A stretch of 64,000 bases of DNA, from the NCBI GenBank assembly GCA_033239445.1, contig GCA_033239445.1_3953.1. One strand, 5' to 3'. A model generated the notes under the pieces. That model was not told the DNA's origin. It made no database searches and saw nothing but the letters and a program-made list of their open reading frames with translations. Of the stretch, positions 1 to 64,000 are shown one piece after another. The translations under genes and the position numbers were made by a program. The stretch's first letter is position 1. The number at the start of each line of letters is the position of its first letter. The DNA comes from a phage.

Positions 1-47
1 TTACGGTCTTCAGTTGACTCAAGCGGTCTTTCACTTGACCTCAAAAT

Positions 48-123
48 TGGTGCTCCCACAAGGATTCGAACCCTGATAAGTTGCTTACAAGGCAACCGTA
101 ATAGCCAATTATACGATAAGAGC
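48..123 (-). tRNA. tRNA-Thr (anticodon TGT)
   Basis: Minus-strand cloverleaf read by eye: CCA encoded (tgg 48-50), acceptor gctccca pairs with taagagc (two G:U), T-loop TTCGAAT, anticodon stem gttgc/gcaac with loop CTTGTAA. Confidence 0.8.
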
Positions 124-129
124 ATTGTT

Positions 130-204
130 TGGAGCATCCAGAGGGAATCGAACCCTCAACCTCAGTTTGGAAGACTGTAATTTTCCCGTTTAAACTATGG
201 ATGC
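130..204 (-). tRNA. tRNA-Gly (anticodon TCC)
   Basis: Minus strand; encoded CCA, acceptor gcatcca/tggatgc, T-loop TTCGATT, anticodon loop CTTCCAA, discriminator U. Confidence 0.8.
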
Positions 205-210
205 ACTAAT

Positions 211-286
211 TGGTGGAGAAGCAGGGAATTGAACCCTGTACTTAAGTTTGCAAAACTTACGTTTTAACCATGTAAACTACATCCCC
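211..286 (-). tRNA. tRNA-Ala (anticodon TGC)
   Basis: Minus strand; encoded CCA, T-stem caggg/ccctg, anticodon stem taagt/actta with loop TTTGCAA; acceptor stem carries a G3:U70 pair, the classical Ala identity element. Confidence 0.8.
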
Positions 287-292
287 ATTGTT

Positions 293-368
293 TGGTACAG
301 GTGGAGGGAATTGAACCCATCGTCTTACTGATTAAGAGTCAGCCGCATAACCATTTTGCTACACCTGC
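293..368 (-). tRNA. tRNA-Lys (anticodon CTT)
   Basis: Minus strand; encoded CCA, acceptor acaggtg/cacctgc, anticodon loop CTCTTAA; close paralog of the tRNA at 1747-1822. Confidence 0.7.
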
Positions 369-375
369 ATTAATT

Positions 376-452
376 TGGTACACCTAGAGAGATTCGAACT
401 CACACTGAGCAGATTCTAAGTCTGCTGCCTCTTCCAATTGGGCTATAGGTGC
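376..452 (-). tRNA. tRNA with anticodon TAG (Leu-type anticodon, class I fold with 5-nt variable loop)
   Basis: Minus strand; encoded CCA, U8-A9, D-stem GCC/GGC, anticodon stem GCAGA/TCTGC with loop CTTAGAA, variable region only 5 nt, discriminator A. Confidence 0.6.
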
Positions 453-705
453 ATTAAATCTTTGTAGAGAACTGCTAAGACGCCAAAGCAACAATGGTAT
501 CAAATGCCTTAACAATTCTCTAAAAAGACCTATTGGCCTCTGCATAGTCTTGCTTAATCCGGTGACTAGAACCTTTGGAGAGCTTGATATTATCTCTTCT
601 CCGTGACACCTACTAGGTGCTTTACCAGTGCCGTGTACGCCAATACACGAAGAGGAAACCTGAAACACTTGCTCGAACAGCGAGTCTCAGCTTTAAATCT
701 TATTA

Positions 706-795
706 GGCGGTAGATAAAGGAGTCGAACCCTCACCGTATTTCTACAATGGCAATAGTTTTCAAGACTATTTGGCTTCCATTAGCCGCTACCTACC
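706..795 (-). tRNA. tRNA-Ser (anticodon TGA), class II with long variable arm
   Basis: Minus strand; anticodon stem atagt/actat with loop CTTGAAA, long variable arm, T-loop TTCGACT, acceptor GGTAGGT/ATCTACC with one G:U, CC encoded. Confidence 0.7.
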
Positions 796-808
796 CCTAA
801 TAAGACTT

Positions 809-891
809 TGGCATGGGACGGAGGATTCGAACCCCTTTGAGTAAGTTTTGGAGGCTTACGCACATGCCTTAGTGTCTTAACATCGTCCCAT
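809..891 (-). tRNA. atypical tRNA-like gene, best read as tRNA-Trp (anticodon CCA) with enlarged D region
   Basis: Minus strand; perfect 7-bp acceptor atgggac/gtcccat with encoded CCA, T-loop TTCGAAT, anticodon-like loop CTCCAAA on a 4-bp stem, 5-nt variable loop; D region about 6 nt too long and position 8 is G. Confidence 0.45.
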
Positions 892-1056
892 ACTATATTT
901 CGAAGCTTACCCTGTTATCTCAACACTGTCAAGCTTCTTCTCAGATTATTTACATGTTCTGGAAAACATGAGATACAGACCACCTCCTTATGAGATTGAC
1001 TCTTTCAAGTCAATGCGGAGACCCATAAAGGTCGTCGTAGTAATCTGCTAACTATT

Positions 1057-1177
1057 TGGCAGTCAAGGTAGGAGTCGAACCTACTTACTATCGAAGGGAG
1101 CTACCCTTCAGCAACTTTCCGACTTTCGTTTATCTCTTAACGCGTATCTAAGATAACTTACTCGTGTTGTCTTGACC
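1057..1177 (-). ncRNA. 121-nt tRNA-like RNA (acceptor stem, T-arm and encoded CCA but no anticodon arm)
   Basis: tgg at 1057-1059, acceptor agtcaag pairs with cttgacc at 1171-1177, perfect T-arm gtagg/agtcgaa/cctac; interior holds hairpin gaaggg-agcta-cccttc and palindromic ttatct/agataa but no 5-7-5 anticodon arm. Confidence 0.45.
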
Positions 1178-1185
1178 ATTAAAAT

Positions 1186-1262
1186 TGGCACACCCTACAG
1201 GATTCGAACCTGTAACTGACGGTTTAGAAGACCGTTGCTCTATCCGTTTGAACTAAGGGTGC
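1186..1262 (-). tRNA. tRNA-Arg (anticodon TCT)
   Basis: Minus strand; encoded CCA, acceptor acaccct/agggtgc, T-stem acagg/cctgt, anticodon stem acggt/accgt with loop CTTCTAA. Confidence 0.8.
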
Positions 1263-1510
1263 ATTATCTTTAAAGGCTCTCTTAGAAAACCCTTAAAGAT
1301 GCCCACTTTATTAATCATACCGTGGGCTAGTACGCCAAATTCTTTAACAGGGAGTTGGAATACCCTGCTGGTGTTTAGCCTATTAAGCTACTGCCAGAAA
1401 AACATTATCGTTTGCATTTATTTTTAAGTTTTTAAAATAGACGCTACGCTAACGAAAACTAAGGTTATCTTAAAGTGGTCACATCTGAATGTCAACAACT
1501 TTATGAAATT

Positions 1511-1586
1511 TGGTACTGGTAGGTGGAATCGAACCACCGATATTCCCTTATCAGGGGAGTGTTATAACCTTCTTAACTATACCAGC
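1511..1586 (-). tRNA. tRNA-Ile (anticodon GAT)
   Basis: Minus strand; encoded CCA, acceptor actggta/taccagc, T-stem ggtgg/ccacc, anticodon loop CTGATAA. Confidence 0.8.
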
Positions 1587-1588
1587 AT

Positions 1589-1665
1589 TGGAGGTTCAGG
1601 TGGGAATCGAACCCACATTCATAGGGCTTATGAAACCCTTGCATTACCTTATCTGCGACTGAACC
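1589..1665 (-). tRNA. tRNA with anticodon CAT (elongator Met or Ile2-type)
   Basis: Minus strand; encoded CCA, perfect acceptor ggttcag/ctgaacc, anticodon stem agggc/accct with loop TTCATAA; fully paired 1:72 argues against an initiator. Confidence 0.75.
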
Positions 1666-1746
1666 ATTATAAGTTGCCCCTTTGTAGAGAACTGATTGAG
1701 TGGGTGTTTCCAGCCGCGCATGTGTTCTTCAGTTAAGGGGCGAATT

Positions 1747-1822
1747 TGGTAGAAGTGGAGGGATTCGAACCCGTCGCCTGTCAGATTAAAAGTCTGCCGC
1801 ATCACCATTCTGCTACACTTCC
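1747..1822 (-). tRNA. tRNA-Lys (anticodon TTT)
   Basis: Minus strand; encoded CCA, acceptor agaagtg/cacttcc, anticodon stem tcaga/tctgc with loop CTTTTAA. Confidence 0.75.
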
Positions 1823-2024
1823 ATTAAATCATCTTTGCAGTAACCTACGCAAACCTTGCTAAAGGGTTTGTAGAGTCATCTCTTATAAGCTAATCTAGAA
1901 TCATGCTCAAGAGACTCTTCGGCACTCATGGGACGACTGGTTAGCTCCATAAGTCACTGCAAAGAGGATTACCAGACCGTATTTATCTTAAGTGCTTCCA
2001 TTACACCAACACGCCGTAACGTGT

Positions 2025-2041
2025 GAAGGAATCGAACCTTC
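2025..2041 (-). other. orphan T-arm-like hairpin (gaagg-aatcgaa-ccttc) with no complete tRNA around it
   Basis: Perfect 5-bp stem and TTCGATT-type loop on the minus strand, but no matching acceptor or anticodon arm within 90 nt; flanked by spacer motifs A and B. Confidence 0.3.
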
Positions 2042-2077
2042 GCCTTTTCTTTACCAGAGAAATAGATTGTTTATTGT

Positions 2078-2118
2078 TTGCTGTAAACGGTCTTCTGTAA
2101 AATTGTTGGAACCAGACC
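2078..2118 (-). repeat. tRNA-cluster spacer motif A (TTGCTGTAAACGGTCTTCTGTAAA) followed by motif B (ACCAGACC)
   Basis: Motif A recurs at 2166-2185, 2622-2645 and 2785-2804; motif B recurs at 1971-1978, 2575-2582 and 2735-2742. Confidence 0.6.
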
Positions 2119-2165
2119 AAGTTTTAAATTTTTCAAATTAAATTGGCTTGAAATATTAAAATTGC

Positions 2166-2185
2166 TTGCTGTATTTGGTCTTCTG
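2166..2185 (-). repeat. tRNA-cluster spacer motif A copy
   Basis: ttgctgtatttggtcttctg; same core as the other three copies. Confidence 0.6.
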
Positions 2186-2246
2186 CTCCTTTAAAGAATA
2201 CTCGTAAGAACTCTTTAAGGGAGGGGCTAAAAAGCCCTCTCAAATT

Positions 2247-2323
2247 TGGCGGTTACGAAGGGATTCGAACCCTCATCATCCTCCGTGACAGGGAGGTATT
2301 TTGACCAGTTAAACTACATAACC
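2247..2323 (-). tRNA. tRNA-Asp (anticodon GTC)
   Basis: Minus strand; encoded CCA, acceptor ggttacg/cataacc, anticodon stem cctcc/ggagg with loop CTGTCAC. Confidence 0.8.
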
Positions 2324-2329
2324 TTTATT

Positions 2330-2417
2330 TGGTGCGCCGTGAAGGAGTCGAACCTCCCGAGTCATAATGACAAGTGATTTACAGTCACCACCGCTTCCAT
2401 CTACGGGATAACGACGC
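2330..2417 (-). tRNA. tRNA-Tyr (anticodon GTA), class II
   Basis: Minus strand; 88 nt with long variable arm, encoded CCA, acceptor gcgccgt/acgacgc, anticodon loop CTGTAAA. Confidence 0.75.
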
Positions 2418-2486
2418 ATTTTATTCTATTCAGGCTAAGGACTTGCACCTTACAAATCGGTGAGCAATCGCTTCTCTCCCAAATCT

Positions 2487-2563
2487 TGGCGGTTAGTCAG
2501 GGATTCGAACCCTGTACCATTCGGTTAACAGCCGACCGCACATGCCTTATGTGCTTCCTAACC
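2487..2563 (-). tRNA. tRNA-Asn (anticodon GTT)
   Basis: Minus strand; encoded CCA, perfect T-stem caggg/ccctg, anticodon stem tcgg/ccga with loop CTGTTAA. Confidence 0.75.
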
Positions 2564-2574
2564 ATGTTAGTATT

Positions 2575-2645
2575 ACCAGACCGTATCTTTTCATTTTTTG
2601 CCTATAAAAAATTTTAAGTGTTTGCTGTAAACGGCCTTCTGTAAA
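2575..2645 (-). repeat. spacer motif B (2575-2582) plus motif A (2622-2645) between tRNA-Asn and the CAT-anticodon tRNA
   Basis: On the minus strand motif B reads TGgTAATAC, an extended -10-like element ending about 6 nt before the tRNA-Asn 5-prime end. Confidence 0.5.
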
Positions 2646-2647
2646 TT

Positions 2648-2724
2648 TGGAGGCGGGTGTAGGAGTCGAACCTACCGATAACATGCTAATGAGACATGTG
2701 AGACACCCTTTCTCTATACCCGCA
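2648..2724 (-). tRNA. second tRNA with anticodon CAT, atypical
   Basis: Minus strand; encoded CCA, perfect T-arm gtagg/cctac, D-stem GAGA/TCTC, anticodon loop CTCATTA (pyrimidine at 37), apparent U1:C72 mismatch. Confidence 0.5.
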
Positions 2725-2734
2725 ATTCTTAATG

Positions 2735-2804
2735 ACCAGACCAAATCTTTTTTGGATTTCTATGCGCGAAATTGAAAAGTTTGTTTGCTGTAATTGGTCT
2801 TCTG
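2735..2804 (-). repeat. spacer motif B (2735-2742) plus motif A (2785-2804) between the CAT tRNA and tRNA-Glu
   Basis: Same A and B cores as the other copies. Confidence 0.5.
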
Positions 2805-2811
2805 TCAAAAC

Positions 2812-2889
2812 TGGCATTCCCGAAGGGACTTGAACCCTCAAACCACACCTTGAAAGGGTGTTGACTTTACCTAATTTGTCTACGGGAAT
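2812..2889 (-). tRNA. tRNA-Glu (anticodon TTC)
   Basis: Minus strand; encoded CCA, perfect acceptor attcccg/cgggaat, anticodon stem acacc/ggtgt with loop CTTTCAA. Confidence 0.8.
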
Positions 2890-2895
2890 ATAATT

Positions 2896-2975
2896 TGGTC
2901 TCCGTTGAAGGATTTGAACCTTCGACCCCTTGCTCCCAAAGCAAGTGCTGCTAAACCAAACTGAGCTAAACGGAG
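2896..2975 (-). tRNA. tRNA-Pro (anticodon TGG)
   Basis: Minus strand; encoded CCA, perfect acceptor ctccgtt/aacggag, anticodon stem cttgc/gcaag with loop TTTGGGA. Confidence 0.75.
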
Positions 2976-3098
2976 ATAATCTTTTTAACAACCTATGTAA
3001 CAACTATAACACTATTTTTTAGTGTCTGTCAAGAGGTTTTTTAAAATAATTTGATTTATTTCAGAAAACTTCTTTTTCGTTTCTATGTAGAACATATT

Positions 3099-3130
3099 AA
3101 AGGGTATTAAACACTTTGTCAATACCCTTT
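3099..3130. terminator. hairpin just downstream of the Ro60-like gene, possible bidirectional terminator
   Basis: Perfect 9-bp inverted repeat aagggtatt / aataccctt with 12-nt loop, T-rich flank on the plus side. Confidence 0.35.
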
Positions 3131-3140
3131 TTAAAACTTT

Positions 3141-4556
3141 TTACCAATCGTAGCGTTCAACCATTACTGCTTTGAGCATTACGCTGATAGGGTCAAACTT
3201 CTCACCACCAAGCAAAGCTTTTAAAGTGGCTGGAGAGAAACCAGATACCATCGCTACACCGTTATCCTTTACAGACACTTCGCAAGTACCGTTACGGTTT
3301 GCTAAGTACCAGAATACCAGTTGTGGCATCTCATATCCAGCTTTCTTGTACTTTTCTTGAATTGCTTCAAAGTTAGTACGACCATCTGCTCCATCAACCT
3401 GATTAAACTGCATATCAGAGAAGATGATAAGCTTACTAGGCATCTCTTTCTGAGTCAAGTTGTTTTTAACACCAATCTCAAGGATTCTTGCAAAAGCAGC
3501 TTGTAGGTCAGTTGAACCATACTCTACATGACTCTTCACTTGACGTAAGCGAGTCTGTAAATCACCACTCAATGTGATGAAGTGAGGTCTGCTAGAGTAA
3601 ACCATCAATTCATCTTTAAAGCAACCTGTATTACGTTCTGAAACGTACAGGGCTAAAGATACACCAATGTCTAGCGCTGTAACAGAACCATGTCGCTCCC
3701 AAGTCATAGATGAAGATACATCTGCCATGCACAGAATGTTCTCACCCTCTTTCATCCAGTTTGGTAAAGCTTTCCACTGCTCATTTGCAACGGTTGCATT
3801 ACCATAACCGACTGACTTTGTAATGTCATAAGGGTAGACTGCACCAGCATTAATCTTAGTCTCACCTTTAGTCAGTGCTGCAATGTATGCTGCATAACGC
3901 TCACCATCTTTACGACTGAAGAGTTTTTGATAACGTGCAGCAGCCAGTGAAGGAAGCTTGCTGTAATCAATCTCTCCGAACTCATTTGCTGAAATCTTTT
4001 GTTCAACAGTATCAGATAGTGCTGACAGAAGAACTCGATACTGCTTCTCTGAAAGATTTGCAAACTTACAGAAACGACGAACAAAACGCATGTGTCGTGA
4101 TTTTACTCGTGGTAACCATTTTGCTGCCAGAGCCGATGTTGCAGGGTCTAATAGTGCCGATTCTAAATGCTTGAAAGCATCTGTTTCGTAACGTGTACCA
4201 ACAAAGATTTTGAAGTCATCATAACGACCTAAATCAGAAATCTTGTCCATGATACGTAATACTTGAAACTCATCAAGAATCCCATCAGAGATTGCTTTAG
4301 TAAGAGTATAACGGAATGCTTTACGCTCACCCATACCTTCTCGTGCATCTCGCATATGTAACAGGATTCGAACTGCTACATCAATATCTTCTCGCATTGC
4401 CTTGTAAAACAAGTTTGGAAGAACTTCTACGTTTGTTCTGCTTGAACCAGCAGCTTTGTAGAAATCTACCAGTGCAGACATTGAAGAGGTGTGGTTAACA
4501 GCACCGTTTTCAGTTAAACCTGCATGTAAATGCGAGTGCTTAAATAATTCGCTCAT
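3141..4556 (-). CDS. rsr: Ro60/TROVE-family RNA-binding protein (Rsr-like) with C-terminal vWA domain
   Basis: 471 aa; MIDAS motif LCMADVSSSM, plus GSTDLQ and KLIIFSDMQF blocks, and upstream EGMGERKAFRYTLTKAI and YPYDITKSVGY, all matching remembered Ro60 landmarks (DVSxSM, GGTD, FTDNETF, HPFHIL). Confidence 0.7.
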   Translation of the reverse strand: MSELFKHSHLHAGLTENGAVNHTSSMSALVDFYKAAGSSRTNVEVLPNLFYKAMREDIDVAVRILLHMRDAREGMGERKAFRYTLTKAISDGILDEFQVLRIMDKISDLGRYDDFKIFVGTRYETDAFKHLESALLDPATSALAAKWLPRVKSRHMRFVRRFCKFANLSEKQYRVLLSALSDTVEQKISANEFGEIDYSKLPSLAAARYQKLFSRKDGERYAAYIAALTKGETKINAGAVYPYDITKSVGYGNATVANEQWKALPNWMKEGENILCMADVSSSMTWERHGSVTALDIGVSLALYVSERNTGCFKDELMVYSSRPHFITLSGDLQTRLRQVKSHVEYGSTDLQAAFARILEIGVKNNLTQKEMPSKLIIFSDMQFNQVDGADGRTNFEAIQEKYKKAGYEMPQLVFWYLANRNGTCEVSVKDNGVAMVSGFSPATLKALLGGEKFDPISVMLKAVMVERYDW

Positions 4557-4632
4557 ATTAATTCTCTCTCGTTAGAATGTTTTGGTGAGACAGACTCTAA
4601 CGTTTGATTTAGAACCTGTCAACACCTTTTTA

Positions 4633-5001
4633 TTATTTTTTCAGAGTTGCTACAGCAGAGAACGTTGGTTTGTTCTCCTGTGCTCCCTGATTCCCATTAT
4701 CTGTAGTCTTTTTGTCTACAGCGATGGCTTTCATCTCACCTGCTGAGTGAGTCATGATAACTTTACCAGCTTCCATCATTGACTTGACTTGGATATCTTT
4801 TTGAGTCAAACCAAATTCAGCAAGCTTTACAGGGTCTCTTGTAACAATGGCCTCAAACAGCTTTGCAGCATACTCTGCTGAGTTATCAATAGTCAACTGT
4901 GCCTTGACCAGTGAACTCTTGTTACGTGAGCCTTTGGGTCTACCTGATGGGTTACCAGATTGACCTTTCTTGAATTGGCCTTTGTTTGTTCGTTTCGTCA
5001 T
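4633..5001 (-). CDS. hypothetical basic protein with GNPSGRPKGSRNK motif
   Basis: 122 aa ORF; motif resembles the GNPxGRPKG signature seen in a family of small phage proteins. Confidence 0.5.
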   Translation of the reverse strand: MTKRTNKGQFKKGQSGNPSGRPKGSRNKSSLVKAQLTIDNSAEYAAKLFEAIVTRDPVKLAEFGLTQKDIQVKSMMEAGKVIMTHSAGEMKAIAVDKKTTDNGNQGAQENKPTFSAVATLKK

Positions 5002-5391
5002 TCTTCACCTCTTTTAAGAACTCTTAAAAGGCTTTTAAGATAAGAGATAGATATCCAGAAAGATATCTGTTTAAATAGCCTTTTTAGAAGAGTCTTTTAA
5101 GTAATCTTCTAAGTATTTATTAGGCTACACGTTGTCAAGAGGAATGTCAAGTAAATTTTTTAGTTGCAATACTTCTTGACTTGTTGTATGGATTACTGTA
5201 CCATCTTACTAAAGCTGTAGGTCTGCCTTTATCTACAAAGGAGACTTAATGAGAAACAATTCAAAATTGAAGACAGGTAATAATACCAATCACTGTAAGG
5301 AATCAAAGCGGGTAGAATTACTCTATTACAAATCCTCTGAAATTGGTTTGTACCTATACTTTCAAAATTATAGACGACAAGAGGATTATTT

Positions 5392-5625
5392 ATGTGTAGC
5401 TCCCAACTAGAAATCACAGATATTATTGATTTATACCAAACTGCAAAGAGTCATGGGTATATCACTTCAATTGGAAAGAATAAGCACTATGATGCACTAA
5501 CTGGTATGTATTTCAGAGCAATAGCTCAATCTAGTGAACAGGTTCTAATGGTTTCTTCCAGTGAATTTGCTTCATTTCTCTATTGCAGCAAGATTATCAA
5601 TCGTAGGAGAACTGATAAATGTTAA
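5392..5625 (+). CDS. hypothetical protein
   Basis: 77 aa ORF with SD aagagg upstream; first gene of the plus-strand block. Confidence 0.4.
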   Translation: MCSSQLEITDIIDLYQTAKSHGYITSIGKNKHYDALTGMYFRAIAQSSEQVLMVSSSEFASFLYCSKIINRRRTDKC

Positions 5626-6209
5626 ACGTGAGTTTTAATTATAATGGTGACGGGTCTGTATCAATCACTTCACCATATTCTGATGACCTTCTTAAAGAGT
5701 TGGTTAATCAATGTGAAAGAGGTATGCACTACGTACCTAATTCATTTAAACAGAAAACAATTGCAAATAACTTGATGCGTGTTACTGTTCAGTCAATGAA
5801 CCCAGATTATAACATTGATGGTGAAAGTCCATACTCACTTATGGCTTTAGGTGCTAATAGTGAATTTAAACTGGTGTGTCATGATTCAGAAACATTCTTC
5901 AAAGTATTCTCAAATCTTATCCACAATGCTAAATACAGTTATGTAGCTGGTTCAACATCATTCTCTCCAGCAAACTACACATGTGTTGTGATTGATAACC
6001 TCAGAGAGTCTGAAGATACTTCCACAGAGATTTCTTTCGATGTGAACACCTCTCCAGAGTCCACTCCAAGTAATGACTTTGACATGAACTATGCGTTATC
6101 TCTGAGTAAGAAATCTGATTTCATTGAATACGTCAATGGATTTGGATTTAAGTTGGATGAGACAATGAATCTCAAAAAACTTAAAAACATGCTTAAGACT
6201 ATGGCTTAA
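5619..6209 (+). CDS. hypothetical protein
   Basis: 196 aa ORF, followed by hairpin ggggc-gaaa-gcccc plus T-run. Confidence 0.55.
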   Translation: MLNVSFNYNGDGSVSITSPYSDDLLKELVNQCERGMHYVPNSFKQKTIANNLMRVTVQSMNPDYNIDGESPYSLMALGANSEFKLVCHDSETFFKVFSNLIHNAKYSYVAGSTSFSPANYTCVVIDNLRESEDTSTEISFDVNTSPESTPSNDFDMNYALSLSKKSDFIEYVNGFGFKLDETMNLKKLKNMLKTMA

Positions 6210-6215
6210 GTTTTA

Positions 6216-6240
6216 TGGGGCGAAAGCCCCTTTTATTTGT
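6216..6240 (+). terminator. rho-independent terminator
   Basis: ggggcgaaagcccc hairpin followed by TTTTATTT. Confidence 0.6.
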
Positions 6241-6252
6241 TAAGGATAGATA

Positions 6253-6621
6253 ATGAAGGCAAAGAGTGGAAAAGACTTTTATTGCTTCCTACAATCTTAT
6301 GTCCAAAGTGTTCAAGAAGGTGACAGGTATAATCTTGATGATGTACTTCCGACACCCTTAACATGGCGTGATAGCAAATGGCCTGAGAAGGATATCAACC
6401 CTACCGAAACATATTCCGAATACACACCTAAAATTCCTCTACCAGATACTGAAGAACTTCTTTACCCAATGTTTCATATCGTTGGTCTTGGTACATTTTT
6501 GATGGATATTCAATATGTGATGGGTAAAGGCTATAAGATTGACGGAGTTGTTGTAGGTGATGTTTCACCGCAGCACAAAGGTTATTTTAGACTAAATGCA
6601 AGATTAGAGGCTAAGAAATGA
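6253..6621 (+). CDS. hypothetical protein, paralog of the N-terminal domain of the next gene
   Basis: 122 aa; shares W-P-E-x-D-I, Y-T-P, EELLY and MD(I/L)QY blocks with residues 1-120 of 6618-7502. Confidence 0.55.
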   Translation: MKAKSGKDFYCFLQSYVQSVQEGDRYNLDDVLPTPLTWRDSKWPEKDINPTETYSEYTPKIPLPDTEELLYPMFHIVGLGTFLMDIQYVMGKGYKIDGVVVGDVSPQHKGYFRLNARLEAKK

Positions 6622-7502
6622 TTAAAGCAAAGACATATCCAGATTTTAAAGAGTTCGTTAAAGACTTTGTAGCGAATGTTAAAGCTGGCAAAAGATACGA
6701 CTTCAGAAAGTATCAAGAGGCCGTTCTGCCTCTGACATATAGCTCACCGTGGCCTGAGTCTGATATTCCAGAAGTTACTGACTTCAATTACACACCAGAC
6801 TACACAGTTCCATTTAGTGAAGAACTTTTATATTCAGTTGGTGCTCAGATGAGGACTGCTGACTTCTTCATGGACTTGCAGTATGCAATCATCAATGGGA
6901 AGGATGTTGACACAGTTTATTGTGAATGGTTGGCAAGGGTTAAACCTTTCTCCATGCTTAATGCAAAGTTGAAGGATGCAATCACACCTCCAGTTATTAC
7001 ACAGCAGCCAACTGACCAAACTGTTAACGAGGGTGGAACACTTACACTTTCAGTTGTTGCTACTGGTGCAACTGGTTATCAGTGGAAGAAAGGTGCATCA
7101 AACATCTCTGGAGCAACCTCTGCAACATATACTAAGAATGGCGTAGTCCCTACTGATGCTGGCGCATACACCTGTGTAGTTTCTGGTGAAGGTGGCTCAA
7201 GTGTTAATTCCAACGCTGCCACAGTAACTGTGAATGCACTGCCTGTGATTACACAGCAACCTACTAACCAAGAGATTACAGAGGGAGATACACTCACCCT
7301 TAGCATCGTAGCCACTGGTGCAACTGGTTATCAGTGGAAGAAAGATGATGTAGATATCCCTTCAGCAACATCTGCAACATATGAAAAGACACCGACTTCT
7401 AAAGCTGATGATGAAGGTACTTACTCTTGTGTTGTAACTGGTGTAGGTGGCTCAATCACATCCCAATCTGCCAAGGTGGTTATTAACGCAGTAGGAGGTT
7501 GA
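6618..7502 (+). CDS. protein with two C-terminal Ig-like repeats
   Basis: 294 aa; two tandem ~85-aa repeats (P-V-I-T-Q-Q-P-T ... T-L-T-L-S-x-V-A-T-G-A-T-G-Y-Q-W-K-K ... Y-x-C-V-V) typical of Ig-like domains. Confidence 0.6.
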   Translation: MIKAKTYPDFKEFVKDFVANVKAGKRYDFRKYQEAVLPLTYSSPWPESDIPEVTDFNYTPDYTVPFSEELLYSVGAQMRTADFFMDLQYAIINGKDVDTVYCEWLARVKPFSMLNAKLKDAITPPVITQQPTDQTVNEGGTLTLSVVATGATGYQWKKGASNISGATSATYTKNGVVPTDAGAYTCVVSGEGGSSVNSNAATVTVNALPVITQQPTNQEITEGDTLTLSIVATGATGYQWKKDDVDIPSATSATYEKTPTSKADDEGTYSCVVTGVGGSITSQSAKVVINAVGG

Positions 7503-7969
7503 TAATGCAACTCTCAAGTAAAGGCTTAGAAGCCATTAAGTTCTTTGAAGGGCTTCGTTTAGAAGCCTATAAAGACTCTGCTGGAATCCCTACAATTGGT
7601 TATGGAACAATCCGTATCAACGGAAGACCTGTTACGATGGGGATGAAGATTACTGCTGAACAAGCTGTTCAATATCTCCTTGCAGATGTTGAAAACTATG
7701 TAGGTGCAGTAAACAAAGCAATCAAGGTTCCAACTACGCAGAACGAATTTGATGCACTTGTTGTAGAGACTTACAACATCGGTATCAGTGCTATGCAGGA
7801 TTCAACTTTTATCAAGCGTCACAATGCTGGTAACAAAGTTGGTTGTGCAGAAGCTATGCAGTGGTGGAACAAGATTACAGTGAATGGTCAAAAAGTAACT
7901 TCCAAGGGTCTACAAAATAGACGTAGTTTGGAAGCCAAGATTTACCTTGACGCTGTTTATCCAAAATAG
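7499..7969 (+). CDS. phage lysozyme (GH24-type muramidase, endolysin)
   Basis: 156 aa; N-terminal FEGLRLEAYKDSAGIPTIGYGT matches the GH24 catalytic motif E-x8-D-x5-T. Confidence 0.8.
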   Translation: MIMQLSSKGLEAIKFFEGLRLEAYKDSAGIPTIGYGTIRINGRPVTMGMKITAEQAVQYLLADVENYVGAVNKAIKVPTTQNEFDALVVETYNIGISAMQDSTFIKRHNAGNKVGCAEAMQWWNKITVNGQKVTSKGLQNRRSLEAKIYLDAVYPK

Positions 7970-7979
7970 TAGATTAAGA

Positions 7980-8002
7980 GGCTCCTTCGGGAGCCTTTTT
8001 TA
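7980..8002 (+). terminator. rho-independent terminator after lysozyme
   Basis: ggctcc-ttcg-ggagcc hairpin followed by TTTTTTATTT. Confidence 0.7.
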
Positions 8003-8007
8003 TTTCT

Positions 8008-8418
8008 ATGGAGAAAACTATGAAGCTTTGGGCAAATGATAATGGTACTTTCAAGTACACAAGAAGTGGTATGAAGGTTCGTATTGCAGGAACCAAGTTG
8101 ATTACGATGGGTGACAAGGTGTTCACAAAGTTTGTTGTTGAGGTCATTGAACGCTCACCTATCACAATGGCTAACAAGGGTTTCTTTGCTGGTGAACTGT
8201 ACAACGTTGATGACAATGGCATGTTCTCACCTTTAGGTGAAAGTTCTCTTGATATTATTTCAGAGCACCCCTTGACAAGAGAGCAGTTATCAGGTTACTA
8301 TAAACTTCTACTTGAGCAGAAGAAGAAGTTACACCAGAGTGAGGCGACATACCATAACAATGAGTGTATAAAACTTCTGGATAAAATTGAGAAAGCTGAG
8401 AGAGGTTATTATGAATAA
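8008..8418 (+). CDS. hypothetical protein
   Basis: 136 aa ORF. Confidence 0.5.
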   Translation: MEKTMKLWANDNGTFKYTRSGMKVRIAGTKLITMGDKVFTKFVVEVIERSPITMANKGFFAGELYNVDDNGMFSPLGESSLDIISEHPLTREQLSGYYKLLLEQKKKLHQSEATYHNNECIKLLDKIEKAERGYYE

Positions 8419-8791
8419 GATTGATGTATTGGTTGACACATCCGGTCACGATTTAGATGAGTCTGGTGATTTTGCAAAAGCAATTATTTTCCAAGACAAT
8501 GGAAGACTGAAATTGCAGTTTGAGTCAGGTAGCACCCTATCATACCGTGGTGATGATGCAGACGGTTGTCCAATTTTTGGATGGTTTGACCTGAACTTTC
8601 ACAAATATGCTTACCACTACCCAGATGGTCAGGAAGATTGGACTACACAAGCTATCTTTGATGAACTTAATGGTGTACCTCTAGAAGATGAGGTTTCAGC
8701 ACCAACTCTTCTAACTTTCACCTTCATCAAAGAAGAAAAAGTCGGTGATATCTCCGTAACAGAAGCGTTGCAAGTTACACAGGTAGTTTGA
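8387..8791 (+). CDS. hypothetical protein
   Basis: 134 aa ORF, short overlap with upstream gene. Confidence 0.5.
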   Translation: MRKLREVIMNKIDVLVDTSGHDLDESGDFAKAIIFQDNGRLKLQFESGSTLSYRGDDADGCPIFGWFDLNFHKYAYHYPDGQEDWTTQAIFDELNGVPLEDEVSAPTLLTFTFIKEEKVGDISVTEALQVTQVV

Positions 8792-8792
8792 C

Positions 8793-9086
8793 ATGAGTAA
8801 AGTACAGGTTATCTTTCCGATTAATGATTTCAGCTATGAAGCTGAGTTTGACCTGTACGAAGAACTCACTGATGATGTTATCTGGAGTGTGGTGACAAAG
8901 GCCATTAAGAGACTTTATGGTGGCCTTTTAAACCCTAATAACCCAAAAGTATCAACAAAGCAAGTTTCTGAGCCATACACCAGCTATGATGCTGAAAAGA
9001 GTAAGTTCGAGATTACTTGCTATGACCTTCTGGTATCTGATAACAAAATCAACTACTTCTTCGTCAGAGAATATACAGATGCTTAA
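8793..9086 (+). CDS. hypothetical protein
   Basis: 97 aa ORF. Confidence 0.45.
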   Translation: MSKVQVIFPINDFSYEAEFDLYEELTDDVIWSVVTKAIKRLYGGLLNPNNPKVSTKQVSEPYTSYDAEKSKFEITCYDLLVSDNKINYFFVREYTDA

Positions 9087-9423
9087 GCTCCACATCGTTG
9101 TTTATAAGAATTTTGCAGATATACAAGAAGCCCTGTCATCGAGGCTGGACAAATGTCAGCAAAGACTATTTCTGATGTTTGATATGCTTGACTATAAACA
9201 ACCTGATAAGCTTGTATATAAAGATGGTACAGTAATCTTTAAAAGTGAAGAGTCAGTGACCATCTTTGTTAAGCATGATATGCCAGCTAAAAATATAGGG
9301 ATGCTTGAGTTCTACATCTACCAATCCACAGGTATGCGTGGTGAGGGCATCAAAATAGATTCTATTGAGGTCTTTGAAAAACCAAAGACACCACTTAAAA
9401 AGTATTTAGTGAGGAAGTTATAG
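9079..9423 (+). CDS. hypothetical protein
   Basis: ORF-track frame 8986-9423 trimmed to in-frame ATG at 9079 to avoid long overlap. Confidence 0.45.
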   Translation: MLKLHIVVYKNFADIQEALSSRLDKCQQRLFLMFDMLDYKQPDKLVYKDGTVIFKSEESVTIFVKHDMPAKNIGMLEFYIYQSTGMRGEGIKIDSIEVFEKPKTPLKKYLVRKL

Positions 9424-9424
9424 T

Positions 9425-10018
9425 ATGAGTGTACACATTAAAGAAAAGGGTGGAGTTGATTCTCCACAAGTTGCATTAGTCCAACACTACGGTAATGTTC
9501 AGGGTGTGCTTGCTGCGTTCCAGCCAAACATTAACTCACCAGCAAAAGTTGTCAAATTGACTATGGATGTGAACAACATCTCTGCATGTATCATTGAAGA
9601 TGTACAGTACTTTAAGTTCTCATCTAAAGAAGTTGATGAAGCACTTCTGAAGTACCGTTTAGACCTTGAGAAAGACATTAACCACCAAGAGGTTGTGAAA
9701 CTGTTTGGTGACCTACATGATATGCTTGATAAAGTCCACAAGCGTACATATTACATGAATGGTGGTTCAGTTATCACTACGTACACTTCTCCATTCACTA
9801 AAGAGGTCATCTTAACCGATGATGAGCAGTTCTTTGTTATGACTGCTTCAAGCTCAGATTGGTGGATGAAGAACACAGGAATGAAGACGATTATTGAAGC
9901 TATTCGTCAGCATATCCCAAACTTCAGCCCTTGGAAGGGTGCTTCTGATGACTTCATAGCTATCCTTGAAGATGTTCGAAGCAGAAAAAGTAAATTACTG
10001 CCTAGAAAATATACTTGA
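9425..10018 (+). CDS. hypothetical protein
   Basis: 197 aa ORF. Confidence 0.55.
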   Translation: MSVHIKEKGGVDSPQVALVQHYGNVQGVLAAFQPNINSPAKVVKLTMDVNNISACIIEDVQYFKFSSKEVDEALLKYRLDLEKDINHQEVVKLFGDLHDMLDKVHKRTYYMNGGSVITTYTSPFTKEVILTDDEQFFVMTASSSDWWMKNTGMKTIIEAIRQHIPNFSPWKGASDDFIAILEDVRSRKSKLLPRKYT

Positions 10019-10088
10019 CAGTAATATCTAGAATTTTGTATGATGGGAGCTATCGAAAGGTGGTTCCCTTTTTTATTGGAGAGATAAA

Positions 10089-10829
10089 ATGGTTAAAGTT
10101 AAAGAGACAGACACAATTTACATTTATGTAAAGGCTTCACCATCCCAAAGAACTAAGGCATTTGTTACGTATGTGTCTGATAGCGGGGTTGTGTACTTCC
10201 GACCTATGAAGACATTACATTTCAAGATTTATCCAGCAACATCACTTGGTCCAGAAGCACACTTATGGGCTGGTAAAGTCTATTCGACCACTGATATTGA
10301 AAACTTAACCTTCACAGGAAGCTTCAGAAAGCTTCTGGGTATTTCTTTACAAGATACTGTGGTAGGGGATGAAGAAGAAACTGAAAAGGCAACTTTTGAG
10401 GCAACTCCGACTCTGAAGAAAGAGGCAACTCCAAAGGTTAGAACGATTGATGTTACTATAGAGGCTCCTACACACAGACTTGCAGATGTACCTGAGCAAG
10501 AGTCTCGATACCAAACTAAAGAAGATGGTCATCAAACTCTGGTTGTAGATAACGTCAGAGATTACTTCAAGTATTTCTGTGATGCAAATCCACATAGTCA
10601 TGCTTGGACTACACCACAAAAGAAATTTAACTCCATGTTGACCAGCGCTTGTGAAGATGCTAAAAAGAATGTGGAAGAGTTAAAAGAAGCAATCAGTGTC
10701 ACAGACCATGTGGTTAATAAGAATGACATTGAGTACACAGTAAGAATGATGTTAAAAGCTGGTTTCACACCTTATCAGATTGCTGAAGAGATTCAAAGGC
10801 AATTCTACAACGCAATGGTGAAAGAATGA
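10089..10829 (+). CDS. hypothetical protein
   Basis: 246 aa ORF. Confidence 0.55.
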   Translation: MVKVKETDTIYIYVKASPSQRTKAFVTYVSDSGVVYFRPMKTLHFKIYPATSLGPEAHLWAGKVYSTTDIENLTFTGSFRKLLGISLQDTVVGDEEETEKATFEATPTLKKEATPKVRTIDVTIEAPTHRLADVPEQESRYQTKEDGHQTLVVDNVRDYFKYFCDANPHSHAWTTPQKKFNSMLTSACEDAKKNVEELKEAISVTDHVVNKNDIEYTVRMMLKAGFTPYQIAEEIQRQFYNAMVKE

Positions 10830-11044
10830 AAAAGTTTACAACTTTAGGTGAATACTGGAAGCTCTCTGTTTCTGAGCAGTACAGACGAGCTAAGAAGACT
10901 AAACAGTGTTATGGCAAAATTGCCAGAGGTGATATCTTAGTATGTACTGAAGAATCACTTAAGAACGTTACTCCCAGAGGTAAGACATTCCAGAGAATGA
11001 TTGACAGAGAGTGGAATGCACGATTAAAGAGGATTGAACAATGA
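10826..11044 (+). CDS. hypothetical protein
   Basis: 72 aa ORF, start overlaps upstream stop. Confidence 0.4.
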   Translation: MKKFTTLGEYWKLSVSEQYRRAKKTKQCYGKIARGDILVCTEESLKNVTPRGKTFQRMIDREWNARLKRIEQ

Positions 11045-11547
11045 TTTACGAAGATTCAAGAGACCAGATTTCTTATGAGAAGTCAAGACACCATGTATCT
11101 TTCAAGATTGTGAAAGCAAACGGTGATAAAGGAACTATTTCACACTTCGGAGGTGAAAATTGGTTTGGTACAGGATGCTTTGAAGGTTACAGCAGAGAAT
11201 ACTTGAAAGCTTTCTACAGAGACTTCTCAGCAGACTACAACGAACTTATCAATCTGGAAAATAAGCGTAGAAATGCTGAGTATAACACCAGAGGATGGGC
11301 AGGGATAGCAATTATGTTATCTGTAGTTCTTGCTATGATTTGTATCATCTCTTTTGGAAGTGTGTACATGCAAGACTTAACGTTTAACCAAGCTGAGAAG
11401 AAAATTTCTGAGATTTGGTTCTTGTATGTGATTCCAATAGTTGGTATCATCCTATCATGTTTGAGAATGACGACTTACAAGAAGAAGATTGTAGAGTTTG
11501 AGAGTAAGTTTGAAGAGGTAAGTAAAGAATGCAACCTAAAATTTTAG
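11041..11547 (+). CDS. hypothetical membrane protein
   Basis: 168 aa; two hydrophobic helices (WAGIAIMLSVVLAMICIISFG, WFLYVIPIVGIILSCL). Confidence 0.5.
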   Translation: MIYEDSRDQISYEKSRHHVSFKIVKANGDKGTISHFGGENWFGTGCFEGYSREYLKAFYRDFSADYNELINLENKRRNAEYNTRGWAGIAIMLSVVLAMICIISFGSVYMQDLTFNQAEKKISEIWFLYVIPIVGIILSCLRMTTYKKKIVEFESKFEEVSKECNLKF

Positions 11548-11617
11548 TAATTTGTATCCGCTATGCTATTGCGGAAATGATTAACCAGAAAATCCTAAAA
11601 GATATCTCGGAGGGTAA

Positions 11618-11827
11618 ATGATTAGAACACCTGTCAAGCCTTTTGGCTTTAACACTCTGGAAGAGTTCAAAGAGTACCTTGAGAAAGGTTTCTACAACGA
11701 ACAGCCAGTAACAGTGATTAAATCTGACTTAGCACAGCTTGTTGACATTGCTATTGCATCAACTGAGACTAAGAAGAAAGATAAAAAGACTTTATCAAAG
11801 AAAGATAAAGAATCTGTTGAAGAGTAA
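11618..11827 (+). CDS. hypothetical protein
   Basis: 69 aa ORF. Confidence 0.4.
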   Translation: MIRTPVKPFGFNTLEEFKEYLEKGFYNEQPVTVIKSDLAQLVDIAIASTETKKKDKKTLSKKDKESVEE

Positions 11828-11870
11828 TCTGTCAAGGGGTGTAAAAGCCCCTGTTTAGAGGTAGCGAAAA

Positions 11871-12326
11871 ATGAGTTTAAAATTGAAAGAAGGTCAGAAA
11901 GTTGTCGTTGTTGATTATGCCACAAAGACCGTGATGGCAAAAGGTGAAGTCACTGAGATATACACTTCAGCAGCATACCCTATCGCTGTAAGGATTGACA
12001 ACTCCTTTGTAAAAACCTGCTGTGATGAGGATATGCCATTTCAATCTGGAGAACGCTTAACATTCAATAGTGAGTATCTGTTTCGTGGTAAACATCATAG
12101 CTCACATAATGATTTTGATTTAGAAGTTCTCTCTGAGGAATACTATAACAGAGTTTACCTTGAAAGAGTCTCAAGCACTTACAAGTATCTGATGGATTCC
12201 TTCTTAAAAGAAGCTGTAAAGGTTTCTGAAGATGTAGATAAAGCAATTGCTTTGTTGATTCCACACATCAAGTCTGGTAAATTATCTGTAGAGGCAGTTA
12301 AAGCACTTATTGAGGAAAATCTATGA
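11871..12326 (+). CDS. hypothetical protein
   Basis: 151 aa ORF. Confidence 0.5.
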   Translation: MSLKLKEGQKVVVVDYATKTVMAKGEVTEIYTSAAYPIAVRIDNSFVKTCCDEDMPFQSGERLTFNSEYLFRGKHHSSHNDFDLEVLSEEYYNRVYLERVSSTYKYLMDSFLKEAVKVSEDVDKAIALLIPHIKSGKLSVEAVKALIEENL

Positions 12327-12619
12327 CTCCACAATCCAGAGGCGTTAAAGGTATCCATCCTCCAAAGGGTGGTTGGAAAGATAACACTTTCTACATCGTT
12401 GAAGTTGCTTACAAGCCACTTAACATGATTCATAAAGCGATGTTCTACACAGGGTTCTGTGATGATAACGGTGTACCTGCTGGTTACAACTGGCTTATGA
12501 ATGGTGGTTATGAAGAACTTTGCAGTATTCAAGAAGCTTATTACTTGAAAGCTATTGCAGAGTTACCTGATGAGTTTCAAATTGAGAGAGATGAGGATTG
12601 GAGAGATGAAGAATGTTAA
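12323..12619 (+). CDS. hypothetical protein
   Basis: 98 aa ORF. Confidence 0.45.
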   Translation: MTPQSRGVKGIHPPKGGWKDNTFYIVEVAYKPLNMIHKAMFYTGFCDDNGVPAGYNWLMNGGYEELCSIQEAYYLKAIAELPDEFQIERDEDWRDEEC

Positions 12620-13040
12620 AGAGACAGTACGCAAAGCTATGCTTAACAACGGTACTAAAGATGATATGTACAAAGATATCGTTGCAGAACTTGGTTGCTC
12701 AAGACATGCTGCAAAGGTTCTTCTCCATAGCTTTATCTGGGAGTGTTCAGAAGCTTACATGCAATCTGTAATAACTGAAGGGCTTGATATGTCTCTACCT
12801 GAACGCTTCAAAGAAGAGACTAAGGCTAGTTCCATAAAGCTAAACACACTCTATATTGTAGAAACCGTTGATACAGGTGAACCAGTAGGCACAATACATA
12901 TTGAAAGTATGTGTGATGGTAAGTTCCTCGGTTATGGTGAAGCAAACGCATATAGTGCATTCTCAACCGCACACTGGATAGTTGAAAATGATGGGTATAT
13001 TCAGGTCAATGGTAAAAATACTTTCAAACTTAAGATGTGA
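12606..13040 (+). CDS. hypothetical protein
   Basis: ORF-track frame 12555-13040 trimmed to ATG at 12606. Confidence 0.45.
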   Translation: MKNVKETVRKAMLNNGTKDDMYKDIVAELGCSRHAAKVLLHSFIWECSEAYMQSVITEGLDMSLPERFKEETKASSIKLNTLYIVETVDTGEPVGTIHIESMCDGKFLGYGEANAYSAFSTAHWIVENDGYIQVNGKNTFKLKM

Positions 13041-13708
13041 TTATGGGACACCTACTGAAGAAGAGTTGGAAGAACTTAACAGATATGGTTCCCCATCTGA
13101 AGAGGAAGAGAAAGAACTCCGAAGAATGGGAAGCAATTACTAAGAAATGCTTTAAGGATTTGATAGAGATGAAAAAGTTTAAACTTGAAAGAAAGTATCT
13201 GGTACTTAGCCTAGATGATATCAACACACATCTTGATGAAAGTGAGAAGTGGTCTTTAGACTTACTTGTTAATCGACTTAAGATGGAACGAGAAGATTCA
13301 GGTAAAGAGCCACTTGAAGGTGTCTTTGTCAAGAAGTCTTATCCGTTCTTTGAAGATACTTTGAAGAAACTTGAGATGTATGTTAAGCAGCAGAACCGTA
13401 AAGAGTTCTCTATGATTTCTCTTGGTGGACAACAAATGCTGGTTATGGAAGATATAAACCCTAAGAGAACCAACAAAGGTGTTTGTATCAAGGTCACAGG
13501 TAAAGAAGAATTTGTTGAATATGACATACTCAGACACATTATAGATGGTTTGGGTGTTGTACTGAACATGAATGAATACCATATTAGTTCACACCCGATT
13601 AAGGGTGACCAGATAATGATTCAGGTAAGAGAACGGCATAATGGGTTCACACACTTCTTCCAGACTTCTAAAACTTCATTGCAAGCCATGCTTAGTGAAT
13701 TGATGTAA
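13037..13708 (+). CDS. hypothetical protein
   Basis: 223 aa ORF; last gene of the plus block. Confidence 0.55.
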   Translation: MIMGHLLKKSWKNLTDMVPHLKRKRKNSEEWEAITKKCFKDLIEMKKFKLERKYLVLSLDDINTHLDESEKWSLDLLVNRLKMEREDSGKEPLEGVFVKKSYPFFEDTLKKLEMYVKQQNRKEFSMISLGGQQMLVMEDINPKRTNKGVCIKVTGKEEFVEYDILRHIIDGLGVVLNMNEYHISSHPIKGDQIMIQVRERHNGFTHFFQTSKTSLQAMLSELM

Positions 13709-13716
13709 GACTATAC

Positions 13717-13740
13717 AGCCCCTTAATTGGGGCTTTTTAT
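13717..13740 (+). terminator. rho-independent terminator
   Basis: agcccc-ttaatt-ggggct hairpin followed by TTTTTATT. Confidence 0.6.
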
Positions 13741-15224
13741 TGAGTAAAATTTACGAAATTTATAATTTTTATAAAATTTGGGATTCACTCCGTTCATCTT
13801 GGGTCACCATGATATGTGATAAAATATCTATACCCTTCTAAACACCCTCTCTAAGCATCATCTCTATATAGTATTATATAGTATTATATAGTATCTATAT
13901 AGCCTCTTAGTCCCTAAATAGTGCTCTCTATATAGCCCTCTATAAAGCCTTCTAAGCCTACCATTAATCAACCCTATACAATCACCTTCCTAACCTCTTC
14001 CTAGCCCCTTAGAAGCCCCTATACTCATCTTAATCTCTAGGTAAACGATAGTACCCTATATAGCAGAATCACTAGGTATTACTAAGCCTCTATATAGACT
14101 GTTATATAGCACTAAACAGGTATTCCCTGTAAAGGCTTATCCTACAAGGTCTAACACGGTACTAACAAGGTCTCTTATAAGCCTGTTAATTCCTGTTTTA
14201 TATAAGATAGTGTATAGATAGTTATTCAGAATTATAAAATTTTTATAAAATAGACTAGGTAGGTTACTTTTTAGGGTCTTTGGAGAATCTGAAAAATATC
14301 TACAGAGGATGTATATCTGCTTGGTAGCCCTTAACAGCCCTGTAACATCCCCTTTGCAAAATCTTAAAATATCATTAACAATCTCTTAACAACTCTTCCA
14401 AGTCCTTAACATCTCTCCAGAGTTCTTAACAGTCTCTTAACAGAACTAACAAGAGCTTAACAAGTCTGTAACATTACTAACAAGAGTCTAACAAGTTGCT
14501 TATAAGTTGCTAAATAGTTAAATCTTAAGAGTTATTTTGTTAAGATAATTAACAAGTTCTAAACCTTTTTAACAAGCTATTAACATGGTCACTATCTCTT
14601 GGTCTATAGTTCCTTATCCTTTCTTAGTGATTCTCTATAAAGCCCTGTATAGCTCTGTATAGCCTCTTCTAAGATTCTCCCTAGTAACTACACCCCAACT
14701 ACCTGTATAGCTCTTTGTAGGGCTTTCTAGGGGCTTATACAGGGACTTCAAAGAGTCTAACAAGCTCTTAACATACCACTAACAAGGATTTAACAAGGGG
14801 CTAACAAGCATAACTATGTTGCATTTGTTAAGATTTTGTTAAGAGAATGTAAAGGGGGCTAACTTTTACGTTACTTTTAAGCTCTTTTTAGACTCCATAA
14901 CATACTTTGAAGTAACTATCAAGCCCCTGTTTAACCATTCACAAGATTCTATCCAGCTTATAAGCTTATACCCTTATAAGATTCTTTTAAGGCTCTAGAA
15001 AGCTCTATAAAGGGTTTTTAAGAAGTGGTTAATATGATTGCTTAAGATGAGATGATAAGCCCGTATAGAGCGTTATAGAGCGTTTTAGGGATTGCCCTTC
15101 CCTTTCGGGTTATGGGCTTATATTTAAGTTGATTTGATAAGAGGATATAGAGTAAGCTATAGAGTTATTATTCTAAATGTATGGGATAGATTCTAGGAAG
15201 GTTTCTTTATAGACGTAAAAAGCC
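13741..15224. repeat. 1.5-kb non-coding region rich in short direct repeats (tattatatag x3, CTGTATAGC copies, about 15 YTAACAAG copies, tatagagcgt x2)
   Basis: No ORF of 60 aa or more on either strand; lies between the 3-prime ends of convergent gene blocks. Confidence 0.6.
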
Positions 15225-15250
15225 CCATCTAAGGGGCTGTAAAGGTGTCT
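15225..15250 (-). terminator. rho-independent terminator (minus strand)
   Basis: On the minus strand agcccc-ttagat-ggggct followed by TTTTTA. Confidence 0.55.
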
Positions 15251-15279
15251 GGGGCTATTTGCCCCGTTGCGGCGACTTG

Positions 15280-15531
15280 TTAGTTATTGAAGCCGTCAAC
15301 TTCATAGTAAAGCGTGATAAGAGAATCACCCCAATAGTAAGAGGATTTACCATCCTTTAAGACTTCTTGTTTTACTTCTTTCCAGAACCACTCAGATTGA
15401 TTGTAGTCCTGAATAGTTGCTTTTAGACACATATCAACCATGCCAAAAACATCGCCAGTTCCAACCATATCAAATTTAACATCTAATACATGGAAGCCAA
15501 AATTGTTAACAGTTGCGTGGATAGTAGCCAT
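15280..15531 (-). CDS. small hypothetical protein (small-gene array)
   Basis: 83 aa; ATG preceded by conserved leader CCTAAACTGGAGAATCTGAAA with SD GGAGA. Confidence 0.55.
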   Translation of the reverse strand: MATIHATVNNFGFHVLDVKFDMVGTGDVFGMVDMCLKATIQDYNQSEWFWKEVKQEVLKDGKSSYYWGDSLITLYYEVDGFNN

Positions 15532-15596
15532 TTTCAGATTCTCCAGTTTAGGAATTTAGGTTAGTGGGGAAGTCTCCCTCCCCGTTGAAAGTAATA
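15532..15596 (-). promoter_or_regulatory. conserved leader cassette, type II (GC-rich hairpin plus shared SD leader)
   Basis: ggggaagtctccctcccc hairpin followed on the minus strand by AACCTAAATTCCTAAACTGGAGAATCTGAAA-ATG. Confidence 0.5.
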
Positions 15597-15860
15597 TTAA
15601 TTCATTGCTGCATAAGTTGCAAGTCTTTTTTCATTGTATTTTGTAAGAATCTCACAAGATAAAACGTCATACTTTGCAACGGCTTCAGATTTAGTTAAAC
15701 CGAAATGGCTTACAATTTCACCATTCATGAATCCGACTACTTCATAAGATTCTGCGATGATTTCACCGTTGAACCAATCACTTTCAATACGTTTGCAAAG
15801 TTGGATATCTTCTTTGTCAGTACCGATTTGTAACAGGATAGTGATTTCTTGATTATTCAT
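15597..15860 (-). CDS. small hypothetical protein (small-gene array)
   Basis: 87 aa; conserved leader upstream. Confidence 0.55.
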   Translation of the reverse strand: MNNQEITILLQIGTDKEDIQLCKRIESDWFNGEIIAESYEVVGFMNGEIVSHFGLTKSEAVAKYDVLSCEILTKYNEKRLATYAAMN

Positions 15861-15920
15861 TTTCTAGTCTCCAGTTTAGGATTGTTGGGGAAGGTCATTC
15901 CCTCCCCGTTGATAAGTACT
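15861..15920 (-). promoter_or_regulatory. conserved leader cassette, type II
   Basis: ggggaaggtcattccctcccc hairpin plus CCTAAACTGGAGA leader. Confidence 0.5.
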
Positions 15921-16448
15921 TTATAGATTTGTGATGATTTCGTCAAGGGAATTTTCTAAGTTTTTTAAAGATTGTTCGTAAAGCCTAATTCCCCTATTTA
16001 ATGCTTCCCCTAACGTAATTTTAAAATTAGTTGTTGGGTAGTCACTTGTAAAGATGTTTTCCACTTCATAGAGTGGGTATTGTTGGTTACCCGTTCCCAT
16101 AGCATACATGCCTGTATAGTGGATTGCAATAAAAAGATTATGGGACTTAATAGAGCGCTCATAAGCCATTTTAAAGCGGTTTAACTCGTTTTTAGTTGCC
16201 TTAATAGCCATTTCGTGAATTTCTGCGACTATAGCCATATAATCATTCAGAATAAGAGAAATAGCCCCCATAAAGTTGTTGGCTGTTACCGCTTTTACAT
16301 TTGGTCGGTGTACATAAAACTTCTTACCTTCCCCTTTTGTGATAACTGCAAAAACTTTGCTCTTTAAGGTAAATTCCCAAGTATCTTTACAAGGCTTGCT
16401 CATCACTTCACGGCTACGGATTGCATTAACAGTATTAAACTTATTCAT
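15921..16448 (-). CDS. hypothetical protein (small-gene array)
   Basis: 175 aa; conserved leader upstream. Confidence 0.6.
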   Translation of the reverse strand: MNKFNTVNAIRSREVMSKPCKDTWEFTLKSKVFAVITKGEGKKFYVHRPNVKAVTANNFMGAISLILNDYMAIVAEIHEMAIKATKNELNRFKMAYERSIKSHNLFIAIHYTGMYAMGTGNQQYPLYEVENIFTSDYPTTNFKITLGEALNRGIRLYEQSLKNLENSLDEIITNL

Positions 16449-16512
16449 TCTAGATTCTCCAGTTTAGGAATTTTGTTTAGTGGGGAAGTCTCCCTCCCCG
16501 TTGATGAATACT
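16449..16512 (-). promoter_or_regulatory. conserved leader cassette, type II
   Basis: ggggaagtctccctcccc hairpin plus CCTAAACTGGAGAATCTAGA leader. Confidence 0.5.
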
Positions 16513-16653
16513 TTACTTGTTTTGATTCTGCATTGCAAGTAGTTTTTTATCAAAAAGTTTATCTGAGATTTCACCAATGATGAGCATTGCTAATGGCAAC
16601 ACAACAGAAACAATCATACCGCAAAGGATAGGGTTTTTAATGATATCTAACAT
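16513..16653 (-). CDS. small hypothetical membrane protein (46 aa)
   Basis: Below ORF-track cutoff; ATG preceded by CCTAAACTGGAGAATCAC leader; C-terminus LAMQNQNK identical to that of 20006-20353. Confidence 0.4.
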   Translation of the reverse strand: MLDIIKNPILCGMIVSVVLPLAMLIIGEISDKLFDKKLLAMQNQNK

Positions 16654-16849
16654 TTAGTGATTCTCCAGTTTAGGAAGTTGCCTTTTGAAGATACTATATA
16701 GATATGATTAGACCTTTGCAAGTACTTTTTACGCTTATCTATAAAGAATCTATTAAGTTAATCCCTTTTAGATAAACCCCCTCGAACAAAGTTACACTTG
16801 TCAAGGGGCATTGTCAATAGTTTTTCAAAAGATTTTTATAAGTTGTTGA

Positions 16850-17191
16850 TTAGCTTATAAAGATTTTTTCTGGCTTAACATAGGTTAATGACTGTTTTTT
16901 AAGCAAATCAGACCAAATGAGCGCGGCAATGTGACTATATCCCTTTTCTCTTAACTCCTGCATAGCTGATTTGCGAGTTTCGAAACGTGTAGCATAGTAT
17001 TCAGTGTTAAGGGTAGTTTTATTCCCTTCATTGTCAACATGTACAATCTGCATCACTTGAAACGGGCTTACATCTTCTCCCCTGTTCCATTGCTCAAAGT
17101 ACTTGAGACACTGCATAGGTTTCATTTTGTCGTTAACTTGGGTAGACCATGACGAATTTTCTTTATCGGTGATAATTGTTACATAGGCCAT
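16850..17191 (-). CDS. hypothetical protein (small-gene array)
   Basis: 113 aa; conserved leader upstream. Confidence 0.55.
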   Translation of the reverse strand: MAYVTIITDKENSSWSTQVNDKMKPMQCLKYFEQWNRGEDVSPFQVMQIVHVDNEGNKTTLNTEYYATRFETRKSAMQELREKGYSHIAALIWSDLLKKQSLTYVKPEKIFIS

Positions 17192-17283
17192 TTTTAGATT
17201 CTCCAGTTTAGGATTGTTGGTAAAGCTCTTTCTCTGGGGCTTAAGATACTAGCTTTTAAACCCCATGTAAAGCACTTTATTAG
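17192..17283 (-). promoter_or_regulatory. conserved promoter/leader cassette, type I (sigma70-like TTTACA-N17-TATCTT inside GGGG/CCCC inverted repeat)
   Basis: Minus strand reads TTTACAtggggtttaaaagctagTATCTTaagcccc ... CCTAAACTGGAGAATCTAAAA-ATG. Confidence 0.55.
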
Positions 17284-17505
17284 TTATTTGTAGTAATAGT
17301 ATGTAAAATCATTTATCAGGCTTCCAGCCTCATCGTTATACTGCTTATGACTAGCCAGATAACCGCCATTAGCTAGAATTTCATCAATCAACTTTTTAGC
17401 GTCATCGTTGGGAATTCTAACAGGGTTATTAAACGGTTGTAAATAGGTACGACGAACATTTGAGAATTTAAAATCAATGGTTTTTACGTTAAGAACTTGC
17501 AACAT
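17284..17505 (-). CDS. small hypothetical protein (small-gene array)
   Basis: ORF-track frame 17284-17583 trimmed: its first 26 codons translate the conserved leader (NNPKLEIQK); true start taken as the ATG after the SD. Confidence 0.5.
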   Translation of the reverse strand: MLQVLNVKTIDFKFSNVRRTYLQPFNNPVRIPNDDAKKLIDEILANGGYLASHKQYNDEAGSLINDFTYYYYK

Positions 17506-17583
17506 TTTTTGAATCTCCAGTTTAGGATTGTTGGGATGTTTCCCGTTGATGAATACTTTACTTTCTTGCGTTTTCAGTGTCAA
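17506..17583 (-). promoter_or_regulatory. conserved leader cassette, type II variant
   Basis: gggatgtttccc hairpin plus CCTAAACTGGAGATTCAAAAA leader. Confidence 0.45.
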
Positions 17584-17814
17584 CTACTTTTCTATAAGAA
17601 TCTCATATTCACCATTCACACTATCAAAGTAAATACCTTCATCATCTTCTGACTTATAGTAACATTGGATATCATCCGATGTTGGGTAGTCTTGCCTTGC
17701 TATCTGACAGGCAACAATAGCATTATTTTCGCTACCTGTAAACTCTTCTAAACCTTTAAAGTCACATTGTGAACCATTGCAGATAGATAAGATAAGATAG
17801 ATTGTTGTAAGCAT
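17584..17814 (-). CDS. small hypothetical protein
   Basis: 76 aa; own RBS, no conserved cassette; hairpin agccccgcacaggggct in its 5-prime region. Confidence 0.5.
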   Translation of the reverse strand: MLTTIYLILSICNGSQCDFKGLEEFTGSENNAIVACQIARQDYPTSDDIQCYYKSEDDEGIYFDSVNGEYEILIEK

Positions 17815-17877
17815 CTTTTAAGCCTCTTGTAAGCCCCTGTGCGGGGCTTTTCTAGTGAACTGGCATGATTCTATGGT

Positions 17878-18435
17878 TTATGCTGTTAATTCGTTTATAG
17901 CCGTTTCTGCTACGTTACATTGCATTGTGTCAAAGATATCACAATATACATTGCTCATCTCATCACTACGTTGGACTATTGCCGCAATGTTGCGTAATTC
18001 ATCCGGTATATAACCCAAGTTCCTATTATTCAGGTTAGGGACAAAGAAAGGCGCATACATAGCATTAAATTCAGTTGTGTAAACCTTTTTAATCCATTCT
18101 TTATCGAAATATTCTGTAAAGCTTGCTACGTCGCTCATGTTCTCACAGCTCCAGTCATCTTGTAAATCATCTTCTGGAATATCCAGTTCCAAGATAACAA
18201 GCTTTTGTGACTTCATTTGATAGGCTGCTGTAATGCTTGCGCTATCAAGCGCGTTTCTAATACCTTCATCTGTGATTTGTTCGTCATCCAGATTCTCTAC
18301 ATCATAGAACTTGTTAACAGGGTAGACGTAAAAACATCCATCCATATCAGAGCAATTCCAGACTCCTGATGGTTTATCACCGCCATTGATAAGGTTTACG
18401 AAGTTTTCTTGTGTAGTACCGTGGAAGCATTTCAT
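17878..18435 (-). CDS. hypothetical protein (small-gene array)
   Basis: 185 aa; conserved leader upstream. Confidence 0.6.
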   Translation of the reverse strand: MKCFHGTTQENFVNLINGGDKPSGVWNCSDMDGCFYVYPVNKFYDVENLDDEQITDEGIRNALDSASITAAYQMKSQKLVILELDIPEDDLQDDWSCENMSDVASFTEYFDKEWIKKVYTTEFNAMYAPFFVPNLNNRNLGYIPDELRNIAAIVQRSDEMSNVYCDIFDTMQCNVAETAINELTA

Positions 18436-18519
18436 TTTAGATTCTCCAGTTTAGGATTGTTGGTAAAGCTCTTTATCTGGGGCTTATCTTATCTAACTAT
18501 AAACCCCATGTAAAGGACT
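18436..18519 (-). promoter_or_regulatory. conserved promoter/leader cassette, type I (TTTACA-N17-TAAGAT)
   Basis: -35 TTTACA is the complement of 18509-18514, -10 TAAGAT the complement of 18486-18491, 17-nt spacer; followed by CCTAAACTGGAGAATCTAAA-ATG. Confidence 0.6.
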
Positions 18520-18768
18520 TTATTTAGTTTTCTTTGTAAAGATTAGTTTAACGGCAACAGTTGGTAACTCTTCAATACTTGTGAACAAAGTCACTTTTTG
18601 AGTCTTAACATTATAGCCATACTTTGAACCATAAGCCGTAAAACGGTTTACAATGTAACTGTAAGTTTTTGCAGTGTTATCTGGCATATGATATAAAAAC
18701 GGCTTGCCAAGGTTATCAAATTGTGTTAAGAGTCGGCAAGTGTCAGGGATATTCAACATATTAAACAT
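18520..18768 (-). CDS. small hypothetical protein (small-gene array)
   Basis: 82 aa; conserved leader upstream. Confidence 0.55.
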   Translation of the reverse strand: MFNMLNIPDTCRLLTQFDNLGKPFLYHMPDNTAKTYSYIVNRFTAYGSKYGYNVKTQKVTLFTSIEELPTVAVKLIFTKKTK

Positions 18769-18855
18769 TTTCAGATTCTCCAGTTTAGGATTGATTTAGT
18801 AAAGCTCTTTATCTGGGGCTATCTTATCAACTTGATAACCCCATGTAAAGCACTT
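18769..18855 (-). promoter_or_regulatory. conserved promoter/leader cassette, type I
   Basis: Minus strand TTTACAtggggttatcaagttgaTAAGATagcccc plus shared leader. Confidence 0.6.
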
Positions 18856-19104
18856 TTAGATGTTTTTATAACCTGCCGATGTGCATAAACCTTTTACAAG
18901 TTCAAAAGTCCATAATAAATCTTTGTATTCTATTTGAATCTCAGTTACAAGGTCTGTTTTTCGTTCGTTAGTTTTGAAATTCACTGTATACGTGTACTCA
19001 AAATCGAAATTACTTTTTATTTCCCCATACCGTCTACATTCTTTGTATACATCATCGAGAAAACCATTTTTCATCATACTTTTGAGTTGTGTTTTTGTTT
19101 TCAT
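18856..19104 (-). CDS. small hypothetical protein (small-gene array)
   Basis: ORF-track frame 18856-19176 trimmed; upstream 24 codons translate the conserved leader. Confidence 0.5.
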   Translation of the reverse strand: MKTKTQLKSMMKNGFLDDVYKECRRYGEIKSNFDFEYTYTVNFKTNERKTDLVTEIQIEYKDLLWTFELVKGLCTSAGYKNI

Positions 19105-19176
19105 CTTTTGAATCTCCAGTTTAGGGTTGTTTCGTTGTCTGATGAGTACTTTACTACTATGCTTTTGCAGTGTCAA
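19105..19176 (-). promoter_or_regulatory. conserved leader cassette, degenerate type II
   Basis: CCCTAAACTGGAGATTCAAAAG leader present; upstream part diverged. Confidence 0.4.
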
Positions 19177-19584
19177 TCAAATTTCTGAATAAATTGCGTC
19201 ACAAATTTCACGGAAAATCTCTTTTGAAAGATTACGCTGTAACCATGTTGCAAAGAAATCAGCAATTGCAAAGTTTGCATCAAAATCAACACATAGCCAC
19301 ACTTTAACAGCAAATCTAAACATTTTCAAGTCAAGTTCTTTATTCATTACTTTTGACTTTGACAGCATTTCCTTCATCTCATATTGAGCACCGTCAATTA
19401 TAGCTCCTGCTGCTACATCTTGCAAGGATTCTTTAAGCTGTTTTGTGTCTACTACTGCGCCCTGAATTTTACCGATGATATTATGTAGTGTTTCGTCTGG
19501 TGCTGCTGATGTTACAATGTTGATGCGGTTAATGGTCAAACGTGCTTTCAAAATTGCAACTTCTTTGTGATTAACATTAGTCAT
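19177..19584 (-). CDS. hypothetical protein (small-gene array)
   Basis: 135 aa; conserved leader upstream. Confidence 0.6.
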   Translation of the reverse strand: MTNVNHKEVAILKARLTINRINIVTSAAPDETLHNIIGKIQGAVVDTKQLKESLQDVAAGAIIDGAQYEMKEMLSKSKVMNKELDLKMFRFAVKVWLCVDFDANFAIADFFATWLQRNLSKEIFREICDAIYSEI

Positions 19585-19673
19585 TTTCTAGTCTCCAGTT
19601 TAGGTTAGTTTTAGATAAATCTCTTTATCTGGGGCTATCTTAGCAACTTGATAACCCCATGTAAAGCAATTTA
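19585..19673 (-). promoter_or_regulatory. conserved promoter/leader cassette, type I
   Basis: Minus strand TTTACAtggggttatcaagttgcTAAGATagcccc plus leader. Confidence 0.6.
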
Positions 19674-19946
19674 TTAGACTAAATACAATTTTTTACCACT
19701 AACAATAATGTAACTTACGCCGCTATTACTGTAAACATCTTGATAAATTCTGCGTAACTTTCCAAGGTATCGAACTTTCCAAGATGTAGGAATTTTCTTT
19801 CCATATCCTGTGGCGGTTTTTTGTAAACCTGCTACTTGCCAATCTAATAGGTGCTGTTCTGCTCTTAACTCTTCAAAGTTTAATACACCGTCTATATAGT
19901 GTTTTAAAGTTACGTTCAAAGTTCGACCGTCATTAGTAGTATACAT
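19674..19946 (-). CDS. small hypothetical protein (small-gene array)
   Basis: 90 aa; conserved leader upstream. Confidence 0.55.
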   Translation of the reverse strand: MYTTNDGRTLNVTLKHYIDGVLNFEELRAEQHLLDWQVAGLQKTATGYGKKIPTSWKVRYLGKLRRIYQDVYSNSGVSYIIVSGKKLYLV

Positions 19947-20005
19947 TTTCAGATTCTCCAGTTTAGGATTGTTGGGGCTTCTATCTTGCCCCGTTGATGA
20001 ATACT
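19947..20005 (-). promoter_or_regulatory. conserved leader cassette, type II
   Basis: ggggcttctatcttgcccc hairpin plus CCTAAACTGGAGAATCTGAAA leader. Confidence 0.5.
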
Positions 20006-20353
20006 TTACTTGTTTTGATTCTGCATTGCAAGCTCTTTTTTATTAATTTCTTGCGCTATCACGATATAATAATCTTTCAGGTTTATATCTTGAATTGACT
20101 CAAGAAGTATGTCATAATCACTGATTAATTTAAAATCACCGTCTAGGATGTTATCAATCCGGTATGTTTCTGCTTTGAATCGAAAGCTCATCTCTAAGCG
20201 TTTCAATTGTTCTAAGCTTAAACGCTCTAGAAAGCCCCGTACAAGGTTTATTTTTAAATCCCTTGTAAGTGCCTTATTAGCTATACTGTGCGCTTGTAAG
20301 GCTTTATAGAGCGCCACAATAGAGATAAAAATTGCAACGTATGTGATTAACAT
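20006..20353 (-). CDS. hypothetical membrane protein
   Basis: 115 aa; N-terminal hydrophobic helix; second gene of a two-gene unit with 20347-20643. Confidence 0.5.
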   Translation of the reverse strand: MLITYVAIFISIVALYKALQAHSIANKALTRDLKINLVRGFLERLSLEQLKRLEMSFRFKAETYRIDNILDGDFKLISDYDILLESIQDINLKDYYIVIAQEINKKELAMQNQNK

Positions 20354-20643
20354 TTGTTTTTACCTTTGTGGAATAGTTTACCAGTGTGACTAATTTCATA
20401 TGAATCAACCATATCTCTAGTGGTCTTAATCGATGACTTATTAGTGTTATCATAGATATCAACCTGAAGCAATGGTTTTTTGTATTCTTTACAAAAGTTC
20501 CATACACAAATTATTACTTCCTTTTTGTTAATCTTTCCATGATACCACTCTACGGCTTCAGATGTACGGCGCATAGATTCAATGAATTGGATATTACTTA
20601 ATAGCTGGCTTAATTTAGTTCTAACGTTTGCGGCAATAAACAT
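20347..20643 (-). CDS. small hypothetical protein (small-gene array)
   Basis: 98 aa; conserved leader upstream. Confidence 0.55.
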   Translation of the reverse strand: MFIAANVRTKLSQLLSNIQFIESMRRTSEAVEWYHGKINKKEVIICVWNFCKEYKKPLLQVDIYDNTNKSSIKTTRDMVDSYEISHTGKLFHKGKNKC

Positions 20644-20727
20644 TTTAGATTCTCCAGTTTAGGATTGTTTGTAAAGCTCTTTATCTGGGGCTATCTTATC
20701 AACTTGATAACCCCATGTAAAGCACTT
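20644..20727 (-). promoter_or_regulatory. conserved promoter/leader cassette, type I
   Basis: Same TTTACA-N17-TAAGAT core inside GGGG/CCCC repeat plus leader. Confidence 0.6.
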
Positions 20728-21240
20728 TTAGATATTAAAGATATTCATAACAGAATCTTTCAAGGCTTCTAAACGTTCCATTACTTCAGATTCTCCATCG
20801 GAGTTCGACACTTCCTCTTCTAATCGTGAATCTAAATCTTCCCCGTCAAGATAGCACCAATCGAAGCCATAAGCAAGAGAAAAGCTATTTAATACTGTAT
20901 TACCTTCTTTATCTTCTACCTTTGCAAATAGCACGTAGCTGTTAGCCTCTAAATCTCTTTGTAATTCATCTTGTAAGCTCTTGTAAGCCTCTATAGATGG
21001 ATTTTCGCGGCCTTGTTTAGCATAATCACTCATCAATTGTGAAAGGCTGTAATGCTGTGGAATTGCATATTTGTACCCGTTACGCTCTGGATTTTTAAGT
21101 TTGATTGTAACCCCGCCTTTGTGCTCATCGGTAAACTTCCAATTCTCCACACAATGGGATGCTTCACAAATATTAACAGCTTCATAGATGATAGTGAATT
21201 TTTCTTTTTGGACTTCAAAGGTAGCTTCAACAAAATTCAT
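20728..21240 (-). CDS. hypothetical protein (small-gene array)
   Basis: 170 aa; conserved leader upstream. Confidence 0.6.
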   Translation of the reverse strand: MNFVEATFEVQKEKFTIIYEAVNICEASHCVENWKFTDEHKGGVTIKLKNPERNGYKYAIPQHYSLSQLMSDYAKQGRENPSIEAYKSLQDELQRDLEANSYVLFAKVEDKEGNTVLNSFSLAYGFDWCYLDGEDLDSRLEEEVSNSDGESEVMERLEALKDSVMNIFNI

Positions 21241-21331
21241 TTTAGATTCTCCAGTTTAGGACTATTGGTTAGTAAAGCTCTTTATCTGGGGCTTATATTA
21301 TCTAACTATAAACCCCATGTAAAGCACTTTA
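21241..21331 (-). promoter_or_regulatory. conserved promoter/leader cassette, type I (TTTACA-N17-TAATAT)
   Basis: Minus strand TTTACAtggggtttatagttagaTAATATaagcccc plus leader. Confidence 0.6.
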
Positions 21332-21589
21332 TCAGATTAAATTGTCAGTTAATGATAAGTGCATTTTATAACCTTTCTTCGTGTAGACGTTAGTTCTACC
21401 GATTGCTTTTACACCTTTGAAAAGGTCATAGGAACTACGTTTTAAAGTAATTTCCTTATCACATTTTACGCCCCATCTTACAGCAGATTCTTTTCCGTTG
21501 TCAACCACTTTACCATTTAGTTTTTTAGCAGTTGCGCGAGCGTCATCACGAGATTTTGCAGATACAATGATGTTTTTGATAGTAGCCAT
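21332..21589 (-). CDS. small hypothetical protein (small-gene array)
   Basis: 85 aa; conserved leader upstream. Confidence 0.55.
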   Translation of the reverse strand: MATIKNIIVSAKSRDDARATAKKLNGKVVDNGKESAVRWGVKCDKEITLKRSSYDLFKGVKAIGRTNVYTKKGYKMHLSLTDNLI

Positions 21590-21680
21590 TTTTGATACTC
21601 CAGTTTAGGTTATTGTTTGGTAAAGCTCTTTATCTGGGGCTTATCTTATCTAACTATAAACCCCATGTAAAGGACTTTAT
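21590..21680 (-). promoter_or_regulatory. conserved promoter/leader cassette, type I
   Basis: TTTACA-N17-TAAGAT core plus CCTAAACTGGAGTATCAAAA leader. Confidence 0.6.
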
Positions 21681-22061
21681 TTAGTTAATTTTGAAAACTG
21701 TAACGTAGCCGTCACTACCAATAGTTTGAGATACTCCAGCTTTCTCTACATCATACCCCATTTTATCAAGATGGTACATTGCATCTTCATACCCATATTT
21801 ACCGCCTTGATAGCGTCTTTTTTCACAGCGTATCACAGTTTTACCACGTCCTGCAATAGCATTTATTATAGCTTTTTCACCGGATAGTGTACCGTCAAGC
21901 ATAGTAGCTTTGTAGTGGTTAATACGGTTACCATTAACATCATACTTAAAATTGTAAGCGTGAACAACAATTATTTTTCCTTTGAAGTTTTCTTTCATAG
22001 TTTCCTCTAAGATACTACGAAAGTTTTCTTTGTTGATAAATTTAGGCGCACGATATTTCAT
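21681..22061 (-). CDS. hypothetical protein (small-gene array)
   Basis: 126 aa; conserved leader upstream. Confidence 0.6.
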   Translation of the reverse strand: MKYRAPKFINKENFRSILEETMKENFKGKIIVVHAYNFKYDVNGNRINHYKATMLDGTLSGEKAIINAIAGRGKTVIRCEKRRYQGGKYGYEDAMYHLDKMGYDVEKAGVSQTIGSDGYVTVFKIN

Positions 22062-22145
22062 TTTAGATTCTCCAGTTTAGGATTGTTGGTAAAGCTCTTT
22101 ATCTGGGGCTTAAGATACTAGCTTTTAAACCCCATGTAAAGCACT
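22062..22145 (-). promoter_or_regulatory. conserved promoter/leader cassette, type I
   Basis: TTTACA-N17-TATCTT core plus leader. Confidence 0.55.
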
Positions 22146-22352
22146 TTAAACGTTATAATAATAAATTGCTGTATGCCTTGTAAACTGTCTTGTATGAGTT
22201 GTCAAATAACAATCAGACCTGATTGACGTATCAACATATTCATCAAAATCCTTTTCTGAGATACGTTGCCAAACATCACAAATTAGCATATAGAAACGAC
22301 GTTTATTTGTTTTGTTGTTGTCAACAATCATTAACTCACGTTGATATAACAT
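22146..22352 (-). CDS. small hypothetical protein (first gene of the array)
   Basis: 68 aa; conserved leader upstream. Confidence 0.5.
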   Translation of the reverse strand: MLYQRELMIVDNNKTNKRRFYMLICDVWQRISEKDFDEYVDTSIRSDCYLTTHTRQFTRHTAIYYYNV

Positions 22353-22410
22353 TTTTAGATTCTCCAGTTTAGGATTGTTGGGATGTTTCCCGTTGATGCA
22401 AATACTATAA
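22353..22410 (-). promoter_or_regulatory. conserved leader cassette, type II variant
   Basis: gggatgtttccc hairpin plus CCTAAACTGGAGAATCTAAAA leader. Confidence 0.45.
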
Positions 22411-22603
22411 GACTGGATTTATGAAGTCAACAAAATTTTTAAAAATATTTTCGATGCTTCGTGAATAGAACGCACGTATGCGAATACACTAAAACAGAAA
22501 TCTAGTCAAGAATTATTTTTCAGTTCTCTACAAATTTTTAGCTTGACTTTTAGGAGGAAGGGGAGTAAGAGGGGATGGTGGGTCTGGCTTCCTACAGCTA
22601 CCT

Positions 22604-22815
22604 GCCTGCACAATTTGAAAATGAATTTTCCCTTTGGAGTCCAACTGCATCTGCACAAATTGAAAATGAAAAAGCTCTTTGGAGTCTAGACCTGCACGTT
22701 TTGAAAATGAATTTTCCCTTTGGAGTCCAGCTAAAGAAATCTGTCCAGAGTTCTACAAAATAATACCTGCACAAATTTGAAATGAAAAAGCCCCCCTTAC
22801 CTGAGATTTAAAACT
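22604..22815. repeat. four imperfect tandem direct repeats of about 45 bp
   Basis: Units at about 22604, 22644, 22690 and 22774 share CTGCACAA(A)TTTGAAAATGAA ... CTTTGGAGTC; non-coding region between the small-gene array and the macro-domain gene. Confidence 0.6.
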
Positions 22816-22856
22816 CAAACTTTGGAGGGCTTGTCTATATTTATCTAGGTGACTTA

Positions 22857-23651
22857 TTAGTTACGTGCTTCAACATAGTTTACGTCTTCATGTGTGATAT
22901 AATATTCTGCAAACTCTTCTGTAGTCGCATTGATATACACACTTGCATCATCACCAAACGTTACCGCTCTGTGGTAGTGGCCCTGTAACGGGTGGGTAAC
23001 TTGAGCGTTACTTTGATTGTACTTCTCAACCGGAGGGTAACTGGTGTGTACCTTGCCATTACGCTTCACCTTGAGGGTAACTTTATCCTTGCCTACCACA
23101 GCAACACCATCAAAGTATTGAGGCTCACTGAAGTTCTCCCAACCAGTAACAGGACTAGTCAACTGACTGTACATCTTATCTTCATAGACATACATATATA
23201 CGTCAACATCTTTCATGGTCTGATTAATAATGGACAGCACAGCCATACTATCAAGACCACCAATCCCTGCACCAATCATAGGGAGTCCAACCTTCTTAAG
23301 CTGGTTTACTTTACAGTAGTTGTTAAGACGCTGTAAAGCTGCTTCTAAGGCATTGTATCGTGCATTTTTTCCAGTGATAACCTGAGTATAAAGGTTAGCA
23401 ATTCGACCCTGCTTCAAACGTGCTACAGAGATGTTACCAAGCATTAGATGCTTAGGGTTATGGTTTTCACCACCTACTGTAGCATAAACTTCAGCGTCAG
23501 TTTCATAAGCTTTTGGGTAGCGTTTAGCAATTGTTGCTGCGATACCTGCACCCATCAAGTTCATGCAGTTACAACCGTGACCAATGATATCAAACTTCTT
23601 ACCATCAAAGTCTTTAAAGATATCACCTTTAATAATTTTTACGATACCCAT
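22857..23651 (-). CDS. macro-domain protein (putative ADP-ribose binding or hydrolase) with C-terminal extension
   Basis: N-terminal KGDIF ... DIIGHGCNCMNLMGAGIAATIAKRYP resembles the macro-domain core; start trimmed to ATG at 23651, which overlaps the upstream stop. Confidence 0.5.
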   Translation of the reverse strand: MGIVKIIKGDIFKDFDGKKFDIIGHGCNCMNLMGAGIAATIAKRYPKAYETDAEVYATVGGENHNPKHLMLGNISVARLKQGRIANLYTQVITGKNARYNALEAALQRLNNYCKVNQLKKVGLPMIGAGIGGLDSMAVLSIINQTMKDVDVYMYVYEDKMYSQLTSPVTGWENFSEPQYFDGVAVVGKDKVTLKVKRNGKVHTSYPPVEKYNQSNAQVTHPLQGHYHRAVTFGDDASVYINATTEEFAEYYITHEDVNYVEARN

Positions 23652-23652
23652 A

Positions 23653-23853
23653 TTAGTAATGCTCCCAACGTTCGTTATCTTCAGATGGTTTAACTCGGTT
23701 ACCTTCATGGTCTACCCATAGAGCACCGCAACCTTCACAGATTACTGGCATTGCTGAACCAGCTTCAAATTCTGCCTTTGTAAAGAGACCTTTTAAGTCT
23801 CCTGTATCTTTTCCAAACATCTCAACAGAACACTTAGTGCAGAAATCAGCCAT
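23653..23853 (-). CDS. small zinc-ribbon-like protein
   Basis: 66 aa with CxxC ... CxxC (CTKCS, CEGCG). Confidence 0.45.
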   Translation of the reverse strand: MADFCTKCSVEMFGKDTGDLKGLFTKAEFEAGSAMPVICEGCGALWVDHEGNRVKPSEDNERWEHY

Positions 23854-24082
23854 TTGATATTACCTCTTGGAAGTATGTATCACCTTCATAAGAGTAATTA
23901 CACTTAAACTCTTCTAAGCTTAATCTTGTAAGCAGAGGATTCAGGTAGTGTTTAAAATCCCCTATCTTGAAGTTGTAGTGAATCAAGGGGTTCATGAATG
24001 TTATTACCTCATCCCGTCCAACAAATATAGCCCCTACTAACACTTGACGTGTAACTTTACTTCTTACCAGAATTGCTTTCAT
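23846..24082 (-). CDS. hypothetical protein
   Basis: 78 aa ORF. Confidence 0.4.
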   Translation of the reverse strand: MKAILVRSKVTRQVLVGAIFVGRDEVITFMNPLIHYNFKIGDFKHYLNPLLTRLSLEEFKCNYSYEGDTYFQEVISNG

Positions 24083-24386
24083 ACATCACCTTTTCAGTTA
24101 GCTCAAACAGGTCAACATGTTCGATGCTTTCAATATGGATACCAACTTTTGCATAGCGTTCTTTAACATTCTCTGCATTAAGCCATATCAGACACCAATG
24201 ATTCTCTATGGATTCTTCAAGCTTGTCAACACAATCTTTAAAAGATTTCATATCTCCACGAGTACCAATGAATGCAACAACCCCATAGAGAAACTCTTTA
24301 CCACTGTGACAGACTTGTGCTGTACCAATTTCTTTCTCACCGTCTGAAAAGACGGCTACATAATTCTTACCATCTAGTTGCATCAC
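24057..24386 (-). CDS. hypothetical protein
   Basis: 109 aa ORF. Confidence 0.45.
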   Translation of the reverse strand: MMQLDGKNYVAVFSDGEKEIGTAQVCHSGKEFLYGVVAFIGTRGDMKSFKDCVDKLEESIENHWCLIWLNAENVKERYAKVGIHIESIEHVDLFELTEKVMYESNSGKK

Positions 24387-24392
24387 TAACCC

Positions 24393-24662
24393 TCACTTCC
24401 TCGTTTTAAGGACTGCATAGATTTCTTTAGAATCTTCCCCGAACCATGTGTAGTGATTCTCGTTGATTTCAGGATGGTTGTCAACACGTATTTTGCAATC
24501 TCTTCCAACTTGTTTAAGTTGTGCAGAAACACCCTGCATAAAGATGTGACAAGTTACATCATCCATAACCGTTGGCATGATGTCAAATCTCATGTAAGTG
24601 TTACTTGGTCTTGGTAACAGAAGATAACCTTCCACAAAAAATGTTTCATTCTTCTCTGTCAT
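24393..24662 (-). CDS. hypothetical protein
   Basis: 89 aa ORF. Confidence 0.45.
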   Translation of the reverse strand: MTEKNETFFVEGYLLLPRPSNTYMRFDIMPTVMDDVTCHIFMQGVSAQLKQVGRDCKIRVDNHPEINENHYTWFGEDSKEIYAVLKTRK

Positions 24663-24928
24663 TGCTGCTTATTCCCTAACAAAATCATATCAATCAAATT
24701 GTTTGCCTTGATAGTACATTCATAGTAACCATCACGATAAAACTCAAGAGCACTTGCAAGGTCTGCACCTTTAGTACCTTTAACCTCATACCGTGCTTCT
24801 TCTTGAGTGTACTTGTCACTCTCACTTACTTGGGAGTTTTTGAAGGTACTGTTCACTTTGTTCGTTGAACACCCTGACATAAGGCTCAGTAGCACAATCA
24901 TTAATAAAGACTGTCTTAGTTTTTTCAT
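24659..24928 (-). CDS. lipoprotein, possible outer-membrane spanin (Rz1-like)
   Basis: 89 aa; signal peptide ending in lipobox LMSGC; overlaps the C-terminus of the next gene in another frame. Confidence 0.45.
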   Translation of the reverse strand: MKKLRQSLLMIVLLSLMSGCSTNKVNSTFKNSQVSESDKYTQEEARYEVKGTKGADLASALEFYRDGYYECTIKANNLIDMILLGNKQQ

Positions 24929-25169
24929 AGTTCAATACCTCTTTGGTGTGTTTGTTTTTAGCAAGCACATCTTTCAAATCATTTTTGTAATTGGAGCTAA
25001 GATTTGATAAACCTTCTTGATAAGCATCTTTAGCAACACTCACAAGTCTCTGGTTAGTTAACTCCTTTTCATTAACTTGGCTGGTCTTGTAAGTGTAACC
25101 TCCCCAAGCACCAACACCTGTTAAGAAAATGATTACAAAAGCTGCTTGACAAAATTCTTTAAACGTCAT
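24822..25169 (-). CDS. membrane-anchored protein, possible inner-membrane spanin (Rz-like)
   Basis: 115 aa; N-terminal TM helix then charged helical region; embedded-overlap arrangement with the lipoprotein gene. Confidence 0.4.
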   Translation of the reverse strand: MTFKEFCQAAFVIIFLTGVGAWGGYTYKTSQVNEKELTNQRLVSVAKDAYQEGLSNLSSNYKNDLKDVLAKNKHTKEVLNYEKTKTVFINDCATEPYVRVFNEQSEQYLQKLPSK

Positions 25170-25182
25170 TTAACTTCTCCTA

Positions 25183-25210
25183 GAAATGAAAAAGGCTCCC
25201 GAAGGAGCCT
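25183..25210 (-). terminator. rho-independent terminator (minus strand)
   Basis: On the minus strand ggctcc-ttcg-ggagcc followed by TTTTTCATTTCT. Confidence 0.65.
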
Positions 25211-25221
25211 CTATAATAACT

Positions 25222-25686
25222 TTAACCAAGAACTTTCACAAGGACATTTGCTGCCATTGTTGAGGCTTTTGAAGCAGCAGCTACGCCAGCCTTAATGGTA
25301 TTGTCCTTAATCGCAGAAACCGTTGCAGTATCTGTGAAGAGGTAAGTGGTAGTTTGAGAACCACTTGTAAAGGAAAGCATAAGAGCAGTTTCCAGATTGA
25401 AAGAACGGTAAGGAGCACCGGATTGTACAATCCCTTTTGCACCTAACTCTGAAGCCATACCCATATCATAGATAGTCATCAGATTTTCTTTATGAGCAGT
25501 AGTTGAACCAACACCCTTAACGTGTTTTGTGACATTCAACATTGCACGATACTCACGAATGTTACCATCAGCTTTCACGTTTACTGCACGGAAGATTTTA
25601 CCATCGAAATTACTTTTGATAATCTCACGAACTACCTGTGATTTGTTACCGGAAGCATCGATAGCTACTGTAATAATGTTTTGCAT
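25222..25686 (-). CDS. hypothetical protein
   Basis: 154 aa ORF. Confidence 0.55.
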   Translation of the reverse strand: MQNIITVAIDASGNKSQVVREIIKSNFDGKIFRAVNVKADGNIREYRAMLNVTKHVKGVGSTTAHKENLMTIYDMGMASELGAKGIVQSGAPYRSFNLETALMLSFTSGSQTTTYLFTDTATVSAIKDNTIKAGVAAASKASTMAANVLVKVLG

Positions 25687-25697
25687 GGTTTACTCTC

Positions 25698-26393
25698 TCA
25701 GTTTTTAACAAGCATTGTTTTGATGTGTGGTAAGATTCTTTCAACCTTCTCCACGTTCTTCACTGTATCTTCTATAAAGCATACTACATCATAGTAAGGT
25801 AGAATGCAAGACTGAAGCATACGAACTTTCAAACTTTCTGCACTAATCTCATTGTCACCAAATCCACGCATAAACAGTAGGAAATCACTGTCTACATTCT
25901 CATTCAGGAAAAGATGTGTGACAACTCTTTGTGATTCACCACGAGCAGTTAAGAATCCTATATCAGCATTTCTTGATATACCACACAGAATGTTAAAAAC
26001 ATATGTTGGTTTAGCTCTGCGAGAGTCTACCAAGTTAGTATACTGTGAGTAAGTACCATCATCTAACAAAGTTGCATTAAGTTTCTTGTCAAAGCTTGTA
26101 AGAACACCATCAATGTCTGCTAAGACCATTTTACGTTTTTCTTCCAAGTTCTTTGCAACCAAGATAAGGCTGTTACGACCAACATATACAGCTTTACCTG
26201 TTAGCAAATCCTGACAAGGAATCTGTGTCTTTGTTGAGTGGAAGTCTTCAAAGCTACACACAACATTTCTTGCTGTATCTGCAAAGTCAGCTTTAGCAAT
26301 ATCTGACCAACTTGCAGAACTGATATCTAAATCAAGTGGCTTGATATCATAAGCATGACACAGAACCATGTCAAATTGTTTTGATTCGCTCAT
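25698..26393 (-). CDS. HAD-superfamily phosphatase-like protein (possible nucleotidase)
   Basis: 231 aa; motif I-like LADIDGVL (DxDG). Confidence 0.4.
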   Translation of the reverse strand: MSESKQFDMVLCHAYDIKPLDLDISSASWSDIAKADFADTARNVVCSFEDFHSTKTQIPCQDLLTGKAVYVGRNSLILVAKNLEEKRKMVLADIDGVLTSFDKKLNATLLDDGTYSQYTNLVDSRRAKPTYVFNILCGISRNADIGFLTARGESQRVVTHLFLNENVDSDFLLFMRGFGDNEISAESLKVRMLQSCILPYYDVVCFIEDTVKNVEKVERILPHIKTMLVKN

Positions 26394-26943
26394 ATTTTAC
26401 CTTTTTAATGTTTGTTGCAAACTCACATTGAGCCAGCAGTTTCATGTTATTGTACACATCTTGAGAGTATTGTCTAGCCTTTGGAATCTTGTATTTGTAA
26501 CCAGCATTATAAGAAGCTAGGACACGCTTCATAGAGTACTTTCCATCTGGGTTACCATGAACCTTAGTCCAGAATAATAGCTCTTTATGAGCCTCTTTCG
26601 CTGAGTAATGGAAGTCACTTACTAACTTCTTCTTAGCAACCTTTGGAGATACCTTGTTACGCTTTACAACAGTCTTCAAGTGATTCTGGAAAACACCATA
26701 ATCATGAGTCTTTTTATTTTCTAACATGACACCTAATTGTGACTCTTGTAAGGCTATAGCTGCTAAAGGGATTCCCCAACCTTTCCCCATCTGCCCTTCG
26801 CCATAGTTATATGCTTTTAACATATTAACTTTCTGGCTGATTGTAAGCTCTGGACAGTCAGATGCTGTAGCTAAATGTGCTGTAAAGAATAAGCACAAAC
26901 CTAAAACAAATTTCTTCATTTGCACTCCTATTTTGTTAAACAT
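26371..26943 (-). CDS. secreted lytic-transglycosylase-like (SLT domain) protein
   Basis: 190 aa; N-terminal signal peptide; ALQESQLG ... DYGVFQNH resembles the SLT catalytic E-S and D-x-G-x-x-Q signature. Confidence 0.45.
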   Translation of the reverse strand: MFNKIGVQMKKFVLGLCLFFTAHLATASDCPELTISQKVNMLKAYNYGEGQMGKGWGIPLAAIALQESQLGVMLENKKTHDYGVFQNHLKTVVKRNKVSPKVAKKKLVSDFHYSAKEAHKELLFWTKVHGNPDGKYSMKRVLASYNAGYKYKIPKARQYSQDVYNNMKLLAQCEFATNIKKVKYERIKTI

Positions 26944-26984
26944 GCAGACAATTATACACTAACCTGCACATTTTTCAAATAAAA

Positions 26985-27005
26985 AAGGCTGCCGAAGCAG
27001 CCCCT
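26985..27005 (-). terminator. rho-independent terminator (minus strand)
   Basis: On the minus strand ggctgc-ttcg-gcagcc followed by TTTTTTATTT. Confidence 0.65.
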
Positions 27006-27020
27006 TTAGGAATTTACTTA

Positions 27021-28142
27021 TTAAACTTCACGTTTACGCTGAGAAATCAGTTCACCAGCAGTACCTACAACTACGTGGAGTGCTTCTGAACCATCCCACT
27101 CTTTGATGACTTCACGGCGACTATTTACAATCGCTGCAACTTCATAGCGGGAAGCTCGCATTTTCATGTCGTTGTAGTCAGTTGGTACTGAAACAACATC
27201 ACGAGGATGAACACGAACTTTCAGGATAGTGTCACCAGAGAAGCTAGTTACATAATCCCAAGCACCAACGTGCAGACCCTGAGAGCAGGTTACATGACGG
27301 TTATTATCAACCATCCAACGTGGCATCTCTACAATGTTACCCAAATCATTTGGAACTTTGCAGGTACGAGAGTCAAACAGTTTACCACCACGAGTTGTGA
27401 CTTTCTTCCAGCCGATGATATAACCTTCTTCATCAATTTCAACATCAAGGTGTGATACAAAGCCCCAAAGTTGTTCTACAGAATCTTTTGATGGGTTTTC
27501 CATCAGTTTTTCGAAGAATGCAATCAGTCGAACAAAACCATTATCACCTTTCTTCATCATATCCAGAATACGGTCTACCAGAGTTGAGCGCATCTGAACA
27601 GCACCGTAATACAGGTTGTCACCTTTGATGGTTACAGCACCTTGAGTGAAGTTCTCAATAGACTTGCGAATGTTCATCAGTTCAAAAGCTTTCTTGTACT
27701 CACCTGAAACAACAGCCATTACAATATCAGTGTAGTTAGGATGAGTTGACTCAACAATCTCAGACTCTGCACCGAAAGTCATGATAACAGAATCACCAGT
27801 AATCATGTACTCAATCTGGCTGTTATTCTGCATTGCTTCATGCAGAGCATTTACAGGTTCTGCTTTGACTGCTTCTTTAACAGCTTTTGCAACAGGTTTC
27901 TGCTTAGATACCTTCTTAGCCGCTTTAGCTTTCTTAGCACTCTTTGCAATATCTTTCAGAGTCTTTGCAGGTTTTGCTTTGGTTTTCCCTGACAGCAGTG
28001 TTGCTTCATGACGCTCTACAGCACGACCTACCGAACGGGTTGAAGTGTTATACTTCAGAGCGATTGCAGTTTTGGTCAGTTTACCTTCTTTAACCAGTGC
28101 ATAGATTTCTGCGTCGATTTGTGCTTTAGTCTTAGTAGTCAT
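27021..28142 (-). CDS. rIIB-like protein (tentative)
   Basis: 373 aa gene immediately downstream of, and co-oriented with, the GHKL-ATPase rIIA-like gene; assignment by synteny only. Confidence 0.4.
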   Translation of the reverse strand: MTTKTKAQIDAEIYALVKEGKLTKTAIALKYNTSTRSVGRAVERHEATLLSGKTKAKPAKTLKDIAKSAKKAKAAKKVSKQKPVAKAVKEAVKAEPVNALHEAMQNNSQIEYMITGDSVIMTFGAESEIVESTHPNYTDIVMAVVSGEYKKAFELMNIRKSIENFTQGAVTIKGDNLYYGAVQMRSTLVDRILDMMKKGDNGFVRLIAFFEKLMENPSKDSVEQLWGFVSHLDVEIDEEGYIIGWKKVTTRGGKLFDSRTCKVPNDLGNIVEMPRWMVDNNRHVTCSQGLHVGAWDYVTSFSGDTILKVRVHPRDVVSVPTDYNDMKMRASRYEVAAIVNSRREVIKEWDGSEALHVVVGTAGELISQRKREV

Positions 28143-28221
28143 TTCAATATCTCTCTTTGTTGTTTAAAATTACTTAGTGGTTCGTATTCTAAGGGGCTTT
28201 TCAGCCCCTGTCAAACTATTT

Positions 28222-30594
28222 TTAATCCCAGCATACAGTATCTTCTGGAATGCTCTTAGTGTCAAAACCTAAAAACTTACCAACTTCGACTGGTGATACT
28301 TTATTCCAATCCAGATTAGAAAGCAAGAAGTTTTCTTTACGGCGTTTCTCAAAGTAATCTTTGAACTTGCTTTCAAGACGCTTCTTAGCATTATCCAGAA
28401 CCTTTCTTGGCTTACAAGAACCTCTCATATTCCTACGAATGGTATCAAGAGTGCTGGTAATATCTTTGTAAGCAACTGGTGCAGCAGTATATGCCAAGCG
28501 TCCAAACATTGCTTCTATAGCCTCTTCATTCCCCTCTAAGAAAATAGTCTTCTTAAAGTCTTTACTGTAAATGTGGCCTCTGGACTTACGCTTATCAGCA
28601 AACATAAAGTTTCGAGAAATCACATTACAATCAGTGATATCATGATTATTAGTCATATATTGGTGAGTCAAGTAACGGTGATACTCAATCCAATGAGTAT
28701 TATCAATAAAATCTTTCATCACTTGTTCATTGACTTCTGTCCAGTCTTCAGGAATCTTTTTCCAGTTGGCTTTACGGAAGACATAAACTGACTGTCCAGT
28801 TAACTCTGTCATCAACGTTGCAGCACGTTCTGGTGAACATGAGAAGATTCCACCAATCACTTCATCACTCTGTGCTTTGATATACAGTTGTGGTTCTTCA
28901 ATCTCATCAAAGTTCTCTTTAACCTCTGTATAGCGAATCATGTCAGTATTTGGACATATAAATGCTTTATACAGTTTTACAACACCACGTACAATAGTAC
29001 GTTTCTCATAGTGGTGCTCTTTAGATGACATTGTATGCACACTTAACAGACTCTTGTCAAGCATATGCAAATCTACAAACTCATCAAATTGCTGCTGACT
29101 GCTGAACAAGAAAGCAATACCATTGTAGCGACGGAAGTTAGAGTCTTCCTGTTCACGGTCACGGCAAGCCCCACGGATAATCTGGTTTTTACCAGTTGTC
29201 TTTTCAGACCCGTTCTTGTTTCGACGGTCATTGATAAGGAACAAATAGTTGCTCAACTTATCTTTACTCATTGCACCAAAGATACTAAACATTGCTGCAT
29301 CTTGTGAATAAGTTGCTGAAGTTGCTCGAATACGGTTCTCCAGACTGCTGTACTTGTAGTATGCTACAGGTTCATACAGATTACCAATATTAGGAACTGG
29401 ATTACCATCTTTGTCAAGCCTCAAGTTACCTGCATCATCTTTCAAGAATGATGGAGAACCATCTGCTTCAGTTAACTGACCACGACGGATACCTAACAGT
29501 TTTTGTTCAAGCTTTTTCAAGTTCTGGCCTTGCCATTCCAGAGAATCTTGGACGTGAATAAAGATTTCACGAGCCTCCTTCCTTATGGTATCATAGGCTT
29601 GAGCAGCATCAATCAGAGTTGGCTTGTTAGCAATCTCTTTTACCACATCTTCTACGATTGTCTTAGTGATTTTCTTCACAGCTTCAACAATCTTGGTCTT
29701 AGTGGTCTCATTCATCTGCAATGCTTCACGAGATGCAGCAATAGCCACTGAACCAATTGGCATGTAGATGTTAACAAGGTCTACAGCACTACGGAAGAAC
29801 TGAGGCAGAATGCTTGTAAACTCTGAACCAAGCAACTCACCCATTTCAACAGGATAAGCAATATTACCCATGATTACATTGAAATGGACACTGTTACTAT
29901 TTGAACGCCAGTTCTCTTTGTACTTCATTGCATCATAGACACCATCTTCACGAGAAATGGAAGTCATTGCTTCAAGAATGTCATAGTACTCAACATTACA
30001 CTCTGGCTTAACTTTAAAGTACGAGTATACATTGCTCGCTTCTTCATGAAACTTGTTGATACGGTTATCGGATACCGCTACTCGAACAGCTAAACCATTT
30101 GGCTCTGTAGTTGGGTTAGTAGTCAACTTAGTTACTTGAGGGATACCATTCTCAAGGTAAACTGAGTATTTGTTAACTACACCATCAACATAGCTTGATA
30201 CAGTGAATGACTGAGCAATTGCAAAAGGTGACTTTGAACCGATACCCATAGCACCAATGTAGTCGTTTGAATCGTTCTTTGTAGATTCTCCATAGGTCAT
30301 GTAAAGTTTCATAACTTTATCATGAGTCAGCCCTGTACCAAAGTCACGAACTTCAAAGAATGGCTCGAAACGAGTTGGTAAGTGAACCAAGAAAGGTTTA
30401 TCAACGTTACCAGAATCAATGTGAGCATCTACTGCGTTACATGACAATTCACGAATTACAGCACGTTCTTTATATGTGTAAACACCTGAGCTTAGAAGAC
30501 TGAACATTTCAGGTGTCATCTTAATCTGAGCCTGAGAGGTTTCCAGTGTACTTGAGCTTTTAATTACCGTTGCGTGGTCATTTACCATGCGCAT
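28222..30594 (-). CDS. rIIA-like protein with N-terminal GHKL (Bergerat-fold) ATPase domain
   Basis: 790 aa; N-box RELSCNAVDA, G1 box VRDFGTGL, G2 box GAMGIGSKSPF. Confidence 0.55.
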   Translation of the reverse strand: MRMVNDHATVIKSSSTLETSQAQIKMTPEMFSLLSSGVYTYKERAVIRELSCNAVDAHIDSGNVDKPFLVHLPTRFEPFFEVRDFGTGLTHDKVMKLYMTYGESTKNDSNDYIGAMGIGSKSPFAIAQSFTVSSYVDGVVNKYSVYLENGIPQVTKLTTNPTTEPNGLAVRVAVSDNRINKFHEEASNVYSYFKVKPECNVEYYDILEAMTSISREDGVYDAMKYKENWRSNSNSVHFNVIMGNIAYPVEMGELLGSEFTSILPQFFRSAVDLVNIYMPIGSVAIAASREALQMNETTKTKIVEAVKKITKTIVEDVVKEIANKPTLIDAAQAYDTIRKEAREIFIHVQDSLEWQGQNLKKLEQKLLGIRRGQLTEADGSPSFLKDDAGNLRLDKDGNPVPNIGNLYEPVAYYKYSSLENRIRATSATYSQDAAMFSIFGAMSKDKLSNYLFLINDRRNKNGSEKTTGKNQIIRGACRDREQEDSNFRRYNGIAFLFSSQQQFDEFVDLHMLDKSLLSVHTMSSKEHHYEKRTIVRGVVKLYKAFICPNTDMIRYTEVKENFDEIEEPQLYIKAQSDEVIGGIFSCSPERAATLMTELTGQSVYVFRKANWKKIPEDWTEVNEQVMKDFIDNTHWIEYHRYLTHQYMTNNHDITDCNVISRNFMFADKRKSRGHIYSKDFKKTIFLEGNEEAIEAMFGRLAYTAAPVAYKDITSTLDTIRRNMRGSCKPRKVLDNAKKRLESKFKDYFEKRRKENFLLSNLDWNKVSPVEVGKFLGFDTKSIPEDTVCWD

Positions 30595-30656
30595 AAGAGT
30601 ATCTCCTTAGTTGTCGATGTGGCAAACTATATAATTTTATAGATGCCACTGTCAAG

Positions 30657-30837
30657 TTACTTTTTAAATTTCTTTCCAGTTCCATTACAGTAAGGGCAAC
30701 AATGCCCTATACCAACTACCCCAGAACCTTCACACTCATCACAAGGTTCAGTCTCTGAGAAGTACTTGCATAGTAACACTGCAATAGCAACTATACAACC
30801 GAGTGAAAGAACAATTTCTAACCAATAACCTTGCATA
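30657..30837 (-). CDS. small membrane zinc-ribbon protein (59 aa)
   Basis: Below ORF-track cutoff; hydrophobic helix then CDEC ... CPYC. Confidence 0.3.
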
Positions 30838-31165
30838 CCTTATCTCCTATAGTTCTGAATAGGACAAAACTTCTGTCATGAACAATACTCGAAGATACTG
30901 CAAAACTATTCTCAAGTATCTTTTTGTTTGGATTGTAAAATTCTTCTTGAAACAAATCAAGAGCTTCTTGATGGTTCTGTGGAAGACCTTTGATATAAAC
31001 CTTCAAAGTAACCGTTGTATAAATCTCAGAAGCTAACTCTGATTGTGCTGCTTGAAACAGTTCATTGATAAACTTATGACCATCTTCATGGCGCTTGATG
31101 TTTTCCCAACGTTCTTCAATGATTAAATTAACATTCATCTGTTTAATTTTCATAGTAATCTCCAC
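30818..31165 (-). CDS. hypothetical protein
   Basis: 115 aa ORF. Confidence 0.5.
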   Translation of the reverse strand: MEITMKIKQMNVNLIIEERWENIKRHEDGHKFINELFQAAQSELASEIYTTVTLKVYIKGLPQNHQEALDLFQEEFYNPNKKILENSFAVSSSIVHDRSFVLFRTIGDKVCKVIG

Positions 31166-31177
31166 AAATTAAAAAGG

Positions 31178-31197
31178 CTCCCGTAGGAGCCTCTTAT
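31178..31197 (-). terminator. rho-independent terminator (minus strand)
   Basis: On the minus strand ggctcc-tacg-ggagcc followed by TTTTTAATTT. Confidence 0.65.
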
Positions 31198-31206
31198 CAT
31201 ACTGTT

Positions 31207-33024
31207 TTAAAGTTGCTTGTCAATAGTATTTCGAACATCACGCAGGTTAATGTAACCGTAAGGTTGCGAGTTGCTAAATACCAGTTTCAAAGCACTATGA
31301 CAGTTGTCAATTGCACCTTCAAACTCTGCAAAGCCAAAACCATCTACAGCTACCAGCTTGTCACCATCCCACATAGGGACAACTCCACCAAAAGCAGACT
31401 TCTTAAGACCACTGTCAGTTTTAGGGTCTTTAGCCAGCATAATTTCTTGACCATCCATCTGTGCAAGAGTTGCTTTAACAGCAAATGCAAAGGTGTCACG
31501 AGTCAGGTACTGATAGGTGTATGAGCCTACACCAAACACTACGTTAGAACTTGCAAAACCTTTATCAGCAAGACGTGACAGAATCTCATTAGCCCTTTCC
31601 AGAGTGATAGAATCACCGTAGATTAATCCAATGTGCTCATCCAGTACTTTGTACCCTTTGGAGTTAACAGTGCCACCAAAGATGTTATATAGCGTGTGGA
31701 TAGCTCCGTCAATTTCTGCTGTCAGCATACGCTTCACAGTAAACTGTCCAGTCTTCTGAGCAGTAATAAGGTTGATTGTATCAGCAGATTCAAAATCTTC
31801 TTTATCAACAACCATCTCATAACCTTCAGAGATTAGCCAAGCAGAGAACCCAAAGCCAATATCAGACATTTCACAATTCAAGATTGTGTCATGCAGATGT
31901 GTATTGTTCGGTGCAAGCTCTTTCATGTGCTTATAGAACATTGACTTAGCAGTTTCCCATTCAATGGCTTTGTAACCTGTGACAATGTGAACAGGGTCTC
32001 CAGAGTCTGGACGGATTACCAACTTACCATCACGATTCAGGATTACATTACGTAGCTCTGGCAGAATCTGTGTAACAGTACGCCAGAAGTTGTAAGTATC
32101 TGATACAACACTTGCAATACCAATTGGATAAACATCTACCAGAAGATGTTCAAAAGTTTTAACCTCACCACGCCAACGCATTGCATCAAGCAAGTTGTCA
32201 GATTGTGAAAGATGCCAATCACTTACCTCTTTGTTAAGACTGTTCCATGAGATATTTGCACACATCACAGAGTGCTCGGTGGCTGGGACAGAGTTGCCAA
32301 TCTCACCCACAGTCATATATTGACCATATGCACGTTTAGCTGTATACACAGCAGGGAAGCTGTCAGTACCTTTAAAACTTGTCAGGTGACCTACTGCGTT
32401 AAACGCATCATCTGTGAAGCCAGACATACCACGCATTGCAAAGTCATGACACTGCCAAGGTAAATGGAAGTCGTTGTCACAGGTCTTGTCAGCCCATTGC
32501 TTACAAATACGTTTGTAATGCAGTGCAATAGTTGCAATCGTACAAGCCTTCCAGATTTCAGCAGAGAAAGCATCTTCAAGGTAACCAGCTACCCAATGGA
32601 ATCCTTCTACAGTGTTTTTGAAGACAATCATCGGGACACGCATAGGGACAATTGTACCTTCCTCTACAGAGTAGACTTCAACAGGCAGGTAACCCAAGTC
32701 ATGAAGTTCTTCCCAATGTTGACGACCAATAGCATCTGCACCGAGAACACCATTCATGATTTCCAAGATTTCGTCAATGGCTTCTTTCTTATCACGTTCA
32801 AAGAACGTTGCATTCCAGTGGTCTACCAGATAGTCTTTTACAAAACGCTGAATACCAAAGGCTACAACACCATCAATCTCTAACGGAGAGTTAAACCATT
32901 TGTCTCCACGAGGGGTTAAGTTAAGCATAAGATACTGTGTAGCATCTGGATACTGGTAGATATGCCCCGCTTTATAAGCATCTGCATTAAGACCTGCTGG
33001 TACTGCATAGATTGATTTAGTCAT
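31207..33024 (-). CDS. nadV: nicotinamide phosphoribosyltransferase family protein (NAMPT/NadV-like; could equally be a Namat-type enzyme)
   Basis: 605 aa; AYKAGHIYQYPD, HDFAMRGMSG ... FKGTDS, VPATEHSVM, VVSDTYNFW and IRPDSGDP match remembered NAMPT blocks (SYKVTHYKQYPP, HDFGYRG ... FKGTDT, VPAAEHS, VVSDSYD, IRPDSGNP). Confidence 0.85.
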   Translation of the reverse strand: MTKSIYAVPAGLNADAYKAGHIYQYPDATQYLMLNLTPRGDKWFNSPLEIDGVVAFGIQRFVKDYLVDHWNATFFERDKKEAIDEILEIMNGVLGADAIGRQHWEELHDLGYLPVEVYSVEEGTIVPMRVPMIVFKNTVEGFHWVAGYLEDAFSAEIWKACTIATIALHYKRICKQWADKTCDNDFHLPWQCHDFAMRGMSGFTDDAFNAVGHLTSFKGTDSFPAVYTAKRAYGQYMTVGEIGNSVPATEHSVMCANISWNSLNKEVSDWHLSQSDNLLDAMRWRGEVKTFEHLLVDVYPIGIASVVSDTYNFWRTVTQILPELRNVILNRDGKLVIRPDSGDPVHIVTGYKAIEWETAKSMFYKHMKELAPNNTHLHDTILNCEMSDIGFGFSAWLISEGYEMVVDKEDFESADTINLITAQKTGQFTVKRMLTAEIDGAIHTLYNIFGGTVNSKGYKVLDEHIGLIYGDSITLERANEILSRLADKGFASSNVVFGVGSYTYQYLTRDTFAFAVKATLAQMDGQEIMLAKDPKTDSGLKKSAFGGVVPMWDGDKLVAVDGFGFAEFEGAIDNCHSALKLVFSNSQPYGYINLRDVRNTIDKQL

Positions 33025-33068
33025 CTTTTTATCTCTCTCAAAGTGGGGCTTTTCAGCCCCTAAAGTTG

Positions 33069-33968
33069 TTATTCAATATTTGCTACGGTCACTTGTGAGA
33101 AGTGGGAAAGACCACGGTCTTTTTCATCCCCTAGTGAGTTTGTAGTGTAGATATGGTCGATACCATTGTCAAGGAGATTTTCAACACCTTTAGAGAAAAT
33201 CCCATGAGTAACATAAAGCTCTACACGTTCTGCTCCAGCTTCACGAAGATACTTTGCAGCCTCGATAAAGGTTCGACCACCATCACAGATATCATCCAGA
33301 ATCATAACAGTCTTACCTGTTAAGTCTACATCATCAAGGATGCGCATACCAGTGATTTCACCAGTTTTCAGGTTTCGTACCTTCGCCATTGTAATATAAG
33401 GTTTCTCAACCTCTTTAGCAGCCTCTTCAGTCTTCTTAGCTGCACCTGCATCTGGAGCCACTAAGTAATCAATACGTGGGTCACTTGCAAAGTGGACTGC
33501 TGCCTCTTTTTGAGGGAGGTTGTAGAAGCTCTTAAACAAATTCTCTGCAACATTACTGTGAGTATCCAGAGCACATACTGCATCGAACTCCATAGCATTT
33601 ACAAGATTTGCAAAGACTTTAAGTGCTGCTGAATCACCTTTAAACATGTGACGGTCATAGCGAGCATTTGGTAAGAATCCAAAAAGAACAGTTTTCATGG
33701 TTGCTTTCTGAGGAATCAAGCGGTCAATAGCCTCTTTAGCCATAGCCAATGCAAAGAGTGTGTCTTTGTCATAACCTTGTACAGTGAAGATAACATTTTC
33801 AATCTTACCAGCAGCATGTTCAACAAAGCCTACTAAGTCTTCTGAGAAGTTACCACCAATCTCCCCAGAAGGGAACTGGATAATGTTGAAGGTCTCTTGA
33901 TGAGAACCTTTGGAATTTGAATTAAGTAGAACTCGAATAGTAGTTTTCATAATATATCTCTCAGTCAA
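33069..33968 (-). CDS. prs: ribose-phosphate pyrophosphokinase family protein (PRPP synthetase-like; could be an ADP-ribose pyrophosphokinase of the Adps type)
   Basis: 299 aa; FPSGE near N-terminus, VAPDAGAAKK, and PRPP-binding loop VMILDDICDGGRTF. Confidence 0.75.
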   Translation of the reverse strand: MTERYIMKTTIRVLLNSNSKGSHQETFNIIQFPSGEIGGNFSEDLVGFVEHAAGKIENVIFTVQGYDKDTLFALAMAKEAIDRLIPQKATMKTVLFGFLPNARYDRHMFKGDSAALKVFANLVNAMEFDAVCALDTHSNVAENLFKSFYNLPQKEAAVHFASDPRIDYLVAPDAGAAKKTEEAAKEVEKPYITMAKVRNLKTGEITGMRILDDVDLTGKTVMILDDICDGGRTFIEAAKYLREAGAERVELYVTHGIFSKGVENLLDNGIDHIYTTNSLGDEKDRGLSHFSQVTVANIE

Positions 33969-34266
33969 AAGTTACAAATGTTACAGCCATAGCTGATTTA
34001 CATTTCTTTGGGTCTACAATGTGGTAGATAACTGAACAGTTTCCTGTTCCGTCTGGTACTGGTTTTGTCCAAGTACGTTCAATATTTGGCTCTCCAAACT
34101 CTTTATAGAATCCGTTGGAGTAGTGGTCTATCATCTCAATAGCAAGTGCATCTGGGACGTGACCACGTATCATATACATCTCACTACCATTTCCAGCTTC
34201 ACTAATAAGCTCTTTGATATCCCATTGTTCTCTAGCCATGATAAGTTGCCTCATAAACTGTCTCAA
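33961..34266 (-). CDS. hypothetical protein
   Basis: 101 aa ORF. Confidence 0.45.
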   Translation of the reverse strand: MRQFMRQLIMAREQWDIKELISEAGNGSEMYMIRGHVPDALAIEMIDHYSNGFYKEFGEPNIERTWTKPVPDGTGNCSVIYHIVDPKKCKSAMAVTFVTFD

Positions 34267-34747
34267 GCTTCAACAAGAGTGATATTGCCAGAACTGCATA
34301 TTCCCTGTCAAGCATTGGTGGCATATTATTTTTGAGATATGCTTTCTGTTCCTCCCAAGTCATCTTAGGGGCTTCTGGAAGCTTCTCTCCCTGCTTCTGG
34401 TTATCTTCTTGAGTCTGGATAAACCAGTTCGAGCAATGGTGCTCTCCACCTTTTGTCACGGGCTTATGGTGGCCTAATGTGAAAGCTTTCTTTCCAGAAT
34501 ATCTACAAAGCTTATTAAGGGTTGCAATAGTGTTCTTGACAACGCAGTATTCATAGAGGTTGTCAATAGTGTAATGAGGGTAGTACTGAAACAAGGCACT
34601 ATCACGGAACTTACCACGATTCCAAAGCACCATGTGATTAGAATTTGAAGGGTCATACTGATGTGACTCGATGAACTCTTGACGCTCATCAAAATCAAGA
34701 CGAAGAACAGACATTGCAGCAGCACGTTTCAGATTTGAATGGTACAT
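34232..34747 (-). CDS. possible HNH-family nuclease
   Basis: 171 aa; LGHHKPVTKGGEHHCSNW resembles an HNH core (HH ... P ... KGG ... N). Confidence 0.35.
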   Translation of the reverse strand: MYHSNLKRAAAMSVLRLDFDERQEFIESHQYDPSNSNHMVLWNRGKFRDSALFQYYPHYTIDNLYEYCVVKNTIATLNKLCRYSGKKAFTLGHHKPVTKGGEHHCSNWFIQTQEDNQKQGEKLPEAPKMTWEEQKAYLKNNMPPMLDREYAVLAISLLLKLETVYEATYHG

Positions 34748-34761
34748 GATTTCTCCAAAAT

Positions 34762-34785
34762 AAAAAGGGAACCTTTTACAGTTCC
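34762..34785 (-). terminator. rho-independent terminator (minus strand)
   Basis: On the minus strand gggaac-tgtaaaagg-ttccc followed by TTTTTTATTTT. Confidence 0.6.
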
Positions 34786-34799
34786 CTAATCATATACGC

Positions 34800-35111
34800 T
34801 TACTGAGCTATTTTCAAGACTTTTAAGAAACCTTCCTCGCCAATTGCATCATAAACGTTTTCAGTTGGCTTGATAAGGTTGTTCAAGCATACAATTTTCT
34901 TACGCTTCTTGTCATAAGTAAGCTTCAGTTGTTTCAACTCTTTGTCATCTTCAGGGTGCTCATTGTACATCTTCACAGCTTCTTTGAAGCTAATGTAGCC
35001 ACCACCTAAAGTAAGGAAACCTGTACCACAATAGTGGGAGTTGTGTTTATCAGCCATAAACTGGCACAGGATAGAAATCTGAATTTTACGAGTGTTATAA
35101 ATCTTTTCCAT
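34800..35111 (-). CDS. hypothetical protein
   Basis: 103 aa ORF. Confidence 0.5.
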   Translation of the reverse strand: MEKIYNTRKIQISILCQFMADKHNSHYCGTGFLTLGGGYISFKEAVKMYNEHPEDDKELKQLKLTYDKKRKKIVCLNNLIKPTENVYDAIGEEGFLKVLKIAQ

Positions 35112-35122
35112 TTTAATAATCC

Positions 35123-35380
35123 TTACTTGCTACGTTTACGGTTGCGAGCTTTTTTAGCTGCACGTTTAATTGCTGCTGCACCAGTTTGGCGATGAGCTTG
35201 CTTCTTACCACCTTTACCACGTCCAACATGGATGTAAGGTTGCTGTTCAATCTGGCTTGCAAGAACCTGTGCAACTGCTGAAGCGTCTACTCCAACCTGC
35301 TTACCAGTCATTGAAACGATAGCTGCTGCTTTTGCCAGAGCTGCTAAGAAACCTGCTTTCATGTTTGAAAAAATTCCCAT
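35123..35380 (-). CDS. small basic hypothetical protein
   Basis: 85 aa; lysine/arginine-rich C-terminus. Confidence 0.45.
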   Translation of the reverse strand: MGIFSNMKAGFLAALAKAAAIVSMTGKQVGVDASAVAQVLASQIEQQPYIHVGRGKGGKKQAHRQTGAAAIKRAAKKARNRKRSK

Positions 35381-35395
35381 TTTAATATCTCTCTT

Positions 35396-35653
35396 TTAAA
35401 GTTTAATACAGAACTGTTTTAGTTCTTCTTCTGTTACGGAAATTACTTTGTCATCTTCAACAATATTTGTTGCGTAGAAGTTTGACATGTGTGACTTATA
35501 TTTTACTCTGAAAACTTCAACTTCTGCAAGCTTTTTTAAAGCGTCTAGTCCGGTTGTATCAAAAAGACTCTTTGTGTACTTCTGCCAATCTTCAAGAGTG
35601 TTAGGGTTAACCTTATACTCTCCAAACAGTGAGCTATTGCAATAGATGGTCAT
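35396..35653 (-). CDS. hypothetical protein
   Basis: ORF-track frame 35396-35794 trimmed to internal ATG at 35653 (SD ggtgag) to remove overlap with nrdG. Confidence 0.4.
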   Translation of the reverse strand: MTIYCNSSLFGEYKVNPNTLEDWQKYTKSLFDTTGLDALKKLAEVEVFRVKYKSHMSNFYATNIVEDDKVISVTEEELKQFCIKL

Positions 35654-35678
35654 AATCTCACCTCTTTGAAAACCCGCT

Positions 35679-36170
35679 CTATTCTGCTCTCCATTGACAG
35701 TCGCCTTGCCAGCCATATTCTTTTCTCCAAAGTATTTGATTGTCAGACCCACGATACGGTTTGTGTGTCGGTTTAGAAGCATCATACTTACCATCTATTA
35801 CCACGTCAACATATTTCATCACTTCTAAGTTAATTTTTTCATGTAGTTGGTAACCTGTCCATAACCAGATAGACTTGTCTGGGTATACGGTTTTAATCCG
35901 CTTACAGATATTTGTTACTGTCTGAACATTCCTATCATCAAGTGGTTCTCCACCAAGGATAGATAGACCACTGATTCCATCATCATTCATTATCTGCATA
36001 ATGCCATAAAGGTTTGCATAAGTAAACTCTTTACCAGCATTAAACTTCCAAGATTCCTTGTTAAAGCAACCTTCACAGTGATGTTTGCAGCCAGCTACAA
36101 AAAGACTGACACGAGCACCTTCACCGTTCGCTGTATCGAATTTTCGTATTTCCATGTAGTTCATTAGCAC
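35679..36170 (-). CDS. nrdG: anaerobic ribonucleotide reductase activating protein (radical SAM)
   Basis: 163 aa; CKHHCEGC cluster in the N-terminal region; directly downstream of nrdD. Confidence 0.85.
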   Translation of the reverse strand: MLMNYMEIRKFDTANGEGARVSLFVAGCKHHCEGCFNKESWKFNAGKEFTYANLYGIMQIMNDDGISGLSILGGEPLDDRNVQTVTNICKRIKTVYPDKSIWLWTGYQLHEKINLEVMKYVDVVIDGKYDASKPTHKPYRGSDNQILWRKEYGWQGDCQWRAE

Positions 36171-36556
36171 ACCTCAACTTCAAAACTTACATGTTTTGTG
36201 ACGTACTCTTCACAATGCTCTTTAATAAATTCCTGAAGCAGTTCATCTTCCTGAGCACGAGTCATCAAAGCAACATACTTTGGATTCATTGTTTGCTGAA
36301 TACTGTAGAAAGACATGTCACCAATTTCTGTACCATATGAATCTGACCATGTTCCAGTTACTACTAAGACTTTATCACTCAACTCCGTAGGGAGTTCAAT
36401 GTCATCATCCTTTGCGTCATCAATAACAGAGTCAGTTATTAAAAGAGTACATGCTATGTAAAACTCTGAGTATTTTCTGTGGGTTTTCTCACAAGAGCCA
36501 CACTCTAAAGCATAGTCTTTAAGCCAGTTCATTTGATTTTTATTTAATTTAGTCAT
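36164..36556 (-). CDS. hypothetical protein
   Basis: 130 aa ORF. Confidence 0.5.
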   Translation of the reverse strand: MTKLNKNQMNWLKDYALECGSCEKTHRKYSEFYIACTLLITDSVIDDAKDDDIELPTELSDKVLVVTGTWSDSYGTEIGDMSFYSIQQTMNPKYVALMTRAQEDELLQEFIKEHCEEYVTKHVSFEVEVC

Positions 36557-36652
36557 TTCTCTTTCCTTTCAATGTGTTGTATAAAAGCCCTAACAAGAAA
36601 CCTAGTAAGACAGAGCCTACTAAGGTGACTAACAAGAATGTCTTAATCATCA

Positions 36653-36910
36653 TCAATACCACCATATTGTTTGGTTGTTATCACAAACATACAGGTACTC
36701 TGTCCCGATTTGTGGGACGATGATTGTAGTGTTGCCTGATATGACTGTCATATAGTATAGGTAATTTCTACTCTGTGACGTTTGCTGACAATGGTTTGCA
36801 GTCATCCAAAGCTTAGTGTGGTAACTGTCATACACAGCAAAACCTATCAGAATTACTAATGCAATCCCAAGAAACCATAACCAAAATTTAGGCCAAAAAT
36901 CATAGCTCAT
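36653..36910 (-). CDS. small hypothetical membrane protein
   Basis: 85 aa; hydrophobic segment WLWFLGIALVILIGFAVY. Confidence 0.45.
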   Translation of the reverse strand: MSYDFWPKFWLWFLGIALVILIGFAVYDSYHTKLWMTANHCQQTSQSRNYLYYMTVISGNTTIIVPQIGTEYLYVCDNNQTIWWY

Positions 36911-36979
36911 ACGTTAATTCCATACTCAATAAAAAAGGTGATGTAAGCCTATCAAGACCTACACCACCTTGTCAACTAC

Positions 36980-39124
36980 TTACATAGATTTTCTATCCTG
37001 AATTTCAGCAATTTTTGCATCGTTCATTCTGGAAGTACCTTTAATCTTAGTCCAGCCAAGATAACCACAAACACGGTTAATCACAGAGATATCGTGTGAG
37101 TTGCACTTAGGACACAATTCAACATCTGCACTTGGACGGTGACCACAATTCTCACAGATTGCCAAGTCAAAGTTAACACCTTGATAGAAACCTTTACCCA
37201 TACCTCTTGTCACACAAGCCCTAATAGCTTTATGATTCTCTGGATTAGCAATACGAACGTACTGGATATGACCACCATTACAAGCATGGAAGAAAGGTTC
37301 TTCTAAGTCTTGCTTTTCAAATGGTGTAATATCTGCACCAACATTCATGTGGAAGCTGTTTGTAAAGTATTCTTTATCAGATACACCTTTAACAACTCCA
37401 AACATGTTTCTAAACTGCTTCAATTGCGTACCACAAAGGCTCTCAGCAGGTGTACCATAGAGGGCATACAAGAAACCATCTTCCTGTTTAAACTGCTCCA
37501 GTTTGCCATTCAGGTAGTTTAAAACCTTACTTGCAATATCACCGTCTGACTCATGTAATCTCTTACCTTGTGCAAGGACTGTCAACTCATCCAATGCAGT
37601 GACACCGAAAGAGGCTGTAAAAGACTTCACAGTATCCCAACCAATCTTGTCAGTTGGCTTCTTATGACCTTTATACAAACCACCTTGTGTGAATGCCAGA
37701 GGGTTAGAACTTGCTGGCATATTAGCAATCATCTCATAACGCTTTTTATGGAAGCTTCTAATCATCTCAAGATACTTGTCAAGTTCTGTCCAGAAGTCTA
37801 AACCATTCTCTTCAGAATACTTGTAAATCATTGGCAGATTAAGAGATACTGCACCGATATTTGCTCGCCCTGTGTAGAACTCTTTACCATCTTCATCATG
37901 ATATGGAGATAAGAAAGCTCTGCAACCCATTGGAGAGATGACTGCACCTGAACGCTCAAAAGCTTCTGCAACAGAACCATGACCAGAAACACTTAAGAAG
38001 TCTGGGTACATAGCTTTAGAACAGCACTCAATAGCTTTGTCATAAAGAGTTCCCTGCCAAGGGTCTAACATGTGTCTTGTTTCATCATAGATGTAAACCA
38101 GTTTAGGGAATACAACAGGCTTCTTAGATTTACCTTGACCATTCATTCTCACATCAAGAATAGTCTTCGCAATCATAAATTGCAAGCGGTTATCTTCACT
38201 AGCCATATCTGGTTCGAGTAAACCAAATGTTAAGGTTGTGAATGCAAAGTCACCACGGCTGCAAGGAACTGTATTCAGTTTCATTTCCAGAGATTGGAAG
38301 CCTTGGGTTAGCTCAATCTGAAGTTGTTCTTTAGCATAGTGGTATGCACCACCTCTCCCTGTGATATTATACTGCTTTGCTTTTTCCAGATGATACTCAA
38401 AAGACTTCTTAGCATATGGCACAAGAACCTTGTCAATCTCTGGGATAGTGAACCCACCAAACTGCTGTGCAGTTGCTGAGAGTACAACGTCACCAATAAC
38501 CTGTAAAGCTGAAAGTACAGACTTTGGTTCACAGTATTCAATGCCGGACATTTCAAAACCACCTTTCAAGACACTTCCAATGTCAAACAGGCAACAGTTA
38601 ATACCACCGAAGATTAAATCTCTTAAGTCATGGATATAAATGAACCCATCTTCAATAGCACTTGCTTCTTCTGGTGTCAAGTGATACTGCTTAAAGATTT
38701 CTTTTGTCAAATATCCACGGATGATTGAACCTTTTGTAGAGATTAAGCTACTATCAAAGTTAGCATTCTCACGGTCACCTAAGAAGAGTGTGTCTTTAGT
38801 TTTCTGGTAAAGTTCATCCCAATTCTGTGCAACCTCTTTACGATAGTTTCTGTAGGTTGAATATGACTCATAGATTTCATGGTTTATCTCTGCCAGAGTT
38901 CCTTCCACAATACTGTGAACATCATCTACAGAGATGAGCATAGCATTCTGATTAGTTGCTCTGACAAGCAGTCTCATAAAGGCTGATTCAAGAGCATGGA
39001 TAACTTCTAGTGGTAACTCTTTGTAGCCAACTCTATTAGCTGACTTGGTAACTGCTTCGACGATTTTATTTACATTTGGTTTTTCCAGTGAACCGTCTTT
39101 CTTAATAATTTGTACTTTAACCAT
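36980..39124 (-). CDS. nrdD: anaerobic ribonucleoside-triphosphate reductase
   Basis: ATP-cone N-terminus, C-terminal zinc ribbon CENCGH ... CPKC and glycyl-radical motif RVCGYLG; start trimmed to ATG at 39124 with SD aggag. Confidence 0.9.
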   Translation of the reverse strand: MVKVQIIKKDGSLEKPNVNKIVEAVTKSANRVGYKELPLEVIHALESAFMRLLVRATNQNAMLISVDDVHSIVEGTLAEINHEIYESYSTYRNYRKEVAQNWDELYQKTKDTLFLGDRENANFDSSLISTKGSIIRGYLTKEIFKQYHLTPEEASAIEDGFIYIHDLRDLIFGGINCCLFDIGSVLKGGFEMSGIEYCEPKSVLSALQVIGDVVLSATAQQFGGFTIPEIDKVLVPYAKKSFEYHLEKAKQYNITGRGGAYHYAKEQLQIELTQGFQSLEMKLNTVPCSRGDFAFTTLTFGLLEPDMASEDNRLQFMIAKTILDVRMNGQGKSKKPVVFPKLVYIYDETRHMLDPWQGTLYDKAIECCSKAMYPDFLSVSGHGSVAEAFERSGAVISPMGCRAFLSPYHDEDGKEFYTGRANIGAVSLNLPMIYKYSEENGLDFWTELDKYLEMIRSFHKKRYEMIANMPASSNPLAFTQGGLYKGHKKPTDKIGWDTVKSFTASFGVTALDELTVLAQGKRLHESDGDIASKVLNYLNGKLEQFKQEDGFLYALYGTPAESLCGTQLKQFRNMFGVVKGVSDKEYFTNSFHMNVGADITPFEKQDLEEPFFHACNGGHIQYVRIANPENHKAIRACVTRGMGKGFYQGVNFDLAICENCGHRPSADVELCPKCNSHDISVINRVCGYLGWTKIKGTSRMNDAKIAEIQDRKSM

Positions 39125-39139
39125 TCTGACTCCTAATGC

Positions 39140-39163
39140 GAAAAAGGTCTCCGAAGAGACCCT
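39140..39163 (-). terminator. rho-independent terminator (minus strand)
   Basis: On the minus strand gggtctc-ttcg-gagacc followed by TTTTT. Confidence 0.65.
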
Positions 39164-39173
39164 TATATTAATT

Positions 39174-39374
39174 CTACTTATAAAACTTTTCAATAAGCTT
39201 TTTAAGCTTTCCGCTCAAATCATGTTTGATATCTAATATCTCAAAGATAACCCATACTAGCATAGCTCCAAAGAGAGCACCTTGTTTTAAATCAGTAAAC
39301 AGACTAGTAACCATGAATGCCAGAGCAATCATCGGAGCATCTTCAACAAAACCATCCCATAAACGTTTAAGCAT
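39174..39374 (-). CDS. small hypothetical membrane protein
   Basis: 66 aa; two hydrophobic segments. Confidence 0.45.
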   Translation of the reverse strand: MLKRLWDGFVEDAPMIALAFMVTSLFTDLKQGALFGAMLVWVIFEILDIKHDLSGKLKKLIEKFYK

Positions 39375-39609
39375 TATTCACCTCTGCCATAAAGTTCTGT
39401 AGTGTTCCAACAGGTTTCATTTCATTGTCTTCAACCTTCATAATAAAAGGCATCTGACGAACAGGTATCTTTGCAATATCCATCAGGTCACTTAGCTCAT
39501 AATCTTTCCCAAGCATTCTTACAACATGGTCTAATCCACGAGCCTGAGCAAAGTTCTTAGCAGTCACACACTGTGGGCAGCCATCTTTTGAGTAAATTAC
39601 ATAAGTCAT
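39367..39609 (-). CDS. nrdH: glutaredoxin/NrdH-like redoxin
   Basis: 80 aa; CPQC active site near the N-terminus; adjacent to nrdB. Confidence 0.8.
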   Translation of the reverse strand: MTYVIYSKDGCPQCVTAKNFAQARGLDHVVRMLGKDYELSDLMDIAKIPVRQMPFIMKVEDNEMKPVGTLQNFMAEVNNA

Positions 39610-40682
39610 TAAGGAACCTCTAAAAATCCTGAATTTAAATCATCAACAACAGTATTCAAAAGATACGCACCATTTTGTTGTTCTTGGTTAGCGTTTTGCT
39701 CTTTATCAATTTCCATCTTCTTAATCATATATTTCAAAGGTGGTTCTTTAGGAGCTACAAAGTCTCTTGGAATACCAAACATATCATACAATGGAGCAGC
39801 GTTGTAGTAAACCCATTCGTGAAGAAGTTTTGTATTCAAACCTACAACAGCACGTCCTTCAGAGAAGATATAATAAGACCATTTCTCTTCACTTTCAACT
39901 ACTTCATCCAGAATTACTTTAATTTCTGGGAGTACTTGACGGAAAGCTTCTTGCCACTCTTCATCTTTCAAAGTTTCTTTTAATGCTTCGATATCAATCT
40001 TTGTGTGAATGATTTCGTCAAGCATAATTTTCTGTACTGCTTGTGCAATCCCTTGGAATTTATCTTGTGCATCAAGTGCAAAGGTACATGCAAAGGATGC
40101 CATGAAGGAAATACCCTCAAGTGCTGTTACTGCAAAGAGACCTTTTAAGATTACTTTGTGGAAGTGTAAAGGGTCTTTCTCCATTAACTCTTGACGAACA
40201 TAGCTTAAACGATAGTTAATACCTTCGTCAAGTAATTCTGCCAGTGCTCTGTTCACAGTCTTCAATCTGTCCTGAACAGCAGCATTCTGGTTAATCTCAT
40301 CAAGGATTGTTTCAGGGTTCTTGATACACTGACGGACAATCTCTGAATAAGTTAGTGCATGAAGGTTCTCAATTTCTGATTGCTTCATGATAGCAGTTGC
40401 ATAGATATCATCAGAGATGAACGGTGCAAATGCAAAAGCTAAACTCTTAGCAACCTGTGTATCTGCTTCCCATTGCCATTTCAGAATCTCAAGCATTACA
40501 CCAGACATTGATTGAGGGACACTCTCAAAGTCTAAACGTGACTGTTCAAATGGGAACTCCTCTTCAGACCAGTCTTGTGCTTTCTGCTGCTTATACAGTT
40601 CAAAGATTTTTGGATAGTGTTTATTCAGTGAATCGAAAGTTTTTCGTTCACCGCCTAAGAAAATTGGATGTGGATTAATCAT
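39609..40682 (-). CDS. nrdB: ribonucleotide reductase class Ia small subunit
   Basis: 357 aa; ferritin-like diiron motifs (LEGISFMASFA, LDEIIHT); immediately downstream of nrdA. Confidence 0.85.
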   Translation of the reverse strand: MINPHPIFLGGERKTFDSLNKHYPKIFELYKQQKAQDWSEEEFPFEQSRLDFESVPQSMSGVMLEILKWQWEADTQVAKSLAFAFAPFISDDIYATAIMKQSEIENLHALTYSEIVRQCIKNPETILDEINQNAAVQDRLKTVNRALAELLDEGINYRLSYVRQELMEKDPLHFHKVILKGLFAVTALEGISFMASFACTFALDAQDKFQGIAQAVQKIMLDEIIHTKIDIEALKETLKDEEWQEAFRQVLPEIKVILDEVVESEEKWSYYIFSEGRAVVGLNTKLLHEWVYYNAAPLYDMFGIPRDFVAPKEPPLKYMIKKMEIDKEQNANQEQQNGAYLLNTVVDDLNSGFLEVP

Positions 40683-41062
40683 TCTGGTAAGATTCCTGTA
40701 TCTAGAAAGTTTCTGGCTTCAGTTGTTGTCATAACAACCCATCTGTCCTTGTTGAACATATCAAGTGGCCTTGCATATGTTTGCTTTGGATTAAAACAAT
40801 CAACATATCGTATATGTTCTTTCCAAGAACCATCTGGCATCTTAACTTTTAAGTCTAAGTCTGCAATATAATACAAAGACCGTCTTGGAATATAAAATAA
40901 ATATAGTGAGTTATCTTTACTACGTATTCTCGCATTGCGAATTAAATCTAGCATACCTTTCTCCAAGTTAATTTTAGAGGGTCTTTTACGACCCTCATAG
41001 TTATTCAAACTAAACGCCGCAACCCTCACAGTAGGCATCTTGTAGTGCTGATTTACCAACAC
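40679..41062 (-). CDS. hypothetical protein between nrdA and nrdB
   Basis: 127 aa ORF overlapping the nrdA 3-prime end; no recognisable nuclease motif. Confidence 0.35.
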   Translation of the reverse strand: MLVNQHYKMPTVRVAAFSLNNYEGRKRPSKINLEKGMLDLIRNARIRSKDNSLYLFYIPRRSLYYIADLDLKVKMPDGSWKEHIRYVDCFNPKQTYARPLDMFNKDRWVVMTTTEARNFLDTGILPE

Positions 41063-43244
41063 CGATACGGCTGTTCAGGTAGTACATAGTTTTCAAACCA
41101 ACAAGGTTTGCATAAATCATGTACTTCAAAGCTTGCTCTAATGATACCTTCTTAGACCTCGAGTAGTCAACATAGAAATCTGAAGAGATAGCTTGACCAG
41201 TGAATTTTTGAACAATTGCATAGCAATCAATCATATCAAATGTGTCAATATCCCAAGCAATTTCATATACATACTTCAACTCTTCATAATCAGGTACAAT
41301 AAACAGAACGTTACCAGTTGCAGACTTCTTAGTTAAGATGAAGTCACGAATAGGGTATAGGCCGTTTGTCGTGTTAGTTGCCAGAGAAGAACTCTCATTA
41401 GGCATGTAAGCCTCTAACACAGAGTTACGGATACCTCCATTTTCCTTGATTCGCTGTGACAGGTCATCCCAATCATAACGAAGTTTTGCATCGTGCTTTT
41501 CATCAATTTTCTTGTTAGCAGTCTTTGGTGGAACCCAACCGTCAGGGTACTTAGTAAACTGCATGTACTCTGGTACACCACGCTCTTTTGCGAGTCTTAA
41601 AGATGCTTCATGCAAGAAGTAAGAGTGCATCTCAGCCAACTCATGAAGTTTAGTTTTACCAGCCCTTGATGAGTAGTTCACATAGTTCTTCGCAAGGTAA
41701 TGGGCCACATTAGTAAGACCAATACCAACAGAACGACGTTTCTGAACATGGTTACGCATTGACGGATACGGATAATCCATAAGGTCAATAACGGAGTCAA
41801 CCATTGCAAGAGCATAATAAGCAACGTCAGCGTATTCATCTTCTGTGATTCTCCCTGCAACCAAACTAGCTAGGAAGCAAAGAGCAACTTCACCGTCTTC
41901 TTTCTTGGCTGTGTAGCTATACAGGTCTCTTTCATCCTCAAAACCATGAACTGGTAAGACAATCTCCATACACAGGTTTGACATTTTCAAAGGCTCTTTG
42001 AAAGGTGTATGATAGTTTGCGTTGTTAGTAAAGAACGGGTAAACACGTCCTGTAGCATAACGTTGTTGAATAAACAACTTGGCAACTTCACGAGCCTTCA
42101 CACGTTTATGTTTAACACCTGTATGAACTGCGTGACCTACTGCCATAGCAAATTCATCAGCACTTGCTGTGTAGAACATGTCATACAGTCTTGGTGCATC
42201 TTTGTAAGAGAATAGCAACCAATCTGTATCGTACTGTACACATTGCCAGAAGTAATCATTTGCACCAAATGAGTAATCCATTTCATTAATACGTTTTGCA
42301 GTAACCGTTGTAGGGTGCTTCAAGCGTAGCAAATCCTCAATCTGTGGGTCTAATGCAGTGAAGAAGTTATTAGCTGAACCACCACGACTCTTCTGCTTAT
42401 TAGCCTCTACAGCAGCACGTACAAGCTTATAATAAGGGAGTTTTCCCATATGCTCAATAGTGTTTTGTCGGATTCCATCACCAATTGTTCTGGTCTCCAT
42501 CAGCATACCAATACCTGCTTGCTTAGTGGTCATGTCATAAGCTACTTTTGTAGCAATGCCAAGAGATTCAGCAGTATCATTTGCTTTAATTAGGCAGCAT
42601 GAAGCATAGCCAGATTTTGTAGCTCTCAGACCATTCAGATACGGTGTAGGAGCATTAATCTTCAGGTCAGATAGATATGTGTAGAGTTTAATAACATCAT
42701 CTAAACGACGCTGTTTAGGCTGTCTTTCAAAGGCTTTCATAGCCATACCCATGAACATAAACTGTGGAGACTCAAATAGCTTACCACTTTTAATGTCACG
42801 GATTCCATACTTATCACGGAACTGCTTCAGTACTGCATACCCATAAGAGATATCTTTTGAATGTACGATGTGACCTTGTAAGTAGTCAATCTCTTCAGGT
42901 GTGTAATCCATATGTTCCCAAAGCCCCATCTGCTCCATCTTCATCACAAATGGAAGTAACTGAGGAACCTTTGTAAATCCACCAAAAGCTTCTTTGTAGA
43001 TAATGCCAAGAAGTAGTCTCCCAGCCATATCAGAGTACTCTTGAGTTTGCTTATCAATACAAACGTCAATCATAGCTTGGTGCATTTCTTTTGTTGTACA
43101 ACCTTCATAAACACGCTTCATAGCTTCCATTACAACTTCTGACCAGATAATTCCTCTCTTGTCAGCCCATGAAGCCCATTTATTTAAACGTTCTGGTTCG
43201 AATGGTACGATTGTACCGTCTGATTTGCGAATAGTAGTAATCAT
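41010..43244 (-). CDS. nrdA: ribonucleotide reductase class Ia large subunit
   Basis: 744 aa; N-terminal ATP-cone (ITTIRKSDGTIVPFEPERL), C-terminal cysteine pair CEGCG. Confidence 0.9.
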   Translation of the reverse strand: MITTIRKSDGTIVPFEPERLNKWASWADKRGIIWSEVVMEAMKRVYEGCTTKEMHQAMIDVCIDKQTQEYSDMAGRLLLGIIYKEAFGGFTKVPQLLPFVMKMEQMGLWEHMDYTPEEIDYLQGHIVHSKDISYGYAVLKQFRDKYGIRDIKSGKLFESPQFMFMGMAMKAFERQPKQRRLDDVIKLYTYLSDLKINAPTPYLNGLRATKSGYASCCLIKANDTAESLGIATKVAYDMTTKQAGIGMLMETRTIGDGIRQNTIEHMGKLPYYKLVRAAVEANKQKSRGGSANNFFTALDPQIEDLLRLKHPTTVTAKRINEMDYSFGANDYFWQCVQYDTDWLLFSYKDAPRLYDMFYTASADEFAMAVGHAVHTGVKHKRVKAREVAKLFIQQRYATGRVYPFFTNNANYHTPFKEPLKMSNLCMEIVLPVHGFEDERDLYSYTAKKEDGEVALCFLASLVAGRITEDEYADVAYYALAMVDSVIDLMDYPYPSMRNHVQKRRSVGIGLTNVAHYLAKNYVNYSSRAGKTKLHELAEMHSYFLHEASLRLAKERGVPEYMQFTKYPDGWVPPKTANKKIDEKHDAKLRYDWDDLSQRIKENGGIRNSVLEAYMPNESSSLATNTTNGLYPIRDFILTKKSATGNVLFIVPDYEELKYVYEIAWDIDTFDMIDCYAIVQKFTGQAISSDFYVDYSRSKKVSLEQALKYMIYANLVGLKTMYYLNSRIGVGKSALQDAYCEGCGV

Positions 43245-43267
43245 TATATTAAATCCTACAGGTGAAA

Positions 43268-43290
43268 AAGGGTCTCCGAAGAGACCCCTT
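43268..43290 (-). terminator. rho-independent terminator (minus strand)
   Basis: On the minus strand ggggtctc-ttcg-gagaccc followed by TTTTTCAC. Confidence 0.65.
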
Positions 43291-43295
43291 AGAGA

Positions 43296-43631
43296 TTAAA
43301 TGCTAAAAATCTTTTTACTTTCCCAGAGTTCAATGAACTTCTGTGACACTTTTGTTAGTGAACCTTTAGACATTGTATTCATGTACCAGTAACGTTTACC
43401 TTCATCGAATGCCATGTCAAGTTTCTCACTAATATCTTCTTCAAGTCTTGCAATTGAAAAGTTACCACGTACTTTGCAGACAACTCGTCCAAATTTGATA
43501 TCGCTGCGACCTTTGCAATCTTCAGTGTACATTACAAAGTCACCATGATGTAATGTCTCACCAAACTTATCATTGCCTAGTTCTTCACCAGCTTTGATTT
43601 CTTCTTTAGTTAACTTTTTAATTTTAGACAT
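43296..43631 (-). CDS. hypothetical protein
   Basis: 111 aa ORF. Confidence 0.5.
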   Translation of the reverse strand: MSKIKKLTKEEIKAGEELGNDKFGETLHHGDFVMYTEDCKGRSDIKFGRVVCKVRGNFSIARLEEDISEKLDMAFDEGKRYWYMNTMSKGSLTKVSQKFIELWESKKIFSI

Positions 43632-43950
43632 GATATCTATCCAAGTTTCGTTTCAAGTAAATCCACTGGTCATCTGTGCGCTCTACACCCATGAACAGGG
43701 GGGCTACAACAACTTTACCAAAAGTATTTCTGTGCTGGCAAATCTCGTAAGAGTACGGTTTATCAATATTTAAGCCATACTTATACAACACTGCTGCTAA
43801 TACTTGTTCATTATCCAGAATCGTTTCTGGCTTCTCTCCGTACTTGTCTAACAGTGAATCATTCATAAACACTGTCATAGAGAGATTGTAGTTGGAGAAG
43901 TGGCTTTTTGCCACCACTTCTTCACATTTATTAATGTTCTGTGAATCCAT
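43624..43950 (-). CDS. hypothetical protein
   Basis: 108 aa ORF. Confidence 0.5.
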   Translation of the reverse strand: MDSQNINKCEEVVAKSHFSNYNLSMTVFMNDSLLDKYGEKPETILDNEQVLAAVLYKYGLNIDKPYSYEICQHRNTFGKVVVAPLFMGVERTDDQWIYLKRNLDRYHV

Positions 43951-44686
43951 TATAACCGACTCCTTTCAACCACTGCTTGAGGTTGATTGCATCATAATTC
44001 AATTTCGGATATGAGGTTACATGGAACTTCTCACCATCATAGTACACAATATCCGCAAGCCATAATCCATTCTCACGGCAGAAGTCTTTATCTGCTTTTG
44101 AAGAGATTGGTTCAACTTTAGAAAAGTTTTTAATGCCAAGACTACCAAGACTTCCAATCAGCCCTTGGCAGATAACGCATGTGTCAGATGTTACCACAAA
44201 TAATTCTTTTGCGTCAACTTCTGCAATAAAACTTTCAAGTTGAACTTTTGGAAGATTAGACTGCTTCATAATCTTACCATCAGACTTGCGAATAATCGCA
44301 AACCACTCTTTACCTTCAATAATTGATTGACGCAGGTAACATTCATCACCAGTACGTTTCTCAATATCAAACATTCGCTGTAAAGCTTCTTGATAGTCGT
44401 CTGTGTATTTGAGGTTGTTGTTTTCACAAACAACCTTGATAGCACCATCATGGTCATGTTGTGTCAGGAAAATTAAACCATCAAGTACATACTGCAAATC
44501 AGCTTGAGCATCAAGGGTCTCAACAGGGTCTTTGGCTTCTACTGCTGCAACTAGCTCTCTAGCTTCTTCAAGCATACACAGAGACTGACTTTTCAGTGAT
44601 TCCCAATACTCTGTGCTGTATGGTTCTTTTGGATTATTGCCACAACGTAGATTCCAATTTCTTACGGATTCTCTGGAATTAAACAT
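43931..44686 (-). CDS. hypothetical protein (weak resemblance to MazG-like NTP pyrophosphohydrolase N-terminally)
   Basis: 251 aa; helical N-terminal half with acidic E/D pattern; function guess is weak. Confidence 0.5.
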   Translation of the reverse strand: MFNSRESVRNWNLRCGNNPKEPYSTEYWESLKSQSLCMLEEARELVAAVEAKDPVETLDAQADLQYVLDGLIFLTQHDHDGAIKVVCENNNLKYTDDYQEALQRMFDIEKRTGDECYLRQSIIEGKEWFAIIRKSDGKIMKQSNLPKVQLESFIAEVDAKELFVVTSDTCVICQGLIGSLGSLGIKNFSKVEPISSKADKDFCRENGLWLADIVYYDGEKFHVTSYPKLNYDAINLKQWLKGVGYNGFTEH

Positions 44687-44916
44687 TAAGCCTCCTTATC
44701 TTCAAACAACTTTTGTTGAGACTCAATATAGTCCATTCGTTCTTTGAGTTCAACACGTTTGCTTAACAGATGTTGAATTTGTGATTCCAGAGCATCCATC
44801 TCAGCTTCTGTAGCTGACTTAGCTTTACTGATAGTTTCCTTCAGTGCTGCTACACCACTCTGGATTTTAGAAACATGGTCATTTTTGATTTTATTAAACA
44901 TTTTAAACTCTCTCAT
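44686..44916 (-). CDS. small hypothetical protein
   Basis: 76 aa; coiled-coil-like. Confidence 0.4.
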   Translation of the reverse strand: MREFKMFNKIKNDHVSKIQSGVAALKETISKAKSATEAEMDALESQIQHLLSKRVELKERMDYIESQQKLFEDKEA

Positions 44917-45403
44917 TAAGTTTCATGATTTTAGTGATTCTCTTCTCAGCTTCATCATAAGTCTCTTTTGTAAGAAACTTGATTGCTGCAATGTTCGCAT
45001 TGTAGAAGAGTCGAAGCTTAGAGTCAATCCTTTTTGTCATGACGTCAAACTTATGTTGTAGGTTAGCTTCGCCATAAACTAAGCCACCTCGCGTATAGTA
45101 AGTCTGGATGATGTAGAAGTCAAACTCTTTTTCACCAAAAGATTCAATATCCTTCTTAATGTACTCAGAAGATGTTTGGTAAGTCATCCAATCACTTTCT
45201 TTTGTCACGACTTTACGTCTGGTCTTTCCAGCAACCTTTTTCTTAGTGACGTTATTAAATTGTTTCTTTCCAATATAATATTGTCCAGTTTTCTTACAGT
45301 ATACTAAATAGACAAAACCAAAATAGTTAGCGGGGTTAATTTCCCCGCACAGTGAAACCCAATGTCCATAAACAGGGCAATTTCCAAATCCTTTAATCTT
45401 CAT
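44903..45403 (-). CDS. possible GIY-YIG domain nuclease
   Basis: 166 aa; VYLVYCKKTGQYYIGKK resembles the GIY ... YIG motif pair. Confidence 0.4.
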   Translation of the reverse strand: MKIKGFGNCPVYGHWVSLCGEINPANYFGFVYLVYCKKTGQYYIGKKQFNNVTKKKVAGKTRRKVVTKESDWMTYQTSSEYIKKDIESFGEKEFDFYIIQTYYTRGGLVYGEANLQHKFDVMTKRIDSKLRLFYNANIAAIKFLTKETYDEAEKRITKIMKLNERV

Positions 45404-46460
45404 TCATAACTGGCTCCCAATTGTATTTTTTAAACGTAAAATCATCTTTAGGATTTCGTTCTTGATAAGCAATCCAGAAGTGTTGCTCCATTAATTCTAG
45501 TGGAGTTCTTGTCACAATCTGACCATCCCACGATTCATAAGTGTATGACTCTTTCTTAGCATAAAGCTCATAGATTGCGTCTAAGCACTCTTTGTAGGTA
45601 GTTTTACCTTCCAGTGCATTCATCACCGCAACCTTACCAGCACCTTTTAAACCGAAGTAGTTGTCTGCATTATCACCTGCTACAGCTTGATAGCAGAGGA
45701 ATTTAAAACCTACTCCGACTGTCTTCTTAGCTTTCGGTTTAGATTTGATAGGGCAATCCCAAATCTCACCAACGTTATTATCTGCAATGAAAATTAATGG
45801 AGCTTTCTCATAAGTCATATCAATACAGTAAGTTCCTTCAGCTTGACGAAGGTCTTTATCAATACTCATCAGAGCAGCTTTTTTACCCATCTTCTCAGCT
45901 TTTGCAATAACGATAGAGTCTGCTTCGAAGCCCCCTTTTAGGAGCTTAAACTCTGGTCGTGACAGAAGATACTCACGACAAGCAACTAGGTGTGTAGGTG
46001 TTACAGCTTCTTTTCTGTTACCTTGGTATTGGTGTTCAAGACCTTTGATATCCTTGTGTTTATGAACACCTTTCTCAGTAAGGTAACCCATCCATTTGCG
46101 TTCTTTACCAACGACTTTCAACCACTCCTGAAGAACTTGCTGTGTAGCCATAATTGCTTCAGCTTCACTCTTAGCCTCCTTCCAAGTCTGTCTTTCCCAT
46201 TCATCTTCATCAAAGTCAAGTCCTAACTCTTCAGTTAAAACTCTTTGGTCAGACAGCCATTGTGCTGCCAGTTTTGCACTATCAAAAGCGTCGGATTCTT
46301 CAGCAGTGATTTTATTCACATACTTGTACTTTGCTTTTTCAACTACACAAGCACCTTTGTAAGCAATGCTATCAGAGTCAATAAAGACGTGTGTAACGCT
46401 CTCTGGGAGCTTTGTTAAGGTGTATTGTTCCATTGTACTCTCCATACGAAAAAGCCCCAT
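45393..46460 (-). CDS. 5-prime to 3-prime exonuclease / flap endonuclease (RNase H-like)
   Basis: 355 aa; helix-3-turn-helix block AVAGDNADNYFGLKGAGKVAV typical of FEN-family 5-prime nucleases. Confidence 0.75.
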   Translation of the reverse strand: MGLFRMESTMEQYTLTKLPESVTHVFIDSDSIAYKGACVVEKAKYKYVNKITAEESDAFDSAKLAAQWLSDQRVLTEELGLDFDEDEWERQTWKEAKSEAEAIMATQQVLQEWLKVVGKERKWMGYLTEKGVHKHKDIKGLEHQYQGNRKEAVTPTHLVACREYLLSRPEFKLLKGGFEADSIVIAKAEKMGKKAALMSIDKDLRQAEGTYCIDMTYEKAPLIFIADNNVGEIWDCPIKSKPKAKKTVGVGFKFLCYQAVAGDNADNYFGLKGAGKVAVMNALEGKTTYKECLDAIYELYAKKESYTYESWDGQIVTRTPLELMEQHFWIAYQERNPKDDFTFKKYNWEPVMNED

Positions 46461-46463
46461 ACG

Positions 46464-46490
46464 TCTGTACAGGGCTTTGTAGTAGTTACT
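46464..46490 (-). terminator. possible rho-independent terminator (minus strand)
   Basis: On the minus strand agccc-tgtacagacgtatg-gggct followed by TTTTTC. Confidence 0.4.
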
Positions 46491-46495
46491 GACTA

Positions 46496-47356
46496 TTACT
46501 CGTCGTCAGTTTCGAAATCATCTTCGTCGTCATCATCTGGGTTTGGCAGGTCGTCGTCATCGTCATCACCACCTTTACCTTCATCACCAGAATCTTTTGC
46601 ATCTTCTTCAGTGATTTCACCGTTGTCTTCAACACCTGCAAGACCAAGCATTGCCAGTTCATCTTCATCCAGTTCAGTCTCAGTAGCACCACCAGTACCA
46701 CCAGTGTAAGGAACCAGAGTATCAATGATAAATTGTTCCTGAATTGGCTTGGTCAGAACGTTACCTTCAAATGTGTAGAAGTGAGTCGCCAGAATCACAC
46801 TACCAAATGAGCCGTTACCAACTGCAATATCTGGATGAATTACATCGTAAGTCTTATCATCATCGTGCTTATCAGATTTTGCTGCCTTGATTTTCTTCAT
46901 AGGCTGCTTAACTGCAACACGCTTACCGTTGATTTCTTCAACCAGCATTACAGGGAAACTCTGTTTTGCTGACCACACAGCACCGTCTTTATATGCTGCT
47001 GAACGGCTAACCTTCAGGATGTGATAGGTGTCAGCTTCAAACGGAGGCTCACAACCAAACTTCTCTTCGAAGTCATCTGCATCAACAGCCTCTGTAGTAA
47101 CTTTATCCCAACCTTCAGGACTCTTTTTAGACTTGGTGAACTCTTTAAAGAGCTTGTTACCATCTTTTGCCAGAATTGAAACGCTGTAGTTACAATCTTT
47201 GCCCGGAAAATGCTTATCCACAGATTTACCCTTTTGAGGGCGTGGAATAGTGTTCAGGTAATAGAACCAAACATCTTTCAGCAGGTAACGCAGAGTCTCA
47301 CGTTCTTGACCATTGTACTTCTCTACCGGAGCTTTCATTTTAACAACTTTAGACAT
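46496..47356 (-). CDS. possible single-stranded DNA-binding protein with acidic C-terminal tail
   Basis: 286 aa; C-terminus GGDDDDDDLPNPDDDDEDDFETDDE, reminiscent of T7 gp2.5-type tails. Confidence 0.45.
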   Translation of the reverse strand: MSKVVKMKAPVEKYNGQERETLRYLLKDVWFYYLNTIPRPQKGKSVDKHFPGKDCNYSVSILAKDGNKLFKEFTKSKKSPEGWDKVTTEAVDADDFEEKFGCEPPFEADTYHILKVSRSAAYKDGAVWSAKQSFPVMLVEEINGKRVAVKQPMKKIKAAKSDKHDDDKTYDVIHPDIAVGNGSFGSVILATHFYTFEGNVLTKPIQEQFIIDTLVPYTGGTGGATETELDEDELAMLGLAGVEDNGEITEEDAKDSGDEGKGGDDDDDDLPNPDDDDEDDFETDDE

Positions 47357-47441
47357 TTTAATACCTCTTTCTCAAATTAACTTTCAACTCAACTATCAAG
47401 GAGTACAATCTTACAGACTTCGTACTCCCTTGTCAAACACT

Positions 47442-47579
47442 TTAAGCAGATTTCTTAGCTGCTTTACGAGCCGTCTTACCTGTACGAACTCGCTTCTGTA
47501 CATAGTGTTCAGCAGATTTACCAGCAGTTGCTTTCATGGAATCGCCAAATACTTTCTCGAATGCTTTAGAATGTTTCAT
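47442..47579 (-). CDS. small basic protein (45 aa)
   Basis: Below ORF-track cutoff; start overlaps upstream stop (ATGA). Confidence 0.3.
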   Translation of the reverse strand: MKHSKAFEKVFGDSMKATAGKSAEHYVQKRVRTGKTARKAAKKSA

Positions 47580-47857
47580 GAATCTCTCCGATATATTTCA
47601 TATTCAAAATGTTTATTAGTCAAGGTAAAGATGTAAACTGTAGATAACCCATCAATCGCTAATGCAAATTGCTCAACATTATCTTTTGATAAGTGTTCAA
47701 ACTTTACTTCATGTCCCTTGTTGATGAGTACTTTACCGAACTGCTCTATCTTAGTCAAGCACTCTTTTACAAATTTTTCTCTGCTTTTTTCTGAATAGAA
47801 GGGTTCAAAACCCTCCTTCAGATAACTATCAATCAGTTTCGAACGGACAGTCATCAT
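47576..47857 (-). CDS. hypothetical protein
   Basis: 93 aa ORF. Confidence 0.5.
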   Translation of the reverse strand: MMTVRSKLIDSYLKEGFEPFYSEKSREKFVKECLTKIEQFGKVLINKGHEVKFEHLSKDNVEQFALAIDGLSTVYIFTLTNKHFEYEIYRRDS

Positions 47858-49814
47858 TATCCTCGTTAATCACAGGTGGAATGGTGGAGCTTTCACGTTG
47901 CTCTTGTGTGTAAATCTCTCCAGATTCACGGTCAAAATCAACATCTTCATAGTGTGGCATAGAGTCATCATAATGGTCTTCAGCCTCACCAATACCAAAC
48001 TGCTGACGAATATTCTCTGCTGCACCATCAATATCAACACCACATCCAGCAGCCTTTACAAGACGGCCTGTATCTGGATTGTACCAAGTGTGACCAGCAA
48101 TACCAGTTGATTTACCATGACGACGACATTTCGTTAACTTGATTTTTGTCAAGTTCTTTTTAACAGGGTCTGGGTCAACCTTGTTACGCATAAGTAAAAT
48201 GTTGTTCATGGAAATCTGGAAGTATGCACCAGAACCCTTGATATCTTCTTCAGAAATATCACCACCTTCAGAGTTAGCCTTTTGACCACCTGCACTCTTA
48301 CGAACGTGACACACGTTTACCTGAGCATACTGATAACGCTTACAGCGACGAAGTAACTCAGACAGAACTTCTTCTTCATCTGTATCAGAGCGTGACAGCG
48401 CCAATGTAATAGGGTCAAGGATGATAATCTTACAATCAAGACTGTTAACAAGGTAGTCAACAAACTCTAGCAAGTTATCTTGGTCAATAGCCCCTTGGTG
48501 GTCAACGATATGAATACGACGACCTTTCGACAATTCTGCGTGAGCAGTCTTAATCTCATCCCAATTACGCTCATCATAAGGAATCTCTGAAATCTGCTTA
48601 CTCAGGTGGATTGCACAGAGCATCTCCATGAGTTCTTCGTAAGTGTCTTCCACTGGAATTACACCAATATTATATTCAGTGTCTTTCCAAGCTGTGTAAA
48701 TCATCTCACGAGTATATGCAGACTTACCTACAGATGATGGTGCAGCTAACGTAGTAATCTCACCTAATCCATAACCACCATAAGTCAGTTTGTTCAAATC
48801 CCCAAAAGATTCTGGGAATGGAATCAAAGGAATCTGACCACGATTCTTCATTGCTTCAAAGCCATCTGCAAAGTTCTTAATACCAGCAGGGCAATAACGA
48901 GGCGCATTGTAGATTCTTTGCTTAAATCCTTCTAAGACTGTTTCTTTATCTTTGAAGAATTTAGTCCACCACTCACTTAAGTCTTTAATACCTTCAGGGT
49001 ACTGGAACAGACGAACCTTTTCAATTGGCAGTATACCAGCAGCTTCCTTAGTTACTTTCGCACCCGCTTCATCATTATCAAAGCAAAGGTAAATCTCATC
49101 AAAAGATGTGATGTACTGATAATTCTCTTTGATTGATTTAACGTTTGCACCAGATGGGACAGATACATGGCAGTAATTTTTTCTGCGTGACTTATCCTTA
49201 ATTGCTAAAGAAGTCATGTAGACTGCTGTAGCGCACTCCATCTCACCTTCCCAGATGAATAGGCGATTACCACCTTCAGGGGCAATCCATGAACCAAACA
49301 TTGCAAGTTCACCTTTAATATCACCTACACCACCTGAGAAATCTTTTAACTTGCCACGAAGTTGCTCTTTTGGATGGTCATCAGGGTATTTGTGACGTAC
49401 ACGATAGCCAACATGCTTAAGCTTACCATCTTCATCTTTCTTATATGTTGGGTAAAAGTGAGCATCAATATCTCCATTTTCATCAACATCAACCTTGATT
49501 CCAAGACGCTCAAGAACCTTCGCAGGAATCTTTCTGTCTTTTAAGTCCAGTGCTTCCAGATTGTCTTTAACGTCATCTAAATCCATACCACGAAACTTAC
49601 GATTCTTATTATCCGAACCTGTAGACATAGTGCTCACAATTTGACCCTTATCAAAATCCCACTCTGGAAAACCTTTATTGCAACTGAAGCAAGTCATTGA
49701 ATATGAATCATCATCATGGTGATAGATTGAACCTGCATCAGACGAACCACACTTTGGACAAGCACAATGACCTACAAACTGACCAGCCTCTTTTAATTTT
49801 CTAGTTTTAGCCAT
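47829..49814 (-). CDS. bifunctional DNA primase/helicase (T7 gp4-like)
   Basis: 661 aa; N-terminal zinc finger CACPKCGS ... CFSCNKG, central TOPRIM-like acidic region, C-terminal DnaB-type Walker A LAAPSSVGKSAY. Confidence 0.85.
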   Translation of the reverse strand: MAKTRKLKEAGQFVGHCACPKCGSSDAGSIYHHDDDSYSMTCFSCNKGFPEWDFDKGQIVSTMSTGSDNKNRKFRGMDLDDVKDNLEALDLKDRKIPAKVLERLGIKVDVDENGDIDAHFYPTYKKDEDGKLKHVGYRVRHKYPDDHPKEQLRGKLKDFSGGVGDIKGELAMFGSWIAPEGGNRLFIWEGEMECATAVYMTSLAIKDKSRRKNYCHVSVPSGANVKSIKENYQYITSFDEIYLCFDNDEAGAKVTKEAAGILPIEKVRLFQYPEGIKDLSEWWTKFFKDKETVLEGFKQRIYNAPRYCPAGIKNFADGFEAMKNRGQIPLIPFPESFGDLNKLTYGGYGLGEITTLAAPSSVGKSAYTREMIYTAWKDTEYNIGVIPVEDTYEELMEMLCAIHLSKQISEIPYDERNWDEIKTAHAELSKGRRIHIVDHQGAIDQDNLLEFVDYLVNSLDCKIIILDPITLALSRSDTDEEEVLSELLRRCKRYQYAQVNVCHVRKSAGGQKANSEGGDISEEDIKGSGAYFQISMNNILLMRNKVDPDPVKKNLTKIKLTKCRRHGKSTGIAGHTWYNPDTGRLVKAAGCGVDIDGAAENIRQQFGIGEAEDHYDDSMPHYEDVDFDRESGEIYTQEQRESSTIPPVINEDNDDCPFETD

Positions 49815-50022
49815 TCACACCTCTCCGACGCAATTCTGATTTAAGACCATTTTCAATCTTATCTAATTCGTGAATTTCTTCTGCAATCTCTTTCCGACGA
49901 GAAGCGACCCTCTCAAGTCGCTCCATCATAACTTCTTTAGAAAGAGATGAGAGTTCTACACTACGGTGGTCAATAACTTTCAGATTATTATCTCTCATCT
50001 TAATTCTCTTTTCAAAGGCCAA
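49807..50022 (-). CDS. small hypothetical protein
   Basis: 71 aa ORF. Confidence 0.4.
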   Translation of the reverse strand: MAFEKRIKMRDNNLKVIDHRSVELSSLSKEVMMERLERVASRRKEIAEEIHELDKIENGLKSELRRRGVNG

Positions 50023-50752
50023 TAATGGCTGTTAGTTTACCTTTAAGCTCATCCAGAGTCCCGTTATTTTGAATGATATCACGACCAAAGTTTGTTGAGA
50101 TGCCCTTCTCAGAAGAATGAGATGCAACCTGTGTAGCATTACTTCTCTTCACCTCAATGATTTGACTGTCATAACTTTGAAGGAACTCAGCCTCAATGTC
50201 AAATCGTAAGTCACAAATCAACATAACTGGTGTGTGACCTGCCTTATCACACTCTCCGTAGAACTTCTCCATTCTCTCTGCTAAATCAACAATCCAGAAT
50301 CGCTCACCCAGAGTTTTTCTCACAACCTCACTGCCCCAAACCTGCTGAATTTGACGTGAAGAGATATAGTAGTCATTTCTCAAACCAAGTCGAGTCTTGA
50401 TAGTTGGCTTCCCAACTTTCTTTAACTCTTTGATAAGCTTGTCAGCGATTTCACCACAAAGTTTAGAGTCTTCGTGAATCTTTTTGCCTTTCATGTGCCT
50501 CTGGAAAGCCCAAGTGACGCGAGACTCAATATTATCAAAGTCGAGATTGAACTTCTGAGGCATCTCTTTGGTTTCCCCATAAAGGTCTTGCCAGTTAAGG
50601 TCGAAGATTGTTCCAGCAGTGGCTTTCAGATTGTCTGCGAATGCAAAGACTTTAACAGCGTAACCTTCATCAATCAAGATGTTTTTTACAATAGTACATG
50701 AAGTGTCTTTACCAGAACGTGCCTTACCAGTGAATGCAATAATATCTTTCAT
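50012..50752 (-). CDS. P-loop kinase, probable deoxynucleoside monophosphate kinase
   Basis: 246 aa; Walker A FTGKARSGKDT at the N-terminus. Confidence 0.55.
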   Translation of the reverse strand: MKDIIAFTGKARSGKDTSCTIVKNILIDEGYAVKVFAFADNLKATAGTIFDLNWQDLYGETKEMPQKFNLDFDNIESRVTWAFQRHMKGKKIHEDSKLCGEIADKLIKELKKVGKPTIKTRLGLRNDYYISSRQIQQVWGSEVVRKTLGERFWIVDLAERMEKFYGECDKAGHTPVMLICDLRFDIEAEFLQSYDSQIIEVKRSNATQVASHSSEKGISTNFGRDIIQNNGTLDELKGKLTAIIGL

Positions 50753-50808
50753 AATAACCTCTCAATAATAAAAAGCCCCCAATTAAGGAGGCTTGGGAAA
50801 ACTAATGA

Positions 50809-51612
50809 TTACTGCTCAGTAGCTTGTGAGTTTTCACGTTCAGCCATTGCATCAAGCTGTTCACAGAACTCTTCACCAAAAGTAATTGCAATCTTTTCAC
50901 GTACAATTGCTGCACCTGTCTGGGTAAACACTTCATAAAGCGCACCTACACTTGCCCCTCCAGACATTTCTTCTACAAAGCTTGGTTCAGCATCGAGAAT
51001 TTTTGATACCTCTAAAAGAGCATGGATACCCATCACACTAATCACAGCAGACAGGATTGACGTCAGTTTAATCTGACTAGCATCAATACCTGCTACAGAC
51101 TCTGACGCTGCAACTTGCTCAAGTTTCTGCACTGAAGACTTAGCATACTCTTTAGCAACATCAGAGATGGCATCATACCCCCAATCCAGCTTTTGATAGC
51201 GAGGTGAATGGTCATTCATTCGTTTCTCAAGAGAGGCCATCACAGCAGCAACTGGTGCTACAGTGGCATTTACCAGTTCTTCTTCGCTCATCTTGTCAAG
51301 CTCTTTTAAACCAGCCTCTGTGATTGCATTGTAACCACCTGCATACATCTCATTAAAGATATACTCAGCAAAAGTGTCAAGGCCAATTACAATGGACTGT
51401 AAAGCGGCTTTACGATTGTCAAGCAAGAACTTAACCTCGTTTCGGAATTTCTCATCAGAGTCTACACCAGCCCCATCTGGACGGAGTGAGTCTGGGATTA
51501 CTTTTCCAGACAGTGAATTACTACGCATAACTACAGCAAGTGTCTCCACTGTGTTAAGCAGGAAGTTCTCATTGATACCTTTTTCAAGCAACACTTCATT
51601 TACAGTTTTCAT
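50809..51612 (-). CDS. hypothetical protein
   Basis: 267 aa ORF. Confidence 0.55.
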   Translation of the reverse strand: MKTVNEVLLEKGINENFLLNTVETLAVVMRSNSLSGKVIPDSLRPDGAGVDSDEKFRNEVKFLLDNRKAALQSIVIGLDTFAEYIFNEMYAGGYNAITEAGLKELDKMSEEELVNATVAPVAAVMASLEKRMNDHSPRYQKLDWGYDAISDVAKEYAKSSVQKLEQVAASESVAGIDASQIKLTSILSAVISVMGIHALLEVSKILDAEPSFVEEMSGGASVGALYEVFTQTGAAIVREKIAITFGEEFCEQLDAMAERENSQATEQ

Positions 51613-52036
51613 TTTTAATCTCTCTCATTTTGTTAATAGTAAGTCGTGATAATCTTAAACCTTCCTGTGAAGAGAAGTCAAGTCCTTTTTCAGACCTTGG
51701 GAAGTAATGCCTATCCCAAGTGCTCTCTGCATCTTGAAGAAGTGTTGCTAGACTAACTAAGTCTGTTCCGTTTTGCAACTTCTTTTTTAAGGTGTCTATC
51801 AAAAATGTTGTATCTTTTGCTTTACGCCTCTCAGAAGAAATCTCCTTCATATGCTCAAAGACTGAGCACTTCATTTCTTCGTCATATCCTTCAGACAACT
51901 CTATCTCGTGCTGAACATCAACCATACGACGATGTTGATAAGCGTACTCCTTCTGTGATTCTAAGTCAAGCTTTTCGATTTTCTCTAGAGCCTCAATGAA
52001 ATTCAAGATATCTGGGTGAACGTACATCCTCTGCAT
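51596..52036 (-). CDS. hypothetical protein
   Basis: 146 aa ORF; first gene of the minus block. Confidence 0.5.
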   Translation of the reverse strand: MQRMYVHPDILNFIEALEKIEKLDLESQKEYAYQHRRMVDVQHEIELSEGYDEEMKCSVFEHMKEISSERRKAKDTTFLIDTLKKKLQNGTDLVSLATLLQDAESTWDRHYFPRSEKGLDFSSQEGLRLSRLTINKMREIKNENCK

Positions 52037-52214
52037 GATTGCCTCTGTTAAGTTTCTATAAAGAGTTTAATCTCTTATCTTTACGTATTCTATACGTATA
52101 CTTTAAAGCTTTTAAAAGGCTATTAAAAGTCTTTTAAGGGTTTTAAAGAATCTGTATAGTAAGTCTGTAAAGGGAGTCTATTAAGATAAAACCCACTTCG
52201 CAAAGATTAACACC

Positions 52215-52258
52215 TTGTCAAGTGCTTTGTCAACTTGCTTTTTCAAAAAAAGTAGAGT
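52215..52258 (+). promoter_or_regulatory. possible promoter upstream of the DNA polymerase gene
   Basis: Two TTGTCA -35-like hexamers (52215-52220, 52228-52233) and TAGAGT -10-like hexamer in a divergent intergenic region. Confidence 0.3.
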
Positions 52259-52294
52259 AGTGTATTACCCAGACTGATTTGAGAGGGAGTTAAA

Positions 52295-54994
52295 ATGGAA
52301 AATGTAGATTTTGAAAACTTGCATTTAGTTGGTGATACAGAAACTGATGGGTTGTTGCTTGAGTTCACAAAAGCTCACGTTATGGCCTTTGCAGATTACA
52401 AAGATGACAGTGACGAACCTCCTGTTTGGGTATTCACTGATGAACCTATCCTTGGTCACAAGTATACCAAATACATTAAAGGTGGCTTACGAGAAGGGGT
52501 TGAGTTTGCTTTAAAGGCAAAAAGACTTTGCATCCACAATGGTCTGGGTTATGACTGGTGGGTGTTTAACCACATTGCACCTGATTTATGGAACTTTGAT
52601 AATCCAAAGTGTAAACCTTGGGGTGATTTCTTCCAAGACTCACTTATTCAGTCTCGCGTTCAGTGGATGGATAGGCCAACACCAAAAGGCTACAAAGGTG
52701 CTCACGGATTGGCTGCGTGGGGTGCTCGTGTTGGTGTTCGTAAACCTGAGATTGAAGAGTGGGGTGTATGGAATGCAGAAATCCTTAACCGTGTTGTTGA
52801 AGATATCCGCATTAACGCCAAAGCAAAAAGGGCTATGGATAATGAGTATCTAAAACTGAAGAAGTGTGGTGTTGATACTTATGAAACATACATGAGAGCC
52901 AAGGAAACATCTTTTTGGATGAGTCAGCAAGCAATCAATGGTTGGAAAGCTGATATCAACAAAATGAAAAGTTGTATCAAAGAGTTGGATAAGATGACTT
53001 CTGACTTAGCTTCTGAGGTAGAACCATTCTTACCACCAACTATCAAAACAAAAGGTAAAGTTACTGGTGAAGAATTTGCCAAGTCATGGAATGAGTACGT
53101 AGAGACATTTGGTGGTGCAGATGGTTTGAAGAGAATCACAAAGTACCCTAAGACAAAATATCGTCAGCAGGTTCGTAATGGTGAGATGCAAAGTTATCCT
53201 ATCAAGCCATATGGAAAACCAACTACAAAGATTTTCAGCATTGAAAAAAGAAATTGCTACACTCCAACTAACACCGTTACTGGAGAAGAGTACAAAGAAG
53301 GTTTTGTAGCGATGAAAGATGCTCGTGCAGTTTGCAATGAGTTAAATGCTAAAGTGGATAAGAAGTGCAAAGATTGGAAGCCAGTTAAGACAGTGAAGAT
53401 TGTGAAGTACTACAACAACCATGTAGTTAATCACTTTGGTCTTGAATCAAGTCGATACACAGGGTTGATTGATGCACCGTATACACCTATTGAGTTTGAA
53501 GTGTCACGAATGACTCAGGTGGCTGTTGTTAAGGATTACTTGAAGACTTTAGGTTGGATTCCTGATGATTGGAATTACAAGAAGGATTCAGATGGTCGTC
53601 CTGTGAAAGTTTGTCGATTCAAAGATAACAAGAAAATGATTCGCAAGCACCCAAAATGGGATGAAATGGTTGAGCGTTGTGGATTGAACTATGTTGAGCA
53701 CGAAGGTATTCAGTACATTGAGCATAACTGGTCTGTCAAAAAGTACACAGACTTGCTTGAGCCTTGCTTGATTCGTACTTCACCAAAACTGACTGAATCA
53801 TCTTATGACACCATTGAAGGTGAACTTGGACAGAAGATTGCGAAGTACTATACTTTGATGCACCGACGTAGAACTATTGAGAACTCAAAAGATGATGAAA
53901 AGGGCTGGTTGAACCAGATTCGTCCAGATGGTCGTTTGAGTGCTGGTGCAATGGTGTTTGGTACATCTACTGGACGTATGACGCAGTATGGTATTGTAAA
54001 CGTACCTTCTGGTGCTGCCGTTTATGGGGAACCAATGAGGGCAGTTTGGATTTGTGAAGAAGGGACAAACGTAGTCTCTGTAGATATGAACTCTGCACAG
54101 CTTGTTCTTCTTTGTAACTTTATGGGTGATAAGGATTTCACAAAGGCTGTAACTGAAGGTAAAGAAGAGATTGAGTTTGTTCGTCAAGAAGATGGTCGTT
54201 ACTATTGCAAACACTTTGATGAATACTTGAACCCTGAAGTTGACAAGTATCTTCGTTATGACCATGAAAATGACCTGTATGTAGTTTACTCAGGTACTGA
54301 TGCTCATACACTGAACAGTATCTACTTTAGTTTGAATGATGAGCAGGATATCTTGACTTGTCGTATGACTCAGGATGAAAATCTTCTTCACGAAATTAGT
54401 AAGGGTCGTAAGAAAGCTAAGAATGGTATCTATGCACTGTTGTTCGGTGCAGGTGATGAAAAGTTTGCTAAGACCATTAAAGCAGCTACCACTCAGGAAG
54501 GTGCATTAACTAAACAGACTTACTTTGTGCGTTTGCCGAAGATTAAGAAACTGTTAGACAACTTAGAAGCCGACTTTAAAGCTACTAAGAAAGCACTGGA
54601 AGAGGTGTTTGGTAAAACTGCTGCTATCGCTAAAGGTGGTTTTGTTAAGGTTGCTGGTGCTTGGTTGTGGTGTAAATCTCCACATAAACTTTTGAACTAT
54701 CTGTTGATGGGTTCAGAAGCACAAGTACAGAATGAAGCAATCAACCTTGCTTGTCGTCGTATGATTGATGAAGGGTTAATGAAACTGAATGGTCGTAAAC
54801 CAGCTATTGGTGCTCGCCTACTCTGTGCTTACCACGATGAAACAAGCTGGGAATGTCCAGAGAGCATGACAGCAGAAGTCAAAGCAGTAACTGACTGGTA
54901 CTACGGGCAAGCTTCTAAGAACTTAGGTCTTAAAAAAGATACCCTTGTAACTGGTGCTGGTAAGGTTGGTAAAAGCTGGCTGGAAGTTCACTAA
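52295..54994 (+). CDS. family A DNA polymerase with 3-prime to 5-prime exonuclease domain
   Basis: 899 aa; exo I DTETDGL, motif A-like VVSVDMNSAQL, motif B-like KNGIYALLFGAG, motif C-like LLCAYHDETSWEC. Confidence 0.85.
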   Translation: MENVDFENLHLVGDTETDGLLLEFTKAHVMAFADYKDDSDEPPVWVFTDEPILGHKYTKYIKGGLREGVEFALKAKRLCIHNGLGYDWWVFNHIAPDLWNFDNPKCKPWGDFFQDSLIQSRVQWMDRPTPKGYKGAHGLAAWGARVGVRKPEIEEWGVWNAEILNRVVEDIRINAKAKRAMDNEYLKLKKCGVDTYETYMRAKETSFWMSQQAINGWKADINKMKSCIKELDKMTSDLASEVEPFLPPTIKTKGKVTGEEFAKSWNEYVETFGGADGLKRITKYPKTKYRQQVRNGEMQSYPIKPYGKPTTKIFSIEKRNCYTPTNTVTGEEYKEGFVAMKDARAVCNELNAKVDKKCKDWKPVKTVKIVKYYNNHVVNHFGLESSRYTGLIDAPYTPIEFEVSRMTQVAVVKDYLKTLGWIPDDWNYKKDSDGRPVKVCRFKDNKKMIRKHPKWDEMVERCGLNYVEHEGIQYIEHNWSVKKYTDLLEPCLIRTSPKLTESSYDTIEGELGQKIAKYYTLMHRRRTIENSKDDEKGWLNQIRPDGRLSAGAMVFGTSTGRMTQYGIVNVPSGAAVYGEPMRAVWICEEGTNVVSVDMNSAQLVLLCNFMGDKDFTKAVTEGKEEIEFVRQEDGRYYCKHFDEYLNPEVDKYLRYDHENDLYVVYSGTDAHTLNSIYFSLNDEQDILTCRMTQDENLLHEISKGRKKAKNGIYALLFGAGDEKFAKTIKAATTQEGALTKQTYFVRLPKIKKLLDNLEADFKATKKALEEVFGKTAAIAKGGFVKVAGAWLWCKSPHKLLNYLLMGSEAQVQNEAINLACRRMIDEGLMKLNGRKPAIGARLLCAYHDETSWECPESMTAEVKAVTDWYYGQASKNLGLKKDTLVTGAGKVGKSWLEVH

Positions 54995-55054
54995 TAGTGT
55001 TGACAAGGTGCTCATGGAAGAGTACCTTATACTATATCTTGTATAGGAGGTCAT

Positions 55055-55273
55055 ATGACACTTTCAGAGATTGAAGTACAATTGCAGTGTGCAGGTTATT
55101 CTCAAAAAGAGATTGAAGGTATGTTTATTGCTCTTTGCAGTGGTTCTAGAAATTTGAAGGTAAACCCTGAAGTTCTGCGTAAAGTAGATATCTTTATTGC
55201 TGGTGGGAAAATTGCAAAAGATAAGACAGGCTACTTAAAAGGTGAGCACGTAGATATTGAGAGTTTACTATGA
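55055..55273 (+). CDS. small hypothetical protein
   Basis: 72 aa ORF with SD aggagg. Confidence 0.45.
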   Translation: MTLSEIEVQLQCAGYSQKEIEGMFIALCSGSRNLKVNPEVLRKVDIFIAGGKIAKDKTGYLKGEHVDIESLL

Positions 55274-55479
55274 GCCACCGTGGAAGAACACATCTGGCAA
55301 TGATGAAAGATGCTTCAAAGGAGACTATTAAGAACCGTAAGCAGAAGTTGTTTGAGAGAATGAACAGACTCATTGATAACACTTCTCTTTCTGGTAGTGA
55401 GAAGGTTTTCTTGAAAGGGAATCTGAAAAGTATTGCACAGGAACTTATTGACATTGAATTTTGGAGACACCAAAAATGA
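55270..55479 (+). CDS. small hypothetical protein
   Basis: 69 aa ORF. Confidence 0.4.
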   Translation: MSHRGRTHLAMMKDASKETIKNRKQKLFERMNRLIDNTSLSGSEKVFLKGNLKSIAQELIDIEFWRHQK

Positions 55480-55727
55480 GCAGTAGAGAAGAAGAAGCTT
55501 TAGCAATCTTCAAGAATGAAGACAAATCAATAGCTTTTGTCTCAGAGGCTTGGTGCAGAGGTTTGGGATATGATTGGTATCTTTTCTTATGCGCTAAGAA
55601 AGATGTTAAACCAGTTGATGAAACCCGATTCAAAGAACTGTATAATATCTGCCAAGAGGGTTATGAAGAACATTACGAAGGTTCTTTGAATCCTGTAAAT
55701 TCAAAAGCTTCAGACTTATTTTATTGA
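55476..55727 (+). CDS. small hypothetical protein
   Basis: ORF-track frame 55461-55727 trimmed to ATG at 55476. Confidence 0.4.
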   Translation: MSSREEEALAIFKNEDKSIAFVSEAWCRGLGYDWYLFLCAKKDVKPVDETRFKELYNICQEGYEEHYEGSLNPVNSKASDLFY

Positions 55728-55737
55728 GAGGTTTAAA

Positions 55738-55983
55738 ATGTTAAAATTATTGATACCAGCTTTAGTAGTCTTACTGGTGGGGTGCAACCCTTCTTATGAG
55801 AATAAGGATGCCTCTTACAGACTTCCTCCAGAAATGCAAGACTGCAAGATTTATAAGCTTAATGGTGATGCCATTAGCAGGGATGTTATTGTAGTTCGCT
55901 GCCCAAATTCTCAGACTACAACTTCTTACAAGTATGGGAAGAATAGTCAGTCACACACCACAGTTTTTGATGGAGAATATTGA
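55738..55983 (+). CDS. small lipoprotein
   Basis: 81 aa; signal peptide with lipobox LVGC. Confidence 0.45.
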   Translation: MLKLLIPALVVLLVGCNPSYENKDASYRLPPEMQDCKIYKLNGDAISRDVIVVRCPNSQTTTSYKYGKNSQSHTTVFDGEY

Positions 55984-55984
55984 T

Positions 55985-56191
55985 ATGCAGGTTCTGGTAA
56001 ATTTTATCTATAAGTATGACGTTGTTCACTCAACTACAACTGTAGCACAACGTAACCCAATAGTGCCACGAGAAGGTGAATGGGTAAGGATTGATGGTTG
56101 GACTTACACTGTAGAGAATATCATTCATAAGTTTGATGTTTGTGGAGACACACAAGTTATTGATGTAGAAATTGGTGGGAAACGTAAATGA
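55985..56191 (+). CDS. small hypothetical protein
   Basis: ORF-track frame 55934-56191 trimmed to ATG at 55985 with SD ggaga. Confidence 0.35.
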   Translation: MQVLVNFIYKYDVVHSTTTVAQRNPIVPREGEWVRIDGWTYTVENIIHKFDVCGDTQVIDVEIGGKRK

Positions 56192-57288
56192 CAATTCTGT
56201 ACAAACAAAATAAAGATGGTTCTTTCAACGTCTGGTCATGTGTTGCTGTAGGTGATAAAGTAGTCACGACTTATGGTAAAGAAAATGGCAAGATGATGTT
56301 CGAAGAGTACACAGCAGAACCTAAGAACATCGGTAAAAAGAATGAGCGTAATGCTGAACAGCAAGCTCTCTTTGAAGTTGCTGCTAAGTACAAGAAGCAG
56401 GTTGACCGTAAAGGGTATGCTTACACAAAATCTGAAGCAGAGAATGTTGAAAAGGTTGGTGTACAGCTTGCTCAGGATGCTTCCAAGATAAGTCACAAGA
56501 AGTATCTGGTATTCCCTGCCGATGCTCAACCTAAACTTGACGGGGTTCGTTGCAGGATTTCAAGAGATGCTGACTCAGAAAGTTTTACGGCATATTCTCG
56601 TGAGAACACGGTATACAACATTCCTGTAGAGTTGATTCCTGATGTTCTTCTTATGCTGAAGCTTCATAAAGATGTTGAAGATTTCGACGGTGAGATTTAT
56701 GCTCATGGTTGGGACTTGGAAGATATTGTGTCTATGATTAAGAATGCTGACAATCCAGACCGTCACCTTCTTAAATTCTACTGGTATGATATCTGTGACA
56801 AGACTAAATCTTGGCCTGAGCGTCGTGAAGTTATTGATAATTCACCAATCGTTGAACTCGGTGATGCTTGCAGGGTTGTACCTGTTCAGACAATCCGTGT
56901 TAACTCTTGGGAAGAATTTGATAATGCTCATGACAATTGGGTTAAACTCAAGTTTGAAGGGGCAATGTATCGGTCAATCTCACCAGATTCGTTCTATGAG
57001 TGTGGTCACCGTTCGTACTTCTTGATTAAACACAAGAAGATGCACACGCAGGAGTTCATAGTAACTGGTGTAAAGACTGATAAACGTGGTCATGGTAAGT
57101 TCGTTGTAGAGACTCTTCCTAACGTCTTTGTAGATGTTTCATGGAAAACTACACACGAGAAGAAAAAGTATCTTGCTGAACATCCTGAAGAGTTTATCGG
57201 GAAGCCTTTAACGGTTCAGTTCCAGAAGATGACTCGTAAGGGTTCTTTACAGTTCCCTGTTGGGCTTGTTATACGAGATTATGAATAG
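56188..57288 (+). CDS. ATP-dependent DNA ligase
   Basis: 366 aa; adenylation motif I KLDGVRC; size typical of phage ATP-dependent ligases. Confidence 0.75.
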   Translation: MTILYKQNKDGSFNVWSCVAVGDKVVTTYGKENGKMMFEEYTAEPKNIGKKNERNAEQQALFEVAAKYKKQVDRKGYAYTKSEAENVEKVGVQLAQDASKISHKKYLVFPADAQPKLDGVRCRISRDADSESFTAYSRENTVYNIPVELIPDVLLMLKLHKDVEDFDGEIYAHGWDLEDIVSMIKNADNPDRHLLKFYWYDICDKTKSWPERREVIDNSPIVELGDACRVVPVQTIRVNSWEEFDNAHDNWVKLKFEGAMYRSISPDSFYECGHRSYFLIKHKKMHTQEFIVTGVKTDKRGHGKFVVETLPNVFVDVSWKTTHEKKKYLAEHPEEFIGKPLTVQFQKMTRKGSLQFPVGLVIRDYE

Positions 57289-57297
57289 AGGTTAGCA

Positions 57298-57447
57298 TGT
57301 TTAGCGCAATTATCCTGTTTGTTTTTGTTGTTTTATCATTATCTTACTTCATAAGTAAACTTTTAAGTATAACATACAAAGCAGCCTTAGCCCTTACTCT
57401 GTTATCATTTGTAGTAAATGCAGTAGTCAGAGAATTTTTAATATAAA
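57298..57447 (+). CDS. small hydrophobic protein (49 aa)
   Basis: Below ORF-track cutoff; two hydrophobic segments. Confidence 0.3.
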
Positions 57448-57451
57448 GTTG

Positions 57452-57479
57452 TTGACATAGAAAATTTGGTGAGTATACT
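57452..57479 (+). promoter_or_regulatory. sigma70-like promoter (TTGACA-N16-TATACT)
   Basis: -35 TTGACA at 57452-57457, -10 TATACT at 57474-57479; predicted start near 57487. Confidence 0.55.
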
Positions 57480-57550
57480 GAGCAGCATAAACCAACGGGT
57501 ACTCACCAACATCACTTAAGAGTCTTTGAAAAGGGTTTTTAAGTGATGCT

Positions 57551-57627
57551 CGGTAAGGTTCGGTTCGGTTGGGTGTGGTATGGTCTGGTATGGCTGGGTT
57601 GGGTCTGGTCCGGTTTGGTGAGGGTAG
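57551..57627 (+). repeat. GGTNN pentanucleotide-periodic array A (about 15 units)
   Basis: cggta aggtt cggtt cggtt gggtg tggta tggtc tggta tggct gggtt gggtc tggtc cggtt tggtg agggt; GGT recurs every 5 nt. Confidence 0.75.
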
Positions 57628-57630
57628 TTA

Positions 57631-57664
57631 GTCTCAGCTACATTAAAATGAGACTCACCTTTTT
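57631..57664 (+). terminator. rho-independent terminator
   Basis: gtctc-agctacattaaaat-gagac hairpin extended by ggtgag/ctcacc, followed by TTTTT. Confidence 0.55.
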
Positions 57665-57699
57665 AAAAGGTCTTTAAAGAGGGTCTTTTAATGAGGTTT

Positions 57700-57772
57700 C
57701 GCTAGGTAGGGTAGTGTCCGGTTGGGTCTGGTAAGGTCAGGTTAGGTAAAGTGAGGTAAGGGTGGATGGTAG
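57700..57772 (+). repeat. GGTNN pentanucleotide-periodic array B
   Basis: Follows conserved module aaaaggtctttaaagagggtcttttaatgagg; ends ggatggtagtagcc like array D. Confidence 0.7.
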
Positions 57773-57851
57773 TAGCCACGTTAAAAATCTACCAAGTTTC
57801 TAAAGAGTCTTCTGTTGAGGGTTCTTTACAAACAACTTAACAATCAACTAA

Positions 57852-58457
<606 letters not shown>

Positions 58458-58459
58458 TT

Positions 58460-58900
58460 ATGAATACAAAAGCATTAGCAGCAAAGTTCAGTTACGGTGA
58501 TACTGTATCACACTCTGAGATGGACACCTTCTTAGGTATTGTGAAGCCGACTTATCAAGGTGACATTGTTAAGTACGAAGATGAAATGAAAGCTTACGCA
58601 CTTACACGCCTAAATCGACTTGAGAAGTTTATTGAGAAGCTTCTTAAAGAAGAGAAGATTTATCTGGTCACTTCAATGGGTGTTGGTTATCGTGTGGTGG
58701 AACCTAAACATCAAGCAACTATTGCAAAACGTAAAATGTCTAGTAAGATTGGTCGTGCTTTAAAGCAAGCCACTCAAGCGATTGAGAATGTGAACACTAT
58801 GGCACTTAGTCATCAAGAACGTTCACGACTGATTGAACAGCAAAACCATTTAGCTGCCATGAAAGCTAACATTAACAAACAACGTAGAAAACCTTTCTAA
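58460..58900 (+). CDS. hypothetical protein
   Basis: 146 aa ORF. Confidence 0.55.
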   Translation: MNTKALAAKFSYGDTVSHSEMDTFLGIVKPTYQGDIVKYEDEMKAYALTRLNRLEKFIEKLLKEEKIYLVTSMGVGYRVVEPKHQATIAKRKMSSKIGRALKQATQAIENVNTMALSHQERSRLIEQQNHLAAMKANINKQRRKPF

Positions 58901-58908
58901 GTTAGATA

Positions 58909-58935
58909 GGTAGCCTCTTCGGAGGCTCCTTTTTA
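58909..58935 (+). terminator. rho-independent terminator
   Basis: agcctc-ttcg-gaggct hairpin followed by CCTTTTT. Confidence 0.65.
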
Positions 58936-58965
58936 AAAGGTCTTTAAAAGGGTCTTTTAATGAGG

Positions 58966-59013
58966 CTGGGTTTGGTCTGGTTCGGTGTGGCAAGGTGGGG
59001 TTAGGTATGGGTA
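58966..59013 (+). repeat. GGTNN pentanucleotide-periodic array C
   Basis: Follows second copy of module aaaaggtctttaaaagggtcttttaatgagg; tail gggtagttaatcggagctacat parallels array A. Confidence 0.7.
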
Positions 59014-59043
59014 GTTAATCGGAGCTACATAAAAATTCGATTA

Positions 59044-59148
59044 CATCACTTAAGAGTCTTTGAAAAGGGTTTTTAAGTGATGTTTGGTCGGGTGTGGTTC
59101 AGTCAGGTAAGGTTGGGCGAGGTCAGGTCGGGTGCGGAAGGATGGCAG
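59044..59148 (+). repeat. second copy of the 10-bp-stem hairpin (59044-59082) followed by GGTNN array D (59083-59148)
   Basis: Hairpin catcacttaa ... ttaagtgatg identical to 57510-57548; array ends ggatggcagtagcc. Confidence 0.7.
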
Positions 59149-59170
59149 TAGCCTTATAAAAAATCTGCCA

Positions 59171-59217
59171 AATAAGCTATAAAATCTGTTGACAAGTCAG
59201 GTGTTATAGCTTATTTT
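59171..59217 (+). promoter_or_regulatory. possible promoter with -35 TTGACA (59189-59194) inside a perfect 8-bp inverted repeat (agctataa / ttatagct)
   Basis: Spacer 17 nt to TATTTT; the palindrome flanking the -35 is operator-like. Confidence 0.4.
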
Positions 59218-59257
59218 TATACTCAAATGTATACAAAATTTTATATAGGAGGTAGTT

Positions 59258-59638
59258 ATGAAAAAGTTACTTGTTGGTGTTGTTGCTCTTGGTATGAGTT
59301 TTAGTGCAGCAGCTATGAAGATGCCTGAAGCAAACTTTAATGGTGTTGCTTTAGAATCTTGTAAGATTGTACAGAAAATCGCTTCAAATGCTGGAGAGTT
59401 GACTAAACCGTTGTCTGCTCAGACTGTTCAAGAAATGACTGATAAGATGGTTGACTACAACTACCATTTTATGGGAGATTACTATGACAGATTGGCAGAT
59501 GAGATGGTTACTCAGAACGTTGACCTTCTTGATAGCAAAGGTATTGAGACTGTAGAAGATGTGAAAGACAACTTTATGCGTGAGTCTTTCAAAGGTGTTC
59601 AATACTTTATTGAAAATCGTCACTGCATGGGTTTATAA
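59258..59638 (+). CDS. secreted hypothetical protein
   Basis: 126 aa; N-terminal signal peptide; strong SD aggagg. Confidence 0.55.
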   Translation: MKKLLVGVVALGMSFSAAAMKMPEANFNGVALESCKIVQKIASNAGELTKPLSAQTVQEMTDKMVDYNYHFMGDYYDRLADEMVTQNVDLLDSKGIETVEDVKDNFMRESFKGVQYFIENRHCMGL

Positions 59639-59640
59639 TC

Positions 59641-59844
59641 ATGAAGAAGAACATCTGTAGAACAGACTATGGTGAAGTGGTCGATGATGACGGAGTAGTT
59701 ATTTACAGAGTTTGGGCTAATGATTTTGCAACCGTTGTAGAGTCTTTAGATAACTACATCAATGGGACTCGTGAAAACGTCAGAGCAACTAATCTTGATT
59801 CGTTAATAGACACTTCTCGAAAACGGAGAAAGAAAGATGAATGA
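59641..59844 (+). CDS. small hypothetical protein
   Basis: 67 aa ORF. Confidence 0.4.
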   Translation: MKKNICRTDYGEVVDDDGVVIYRVWANDFATVVESLDNYINGTRENVRATNLDSLIDTSRKRRKKDE

Positions 59845-60136
59845 AGTCTTTGACCCATATGCACCTCAAGATTCTTGGGAGGCTGATAGAGAGGTTGAAA
59901 TGGAGAGTTATATCTGTCCAATGGATATAGAAGAGATGAAAGATTTTGTATCTTTCAGATTCTCTAAAGAGATTGAGAAGCTAAAACTTTCTCAGGCTCA
60001 AGTAGCAACTGTTTGTGAAATCTCACAGAGTCGTGTGTCAAATATCATTAACGACCCTCAAAAGATTTCTTTAGAGTACATGCTTAATGCTTGTACAAAA
60101 CTTGGTGTAAATTTTAACTTAAGGCTGGCAGATTAA
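59837..60136 (+). CDS. small protein with helix-turn-helix-like segment
   Basis: 99 aa; LSQAQVATVCEISQSRVSNII resembles an XRE-type HTH. Confidence 0.4.
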   Translation: MNEVFDPYAPQDSWEADREVEMESYICPMDIEEMKDFVSFRFSKEIEKLKLSQAQVATVCEISQSRVSNIINDPQKISLEYMLNACTKLGVNFNLRLAD

Positions 60137-60137
60137 T

Positions 60138-60497
60138 ATGAAACGTGAAAATGCAATCTTTAACGATAACTTTGCAATTGGCTTCTATGGTAAACCAACT
60201 CCAGCAGAGAAACTTTATGGTAATGCAATTCTGGAGACCTTGAAAGAGGTTTACACAACTGGTGGTATGAAGCATACTGAAGCAAACCGTGTAAGAGGTT
60301 ATATGGCAATTGGCTCTGCAATCTCTAACATCAAACTTGAAACTACAAGTGCTAAAAAGGTACGAGACCACTTCATCAAAGAGTTGTCAGAGAACCTAGA
60401 TGGTGTTGATGTTAAGGCTGTCTGGTTAGATGTTGATGGTCACAACTACACAACTTTTGTGTTTAAAAATGAGGATATCAAATGTCTCTTCCCTTAA
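60138..60497 (+). CDS. hypothetical protein
   Basis: 119 aa ORF. Confidence 0.5.
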   Translation: MKRENAIFNDNFAIGFYGKPTPAEKLYGNAILETLKEVYTTGGMKHTEANRVRGYMAIGSAISNIKLETTSAKKVRDHFIKELSENLDGVDVKAVWLDVDGHNYTTFVFKNEDIKCLFP

Positions 60498-60985
60498 AAC
60501 TTGATTTATACTTTGGGTACAGTGTATTGCAAGGCAGCATACTGTCACTACCAAAGTCAGATTATCGTTGTGATTTAGGTTCTGTGAAACGTGCATCACA
60601 CTTTAACAACAACATCTTAGGCTTGCAGACACTTCACAGGTGGCTTGAGGAAGATGGACGGTTGAATGAATATCTTCACCAACTAGAACTAGCCAAAGAA
60701 GAAGGGCATATGGGTTGGAATTTACTACCCCATCTGTACAAACCTGCAAGTCCTATGGAGATACGCTATAACGAACAAGCAATTGATAGCTATAACAAAT
60801 ATAATATAACTATTGGCTCAAGAGCTTGGAAGGAATATGAAAAACTCCGTGAAATCATTATACAGACCATTGGAAAGCGTGTAGCAAAAGGTCTTGCTTA
60901 TGATGAAAAGGTTGACTGGAAGACACAGAAGTGTATAAAATTCTTCAAGTACGATAATGACAAAGATACTTTTGTAGAGGTTTAA
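60482..60985 (+). CDS. hypothetical protein
   Basis: 167 aa ORF. Confidence 0.5.
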   Translation: MSLPLKLDLYFGYSVLQGSILSLPKSDYRCDLGSVKRASHFNNNILGLQTLHRWLEEDGRLNEYLHQLELAKEEGHMGWNLLPHLYKPASPMEIRYNEQAIDSYNKYNITIGSRAWKEYEKLREIIIQTIGKRVAKGLAYDEKVDWKTQKCIKFFKYDNDKDTFVEV

Positions 60986-60986
60986 C

Positions 60987-61502
60987 ATGAAAATTGGAAT
61001 TACCCTTTGCCAGCCTGAAGCAGAGTTCTTGAAATCAATGTTGTCTGAGCATATGAAGTCTACAAATCATACTGAGAAGACATTCTTGATTGACACTAAC
61101 TATGATGCAGGAACTATTGAGTTCATTGATGAAGACACTGCTGACTCTCTGTGTGTTCTTCCTGCTCACTTATTTACTCCAGAGCTACGTGACAGCCGTT
61201 CTATTGAAGTTAATCTGGAGCCAAGTATTGAACTGTACTCAGACACACAGTATCCAAGAAGTTTTAAAGCATTGCTAAACATCTTCATAGCTGATATTGT
61301 AGAGATTGTTAAGCAGACTGAAGGTAGTCATGTAGTAACTGCTGAATATGAACAAGGGACAATTAAGCTGACAGGTGACTTTGGTTCTATGGGTTTCCTA
61401 GACTTTGTTCCAAAACACTTTGAAGATTTCCTGTCAAGTGAAGTTGATGACCTTGATTTCATACTAAAATTTGAACGCACTTTTAAGGTAAACAAAAAAT
61501 GA
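60987..61502 (+). CDS. hypothetical protein
   Basis: 171 aa ORF. Confidence 0.5.
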   Translation: MKIGITLCQPEAEFLKSMLSEHMKSTNHTEKTFLIDTNYDAGTIEFIDEDTADSLCVLPAHLFTPELRDSRSIEVNLEPSIELYSDTQYPRSFKALLNIFIADIVEIVKQTEGSHVVTAEYEQGTIKLTGDFGSMGFLDFVPKHFEDFLSSEVDDLDFILKFERTFKVNKK

Positions 61503-61771
61503 AAATCTTAAGCGGAGTATCACAGTGTTACATGAATAATGGTGAGCCAGTTAAATGCTGCCATTGTGGAGGTGAGAACTTCCAAGGTGAAGTTTCAGAG
61601 ATTGTCTCTGGCAATATCGCTGAAGAGTACACCCGTTGCTGTGGATGTGGAAAGATTTTATCTTTTTGGGCTTATGGAAGTTATGAACCACAACCTCACC
61701 TTATTTACCATCCAAACAGGATTGTGAAGCGTGTTCTGAACTGGTTCATTATCAAAGGATTTACAAAATGA
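61499..61771 (+). CDS. small cysteine-rich (zinc-binding-like) protein
   Basis: 90 aa; CCHCGG ... CCGCGK. Confidence 0.45.
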   Translation: MKILSGVSQCYMNNGEPVKCCHCGGENFQGEVSEIVSGNIAEEYTRCCGCGKILSFWAYGSYEPQPHLIYHPNRIVKRVLNWFIIKGFTK

Positions 61772-62313
61772 TTAAGTTAATTTTTGCAAGTGGTATTAAC
61801 GGGGAGTTTGGCACAGCTACTGGAATGCCTTGGCCTCGTAATAAACAAGATATGGCAGAGTTTAAGAAGCAGACTGTTAACCAGTTAGTCTTGATGGGTA
61901 GCGAAACTTGGAAGACTCTTGGGAGCAAGCCTTTGCCAAACCGTGAGAACCTTGTCTTGACAAACTCTCTTGACTTTTATGGTCTGGATTTTAAAGATGA
62001 CTCTTATTGTAAAGCAAGAGTTAAGCCTGAAGCTTTTGGGGCTTTCCTGAAGTATATTGATAGCTCTATTGATGAAGATGTTTTAGTAATCGGTGGAGCC
62101 AATATCTTAATCTCAGCTTTGCCGTATGCTGACGTAGTTTTCCACAGTGTTATTAAGGAAGTTACTGAAGAGGCTACTGTCAAGCTACCTTATGAGGGTT
62201 TCTTCCAGTACTTGTATGACACAGAATTATTTGCTAAAGTACAGTCCAAACCCTCAGAAGATAAGTCTGTGGTTTTTGATACCTATGTTCCACAAGTAAG
62301 AGGACGTTTCTAA
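61768..62313 (+). CDS. folA: dihydrofolate reductase
   Basis: 181 aa; N-terminal IFASGINGEFG ... GMPW ... LVLMGSETWKTLG ... PLPNRENLVLTNS pattern; immediately upstream of thymidylate synthase. Confidence 0.85.
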   Translation: MIKLIFASGINGEFGTATGMPWPRNKQDMAEFKKQTVNQLVLMGSETWKTLGSKPLPNRENLVLTNSLDFYGLDFKDDSYCKARVKPEAFGAFLKYIDSSIDEDVLVIGGANILISALPYADVVFHSVIKEVTEEATVKLPYEGFFQYLYDTELFAKVQSKPSEDKSVVFDTYVPQVRGRF

Positions 62314-62314
62314 T

Positions 62315-63214
62315 ATGTCACAAGCAGATGTAAGCTACAAAGCTATTTTAAACCATGTTTTATCAGTTGGTGAGTTGCGTAAAACCAGAACTGGCTCAGT
62401 GATTTCGACCTTTGCTCCACCTGAGTTCCGTTTTGATATGCGTAGTGGATTTCCATTAATCACCTCAAAACAAACATTTATGCGTCAAGTCCTCGGTGAA
62501 GCATTATGGTTTATGAACGGTGAAAACCAACTAGGCCATTTGCGTTACAGAACTTGGGGAGAGAACGACGGAGAGCGTTGGACTATCTGGACAGATGATT
62601 TTAAACGTTGGTTGAAAACAACCTATGCTACAGAGAATGATTGGCTGGAGGACGCTGGAGGAAGAATCTATGGAGTCCAATGGAGAGCCTACGAAGGTCA
62701 TGGTGGAGTTGTTGTAGACCAGTTGAGTAATCTTGTAGAGAAGATGAGAAAGTCTCCTACAGACCGTTACATGCTCGTTAACGCATGGAATGCAGCAGAT
62801 ATATCAAGTAACTCTATGGCATTAGCACCTTGCCATGTACTTTTTCAGATTTACATCTCGAACACTAATGAGGTGGATTTGAAATGGTATCAGCGCTCTT
62901 GTGATACGTTCTTAGGGTTACCATTTAACATTGCTTCCTATGCCTTTATCTTGGAGGTGTTGTGTAAACTAACGGGATATACACCGCGATATCTGGTAGG
63001 GACTTATGGTGATACTCAAATCTATCAGAACCATATGTCGCAGGTTTTTCAGCTTCTTGGCAATGAAGAGTTTCCAGCACCTAAGTTTGAAATTCATCAA
63101 GATTTAAAGTCTCTTGAAGATTTGAGACATATGACAGCAGATGACTTCCTAGGTGGGTTGAAAGGGTATAAACATGCTGGTAAGATTGAAGCACCTTTAT
63201 CAGTAGGTAAGTAG
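62315..63214 (+). CDS. thyA: thymidylate synthase
   Basis: 299 aa; active-site region LAPCH with catalytic Cys, plus ThyA-like blocks (RTGSV, DRYMLVNAWN). Confidence 0.9.
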   Translation: MSQADVSYKAILNHVLSVGELRKTRTGSVISTFAPPEFRFDMRSGFPLITSKQTFMRQVLGEALWFMNGENQLGHLRYRTWGENDGERWTIWTDDFKRWLKTTYATENDWLEDAGGRIYGVQWRAYEGHGGVVVDQLSNLVEKMRKSPTDRYMLVNAWNAADISSNSMALAPCHVLFQIYISNTNEVDLKWYQRSCDTFLGLPFNIASYAFILEVLCKLTGYTPRYLVGTYGDTQIYQNHMSQVFQLLGNEEFPAPKFEIHQDLKSLEDLRHMTADDFLGGLKGYKHAGKIEAPLSVGK

Positions 63215-63215
63215 A

Positions 63216-63245
63216 AACAAAAAAGGCTCCCGTAAAAAGGAGCCT
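63216..63245. terminator. bidirectional rho-independent terminator
   Basis: ggctcc-cgtaaaaa-ggagcc hairpin with A-run upstream and T-rich tract downstream; between convergent genes. Confidence 0.6.
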
Positions 63246-63250
63246 TAGAA

Positions 63251-63625
63251 TTATTTCTTTTTAGTGCTTTGGGTATTTTGTTCTGTAATTGCTTGCAAAG
63301 CTGATACAGATTGTGCTAAGTTGTTAACACTGTCAGAGAACTTATCAAGGGTCTTAGTCAACTTAGCGTTTTCTCCCTTAACATTCTCTAGCTGAACTTT
63401 CTGGTTCTCCATCCCTAATTGTAGGAGCTTCATATCAGATTGTAAGTCACGAATAGCTGAATAGTTACCTTTTGAGTAACCATCCAACTGTTGTAACTTA
63501 TTTGTGATAGACACTTCCTGTTTACCATCAGAGACCTGCATTGTAGTGTACATACCAATTACACTGAAAATACCTACAACGATTGCACCAATATTATTCT
63601 TAAAAGCATCTTCAAGCCACTTCAT
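63251..63625 (-). CDS. membrane-anchored coiled-coil protein
   Basis: 124 aa; N-terminal TM helix then heptad-like helical region. Confidence 0.5.
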   Translation of the reverse strand: MKWLEDAFKNNIGAIVVGIFSVIGMYTTMQVSDGKQEVSITNKLQQLDGYSKGNYSAIRDLQSDMKLLQLGMENQKVQLENVKGENAKLTKTLDKFSDSVNNLAQSVSALQAITEQNTQSTKKK

Positions 63626-63819
63626 TATTTCTCACCTTTAAAAGCCTTTTCCAAGGTATCTACAAATTCATCATCAATAGGTGTATCTGTTTTACTCGCA
63701 AGGTATCTTGCAAGCTTAAAGAACACTTTTTCAATCATGTATTCACTGAGAAGAGAAAAAAGAAGCTTCCAAAAGAATGCCCCAAGGTTTTTCATGAGGA
63801 TTGCTAGAATGGTTGGCAT
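63625..63819 (-). CDS. small hypothetical protein
   Basis: 64 aa ORF with hydrophobic N-terminus. Confidence 0.4.
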   Translation of the reverse strand: MPTILAILMKNLGAFFWKLLFSLLSEYMIEKVFFKLARYLASKTDTPIDDEFVDTLEKAFKGEK

Positions 63820-64000
63820 TTAATCACCTTACTTCTTGAGCCAAGATGGTGAGAATACCTACTAAGAAATATTAACACCATCTTGACAGTTAGTCAACAA
63901 GGTAATTATGCAGTTCTTACCCAAGCCATTAATTTAATGTAAGTGTTAAGAACACTGAATGCTGCACCAGAACCAGTTGCACCAGTGTTACCACTGAATG

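Follow-up and report, generated by a model that had tools for sequence, protein, structure and literature searches.

Two adjacent genes within a 64-kb stretch of phage DNA, referred to here as the window, very probably constitute adps-namat, the NARP1 anti-defence operon of Mooglevirus/Felixounavirus-type phages. In this analysis the identification is based on orthology, motifs, fold, gene arrangement and the lack of an NMN adenylyltransferase (NMNAT) in the window. The first-pass annotation had proposed a module for NAD+ reconstitution by either of two routes; of these, the route from ADP-ribose and nicotinamide is supported and not PRPP/NMN salvage, because of the orthology and synteny with genes 79-80 of phage Bas63, the clamp motif of Namat and the lack of an NMNAT in the window. 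The core finding is not new, and the phage used in the founding experiments belongs to the same subfamily. Moreover, the operon is already known, with the copies of near-identical phages listed as NARP1 in published tables, and its novelty was overrated at first reading.

The source phage is a Mooglevirus-type member of the Ounavirinae with 96-98% identity to Shigella phages Sf17, Sf18 and Sf19, and the window represents ~64 kb out of a genome of roughly 90 kb, leaving ~26 kb beyond it. The description of a 605-aa Nampt-family protein and a Prs-family protein encoded by co-oriented genes is borne out by ORFs at the positions given below, both on the minus strand, where the order is adps (Prs-like) then namat (Nampt-like). 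The features of the locus are as follows:

31172..31195, minus strand: intrinsic terminator, GGCUCC-UACG-GGAGCC then UUUUUAAUUU, directly past the namat stop codon
31207..33024, minus strand: namat, predicted nicotinamide ADP-ribose transferase, Nampt family, 605 aa
31495..31527, minus strand: Namat selectivity-clamp helix (SCH), aa 500-510, GSYTYQYLTRD
31708..31971, minus strand: Namat insertion 2, lineage-specific, aa about 352-439, ~88 aa, small alpha/beta domain
32167..32253, minus strand: Namat insertion 1, lineage-specific, aa about 258-286, ~29 aa
32896..32907, minus strand: predicted Namat selectivity-clamp loop (SCL), aa 40-43, G-D-K-W
33025-33068, minus strand: adps-namat spacer, 44 nt
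33045..33060, minus strand: intergenic RNA hairpin, GGGGCU-GAAA-AGCCCC, within the spacer
33069..33950, minus strand: adps, predicted ADP-ribose diphosphokinase (ADPR-PP synthetase), Prs family, 293 aa, start ATG 33950
33381..33383, minus strand: codon of Adps Lys190, which aligns with K162 of SPbetaL1 and K192 of Vibrio phage Gary

The mechanical ORF of adps, 33069..33968, starts with TTG at 33968 and encodes 299 aa, the length first reported for the Prs-like protein. That length holds for the ORF but not for the most likely start, ATG 33950, which gives 293 aa and is preferred because the same start is annotated in Bas63 and Sf19, because a GAGAG Shine-Dalgarno-like box stands upstream, and because the gene then no longer overlaps the ORF before it by 8 nt. 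Synteny is kept, in the order NrdG ... two small genes, adps, namat, two small genes, rIIA and rIIB. Adjacency and co-orientation, by which a NARP1 operon is recognised, are both present, with the 44-nt spacer between the genes and a terminator only past namat.

Osterman et al. discovered NARP1 in the operon formed by Bas63 genes 79-80. In this pathway Adps makes ADPR-PP out of ADP-ribose and ATP, and Namat then uses ADPR-PP and nicotinamide to form NAD+; these activities were shown with the enzymes of Bacillus phage SPbetaL1 and by metabolomics for Bas63, deletion of Bas63 genes 79-80 revealed an anti-defence phenotype on SIR2-HerA, and the supplementary tables list Sf19, Sf13, Mordin, Michonne and Bas63 as having an Adps and an 'Adps-associated' Namat (bioRxiv 10.1101/2024.02.11.579819). 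By analogy with these orthologues we infer that the window proteins would have the same activities, bearing in mind that the purified or crystallised SPbetaL1 enzymes share only ~30% (Adps) and ~45% (Namat) identity with them. Host defences that deplete NAD+, among them SIR2-HerA, Thoeris, DSR1/2 and SEFIR, split it into ADP-ribose and nicotinamide. Adps, a diverged Prs, would use ATP to pyrophosphorylate ADP-ribose at its 1'' position, forming ADPR-PP. Namat, a diverged Nampt whose adenine-binding clamp would favour ADPR-PP over PRPP, would then swap the pyrophosphate of ADPR-PP for nicotinamide, giving NAD+; since NAD+ would be made directly, an NMN adenylyltransferase would be unnecessary.

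The window Adps is 81% identical to Bas63_0079 across all 293 aa and differs by a single residue from the Adps of Sf19, which the NARP1 supplementary Adps table records with Namat adjacency 'Yes' (bioRxiv 10.1101/2024.02.11.579819). In phmmer comparisons every validated or operon-linked Adps outscores E. coli Prs as a match to the window protein, with 534 bits for Bas63, 160 for a Klebsiella Namat-linked protein, 118 for Luma, 81 for SPbetaL1 and 75 for the FADO Adps, compared to 54 bits, at 23% identity, for E. coli Prs. The protein matches Pfam Pribosyltran and Pribosyl_synth, falls below every NCBIfam Prs equivalog cut-off by a wide margin (e.g. 105 vs 296) and, among Prs models, passes only the broad subfamily model TIGR01251 (128 vs a cut-off of 113). 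As judged from sequence, it would therefore belong to the Adps clade and not with housekeeping Prs. Its K190 shares one alignment column with K162 of SPbetaL1 Adps and K192 of Gary Adps, residues whose replacement by Ala abolishes activity in each case (bioRxiv 10.1101/2024.02.11.579819, section 6; supplement of 10.64898/2026.01.28.702374). Bas63 Adps itself resisted purification (bioRxiv 10.1101/2024.02.11.579819), and no solved Adps structure was found for comparison.

Namat is 75% identical to Bas63_0080 over its full length and matches Pfam NAPRTase and NAMPT_N. In a PDB sequence search it scored highest, with 417 bits, against 9W5W/9W5X, which are crystal structures of Namat; the canonical enzymes came lower, HdNadV (9KE8) with 339.5 bits, Xcc Nampt with 171 and mammalian NAMPT with ~146. 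An AF2 model (pLDDT 92.5) compared using Foldseek gave the same ranking as the sequence, with the predicted fold closest to 9W5X/9W5W (E = 3.6e-54, TM-target 0.95), and the Nampt-like protein is a member of the Adps-associated (Namat) clade. NCBIfam naming cannot tell Namat from Nampt, and this library was therefore left out of that decision; the protein passes NF006629 (463 vs a cut-off of 405).

The SCH of the window protein corresponds to GSFTYQYNTRD in SPbetaL1 Namat, and its aromatic positions are missing in canonical NadV/Nampt (GAQTYQRNTRD in HdNadV, GGALLQKVDRD in Xcc Nampt). The motif was present in 120/120 of the closest homologues, and position phi-3 is occupied by Leu in the window, as opposed to Asn or Val in the consensus. 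For the SCL, sequence alignment places G40-D41-K42-W43 opposite S-D-K-W of Bas63 and T-S-R40 of SPbetaL1. The published rule is that the third SCL residue, Arg, Lys or Tyr, stacks on adenine, while Bas63 Namat has a Lys-then-aromatic SCL in which an AF3 model has the fourth residue stacking (PMC12774641). At the level of sequence, the K-W of the window fits the Bas63 configuration. All NAD-contact and catalytic residues are conserved. When aligned with validated Namats, the Nampt-like core shows no change at D15 and Y17, which come from the partner protomer, or at F195, R198, D221, the catalytic H251, R338 and D340, and G470-D471, G500-S501 and T508-R509-D510 are likewise conserved. Among these, H251 and R338 are functionally validated residues that the window protein has kept, H251 being the position of the Gary Namat mutation H243A (supplement of 10.64898/2026.01.28.702374). 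Insertion 1 exceeds its Bas63 counterpart by 11 aa, and insertion 2 is missing in SPbetaL1 and FADO Namat and in enterobacterial chromosomal homologues.

The 44-nt spacer and its hairpin, which had been noticed previously, were confirmed, the hairpin folding at -12.8 kcal/mol (z = -3.46) with 0/200 shuffles as stable. The GAGAGAG ribosome-binding region for namat comes after it, and since no run of at least five U follows, it was not called by the terminator scan. Its stem is invariant in Bas63, wV8, SUT_S720 and Sf19, Felixounavirus and Mooglevirus relatives in which the loop differs, so that covariation is neither supported nor refuted; in Erwinia phage Coenus, where the spacer is 13 nt, the hairpin is absent. 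The terminator after namat was called by the terminator scan and folds at -18.2 kcal/mol (z = -4.0). The transcription unit ends with it, and adps and namat would be co-transcribed on the minus strand up to this point, 31195..31172. An upstream terminator lies at 34787..34766, which suggests that the unit may begin ahead of the two small genes upstream of adps. A promoter scan returned 19 sigma-70-like sites vs 14.3 +/- 4.2 in shuffles and, as this is no enrichment, no operon promoter can be assigned.

The earlier statement that no NMNAT is seen in the window withstood both a Pfam scan of its 105 ORFs, which gave no CTP_transf_like and no NUDIX match, and a search for GxFxPx[HT]xxH, which was not found in any frame. 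Two HxGH matches were dismissed as NMNAT given that their contexts are not NMNAT-like, one of them being in an HNH-like 'GHHKPVTKGGEHHCSNW' stretch of a 171-aa protein at 34232-34747. For the genome beyond the 64-kb window, the lack of an NMNAT rests on a published census, in which no phage carries both NARP1 and NARP2, and not on the window sequence. Clustering with canonical Nampt and Prs together with a phage NMNAT had been named at the outset as the pattern that would speak against an NAD+ reconstitution module, and within the window this pattern was not found.

Two other explanations of the pair need to be considered. One is classical salvage, where the Prs-like protein makes PRPP, the Nampt-like protein makes NMN, and NAD+ is finished by host NadR/PncC-NadD or by an unseen phage NMNAT, for which ~26 kb of genome outside the window leaves room. 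The Pfam, PHROG and NCBIfam names are indeed those of Prs and Nampt, with PHROG families 448 and 619 matching the two proteins at E = 2e-197 and 4e-99 and both TIGR01251 and NF006629 being passed. Furthermore, SPbetaL1 Namat keeps PRPP-to-NMN activity in vitro (bioRxiv 10.1101/2024.02.11.579819), and thus some classical salvage flux is possible. However, SPbetaL1 Adps with ribose-5-phosphate and ATP gave no product according to the figure legend, and with both donors offered the Namat product was NAD+ only (bioRxiv 10.1101/2024.02.11.579819). The window protein also bears an adenine clamp that is missing from canonical Nampts, the window encodes no NMNAT, and the published census found no phage with both pathways. 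Classical salvage is very unlikely. The other explanation is that the pair feeds PRPP/NMN to the phage Nrd/Td/DHFR module, with no anti-defence role. This draws on the location of adps-namat inside a block encoding NrdA, NrdB, NrdD, NrdG, glutaredoxin, thymidylate synthase, DHFR and dNMP kinase, but we find it scarcely credible given that the deletion phenotype of the Bas63 orthologue is defence-specific, with no excess NAD+ where a defence system is lacking, and that the Adps homologue made no product in the assay whose figure legend reads ribose-5-phosphate and ATP.

The closest known system is NARP1 of Bas63 (Escherichia phage JohannRWettstein), which shares with the window the subfamily Ounavirinae, gene order, neighbours, spacer hairpin, an SCH motif and, in sequence, the K-W of the SCL, and a long Namat with both insertions. 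They differ in genus (Mooglevirus-type vs Felixounavirus), in SCH phi-3 (Leu in the window vs Met in Bas63) and in Namat length, the window protein having 605 aa vs 593 aa because insertion 1 has 11 extra aa. NARP1 of SPbetaL1 has the same two-gene order, NAD-contact and catalytic residues, SCH motif and Adps lysine (K162, equivalent to K190), and its Namat structures, 9W5X and 9W5W (PMC12774641), are the top sequence and fold match of the window Namat. In contrast, SPbetaL1 Namat has 491 aa and is without both insertions, its SCL has Arg40 rather than Lys-Trp, and its adps and namat abut, whereas the window has a spacer and a hairpin. NARP2 of Vibrio phage KVP40 (Nampt NadV and Nmnat NatV) is likewise a phage NAD+ reconstitution pathway around a Nampt-family enzyme, but requires Nmnat and PRPP, while the window has no Nmnat and encodes an Adps and a Namat-clamp protein; neither an Nmnat nor a KVP40-clade PRPP-preferring Nampt without Adps, the marks of NARP2, was found within the 64-kb window. 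Canonical Nampt/NadV (Haemophilus ducreyi 9KE8; Xanthomonas 7YQO) and E. coli Prs have the same folds and core catalytic residues as the window proteins.

NARP1-AP of Vibrio phage Gary (Adps-Adpp-Namat; bioRxiv 10.64898/2026.01.28.702374) has a homologous Adps and Namat and, in addition, a Poa1p-like macro protein with a catalytic His, to which the window has a possible counterpart:

22857..23651, minus strand: macro-domain gene, Poa1p/Adpp-like, 264 aa, possible unlinked accessory gene

This gene, which the first-pass annotation had picked out, is real (Pfam Macro, E = 3e-8, exceeding the gathering score) and lies on the same strand as namat, 7.5 kb and 14 genes downstream. Its product consists of a macro domain (aa 1-156) followed by a C-terminal extension of ~105 aa, whereas the macro genes of Gary and Luma encode 158 aa and lie between adps and namat. 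The best PDB match is yeast Poa1p, an ADPR-1''-P phosphatase (E = 4.6e-5). The protein is 31% identical to the validated Gary Adpp over all 158 aa (E = 8e-18), and the Gary catalytic His24, the residue that was mutated (supplement of 10.64898/2026.01.28.702374), corresponds to His25 within an HxCNC motif. It is also 64% identical to Bas63_0095, a 'putative phosphatase'. The suggested link to an ADP-ribose/NAD+ theme holds as regards homology to Adpp but not as regards specificity, since the macro family, which includes T-even Tk.4, occurs in 2779 phage records vs 1240 with Adps and is therefore not NARP1-specific.

It is possible, though on balance doubtful, that the phage carries a split NARP1-AP, in which the macro protein encoded at 23651..22857 would dephosphorylate ADPR-1''-phosphate, the product of the aRES RES domain, to supply ADP-ribose for Adps. 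This would add to NARP1 and does not exclude it. The end-to-end homology to Gary Adpp with its catalytic His kept, the top match to Poa1p, the shared strand and the retention of an orthologue in Bas63 all point this way, and the putative aRES-encoding genomes in the aRES paper supplement include those of E. coli, Shigella and Salmonella, which phages of this group infect. Against it are the position of the gene outside the operon, the spread of its family beyond NARP1 phages, the many other ADP-ribose-related activities of macro domains, and the C-terminal extension, for which the idea offers no explanation. In addition, NARP1-AP was defined by a macro gene within two genes of the operon and here 14 genes intervene; the published NARP1-AP table, whose scope is two genes on either side of the operon, lists no Escherichia, Shigella or Salmonella phage. 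Only the Gary protein has been shown to act as an ADPR-1''-phosphate phosphatase and to give rescue from aRES (bioRxiv 10.64898/2026.01.28.702374). If the split arrangement is true, Ounavirinae phages including this one would run NARP1-AP and resist aRES, and a neighbourhood-based census would undercount NARP1-AP phages; countering of aRES by Ounavirinae through an unlinked Adpp is the only possible new knowledge here.

NARP1 is an important counter-defence: it restores the metabolite destroyed by many abortive-infection systems and so neutralises whole classes of defence at once. For annotation, the value lies in reading the two genes as Adps and Namat, which bears on host-range prediction for therapeutic phages of Shigella, E. 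coli and Citrobacter against strains with SIR2, TIR and SEFIR NADases. In all close GenBank records the labels are 'ribose-phosphate pyrophosphokinase' and 'nicotinamide phosphoribosyltransferase'.

The operon in this window is NARP1, the pathway of the Prs-family protein Adps and the Nampt-family protein Namat (Osterman et al., bioRxiv 10.1101/2024.02.11.579819). [quoted passage not shown] NARP1 has already been described: its founding experiments used a phage of this subfamily, and published tables list near-identical operons. The features concerned are:

33968..33069, minus strand: Prs-like ORF (adps), 299 aa when counted from TTG
33024..31207, minus strand: Nampt-like ORF (namat), 605 aa
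33045-33060, minus strand: spacer hairpin GGGGCU-GAAA-AGCCCC, -12.8 kcal/mol, z = -3.46
31195..31172, minus strand: strong terminator directly 3' of namat, -18.2 kcal/mol, z = -4.0
23651..22857, minus strand: macro-domain gene, Pfam Macro 3e-8

The published work began with genes 79-80 of the Felixounavirus Bas63 (Escherichia phage JohannRWettstein), without which the phage is sensitive to SIR2-HerA; rescue in Bas63 was independent of host pncC and nadR, and ADPR-pyrophosphate (ADPR-PP) was detected only when operon and defence were present together (bioRxiv 10.1101/2024.02.11.579819). Moreover, purified SPbetaL1 Adps forms ADPR-PP from ADPR and ATP, and purified SPbetaL1 Namat forms NAD+ from ADPR-PP and nicotinamide (bioRxiv 10.1101/2024.02.11.579819). 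The window Adps and Namat align over their full length with Bas63_0079 and Bas63_0080 (MZ501086) at 81% and 75% identity, respectively, and both genomes share the neighbourhood NrdG, small genes, adps, namat, two small genes, rIIA and rIIB. The supplementary tables of the same study list Sf19, Sf13, Mordin, Michonne and Bas63 as having Adps with an 'Adps-associated' Namat (bioRxiv 10.1101/2024.02.11.579819), and the window Adps differs from that of Sf19 by a single residue. Shigella phage Sf19 (Ounavirinae, Mooglevirus) has the operon region at 98.4% identity, and the same region finds matches in 262 phage records, nearly all of them Ounavirinae of Escherichia, Salmonella, Shigella and Citrobacter; a 25-kb segment is shared with Sf17, Sf18 and Henu11 at 96-98.5% identity across about 80% of its length.

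Phmmer scores of the window Adps:
Bas63 Adps: 534 bits
Klebsiella Namat-linked Prs-like protein: 160 bits
Luma Adps: 118 bits
SPbetaL1 Adps: 81 bits
FADO Adps: 75 bits
E. coli Prs: 54 bits

The best-scoring solved Prs reaches 64 bits, and TIGR01251, a broad subfamily model, is the only one that the window protein passes, whereas it falls below every Prs equivalog cut-off. The margin of the Bacillus-phage Adps over Prs is modest, and therefore the Adps call rests mainly on orthology to Bas63 Adps, together with the tree and table already published. In addition, K190 of the window Adps shares its alignment position with SPbetaL1 K162 and Gary/Luma K192, and alanine mutants of SPbetaL1 K162 and Gary K192 lose activity (bioRxiv 10.1101/2024.02.11.579819; 10.64898/2026.01.28.702374).

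For Namat, the best PDB sequence matches (417 bits) are 9W5W and 9W5X, the crystal structures of SPbetaL1 Namat (PMC12774641), followed by the canonical Nampt of Haemophilus ducreyi, NadV (HdNadV; 9KE8, 339.5 bits), Xanthomonas Nampt (171 bits) and mammalian NAMPT (about 146 bits). Using an AlphaFold2 model (pLDDT 92.5, pTM 0.91), Foldseek returned the same order, with 9W5X at the top (E = 3.6e-54, TM-target 0.95), then HdNadV and then NAMPT. The selectivity-clamp helix (SCH), at residues 500-510, reads GSYTYQYLTRD, close to GSFTYQYNTRD in SPbetaL1 Namat, whereas the canonical Nampts have GAQTYQRNTRD (HdNadV) and GGALLQKVDRD (Xcc Nampt); the SCH motif is found in 120 of the 120 closest database homologues. 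The Namat-specific clamp also includes a loop, the SCL, with Arg, Lys or Tyr in third position (PMC12774641), and the window SCL is G-D-K42-W43, with the Lys-Trp arrangement of Bas63 Namat. Aligned with the Namats of Bas63, SPbetaL1, FADO and Vibrio phage Luma, the window protein shows no change at any catalytic or NAD-contact residue.

NARP2, which pairs Nampt with Nmnat, is not supported, because the 64-kb window has neither a family match nor a motif for an NMNAT. The window covers about 64 of roughly 90 kb of the genome; neither the NMNAT family (CTP_transf_like) nor NUDIX is matched by any of its 105 ORFs, and the GxFxPx[HT]xxH motif was not found in any frame, so that the absence of an NMNAT noted on first reading holds for the window. 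This agrees with the published census, in which no phage has both NARP1 and NARP2. One ORF within 33964-63819 matches Pfam PRA-PH (phosphoribosyl-ATP pyrophosphohydrolase / MazG-like; E = 1e-6) and is, as predicted from this match, another nucleotide-pyrophosphatase-type gene.

The macro-domain gene, already noticed in the first-pass annotation, is real, and raises the modestly novel question of whether an unlinked macro-domain protein extends NARP1 to aRES-type defences. The aRES defence converts NAD+ to ADPR-1''-P, which NARP1 cannot use, and a Poa1p-like macro phosphatase, Adpp, present in 15% of NARP1 operons, restores the pathway as 'NARP1-AP' (10.64898/2026.01.28.702374). It is possible, if rather doubtful, that in the window a macro gene unlinked to adps-namat supplies the Adpp function, as a 'split NARP1-AP'. 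In favour of such a role, the alignment of the macro domain with Gary Adpp, a validated enzyme, runs end to end at 31% identity (E = 8e-18), and the catalytic His, mutated in Gary Adpp as H24, is kept as H25 within an HxCNC motif. Among solved structures the closest relative is Poa1p of yeast, which is an ADP-ribose-1''-phosphate phosphatase, and the protein is 64% identical to Bas63_0095, a 'putative phosphatase'. The distribution of the macro family speaks against a dedicated role, with 2779 phage records, T-even Tk.4 proteins among them, against 1240 for Adps.

In Vibrio phage Luma the gene for an Adpp near-identical to that of Gary lies between adps and namat, whereas the window macro gene is 14 genes away from the operon. 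Its product also has an additional C-terminal extension of about 105 aa (aa ~157-264; 22857-23180), without a match in Pfam or PDB, which the 158-aa operon-embedded Adpp of Vibrio phages lacks; among the matches listed for the full-length form (256 records, at least 80% of the query) there are only Ounavirinae-type phages. The NARP1-AP census counted macro genes only if at most two genes from the operon, and its table contains no enterobacterial phage; E. coli, Shigella and Salmonella are, however, among the genomes that its supplement lists as putatively encoding aRES (10.64898/2026.01.28.702374).

The nearest 'short' relatives lie on the chromosomes of Klebsiella, Phytobacter, Kosakonia and Erwinia. 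The Klebsiella-type locus (4217-7491 of chromosomal locus L012, also L013 and L014) encodes a 284-aa Prs-like protein, 46% identical to the window Adps, and a 496-aa Nampt-like protein with the Namat SCH motif, of the type closest to the window Namat outside Ounavirinae. It lies in a core-genome context, with crp/prkB on one side and ABC-F/kefB/slyD on the other. The two genes are divergent from an NrtR-type regulator (NUDIX + WHD_NrtR), and the arrangement suggests that the Enterobacteriaceae locus may be an ADPR-responsive housekeeping NARP1; non-prophage bacterial NARP1 and possible ADPR-responsive regulation have been mentioned before (bioRxiv 10.1101/2024.02.11.579819).

The operon layout is confirmed as two co-oriented genes with a hairpin in their 44-nt spacer (33025-33068), both on the minus strand, the Prs-like gene being 5' on the coding strand. 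The 299 aa first given for the Prs-like protein holds for the ORF from TTG 33968, but the start is almost certainly ATG 33950 (293 aa), because it is so annotated in Bas63 and Sf19, has a GAGAG box 5' and leaves no overlap with the ORF before it. The hairpin stem is invariant and the loop variable among Felixounavirus and Mooglevirus relatives, and it is not a canonical terminator since no U-run follows 3'.

The adps-namat spacer (window 33025-33068; 1191-1479 of related locus L016) is a hot spot for insertions in relatives. In Salmonella virus VSe102 an HNH homing endonuclease directly follows adps, and in Sf17, Sf18, KMM2 and Mordin the match is split in two, with additional hypothetical ORFs in the spacer. 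Two genes 5' of adps, a 171-aa protein (34232-34747, minus) contains an HNH-like 'GHHKPVTKGGEHHCSNW' stretch and has no Pfam match. A terminator-like hairpin just 5' of its gene (34766-34787, minus) may indicate where the transcription unit ending 3' of namat begins.

Elsewhere, 13709-15279 is a 1.5-kb stretch without an ORF of at least 45 aa, where plus- and minus-strand gene blocks converge, with dense short iterated motifs, namely YTAACAAG units spaced 11 nt apart and CTaTATAG/CTGTATAG units spaced about 10 nt apart. It is bounded by two GC hairpins that are mutually inverted copies (13711-13739, 15216-15244), is conserved in 256 Ounavirinae records and gave no match in an Rfam search; iteron-like in look, it may be a candidate replication origin or protein-binding-site array. 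A cluster of 16 tRNA genes lies at 48-2975 on the minus strand.

What the first reader, a model, noticed from the sequence alone, without database searches (positions are those of the whole stretch)
34232..45403. Candidate small nucleases and an unassigned ORF at the nrdA-nrdB junction
An HNH-like motif (34232-34747), a GIY-YIG-like motif (44903-45403) and an unassigned 127-aa ORF wedged between nrdA and nrdB (40679-41062) sit among the replication and RNR genes. The nrdA-nrdB junction is a known insertion site for homing endonucleases in other large phages, so these may be mobile elements.
Basis: inference. Interest (0 to 1): 0.4.

Follow-up and report, generated by a model that had tools for sequence, protein, structure and literature searches.

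The report
Resident nuclease-like genes, not mobile elements
The three small genes flagged among the nucleotide-metabolism genes of this FelixO1/Moogle-type phage are fixed, conserved residents of the phage family, whereas the truly mobile homing-endonuclease genes of this family sit at neighbouring gene junctions in relatives and are absent from this genome.

Summary
The window is a Mooglevirus (Ounavirinae) phage, 99% identical to Escherichia phage 3HA14 and Shigella phages Sf13-17. All three ORFs exist.

- ORF B (44903-45403) is a clear GIY-YIG nuclease domain (Pfam SegE_GIY-YIG, E=2e-27). It lacks the roughly 240-aa C-terminal region of real Seg-type homing enzymes.
- ORF A (34232-34747) is a divergent but probable HNH nuclease.
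- The nrdA-nrdB ORF is really 91 aa (40679-40954). It has a DUF1653-like Tudor/SH3-type barrel and no nuclease features.

None behaves as a mobile element. Each is present at the same place in about 300 relatives and is under purifying selection (dN/dS 0.04-0.18). B is the best-conserved gene of the block (64% identity to an Erwinia phage, against 50-56% for NrdA/NrdB).

The real mobile genes are HNH_3+AP2 and HNH+NUMOD3 endonucleases. In relatives they sit at the nadV|prs junction, the exo|B junction and the cassette downstream of nrdD. The exo|B site is occupied in about 37% of sampled genomes and is flanked by co-conversion tracts. This window carries the empty alleles.

Two exceptions: A is replaced by a DNA methylase in five genomes, and the nrdA-nrdB ORF is missing from that junction in Kolesnikvirus and rV5-like phages.

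Verdict: ordinary, low interest.

The parts
34232..34747 (-). ORF A, 171 aa: N-terminal helical region plus a divergent HNH (beta-beta-alpha-Me) core. It is the first gene after a terminator-like hairpin (34766-34787) and is followed by orf92, prs and nadV.
   Evidence: universal in Ounavirinae and Phapecoctavirus
34388..34483 (-). HNH core of ORF A (residues 89-120), containing the invariant H93, GG100-101, HH103-104, N107 and DN115-116
44903..45403 (-). ORF B, 166 aa: GIY-YIG catalytic domain only (phrog_447, often mislabelled 'NAD synthetase'). Its start overlaps the 3' end of the exonuclease gene by 11 nt.
44990..45337 (-). SegE-type GIY-YIG domain of ORF B (residues 23-138)
   Evidence: PF19835, profile positions 12-123 of 123
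40679..40954 (-). ORF C, 91 aa: DUF1653-like Tudor/SH3-type beta-barrel protein. Its stop overlaps the nrdB start (ATGA).
40977..40996 (-).
45404..45423 (-). Empty homing site at the exonuclease|B junction. Sf14, Sf16, Henu11, Moogle, FelixO1 and about 37% of sampled relatives carry a roughly 500-nt HNH_3+AP2 gene here.
33025..33068 (-). Empty site at the nadV|prs junction. FelixO1 ORF128 is an HNH_3+AP2 gene here (Pfam); Moogle gp6 and the SUSP1 gene at this site are annotated HNH endonucleases.
41010..43244 (-). nrdA (flanking gene, 93% aa identity to FelixO1)
39609..40682 (-). nrdB (flanking gene, 95% aa identity to FelixO1)
45393..46433 (-). 5'-3' exonuclease / flap-endonuclease-like gene immediately upstream of ORF B

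Best explanation
The three ORFs are vertically inherited resident genes of the early nucleotide-metabolism and replication block of Ounavirinae phages. They are not active mobile elements.

ORF B is a GIY-YIG catalytic domain of the Seg type with no separate DNA-binding region. It always follows the 5'-3' exonuclease gene. Inference: it acts as a non-homing DNA nuclease in phage DNA metabolism, either degrading host DNA (as the domain-only GIY-YIG enzyme T4 endonuclease II does) or processing replication and recombination intermediates.

ORF A is a divergent HNH-type nuclease with conserved catalytic-position residues. It heads the A-orf92-prs-nadV gene group. It is nearly universal but dispensable.

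ORF C is a small DUF1653-like beta-barrel protein. It sits between the nrdA 3' hairpin with its ribosome-binding site and nrdB, and its stop codon overlaps the nrdB start. It is probably a binding or adaptor protein rather than an enzyme.

The genuine homing endonuclease genes of this phage group (HNH_3+AP2, HNH+NUMOD3) occupy intergenic junctions next to these genes in relatives. This genome carries the unoccupied alleles.

Shown: family assignments, fixed positions, selection, empty versus occupied junctions, and co-conversion tracts. Inferred: all biochemical activities and biological roles.
For: Identity of the phage: 99% identity to 3HA14 and Sf13-17 over 14 kb.

Fixed position:
- A, B and C lie in colinear blocks in 3HA14, Moogle, Mordin, Henu11, Sf14, Sf17, SUSP1 and FelixO1.
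- tblastn finds A in 429 records, B in 816 and C in 322. The Ounavirinae counts by host name match those of the DNA-level search.
- 302 records carry B next to the exonuclease gene.

Conservation (aa identity to FelixO1 / Erwinia phage M7):
- B 83% / 64%; A 78% / 52%.
- NrdA 93% / 56%; NrdB 95% / 50%; exonuclease 89% / 54%.

Selection: dN/dS is 0.04-0.11 for A, 0.05-0.08 for B and 0.08-0.18 for C.

Architecture: B is 166 aa with the GIY-YIG domain at residues 23-138. A related homing enzyme in STP4-a has the same domain plus about 240 further residues.

True homing endonuclease genes in relatives:
- Pfam HNH_3+AP2 in Sf14 gp075, FelixO1 ORF106 and ORF128, Henu11 gp14 and Moogle gp26; NUMOD3 plus a colicin/pyocin-type (HNH-family) DNase match in the SUSP1 gene.
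- No homologue of any of these anywhere in the 64-kb window.
- The exo|B junction is occupied in 19 of 51 evenly sampled genomes.
- Occupied Sf14 shows 29 differences in window 45240-45401 and 17 in 45426-45603. Empty Sf17 shows only 5-6 per 600 nt.

ORF C:
- AF2 model with pLDDT 95.7.
- 8 of 16 family members weakly hit Pfam DUF1653.
- GGAG plus ATG at 40954, and the ATGA overlap with nrdB.
Against: - No activity has been tested for any of the three proteins.
- Overlap with the upstream gene is also typical of free-standing T4 homing endonucleases, so it does not by itself argue against mobility.
- The wider B family appears at unrelated positions in other phages, for example between tail genes in Stenotrophomonas phage Yut2 and as a split gene in P-HM2. 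This fits a mobile ancestry.
- C sits at a different locus in Kolesnikvirus, and there it is more similar to the window copy (45%) than the syntenic FelixO1 copy is (33%). It has therefore moved or been exchanged at some time.
- Presence across all roughly 300 genomes was inferred from counts and samples, not from a genome-by-genome table.
Confidence: 0.72

Rival explanations
1. A and/or B are still active free-standing homing endonucleases that have swept to fixation in the subfamily. They now persist by excluding markers of phages that lack them.
For: - Both carry nuclease catalytic motifs with conserved residues.
- B belongs to the Seg-type GIY-YIG family.
- B's 11-nt overlap with the upstream gene resembles T4 segF and mobA.
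- B-family members sit at scattered positions in unrelated phages.
Against: - No empty allele was seen among about 300 relatives, apart from methylase replacement of A in five genomes and the FO1a deletion.
- B has no DNA-recognition region, unlike the 361-aa relative in STP4-a.
- B is the most conserved protein of the block out to Kolesnikvirus, and dN/dS is 0.05-0.08. This is unlike selfish genes, which decay after fixation.
- The co-conversion tracts at the B locus track the neighbouring HNH_3+AP2 gene, not B.
Confidence: 0.1
2. ORF C is an accessory subunit or regulator of the class Ia ribonucleotide reductase, co-expressed with NrdB.
For: - It lies between nrdA and nrdB in Felixounavirus, Mooglevirus and Suspvirus.
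- Its stop overlaps the nrdB start.
- A glutaredoxin gene follows in the same gene row.
Against: - In Kolesnikvirus, nrdA and nrdB are adjacent and the homologue lies 2 kb away.
- In Vibrio phage F96 the homologue follows a nuclease and DNA polymerase, with no RNR gene in the 10 kb fetched.
- rV5-like phages with related nrdAB have no such ORF.
- C is only 33% identical to the FelixO1 copy, while NrdA and NrdB are 93-95% identical. That is hard to reconcile with a tight partner.
Confidence: 0.15
3. ORF C binds host RNA polymerase or single-stranded nucleic acid through its Tudor-like barrel, as CarD, the Mfd RNAP-interacting domain or WYL domains do. It would then be a host-takeover factor.
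For: - It diverges quickly between genera, as host-interaction genes often do.
Against: - There is no sequence similarity to these families.
- The function of DUF1653 is itself unknown.
Confidence: 0.1
4. One or more of the ORFs is a non-coding chance frame.
For: - The first 36 codons of the 127-codon frame are probably not translated.
- A and C have no Pfam hit.
Against: - Strong PHROG matches: A 3e-93, B 2e-47, C 6e-33.
- dN/dS well below 1.
- A high-confidence fold for C.
- Conserved motifs.
Confidence: 0.02

Closest known systems
T4 Seg proteins (SegA-G), free-standing GIY-YIG homing endonucleases; Pfam PF19835 SegE_GIY-YIG
   Same: ORF B has the same catalytic domain (E=2e-27), with conserved GIY/YIG tyrosines and the acidic/Asn positions.
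   Different: - B has no C-terminal DNA-binding region: 166 aa against 361 aa in the STP4-a relative.
- It is present in every relative, strongly conserved, and always next to the exonuclease gene.
T4 endonuclease II (DenA), a domain-only GIY-YIG nuclease that nicks host DNA (own knowledge)
   Same: Small GIY-YIG protein without a separate DNA-binding domain, encoded among nucleotide-metabolism genes. This is the best functional analogy for B.
   Different: No detectable sequence similarity: no solved GIY-YIG structure, T4 endonuclease II included, was hit at E<=10. The role in host DNA breakdown is untested here.
[quoted passage not shown]
   Same: Same genomic niche as ORF C, and co-expressed with the RNR genes.
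   Different: C is 91 aa with a DUF1653-like barrel and no nuclease motif. It is fixed in three genera.
HNH_3+AP2 free-standing homing endonucleases of FelixO1-like phages (FelixO1 ORF106 and ORF128, Sf14 gp075)
   Different: They are unrelated in sequence to A, B and C and are absent from the window.
DUF1653 (Pfam PF07866; PDB 3be3)
   Same: - The motif pattern Y-PR..Y...K..G-W..Y...Y-RP..F...W is shared.
   Different: - The window protein does not reach any Pfam threshold; only 8 of 16 relatives give weak hits.
- C has extra N- and C-terminal helices.
HNH nuclease domain of the Cas9/IscB and Pfam PF01844 type
   Same: The H...N...N core with GG after the first His and a predicted beta-beta-alpha element. 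Weak hits to the IscB HNH region and to Pfam HNH.
   Different: - No zinc-binding cysteines.
- A conserved 85-residue N-terminal region of unknown function.
- All scores are far below family cut-offs.

Membership tests
GIY-YIG nuclease superfamily, SegE-type domain (PF19835) - ORF B | Profile score above Pfam's gathering threshold | tested here: met
   96.2 bits against a cut-off of 25, E=2.1e-27, profile positions 12-123 of 123
GIY-YIG nuclease superfamily, SegE-type domain (PF19835) - ORF B | Conserved GIY and YIG tyrosines and a downstream acidic metal ligand | tested here: met
   Y32, Y43, G45, E112 and N114 are invariant in 12 sequences down to 47% identity. Assigning them to catalytic roles is by analogy.
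Free-standing homing endonuclease (functional class) - ORF B | A DNA-binding region attached to the nuclease domain | tested here: not met
   Only 28 residues follow the domain. The STP4-a relative has about 240.
Free-standing homing endonuclease (functional class) - ORFs A, B, C | Sporadic presence/absence among close relatives at an otherwise conserved junction | tested here: not met
   Present in all eight relatives examined gene by gene, and counts match the subfamily. Exceptions: A is replaced by a methylase in 5 genomes and truncated in FO1a; C is absent from the junction only at genus level and beyond.
Free-standing homing endonuclease (functional class) - ORFs A, B, C | Co-conversion tracts centred on the gene | tested here: not met
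   The tracts at the B locus appear only in genomes carrying the adjacent HNH_3+AP2 gene.
Free-standing homing endonuclease (functional class) - ORFs A, B, C | Site-specific cleavage of the allele that lacks the gene | not testable with these tools
   Needs purified protein and substrate.
HNH (beta-beta-alpha-Me) nucleases - ORF A | Significant match to an HNH profile | tested here: inconclusive
   - No Pfam hit for the window protein.
- PHROG HNH families at 2.3e-5 and 5e-4.
- NCBIfam IscB HNH region at 5e-4, far below cut-off.
- Pfam HNH in 3 of 7 relatives, best 0.0021.
HNH (beta-beta-alpha-Me) nucleases - ORF A | Conserved His at the end of strand 1, Asn before strand 2, and His/Asn in the helix | tested here: met
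   H93, N107 and N116 are invariant. Strands are predicted at 89-93 and 108-112 and a helix at 113-119.
HNH (beta-beta-alpha-Me) nucleases - ORF A | Structural match to solved HNH domains | tested here: inconclusive
   [not shown]
DUF1653 (PF07866) - ORF C | Profile score above Pfam's threshold | tested here: not met
   No hit for the window protein; 8 of 16 relatives hit weakly, best 0.0075.
DUF1653 (PF07866) - ORF C | Same fold as the solved DUF1653 structure | tested here: met
   [not shown]
T4 MobE-like HNH endonuclease at nrdA/nrdB - ORF C | HNH motif or any nuclease-family similarity | tested here: not met
   No nuclease family in Pfam, PHROG, NCBIfam or PADLOC. The fold is a beta-barrel.

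The most novel reading that the evidence does not exclude
ORF B is a domesticated Seg-type GIY-YIG nuclease that has lost its targeting region. It has become a core enzyme of the Ounavirinae DNA-metabolism machinery, working with the adjacent flap-endonuclease-like exonuclease or degrading host DNA. In parallel, the DUF1653-like ORF C would be a rapidly exchanged small factor that tunes RNR or host transcription. This would give a first function to the widespread 'NAD synthetase'-labelled phage family (phrog_447) and to DUF1653.
Probability: 0.3. Interest if true: 0.45.

Novelty: new member of a known kind. Interest (0 to 1): 0.2.

Why it matters
Mainly as a correction. In FelixO1/Moogle-type phages, which are used for Salmonella typing and phage therapy, a nuclease motif alone does not mark a mobile element. 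The real homing endonuclease genes can be told apart by junction polymorphism and co-conversion tracts.

The work also does the following:
- It flags a propagated misannotation ('NAD synthetase' for a GIY-YIG domain, and 'HNH endonuclease' for the DUF7390 neighbour).
- It recognises the usually 'hypothetical' ORF A as a probable HNH nuclease.
- It assigns the nrdA-nrdB ORF to the DUF1653 fold.

The unusually strong conservation of the domain-only GIY-YIG protein suggests a real, untested role in phage DNA metabolism.

Tried and rejected
- Sequence and profile searches of A against PDB sequences returned staphylococcal protein A repeats. The low E-value comes from summing repeats, each with an individual E above 1, so these were rejected as spurious.
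- phmmer of B and C against the PDB gave nothing meaningful.
- The word-indexed homologue search was insensitive for C, giving 3 hits. The exhaustive search found only 14 representatives, one of which (P0037, 1858 aa, 19 repeats) is a compositional artefact.
- The afdb50 fold library was unavailable.
- PADLOC gave no defence-system link.
- Literature searches found no study of these three genes. They found only counts of HNH homing endonucleases in FelixO1 (six) and Moogle (two).
- The 127-aa version of ORF C was considered and rejected in favour of 91 aa.


Full report
**What the window is.** The region is 99% identical over 14 kb to Escherichia phage vB_EcoM_3HA14 and Shigella phages Sf13-Sf19. 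These belong to genus Mooglevirus, subfamily Ounavirinae, the FelixO1-like myoviruses. 282 phage records match at the DNA level. All genes between about 31 and 52 kb are on the minus strand. The gene order is nadV, prs, orf92, ORF A, DUF7390, small ORFs, nrdG, nrdD, a small ORF, glutaredoxin, nrdB, ORF C, nrdA, small ORFs, mazG, orf71, ORF B, a 5'-3' exonuclease, and then primase/helicase.

ORF B (44903-45403, 166 aa) is unambiguously a GIY-YIG domain. It hits Pfam PF19835 SegE_GIY-YIG at 96 bits against a cut-off of 25, E=2e-27, over residues 23-138. Its PHROG family is phrog_447, a 148-position domain-only family that carries the propagated label 'NAD synthetase'.

ORF A (34232-34747, 171 aa) has no Pfam hit. 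It belongs to phrog_3900-series unknowns, specifically phrog_3500 (unknown function, E=3e-93), with weak hits to HNH PHROGs at 2e-5 and 5e-4. It also weakly matches the HNH region of NCBIfam IscB (5e-4). Pfam HNH is the only family hit, in 3 of 7 diverse relatives. Residues H93, GG100-101, HH103-104, N107 and DN115-116 are invariant in the family. They lie on a predicted strand-strand-helix element in a model of mean pLDDT 73.8. I call it a probable, divergent HNH nuclease.

The nrdA-nrdB ORF is mechanically 127 codons from GTG 41062. The nrdA stop is at 41010-41012. It is followed by a perfectly conserved hairpin (40977-40996), then GGAG (40961-40964), then ATG 40954. The apparent amino-acid conservation of the extension is explained by that hairpin. 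The PHROG profile and most annotations also start at this ATG. The gene is therefore 40679-40954, 91 aa, and its TGA overlaps the nrdB ATG.

- In 3HA14, Moogle, Mordin, Henu11, Sf14, Sf17, SUSP1 and FelixO1, all three genes lie in colinear aligned blocks.
- tblastn against 50,697 phage records finds A in 429, B in 816 and C in 322. Counts by host name for the Ounavirinae (Escherichia 120, Salmonella about 80, Shigella 23-24, Erwinia 29, 'Felixounavirus' 14, Citrobacter 11-13) match the DNA-level counts.
- 302 records carry B directly beside the exonuclease gene.
- The distance across the nrdA-nrdB junction is constant (1077-1101 nt for an 1101-nt query) in every sampled Mooglevirus, Suspvirus and Felixounavirus genome.
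- All three genes are under purifying selection: dN/dS is 0.04-0.11 for A, 0.05-0.08 for B and 0.08-0.18 for C.
- B is the best-conserved protein of the whole block out to the Erwinia phage M7. It is 64% identical, against 56% for NrdA, 50% for NrdB, 54% for the exonuclease and 52% for A.

This is the opposite of the sporadic, decaying pattern of selfish endonuclease genes. B also lacks any targeting region. A related Seg-type homing enzyme in Salmonella phage STP4-a has the same domain followed by about 240 residues, while B has 28.

**Where the mobile genes really are.** Relatives carry insertions that the window lacks:
- At nadV|prs (window 33025-33068), an HNH gene in FelixO1, Moogle and SUSP1.
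- At prs|orf92, two paralogous 149-aa ORFs in Mordin and Henu11.
- In the 36650-36928 cassette, an HNH+NUMOD3 gene in SUSP1.
- At exo|B (window 45404-45423), a roughly 500-nt gene in Sf14, Sf16, Henu11, Moogle and FelixO1.

Pfam identifies those tested (FelixO1 ORF106 and ORF128, Sf14 gp075, Henu11 gp14, Moogle gp26) as HNH_3+AP2 endonucleases, and the SUSP1 gene matches NUMOD3 and a colicin/pyocin-type DNase domain. No homologue of any of them exists anywhere in the 64-kb window.

In an evenly spaced sample of the 302 records, 19 of 51 full-length matches have the exo|B insertion and 32 are empty like the window. Sf14 (occupied) is about 98% identical to the window overall. It differs at 29 positions within window 45240-45401 and at 17 within 45426-45603. 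Sf17 (empty) differs at only 5-6 positions per 600 nt on either side. These are classical co-conversion tracts around a homing endonuclease gene (mechanism reviewed in PMC2988022). The variable number of HNH endonucleases in this group is already in the literature: six in FelixO1 and two in Moogle.

**Exceptions worth recording.**
- ORF A is not strictly universal. FelixO1 derivative FO1a has a deletion running from inside A to inside nadV.
- In five Felixounavirus genomes (S19cd, GEP101, SP2 SHa-2019, SP4 SHa-2019, SEP1), most of A is replaced by an N6/N4 DNA methyltransferase gene. A is therefore dispensable, and its locus can exchange cargo, but not in the manner of a homing endonuclease.
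- ORF C is absent from the nrdA-nrdB junction in Kolesnikvirus and Hafnia phages (span about 230 nt shorter) and in rV5-like phages with related nrdAB (about 180 nt shorter).
- In Erwinia phage M7 the C homologue (gp079, 45% identity) lies 2 kb downstream, near the A homologue.
- In Vibrio phage F96 the C homologue follows a nuclease and the DNA polymerase.
- C is only 33% identical to the syntenic FelixO1 ORF113, although the flanking NrdA and NrdB are 93-95% identical. It has evidently been relocated or exchanged over long time scales.

**How it most likely works.** The following are shown: family assignments, fixed positions, purifying selection, the empty and occupied junctions, and the co-conversion tracts.

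The following are inferred:
- B acts as a resident DNA nuclease, either non-sequence-specific or structure-specific. The closest functional analogy is the domain-only GIY-YIG enzyme T4 endonuclease II. It may instead be a partner of the adjacent flap-endonuclease-like exonuclease.
- A is a second resident nuclease, expressed with the NAD-salvage genes prs and nadV from the unit that starts after the hairpin at 34766-34787.
- C is a small binding protein co-translated with NrdB.

Rivals are listed with their tests. They are a fixed but still active homing endonuclease, an RNR accessory subunit, and an RNA-polymerase or nucleic-acid binder.

**Verdict.** The mobile-element interpretation is largely not supported for the flagged ORFs, although the neighbourhood is a true homing hot spot whose elements are absent here. 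Nothing lies outside known kinds. This is a Seg-type GIY-YIG domain protein, a divergent HNH protein and a divergent DUF1653 protein, all already present (mostly as 'hypothetical' or mislabelled) in hundreds of deposited genomes. Interest is low, at 0.2. The only mildly intriguing point is the exceptional conservation of the targeting-less GIY-YIG protein.

Noticed in passing
window 40977-40996 (minus strand), just after the nrdA stop: A 7-bp hairpin with a 6-nt loop (GAGGGTC-GTAAAA-GACCCTC) is 100% conserved from Mooglevirus to FelixO1, although the ORF that follows diverges to 33% aa identity. Erwinia phage M7 has a different 7-bp/6-nt hairpin (GGGTCGG-TTAAGT-CCGACCC) at the same place before nrdB. 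It is possibly an attenuator or mRNA-stability element that sets the NrdA:NrdB ratio. It has no T-run.
   Followed up: partly
window 45240-45603; L005 (Sf14) 12709-13212: Sf14 and Henu11 carry the HNH_3+AP2 gene at the exo|B junction. They show a sharp rise in substitutions within about 170 nt on either side (up to 18% against a 1-2% background). These are co-conversion tracts that cover the first third of the GIY-YIG gene, including its GIY/YIG motifs.
   Followed up: yes
L015 (Salmonella phage S19cd) 3193-3915; also GEP101, SP2 SHa-2019, SP4 SHa-2019, SEP1: In five Felixounavirus genomes most of ORF A, and part of the following small ORF, is replaced by an N6/N4 DNA methyltransferase gene. 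Similar DNA occurs in Klebsiella phages.
   Followed up: partly
L014 (Salmonella phage FO1a) 2501-3832: FO1a has a deletion of about 2.8 kb that joins the first ~107 codons of ORF A to the remainder of nadV. It removes orf126, prs and an HNH gene. The phage is viable, so these genes are dispensable in the laboratory.
   Followed up: partly
L003 (Mordin) 1288-2216; L004 (Henu11) 1289-2217; window junction about 33947-33984: Two tandem paralogous 149-aa ORFs (phrog_29478, no Pfam domain) are inserted between prs and orf92 in Mordin and Henu11 only. This is cargo of unknown nature and does not look like an endonuclease.
   Followed up: no
window 36650-36928: This is a variable cassette. The window has an 85-aa ORF (phrog_8826, annotated as a predicted membrane protein in Sf17) with no counterpart in Moogle, SUSP1 or FelixO1. 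SUSP1 has an HNH+NUMOD3 endonuclease there. Sf17 and Mordin have an extra 183-nt ORF at 36910-36927.
   Followed up: partly
window 34800-35111 (minus strand): The neighbour of ORF A (Pfam DUF7390, phrog_4462) is annotated 'HNH endonuclease' in 3HA14 and 'putative homing endonuclease' in Sf17, but no nuclease profile supports this. ORF A, which does have the HNH motif, is annotated 'hypothetical'. One metagenomic protein (P0017, 259 aa) joins DUF7390 and A in one frame; this may be an artefact.
   Followed up: partly
window 46496-47356 (minus strand): A 286-aa protein (phrog_3877, unknown function) ends in a strongly acidic tail (...GGDDDDDDLPNPDDDDEDDFETDDE). This is reminiscent of the C-terminal tails of phage single-stranded-DNA-binding proteins.
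   Followed up: no
window 40300-41400: The nrdA-nrdB DNA is 68-69% identical to that of rV5-like phages and related large Klebsiella and Cronobacter myoviruses. This suggests a shared or exchanged RNR module across phage families.
   Followed up: no
window 34590-34715 (ORF A residues 12-53): This segment resembles the helical repeat of staphylococcal protein A (LDFDERQEFIESHQYDPSNSN against [21 protein letters not shown]). Individual matches are not significant, and the low summed E-value comes from the repeats.
   Followed up: yes
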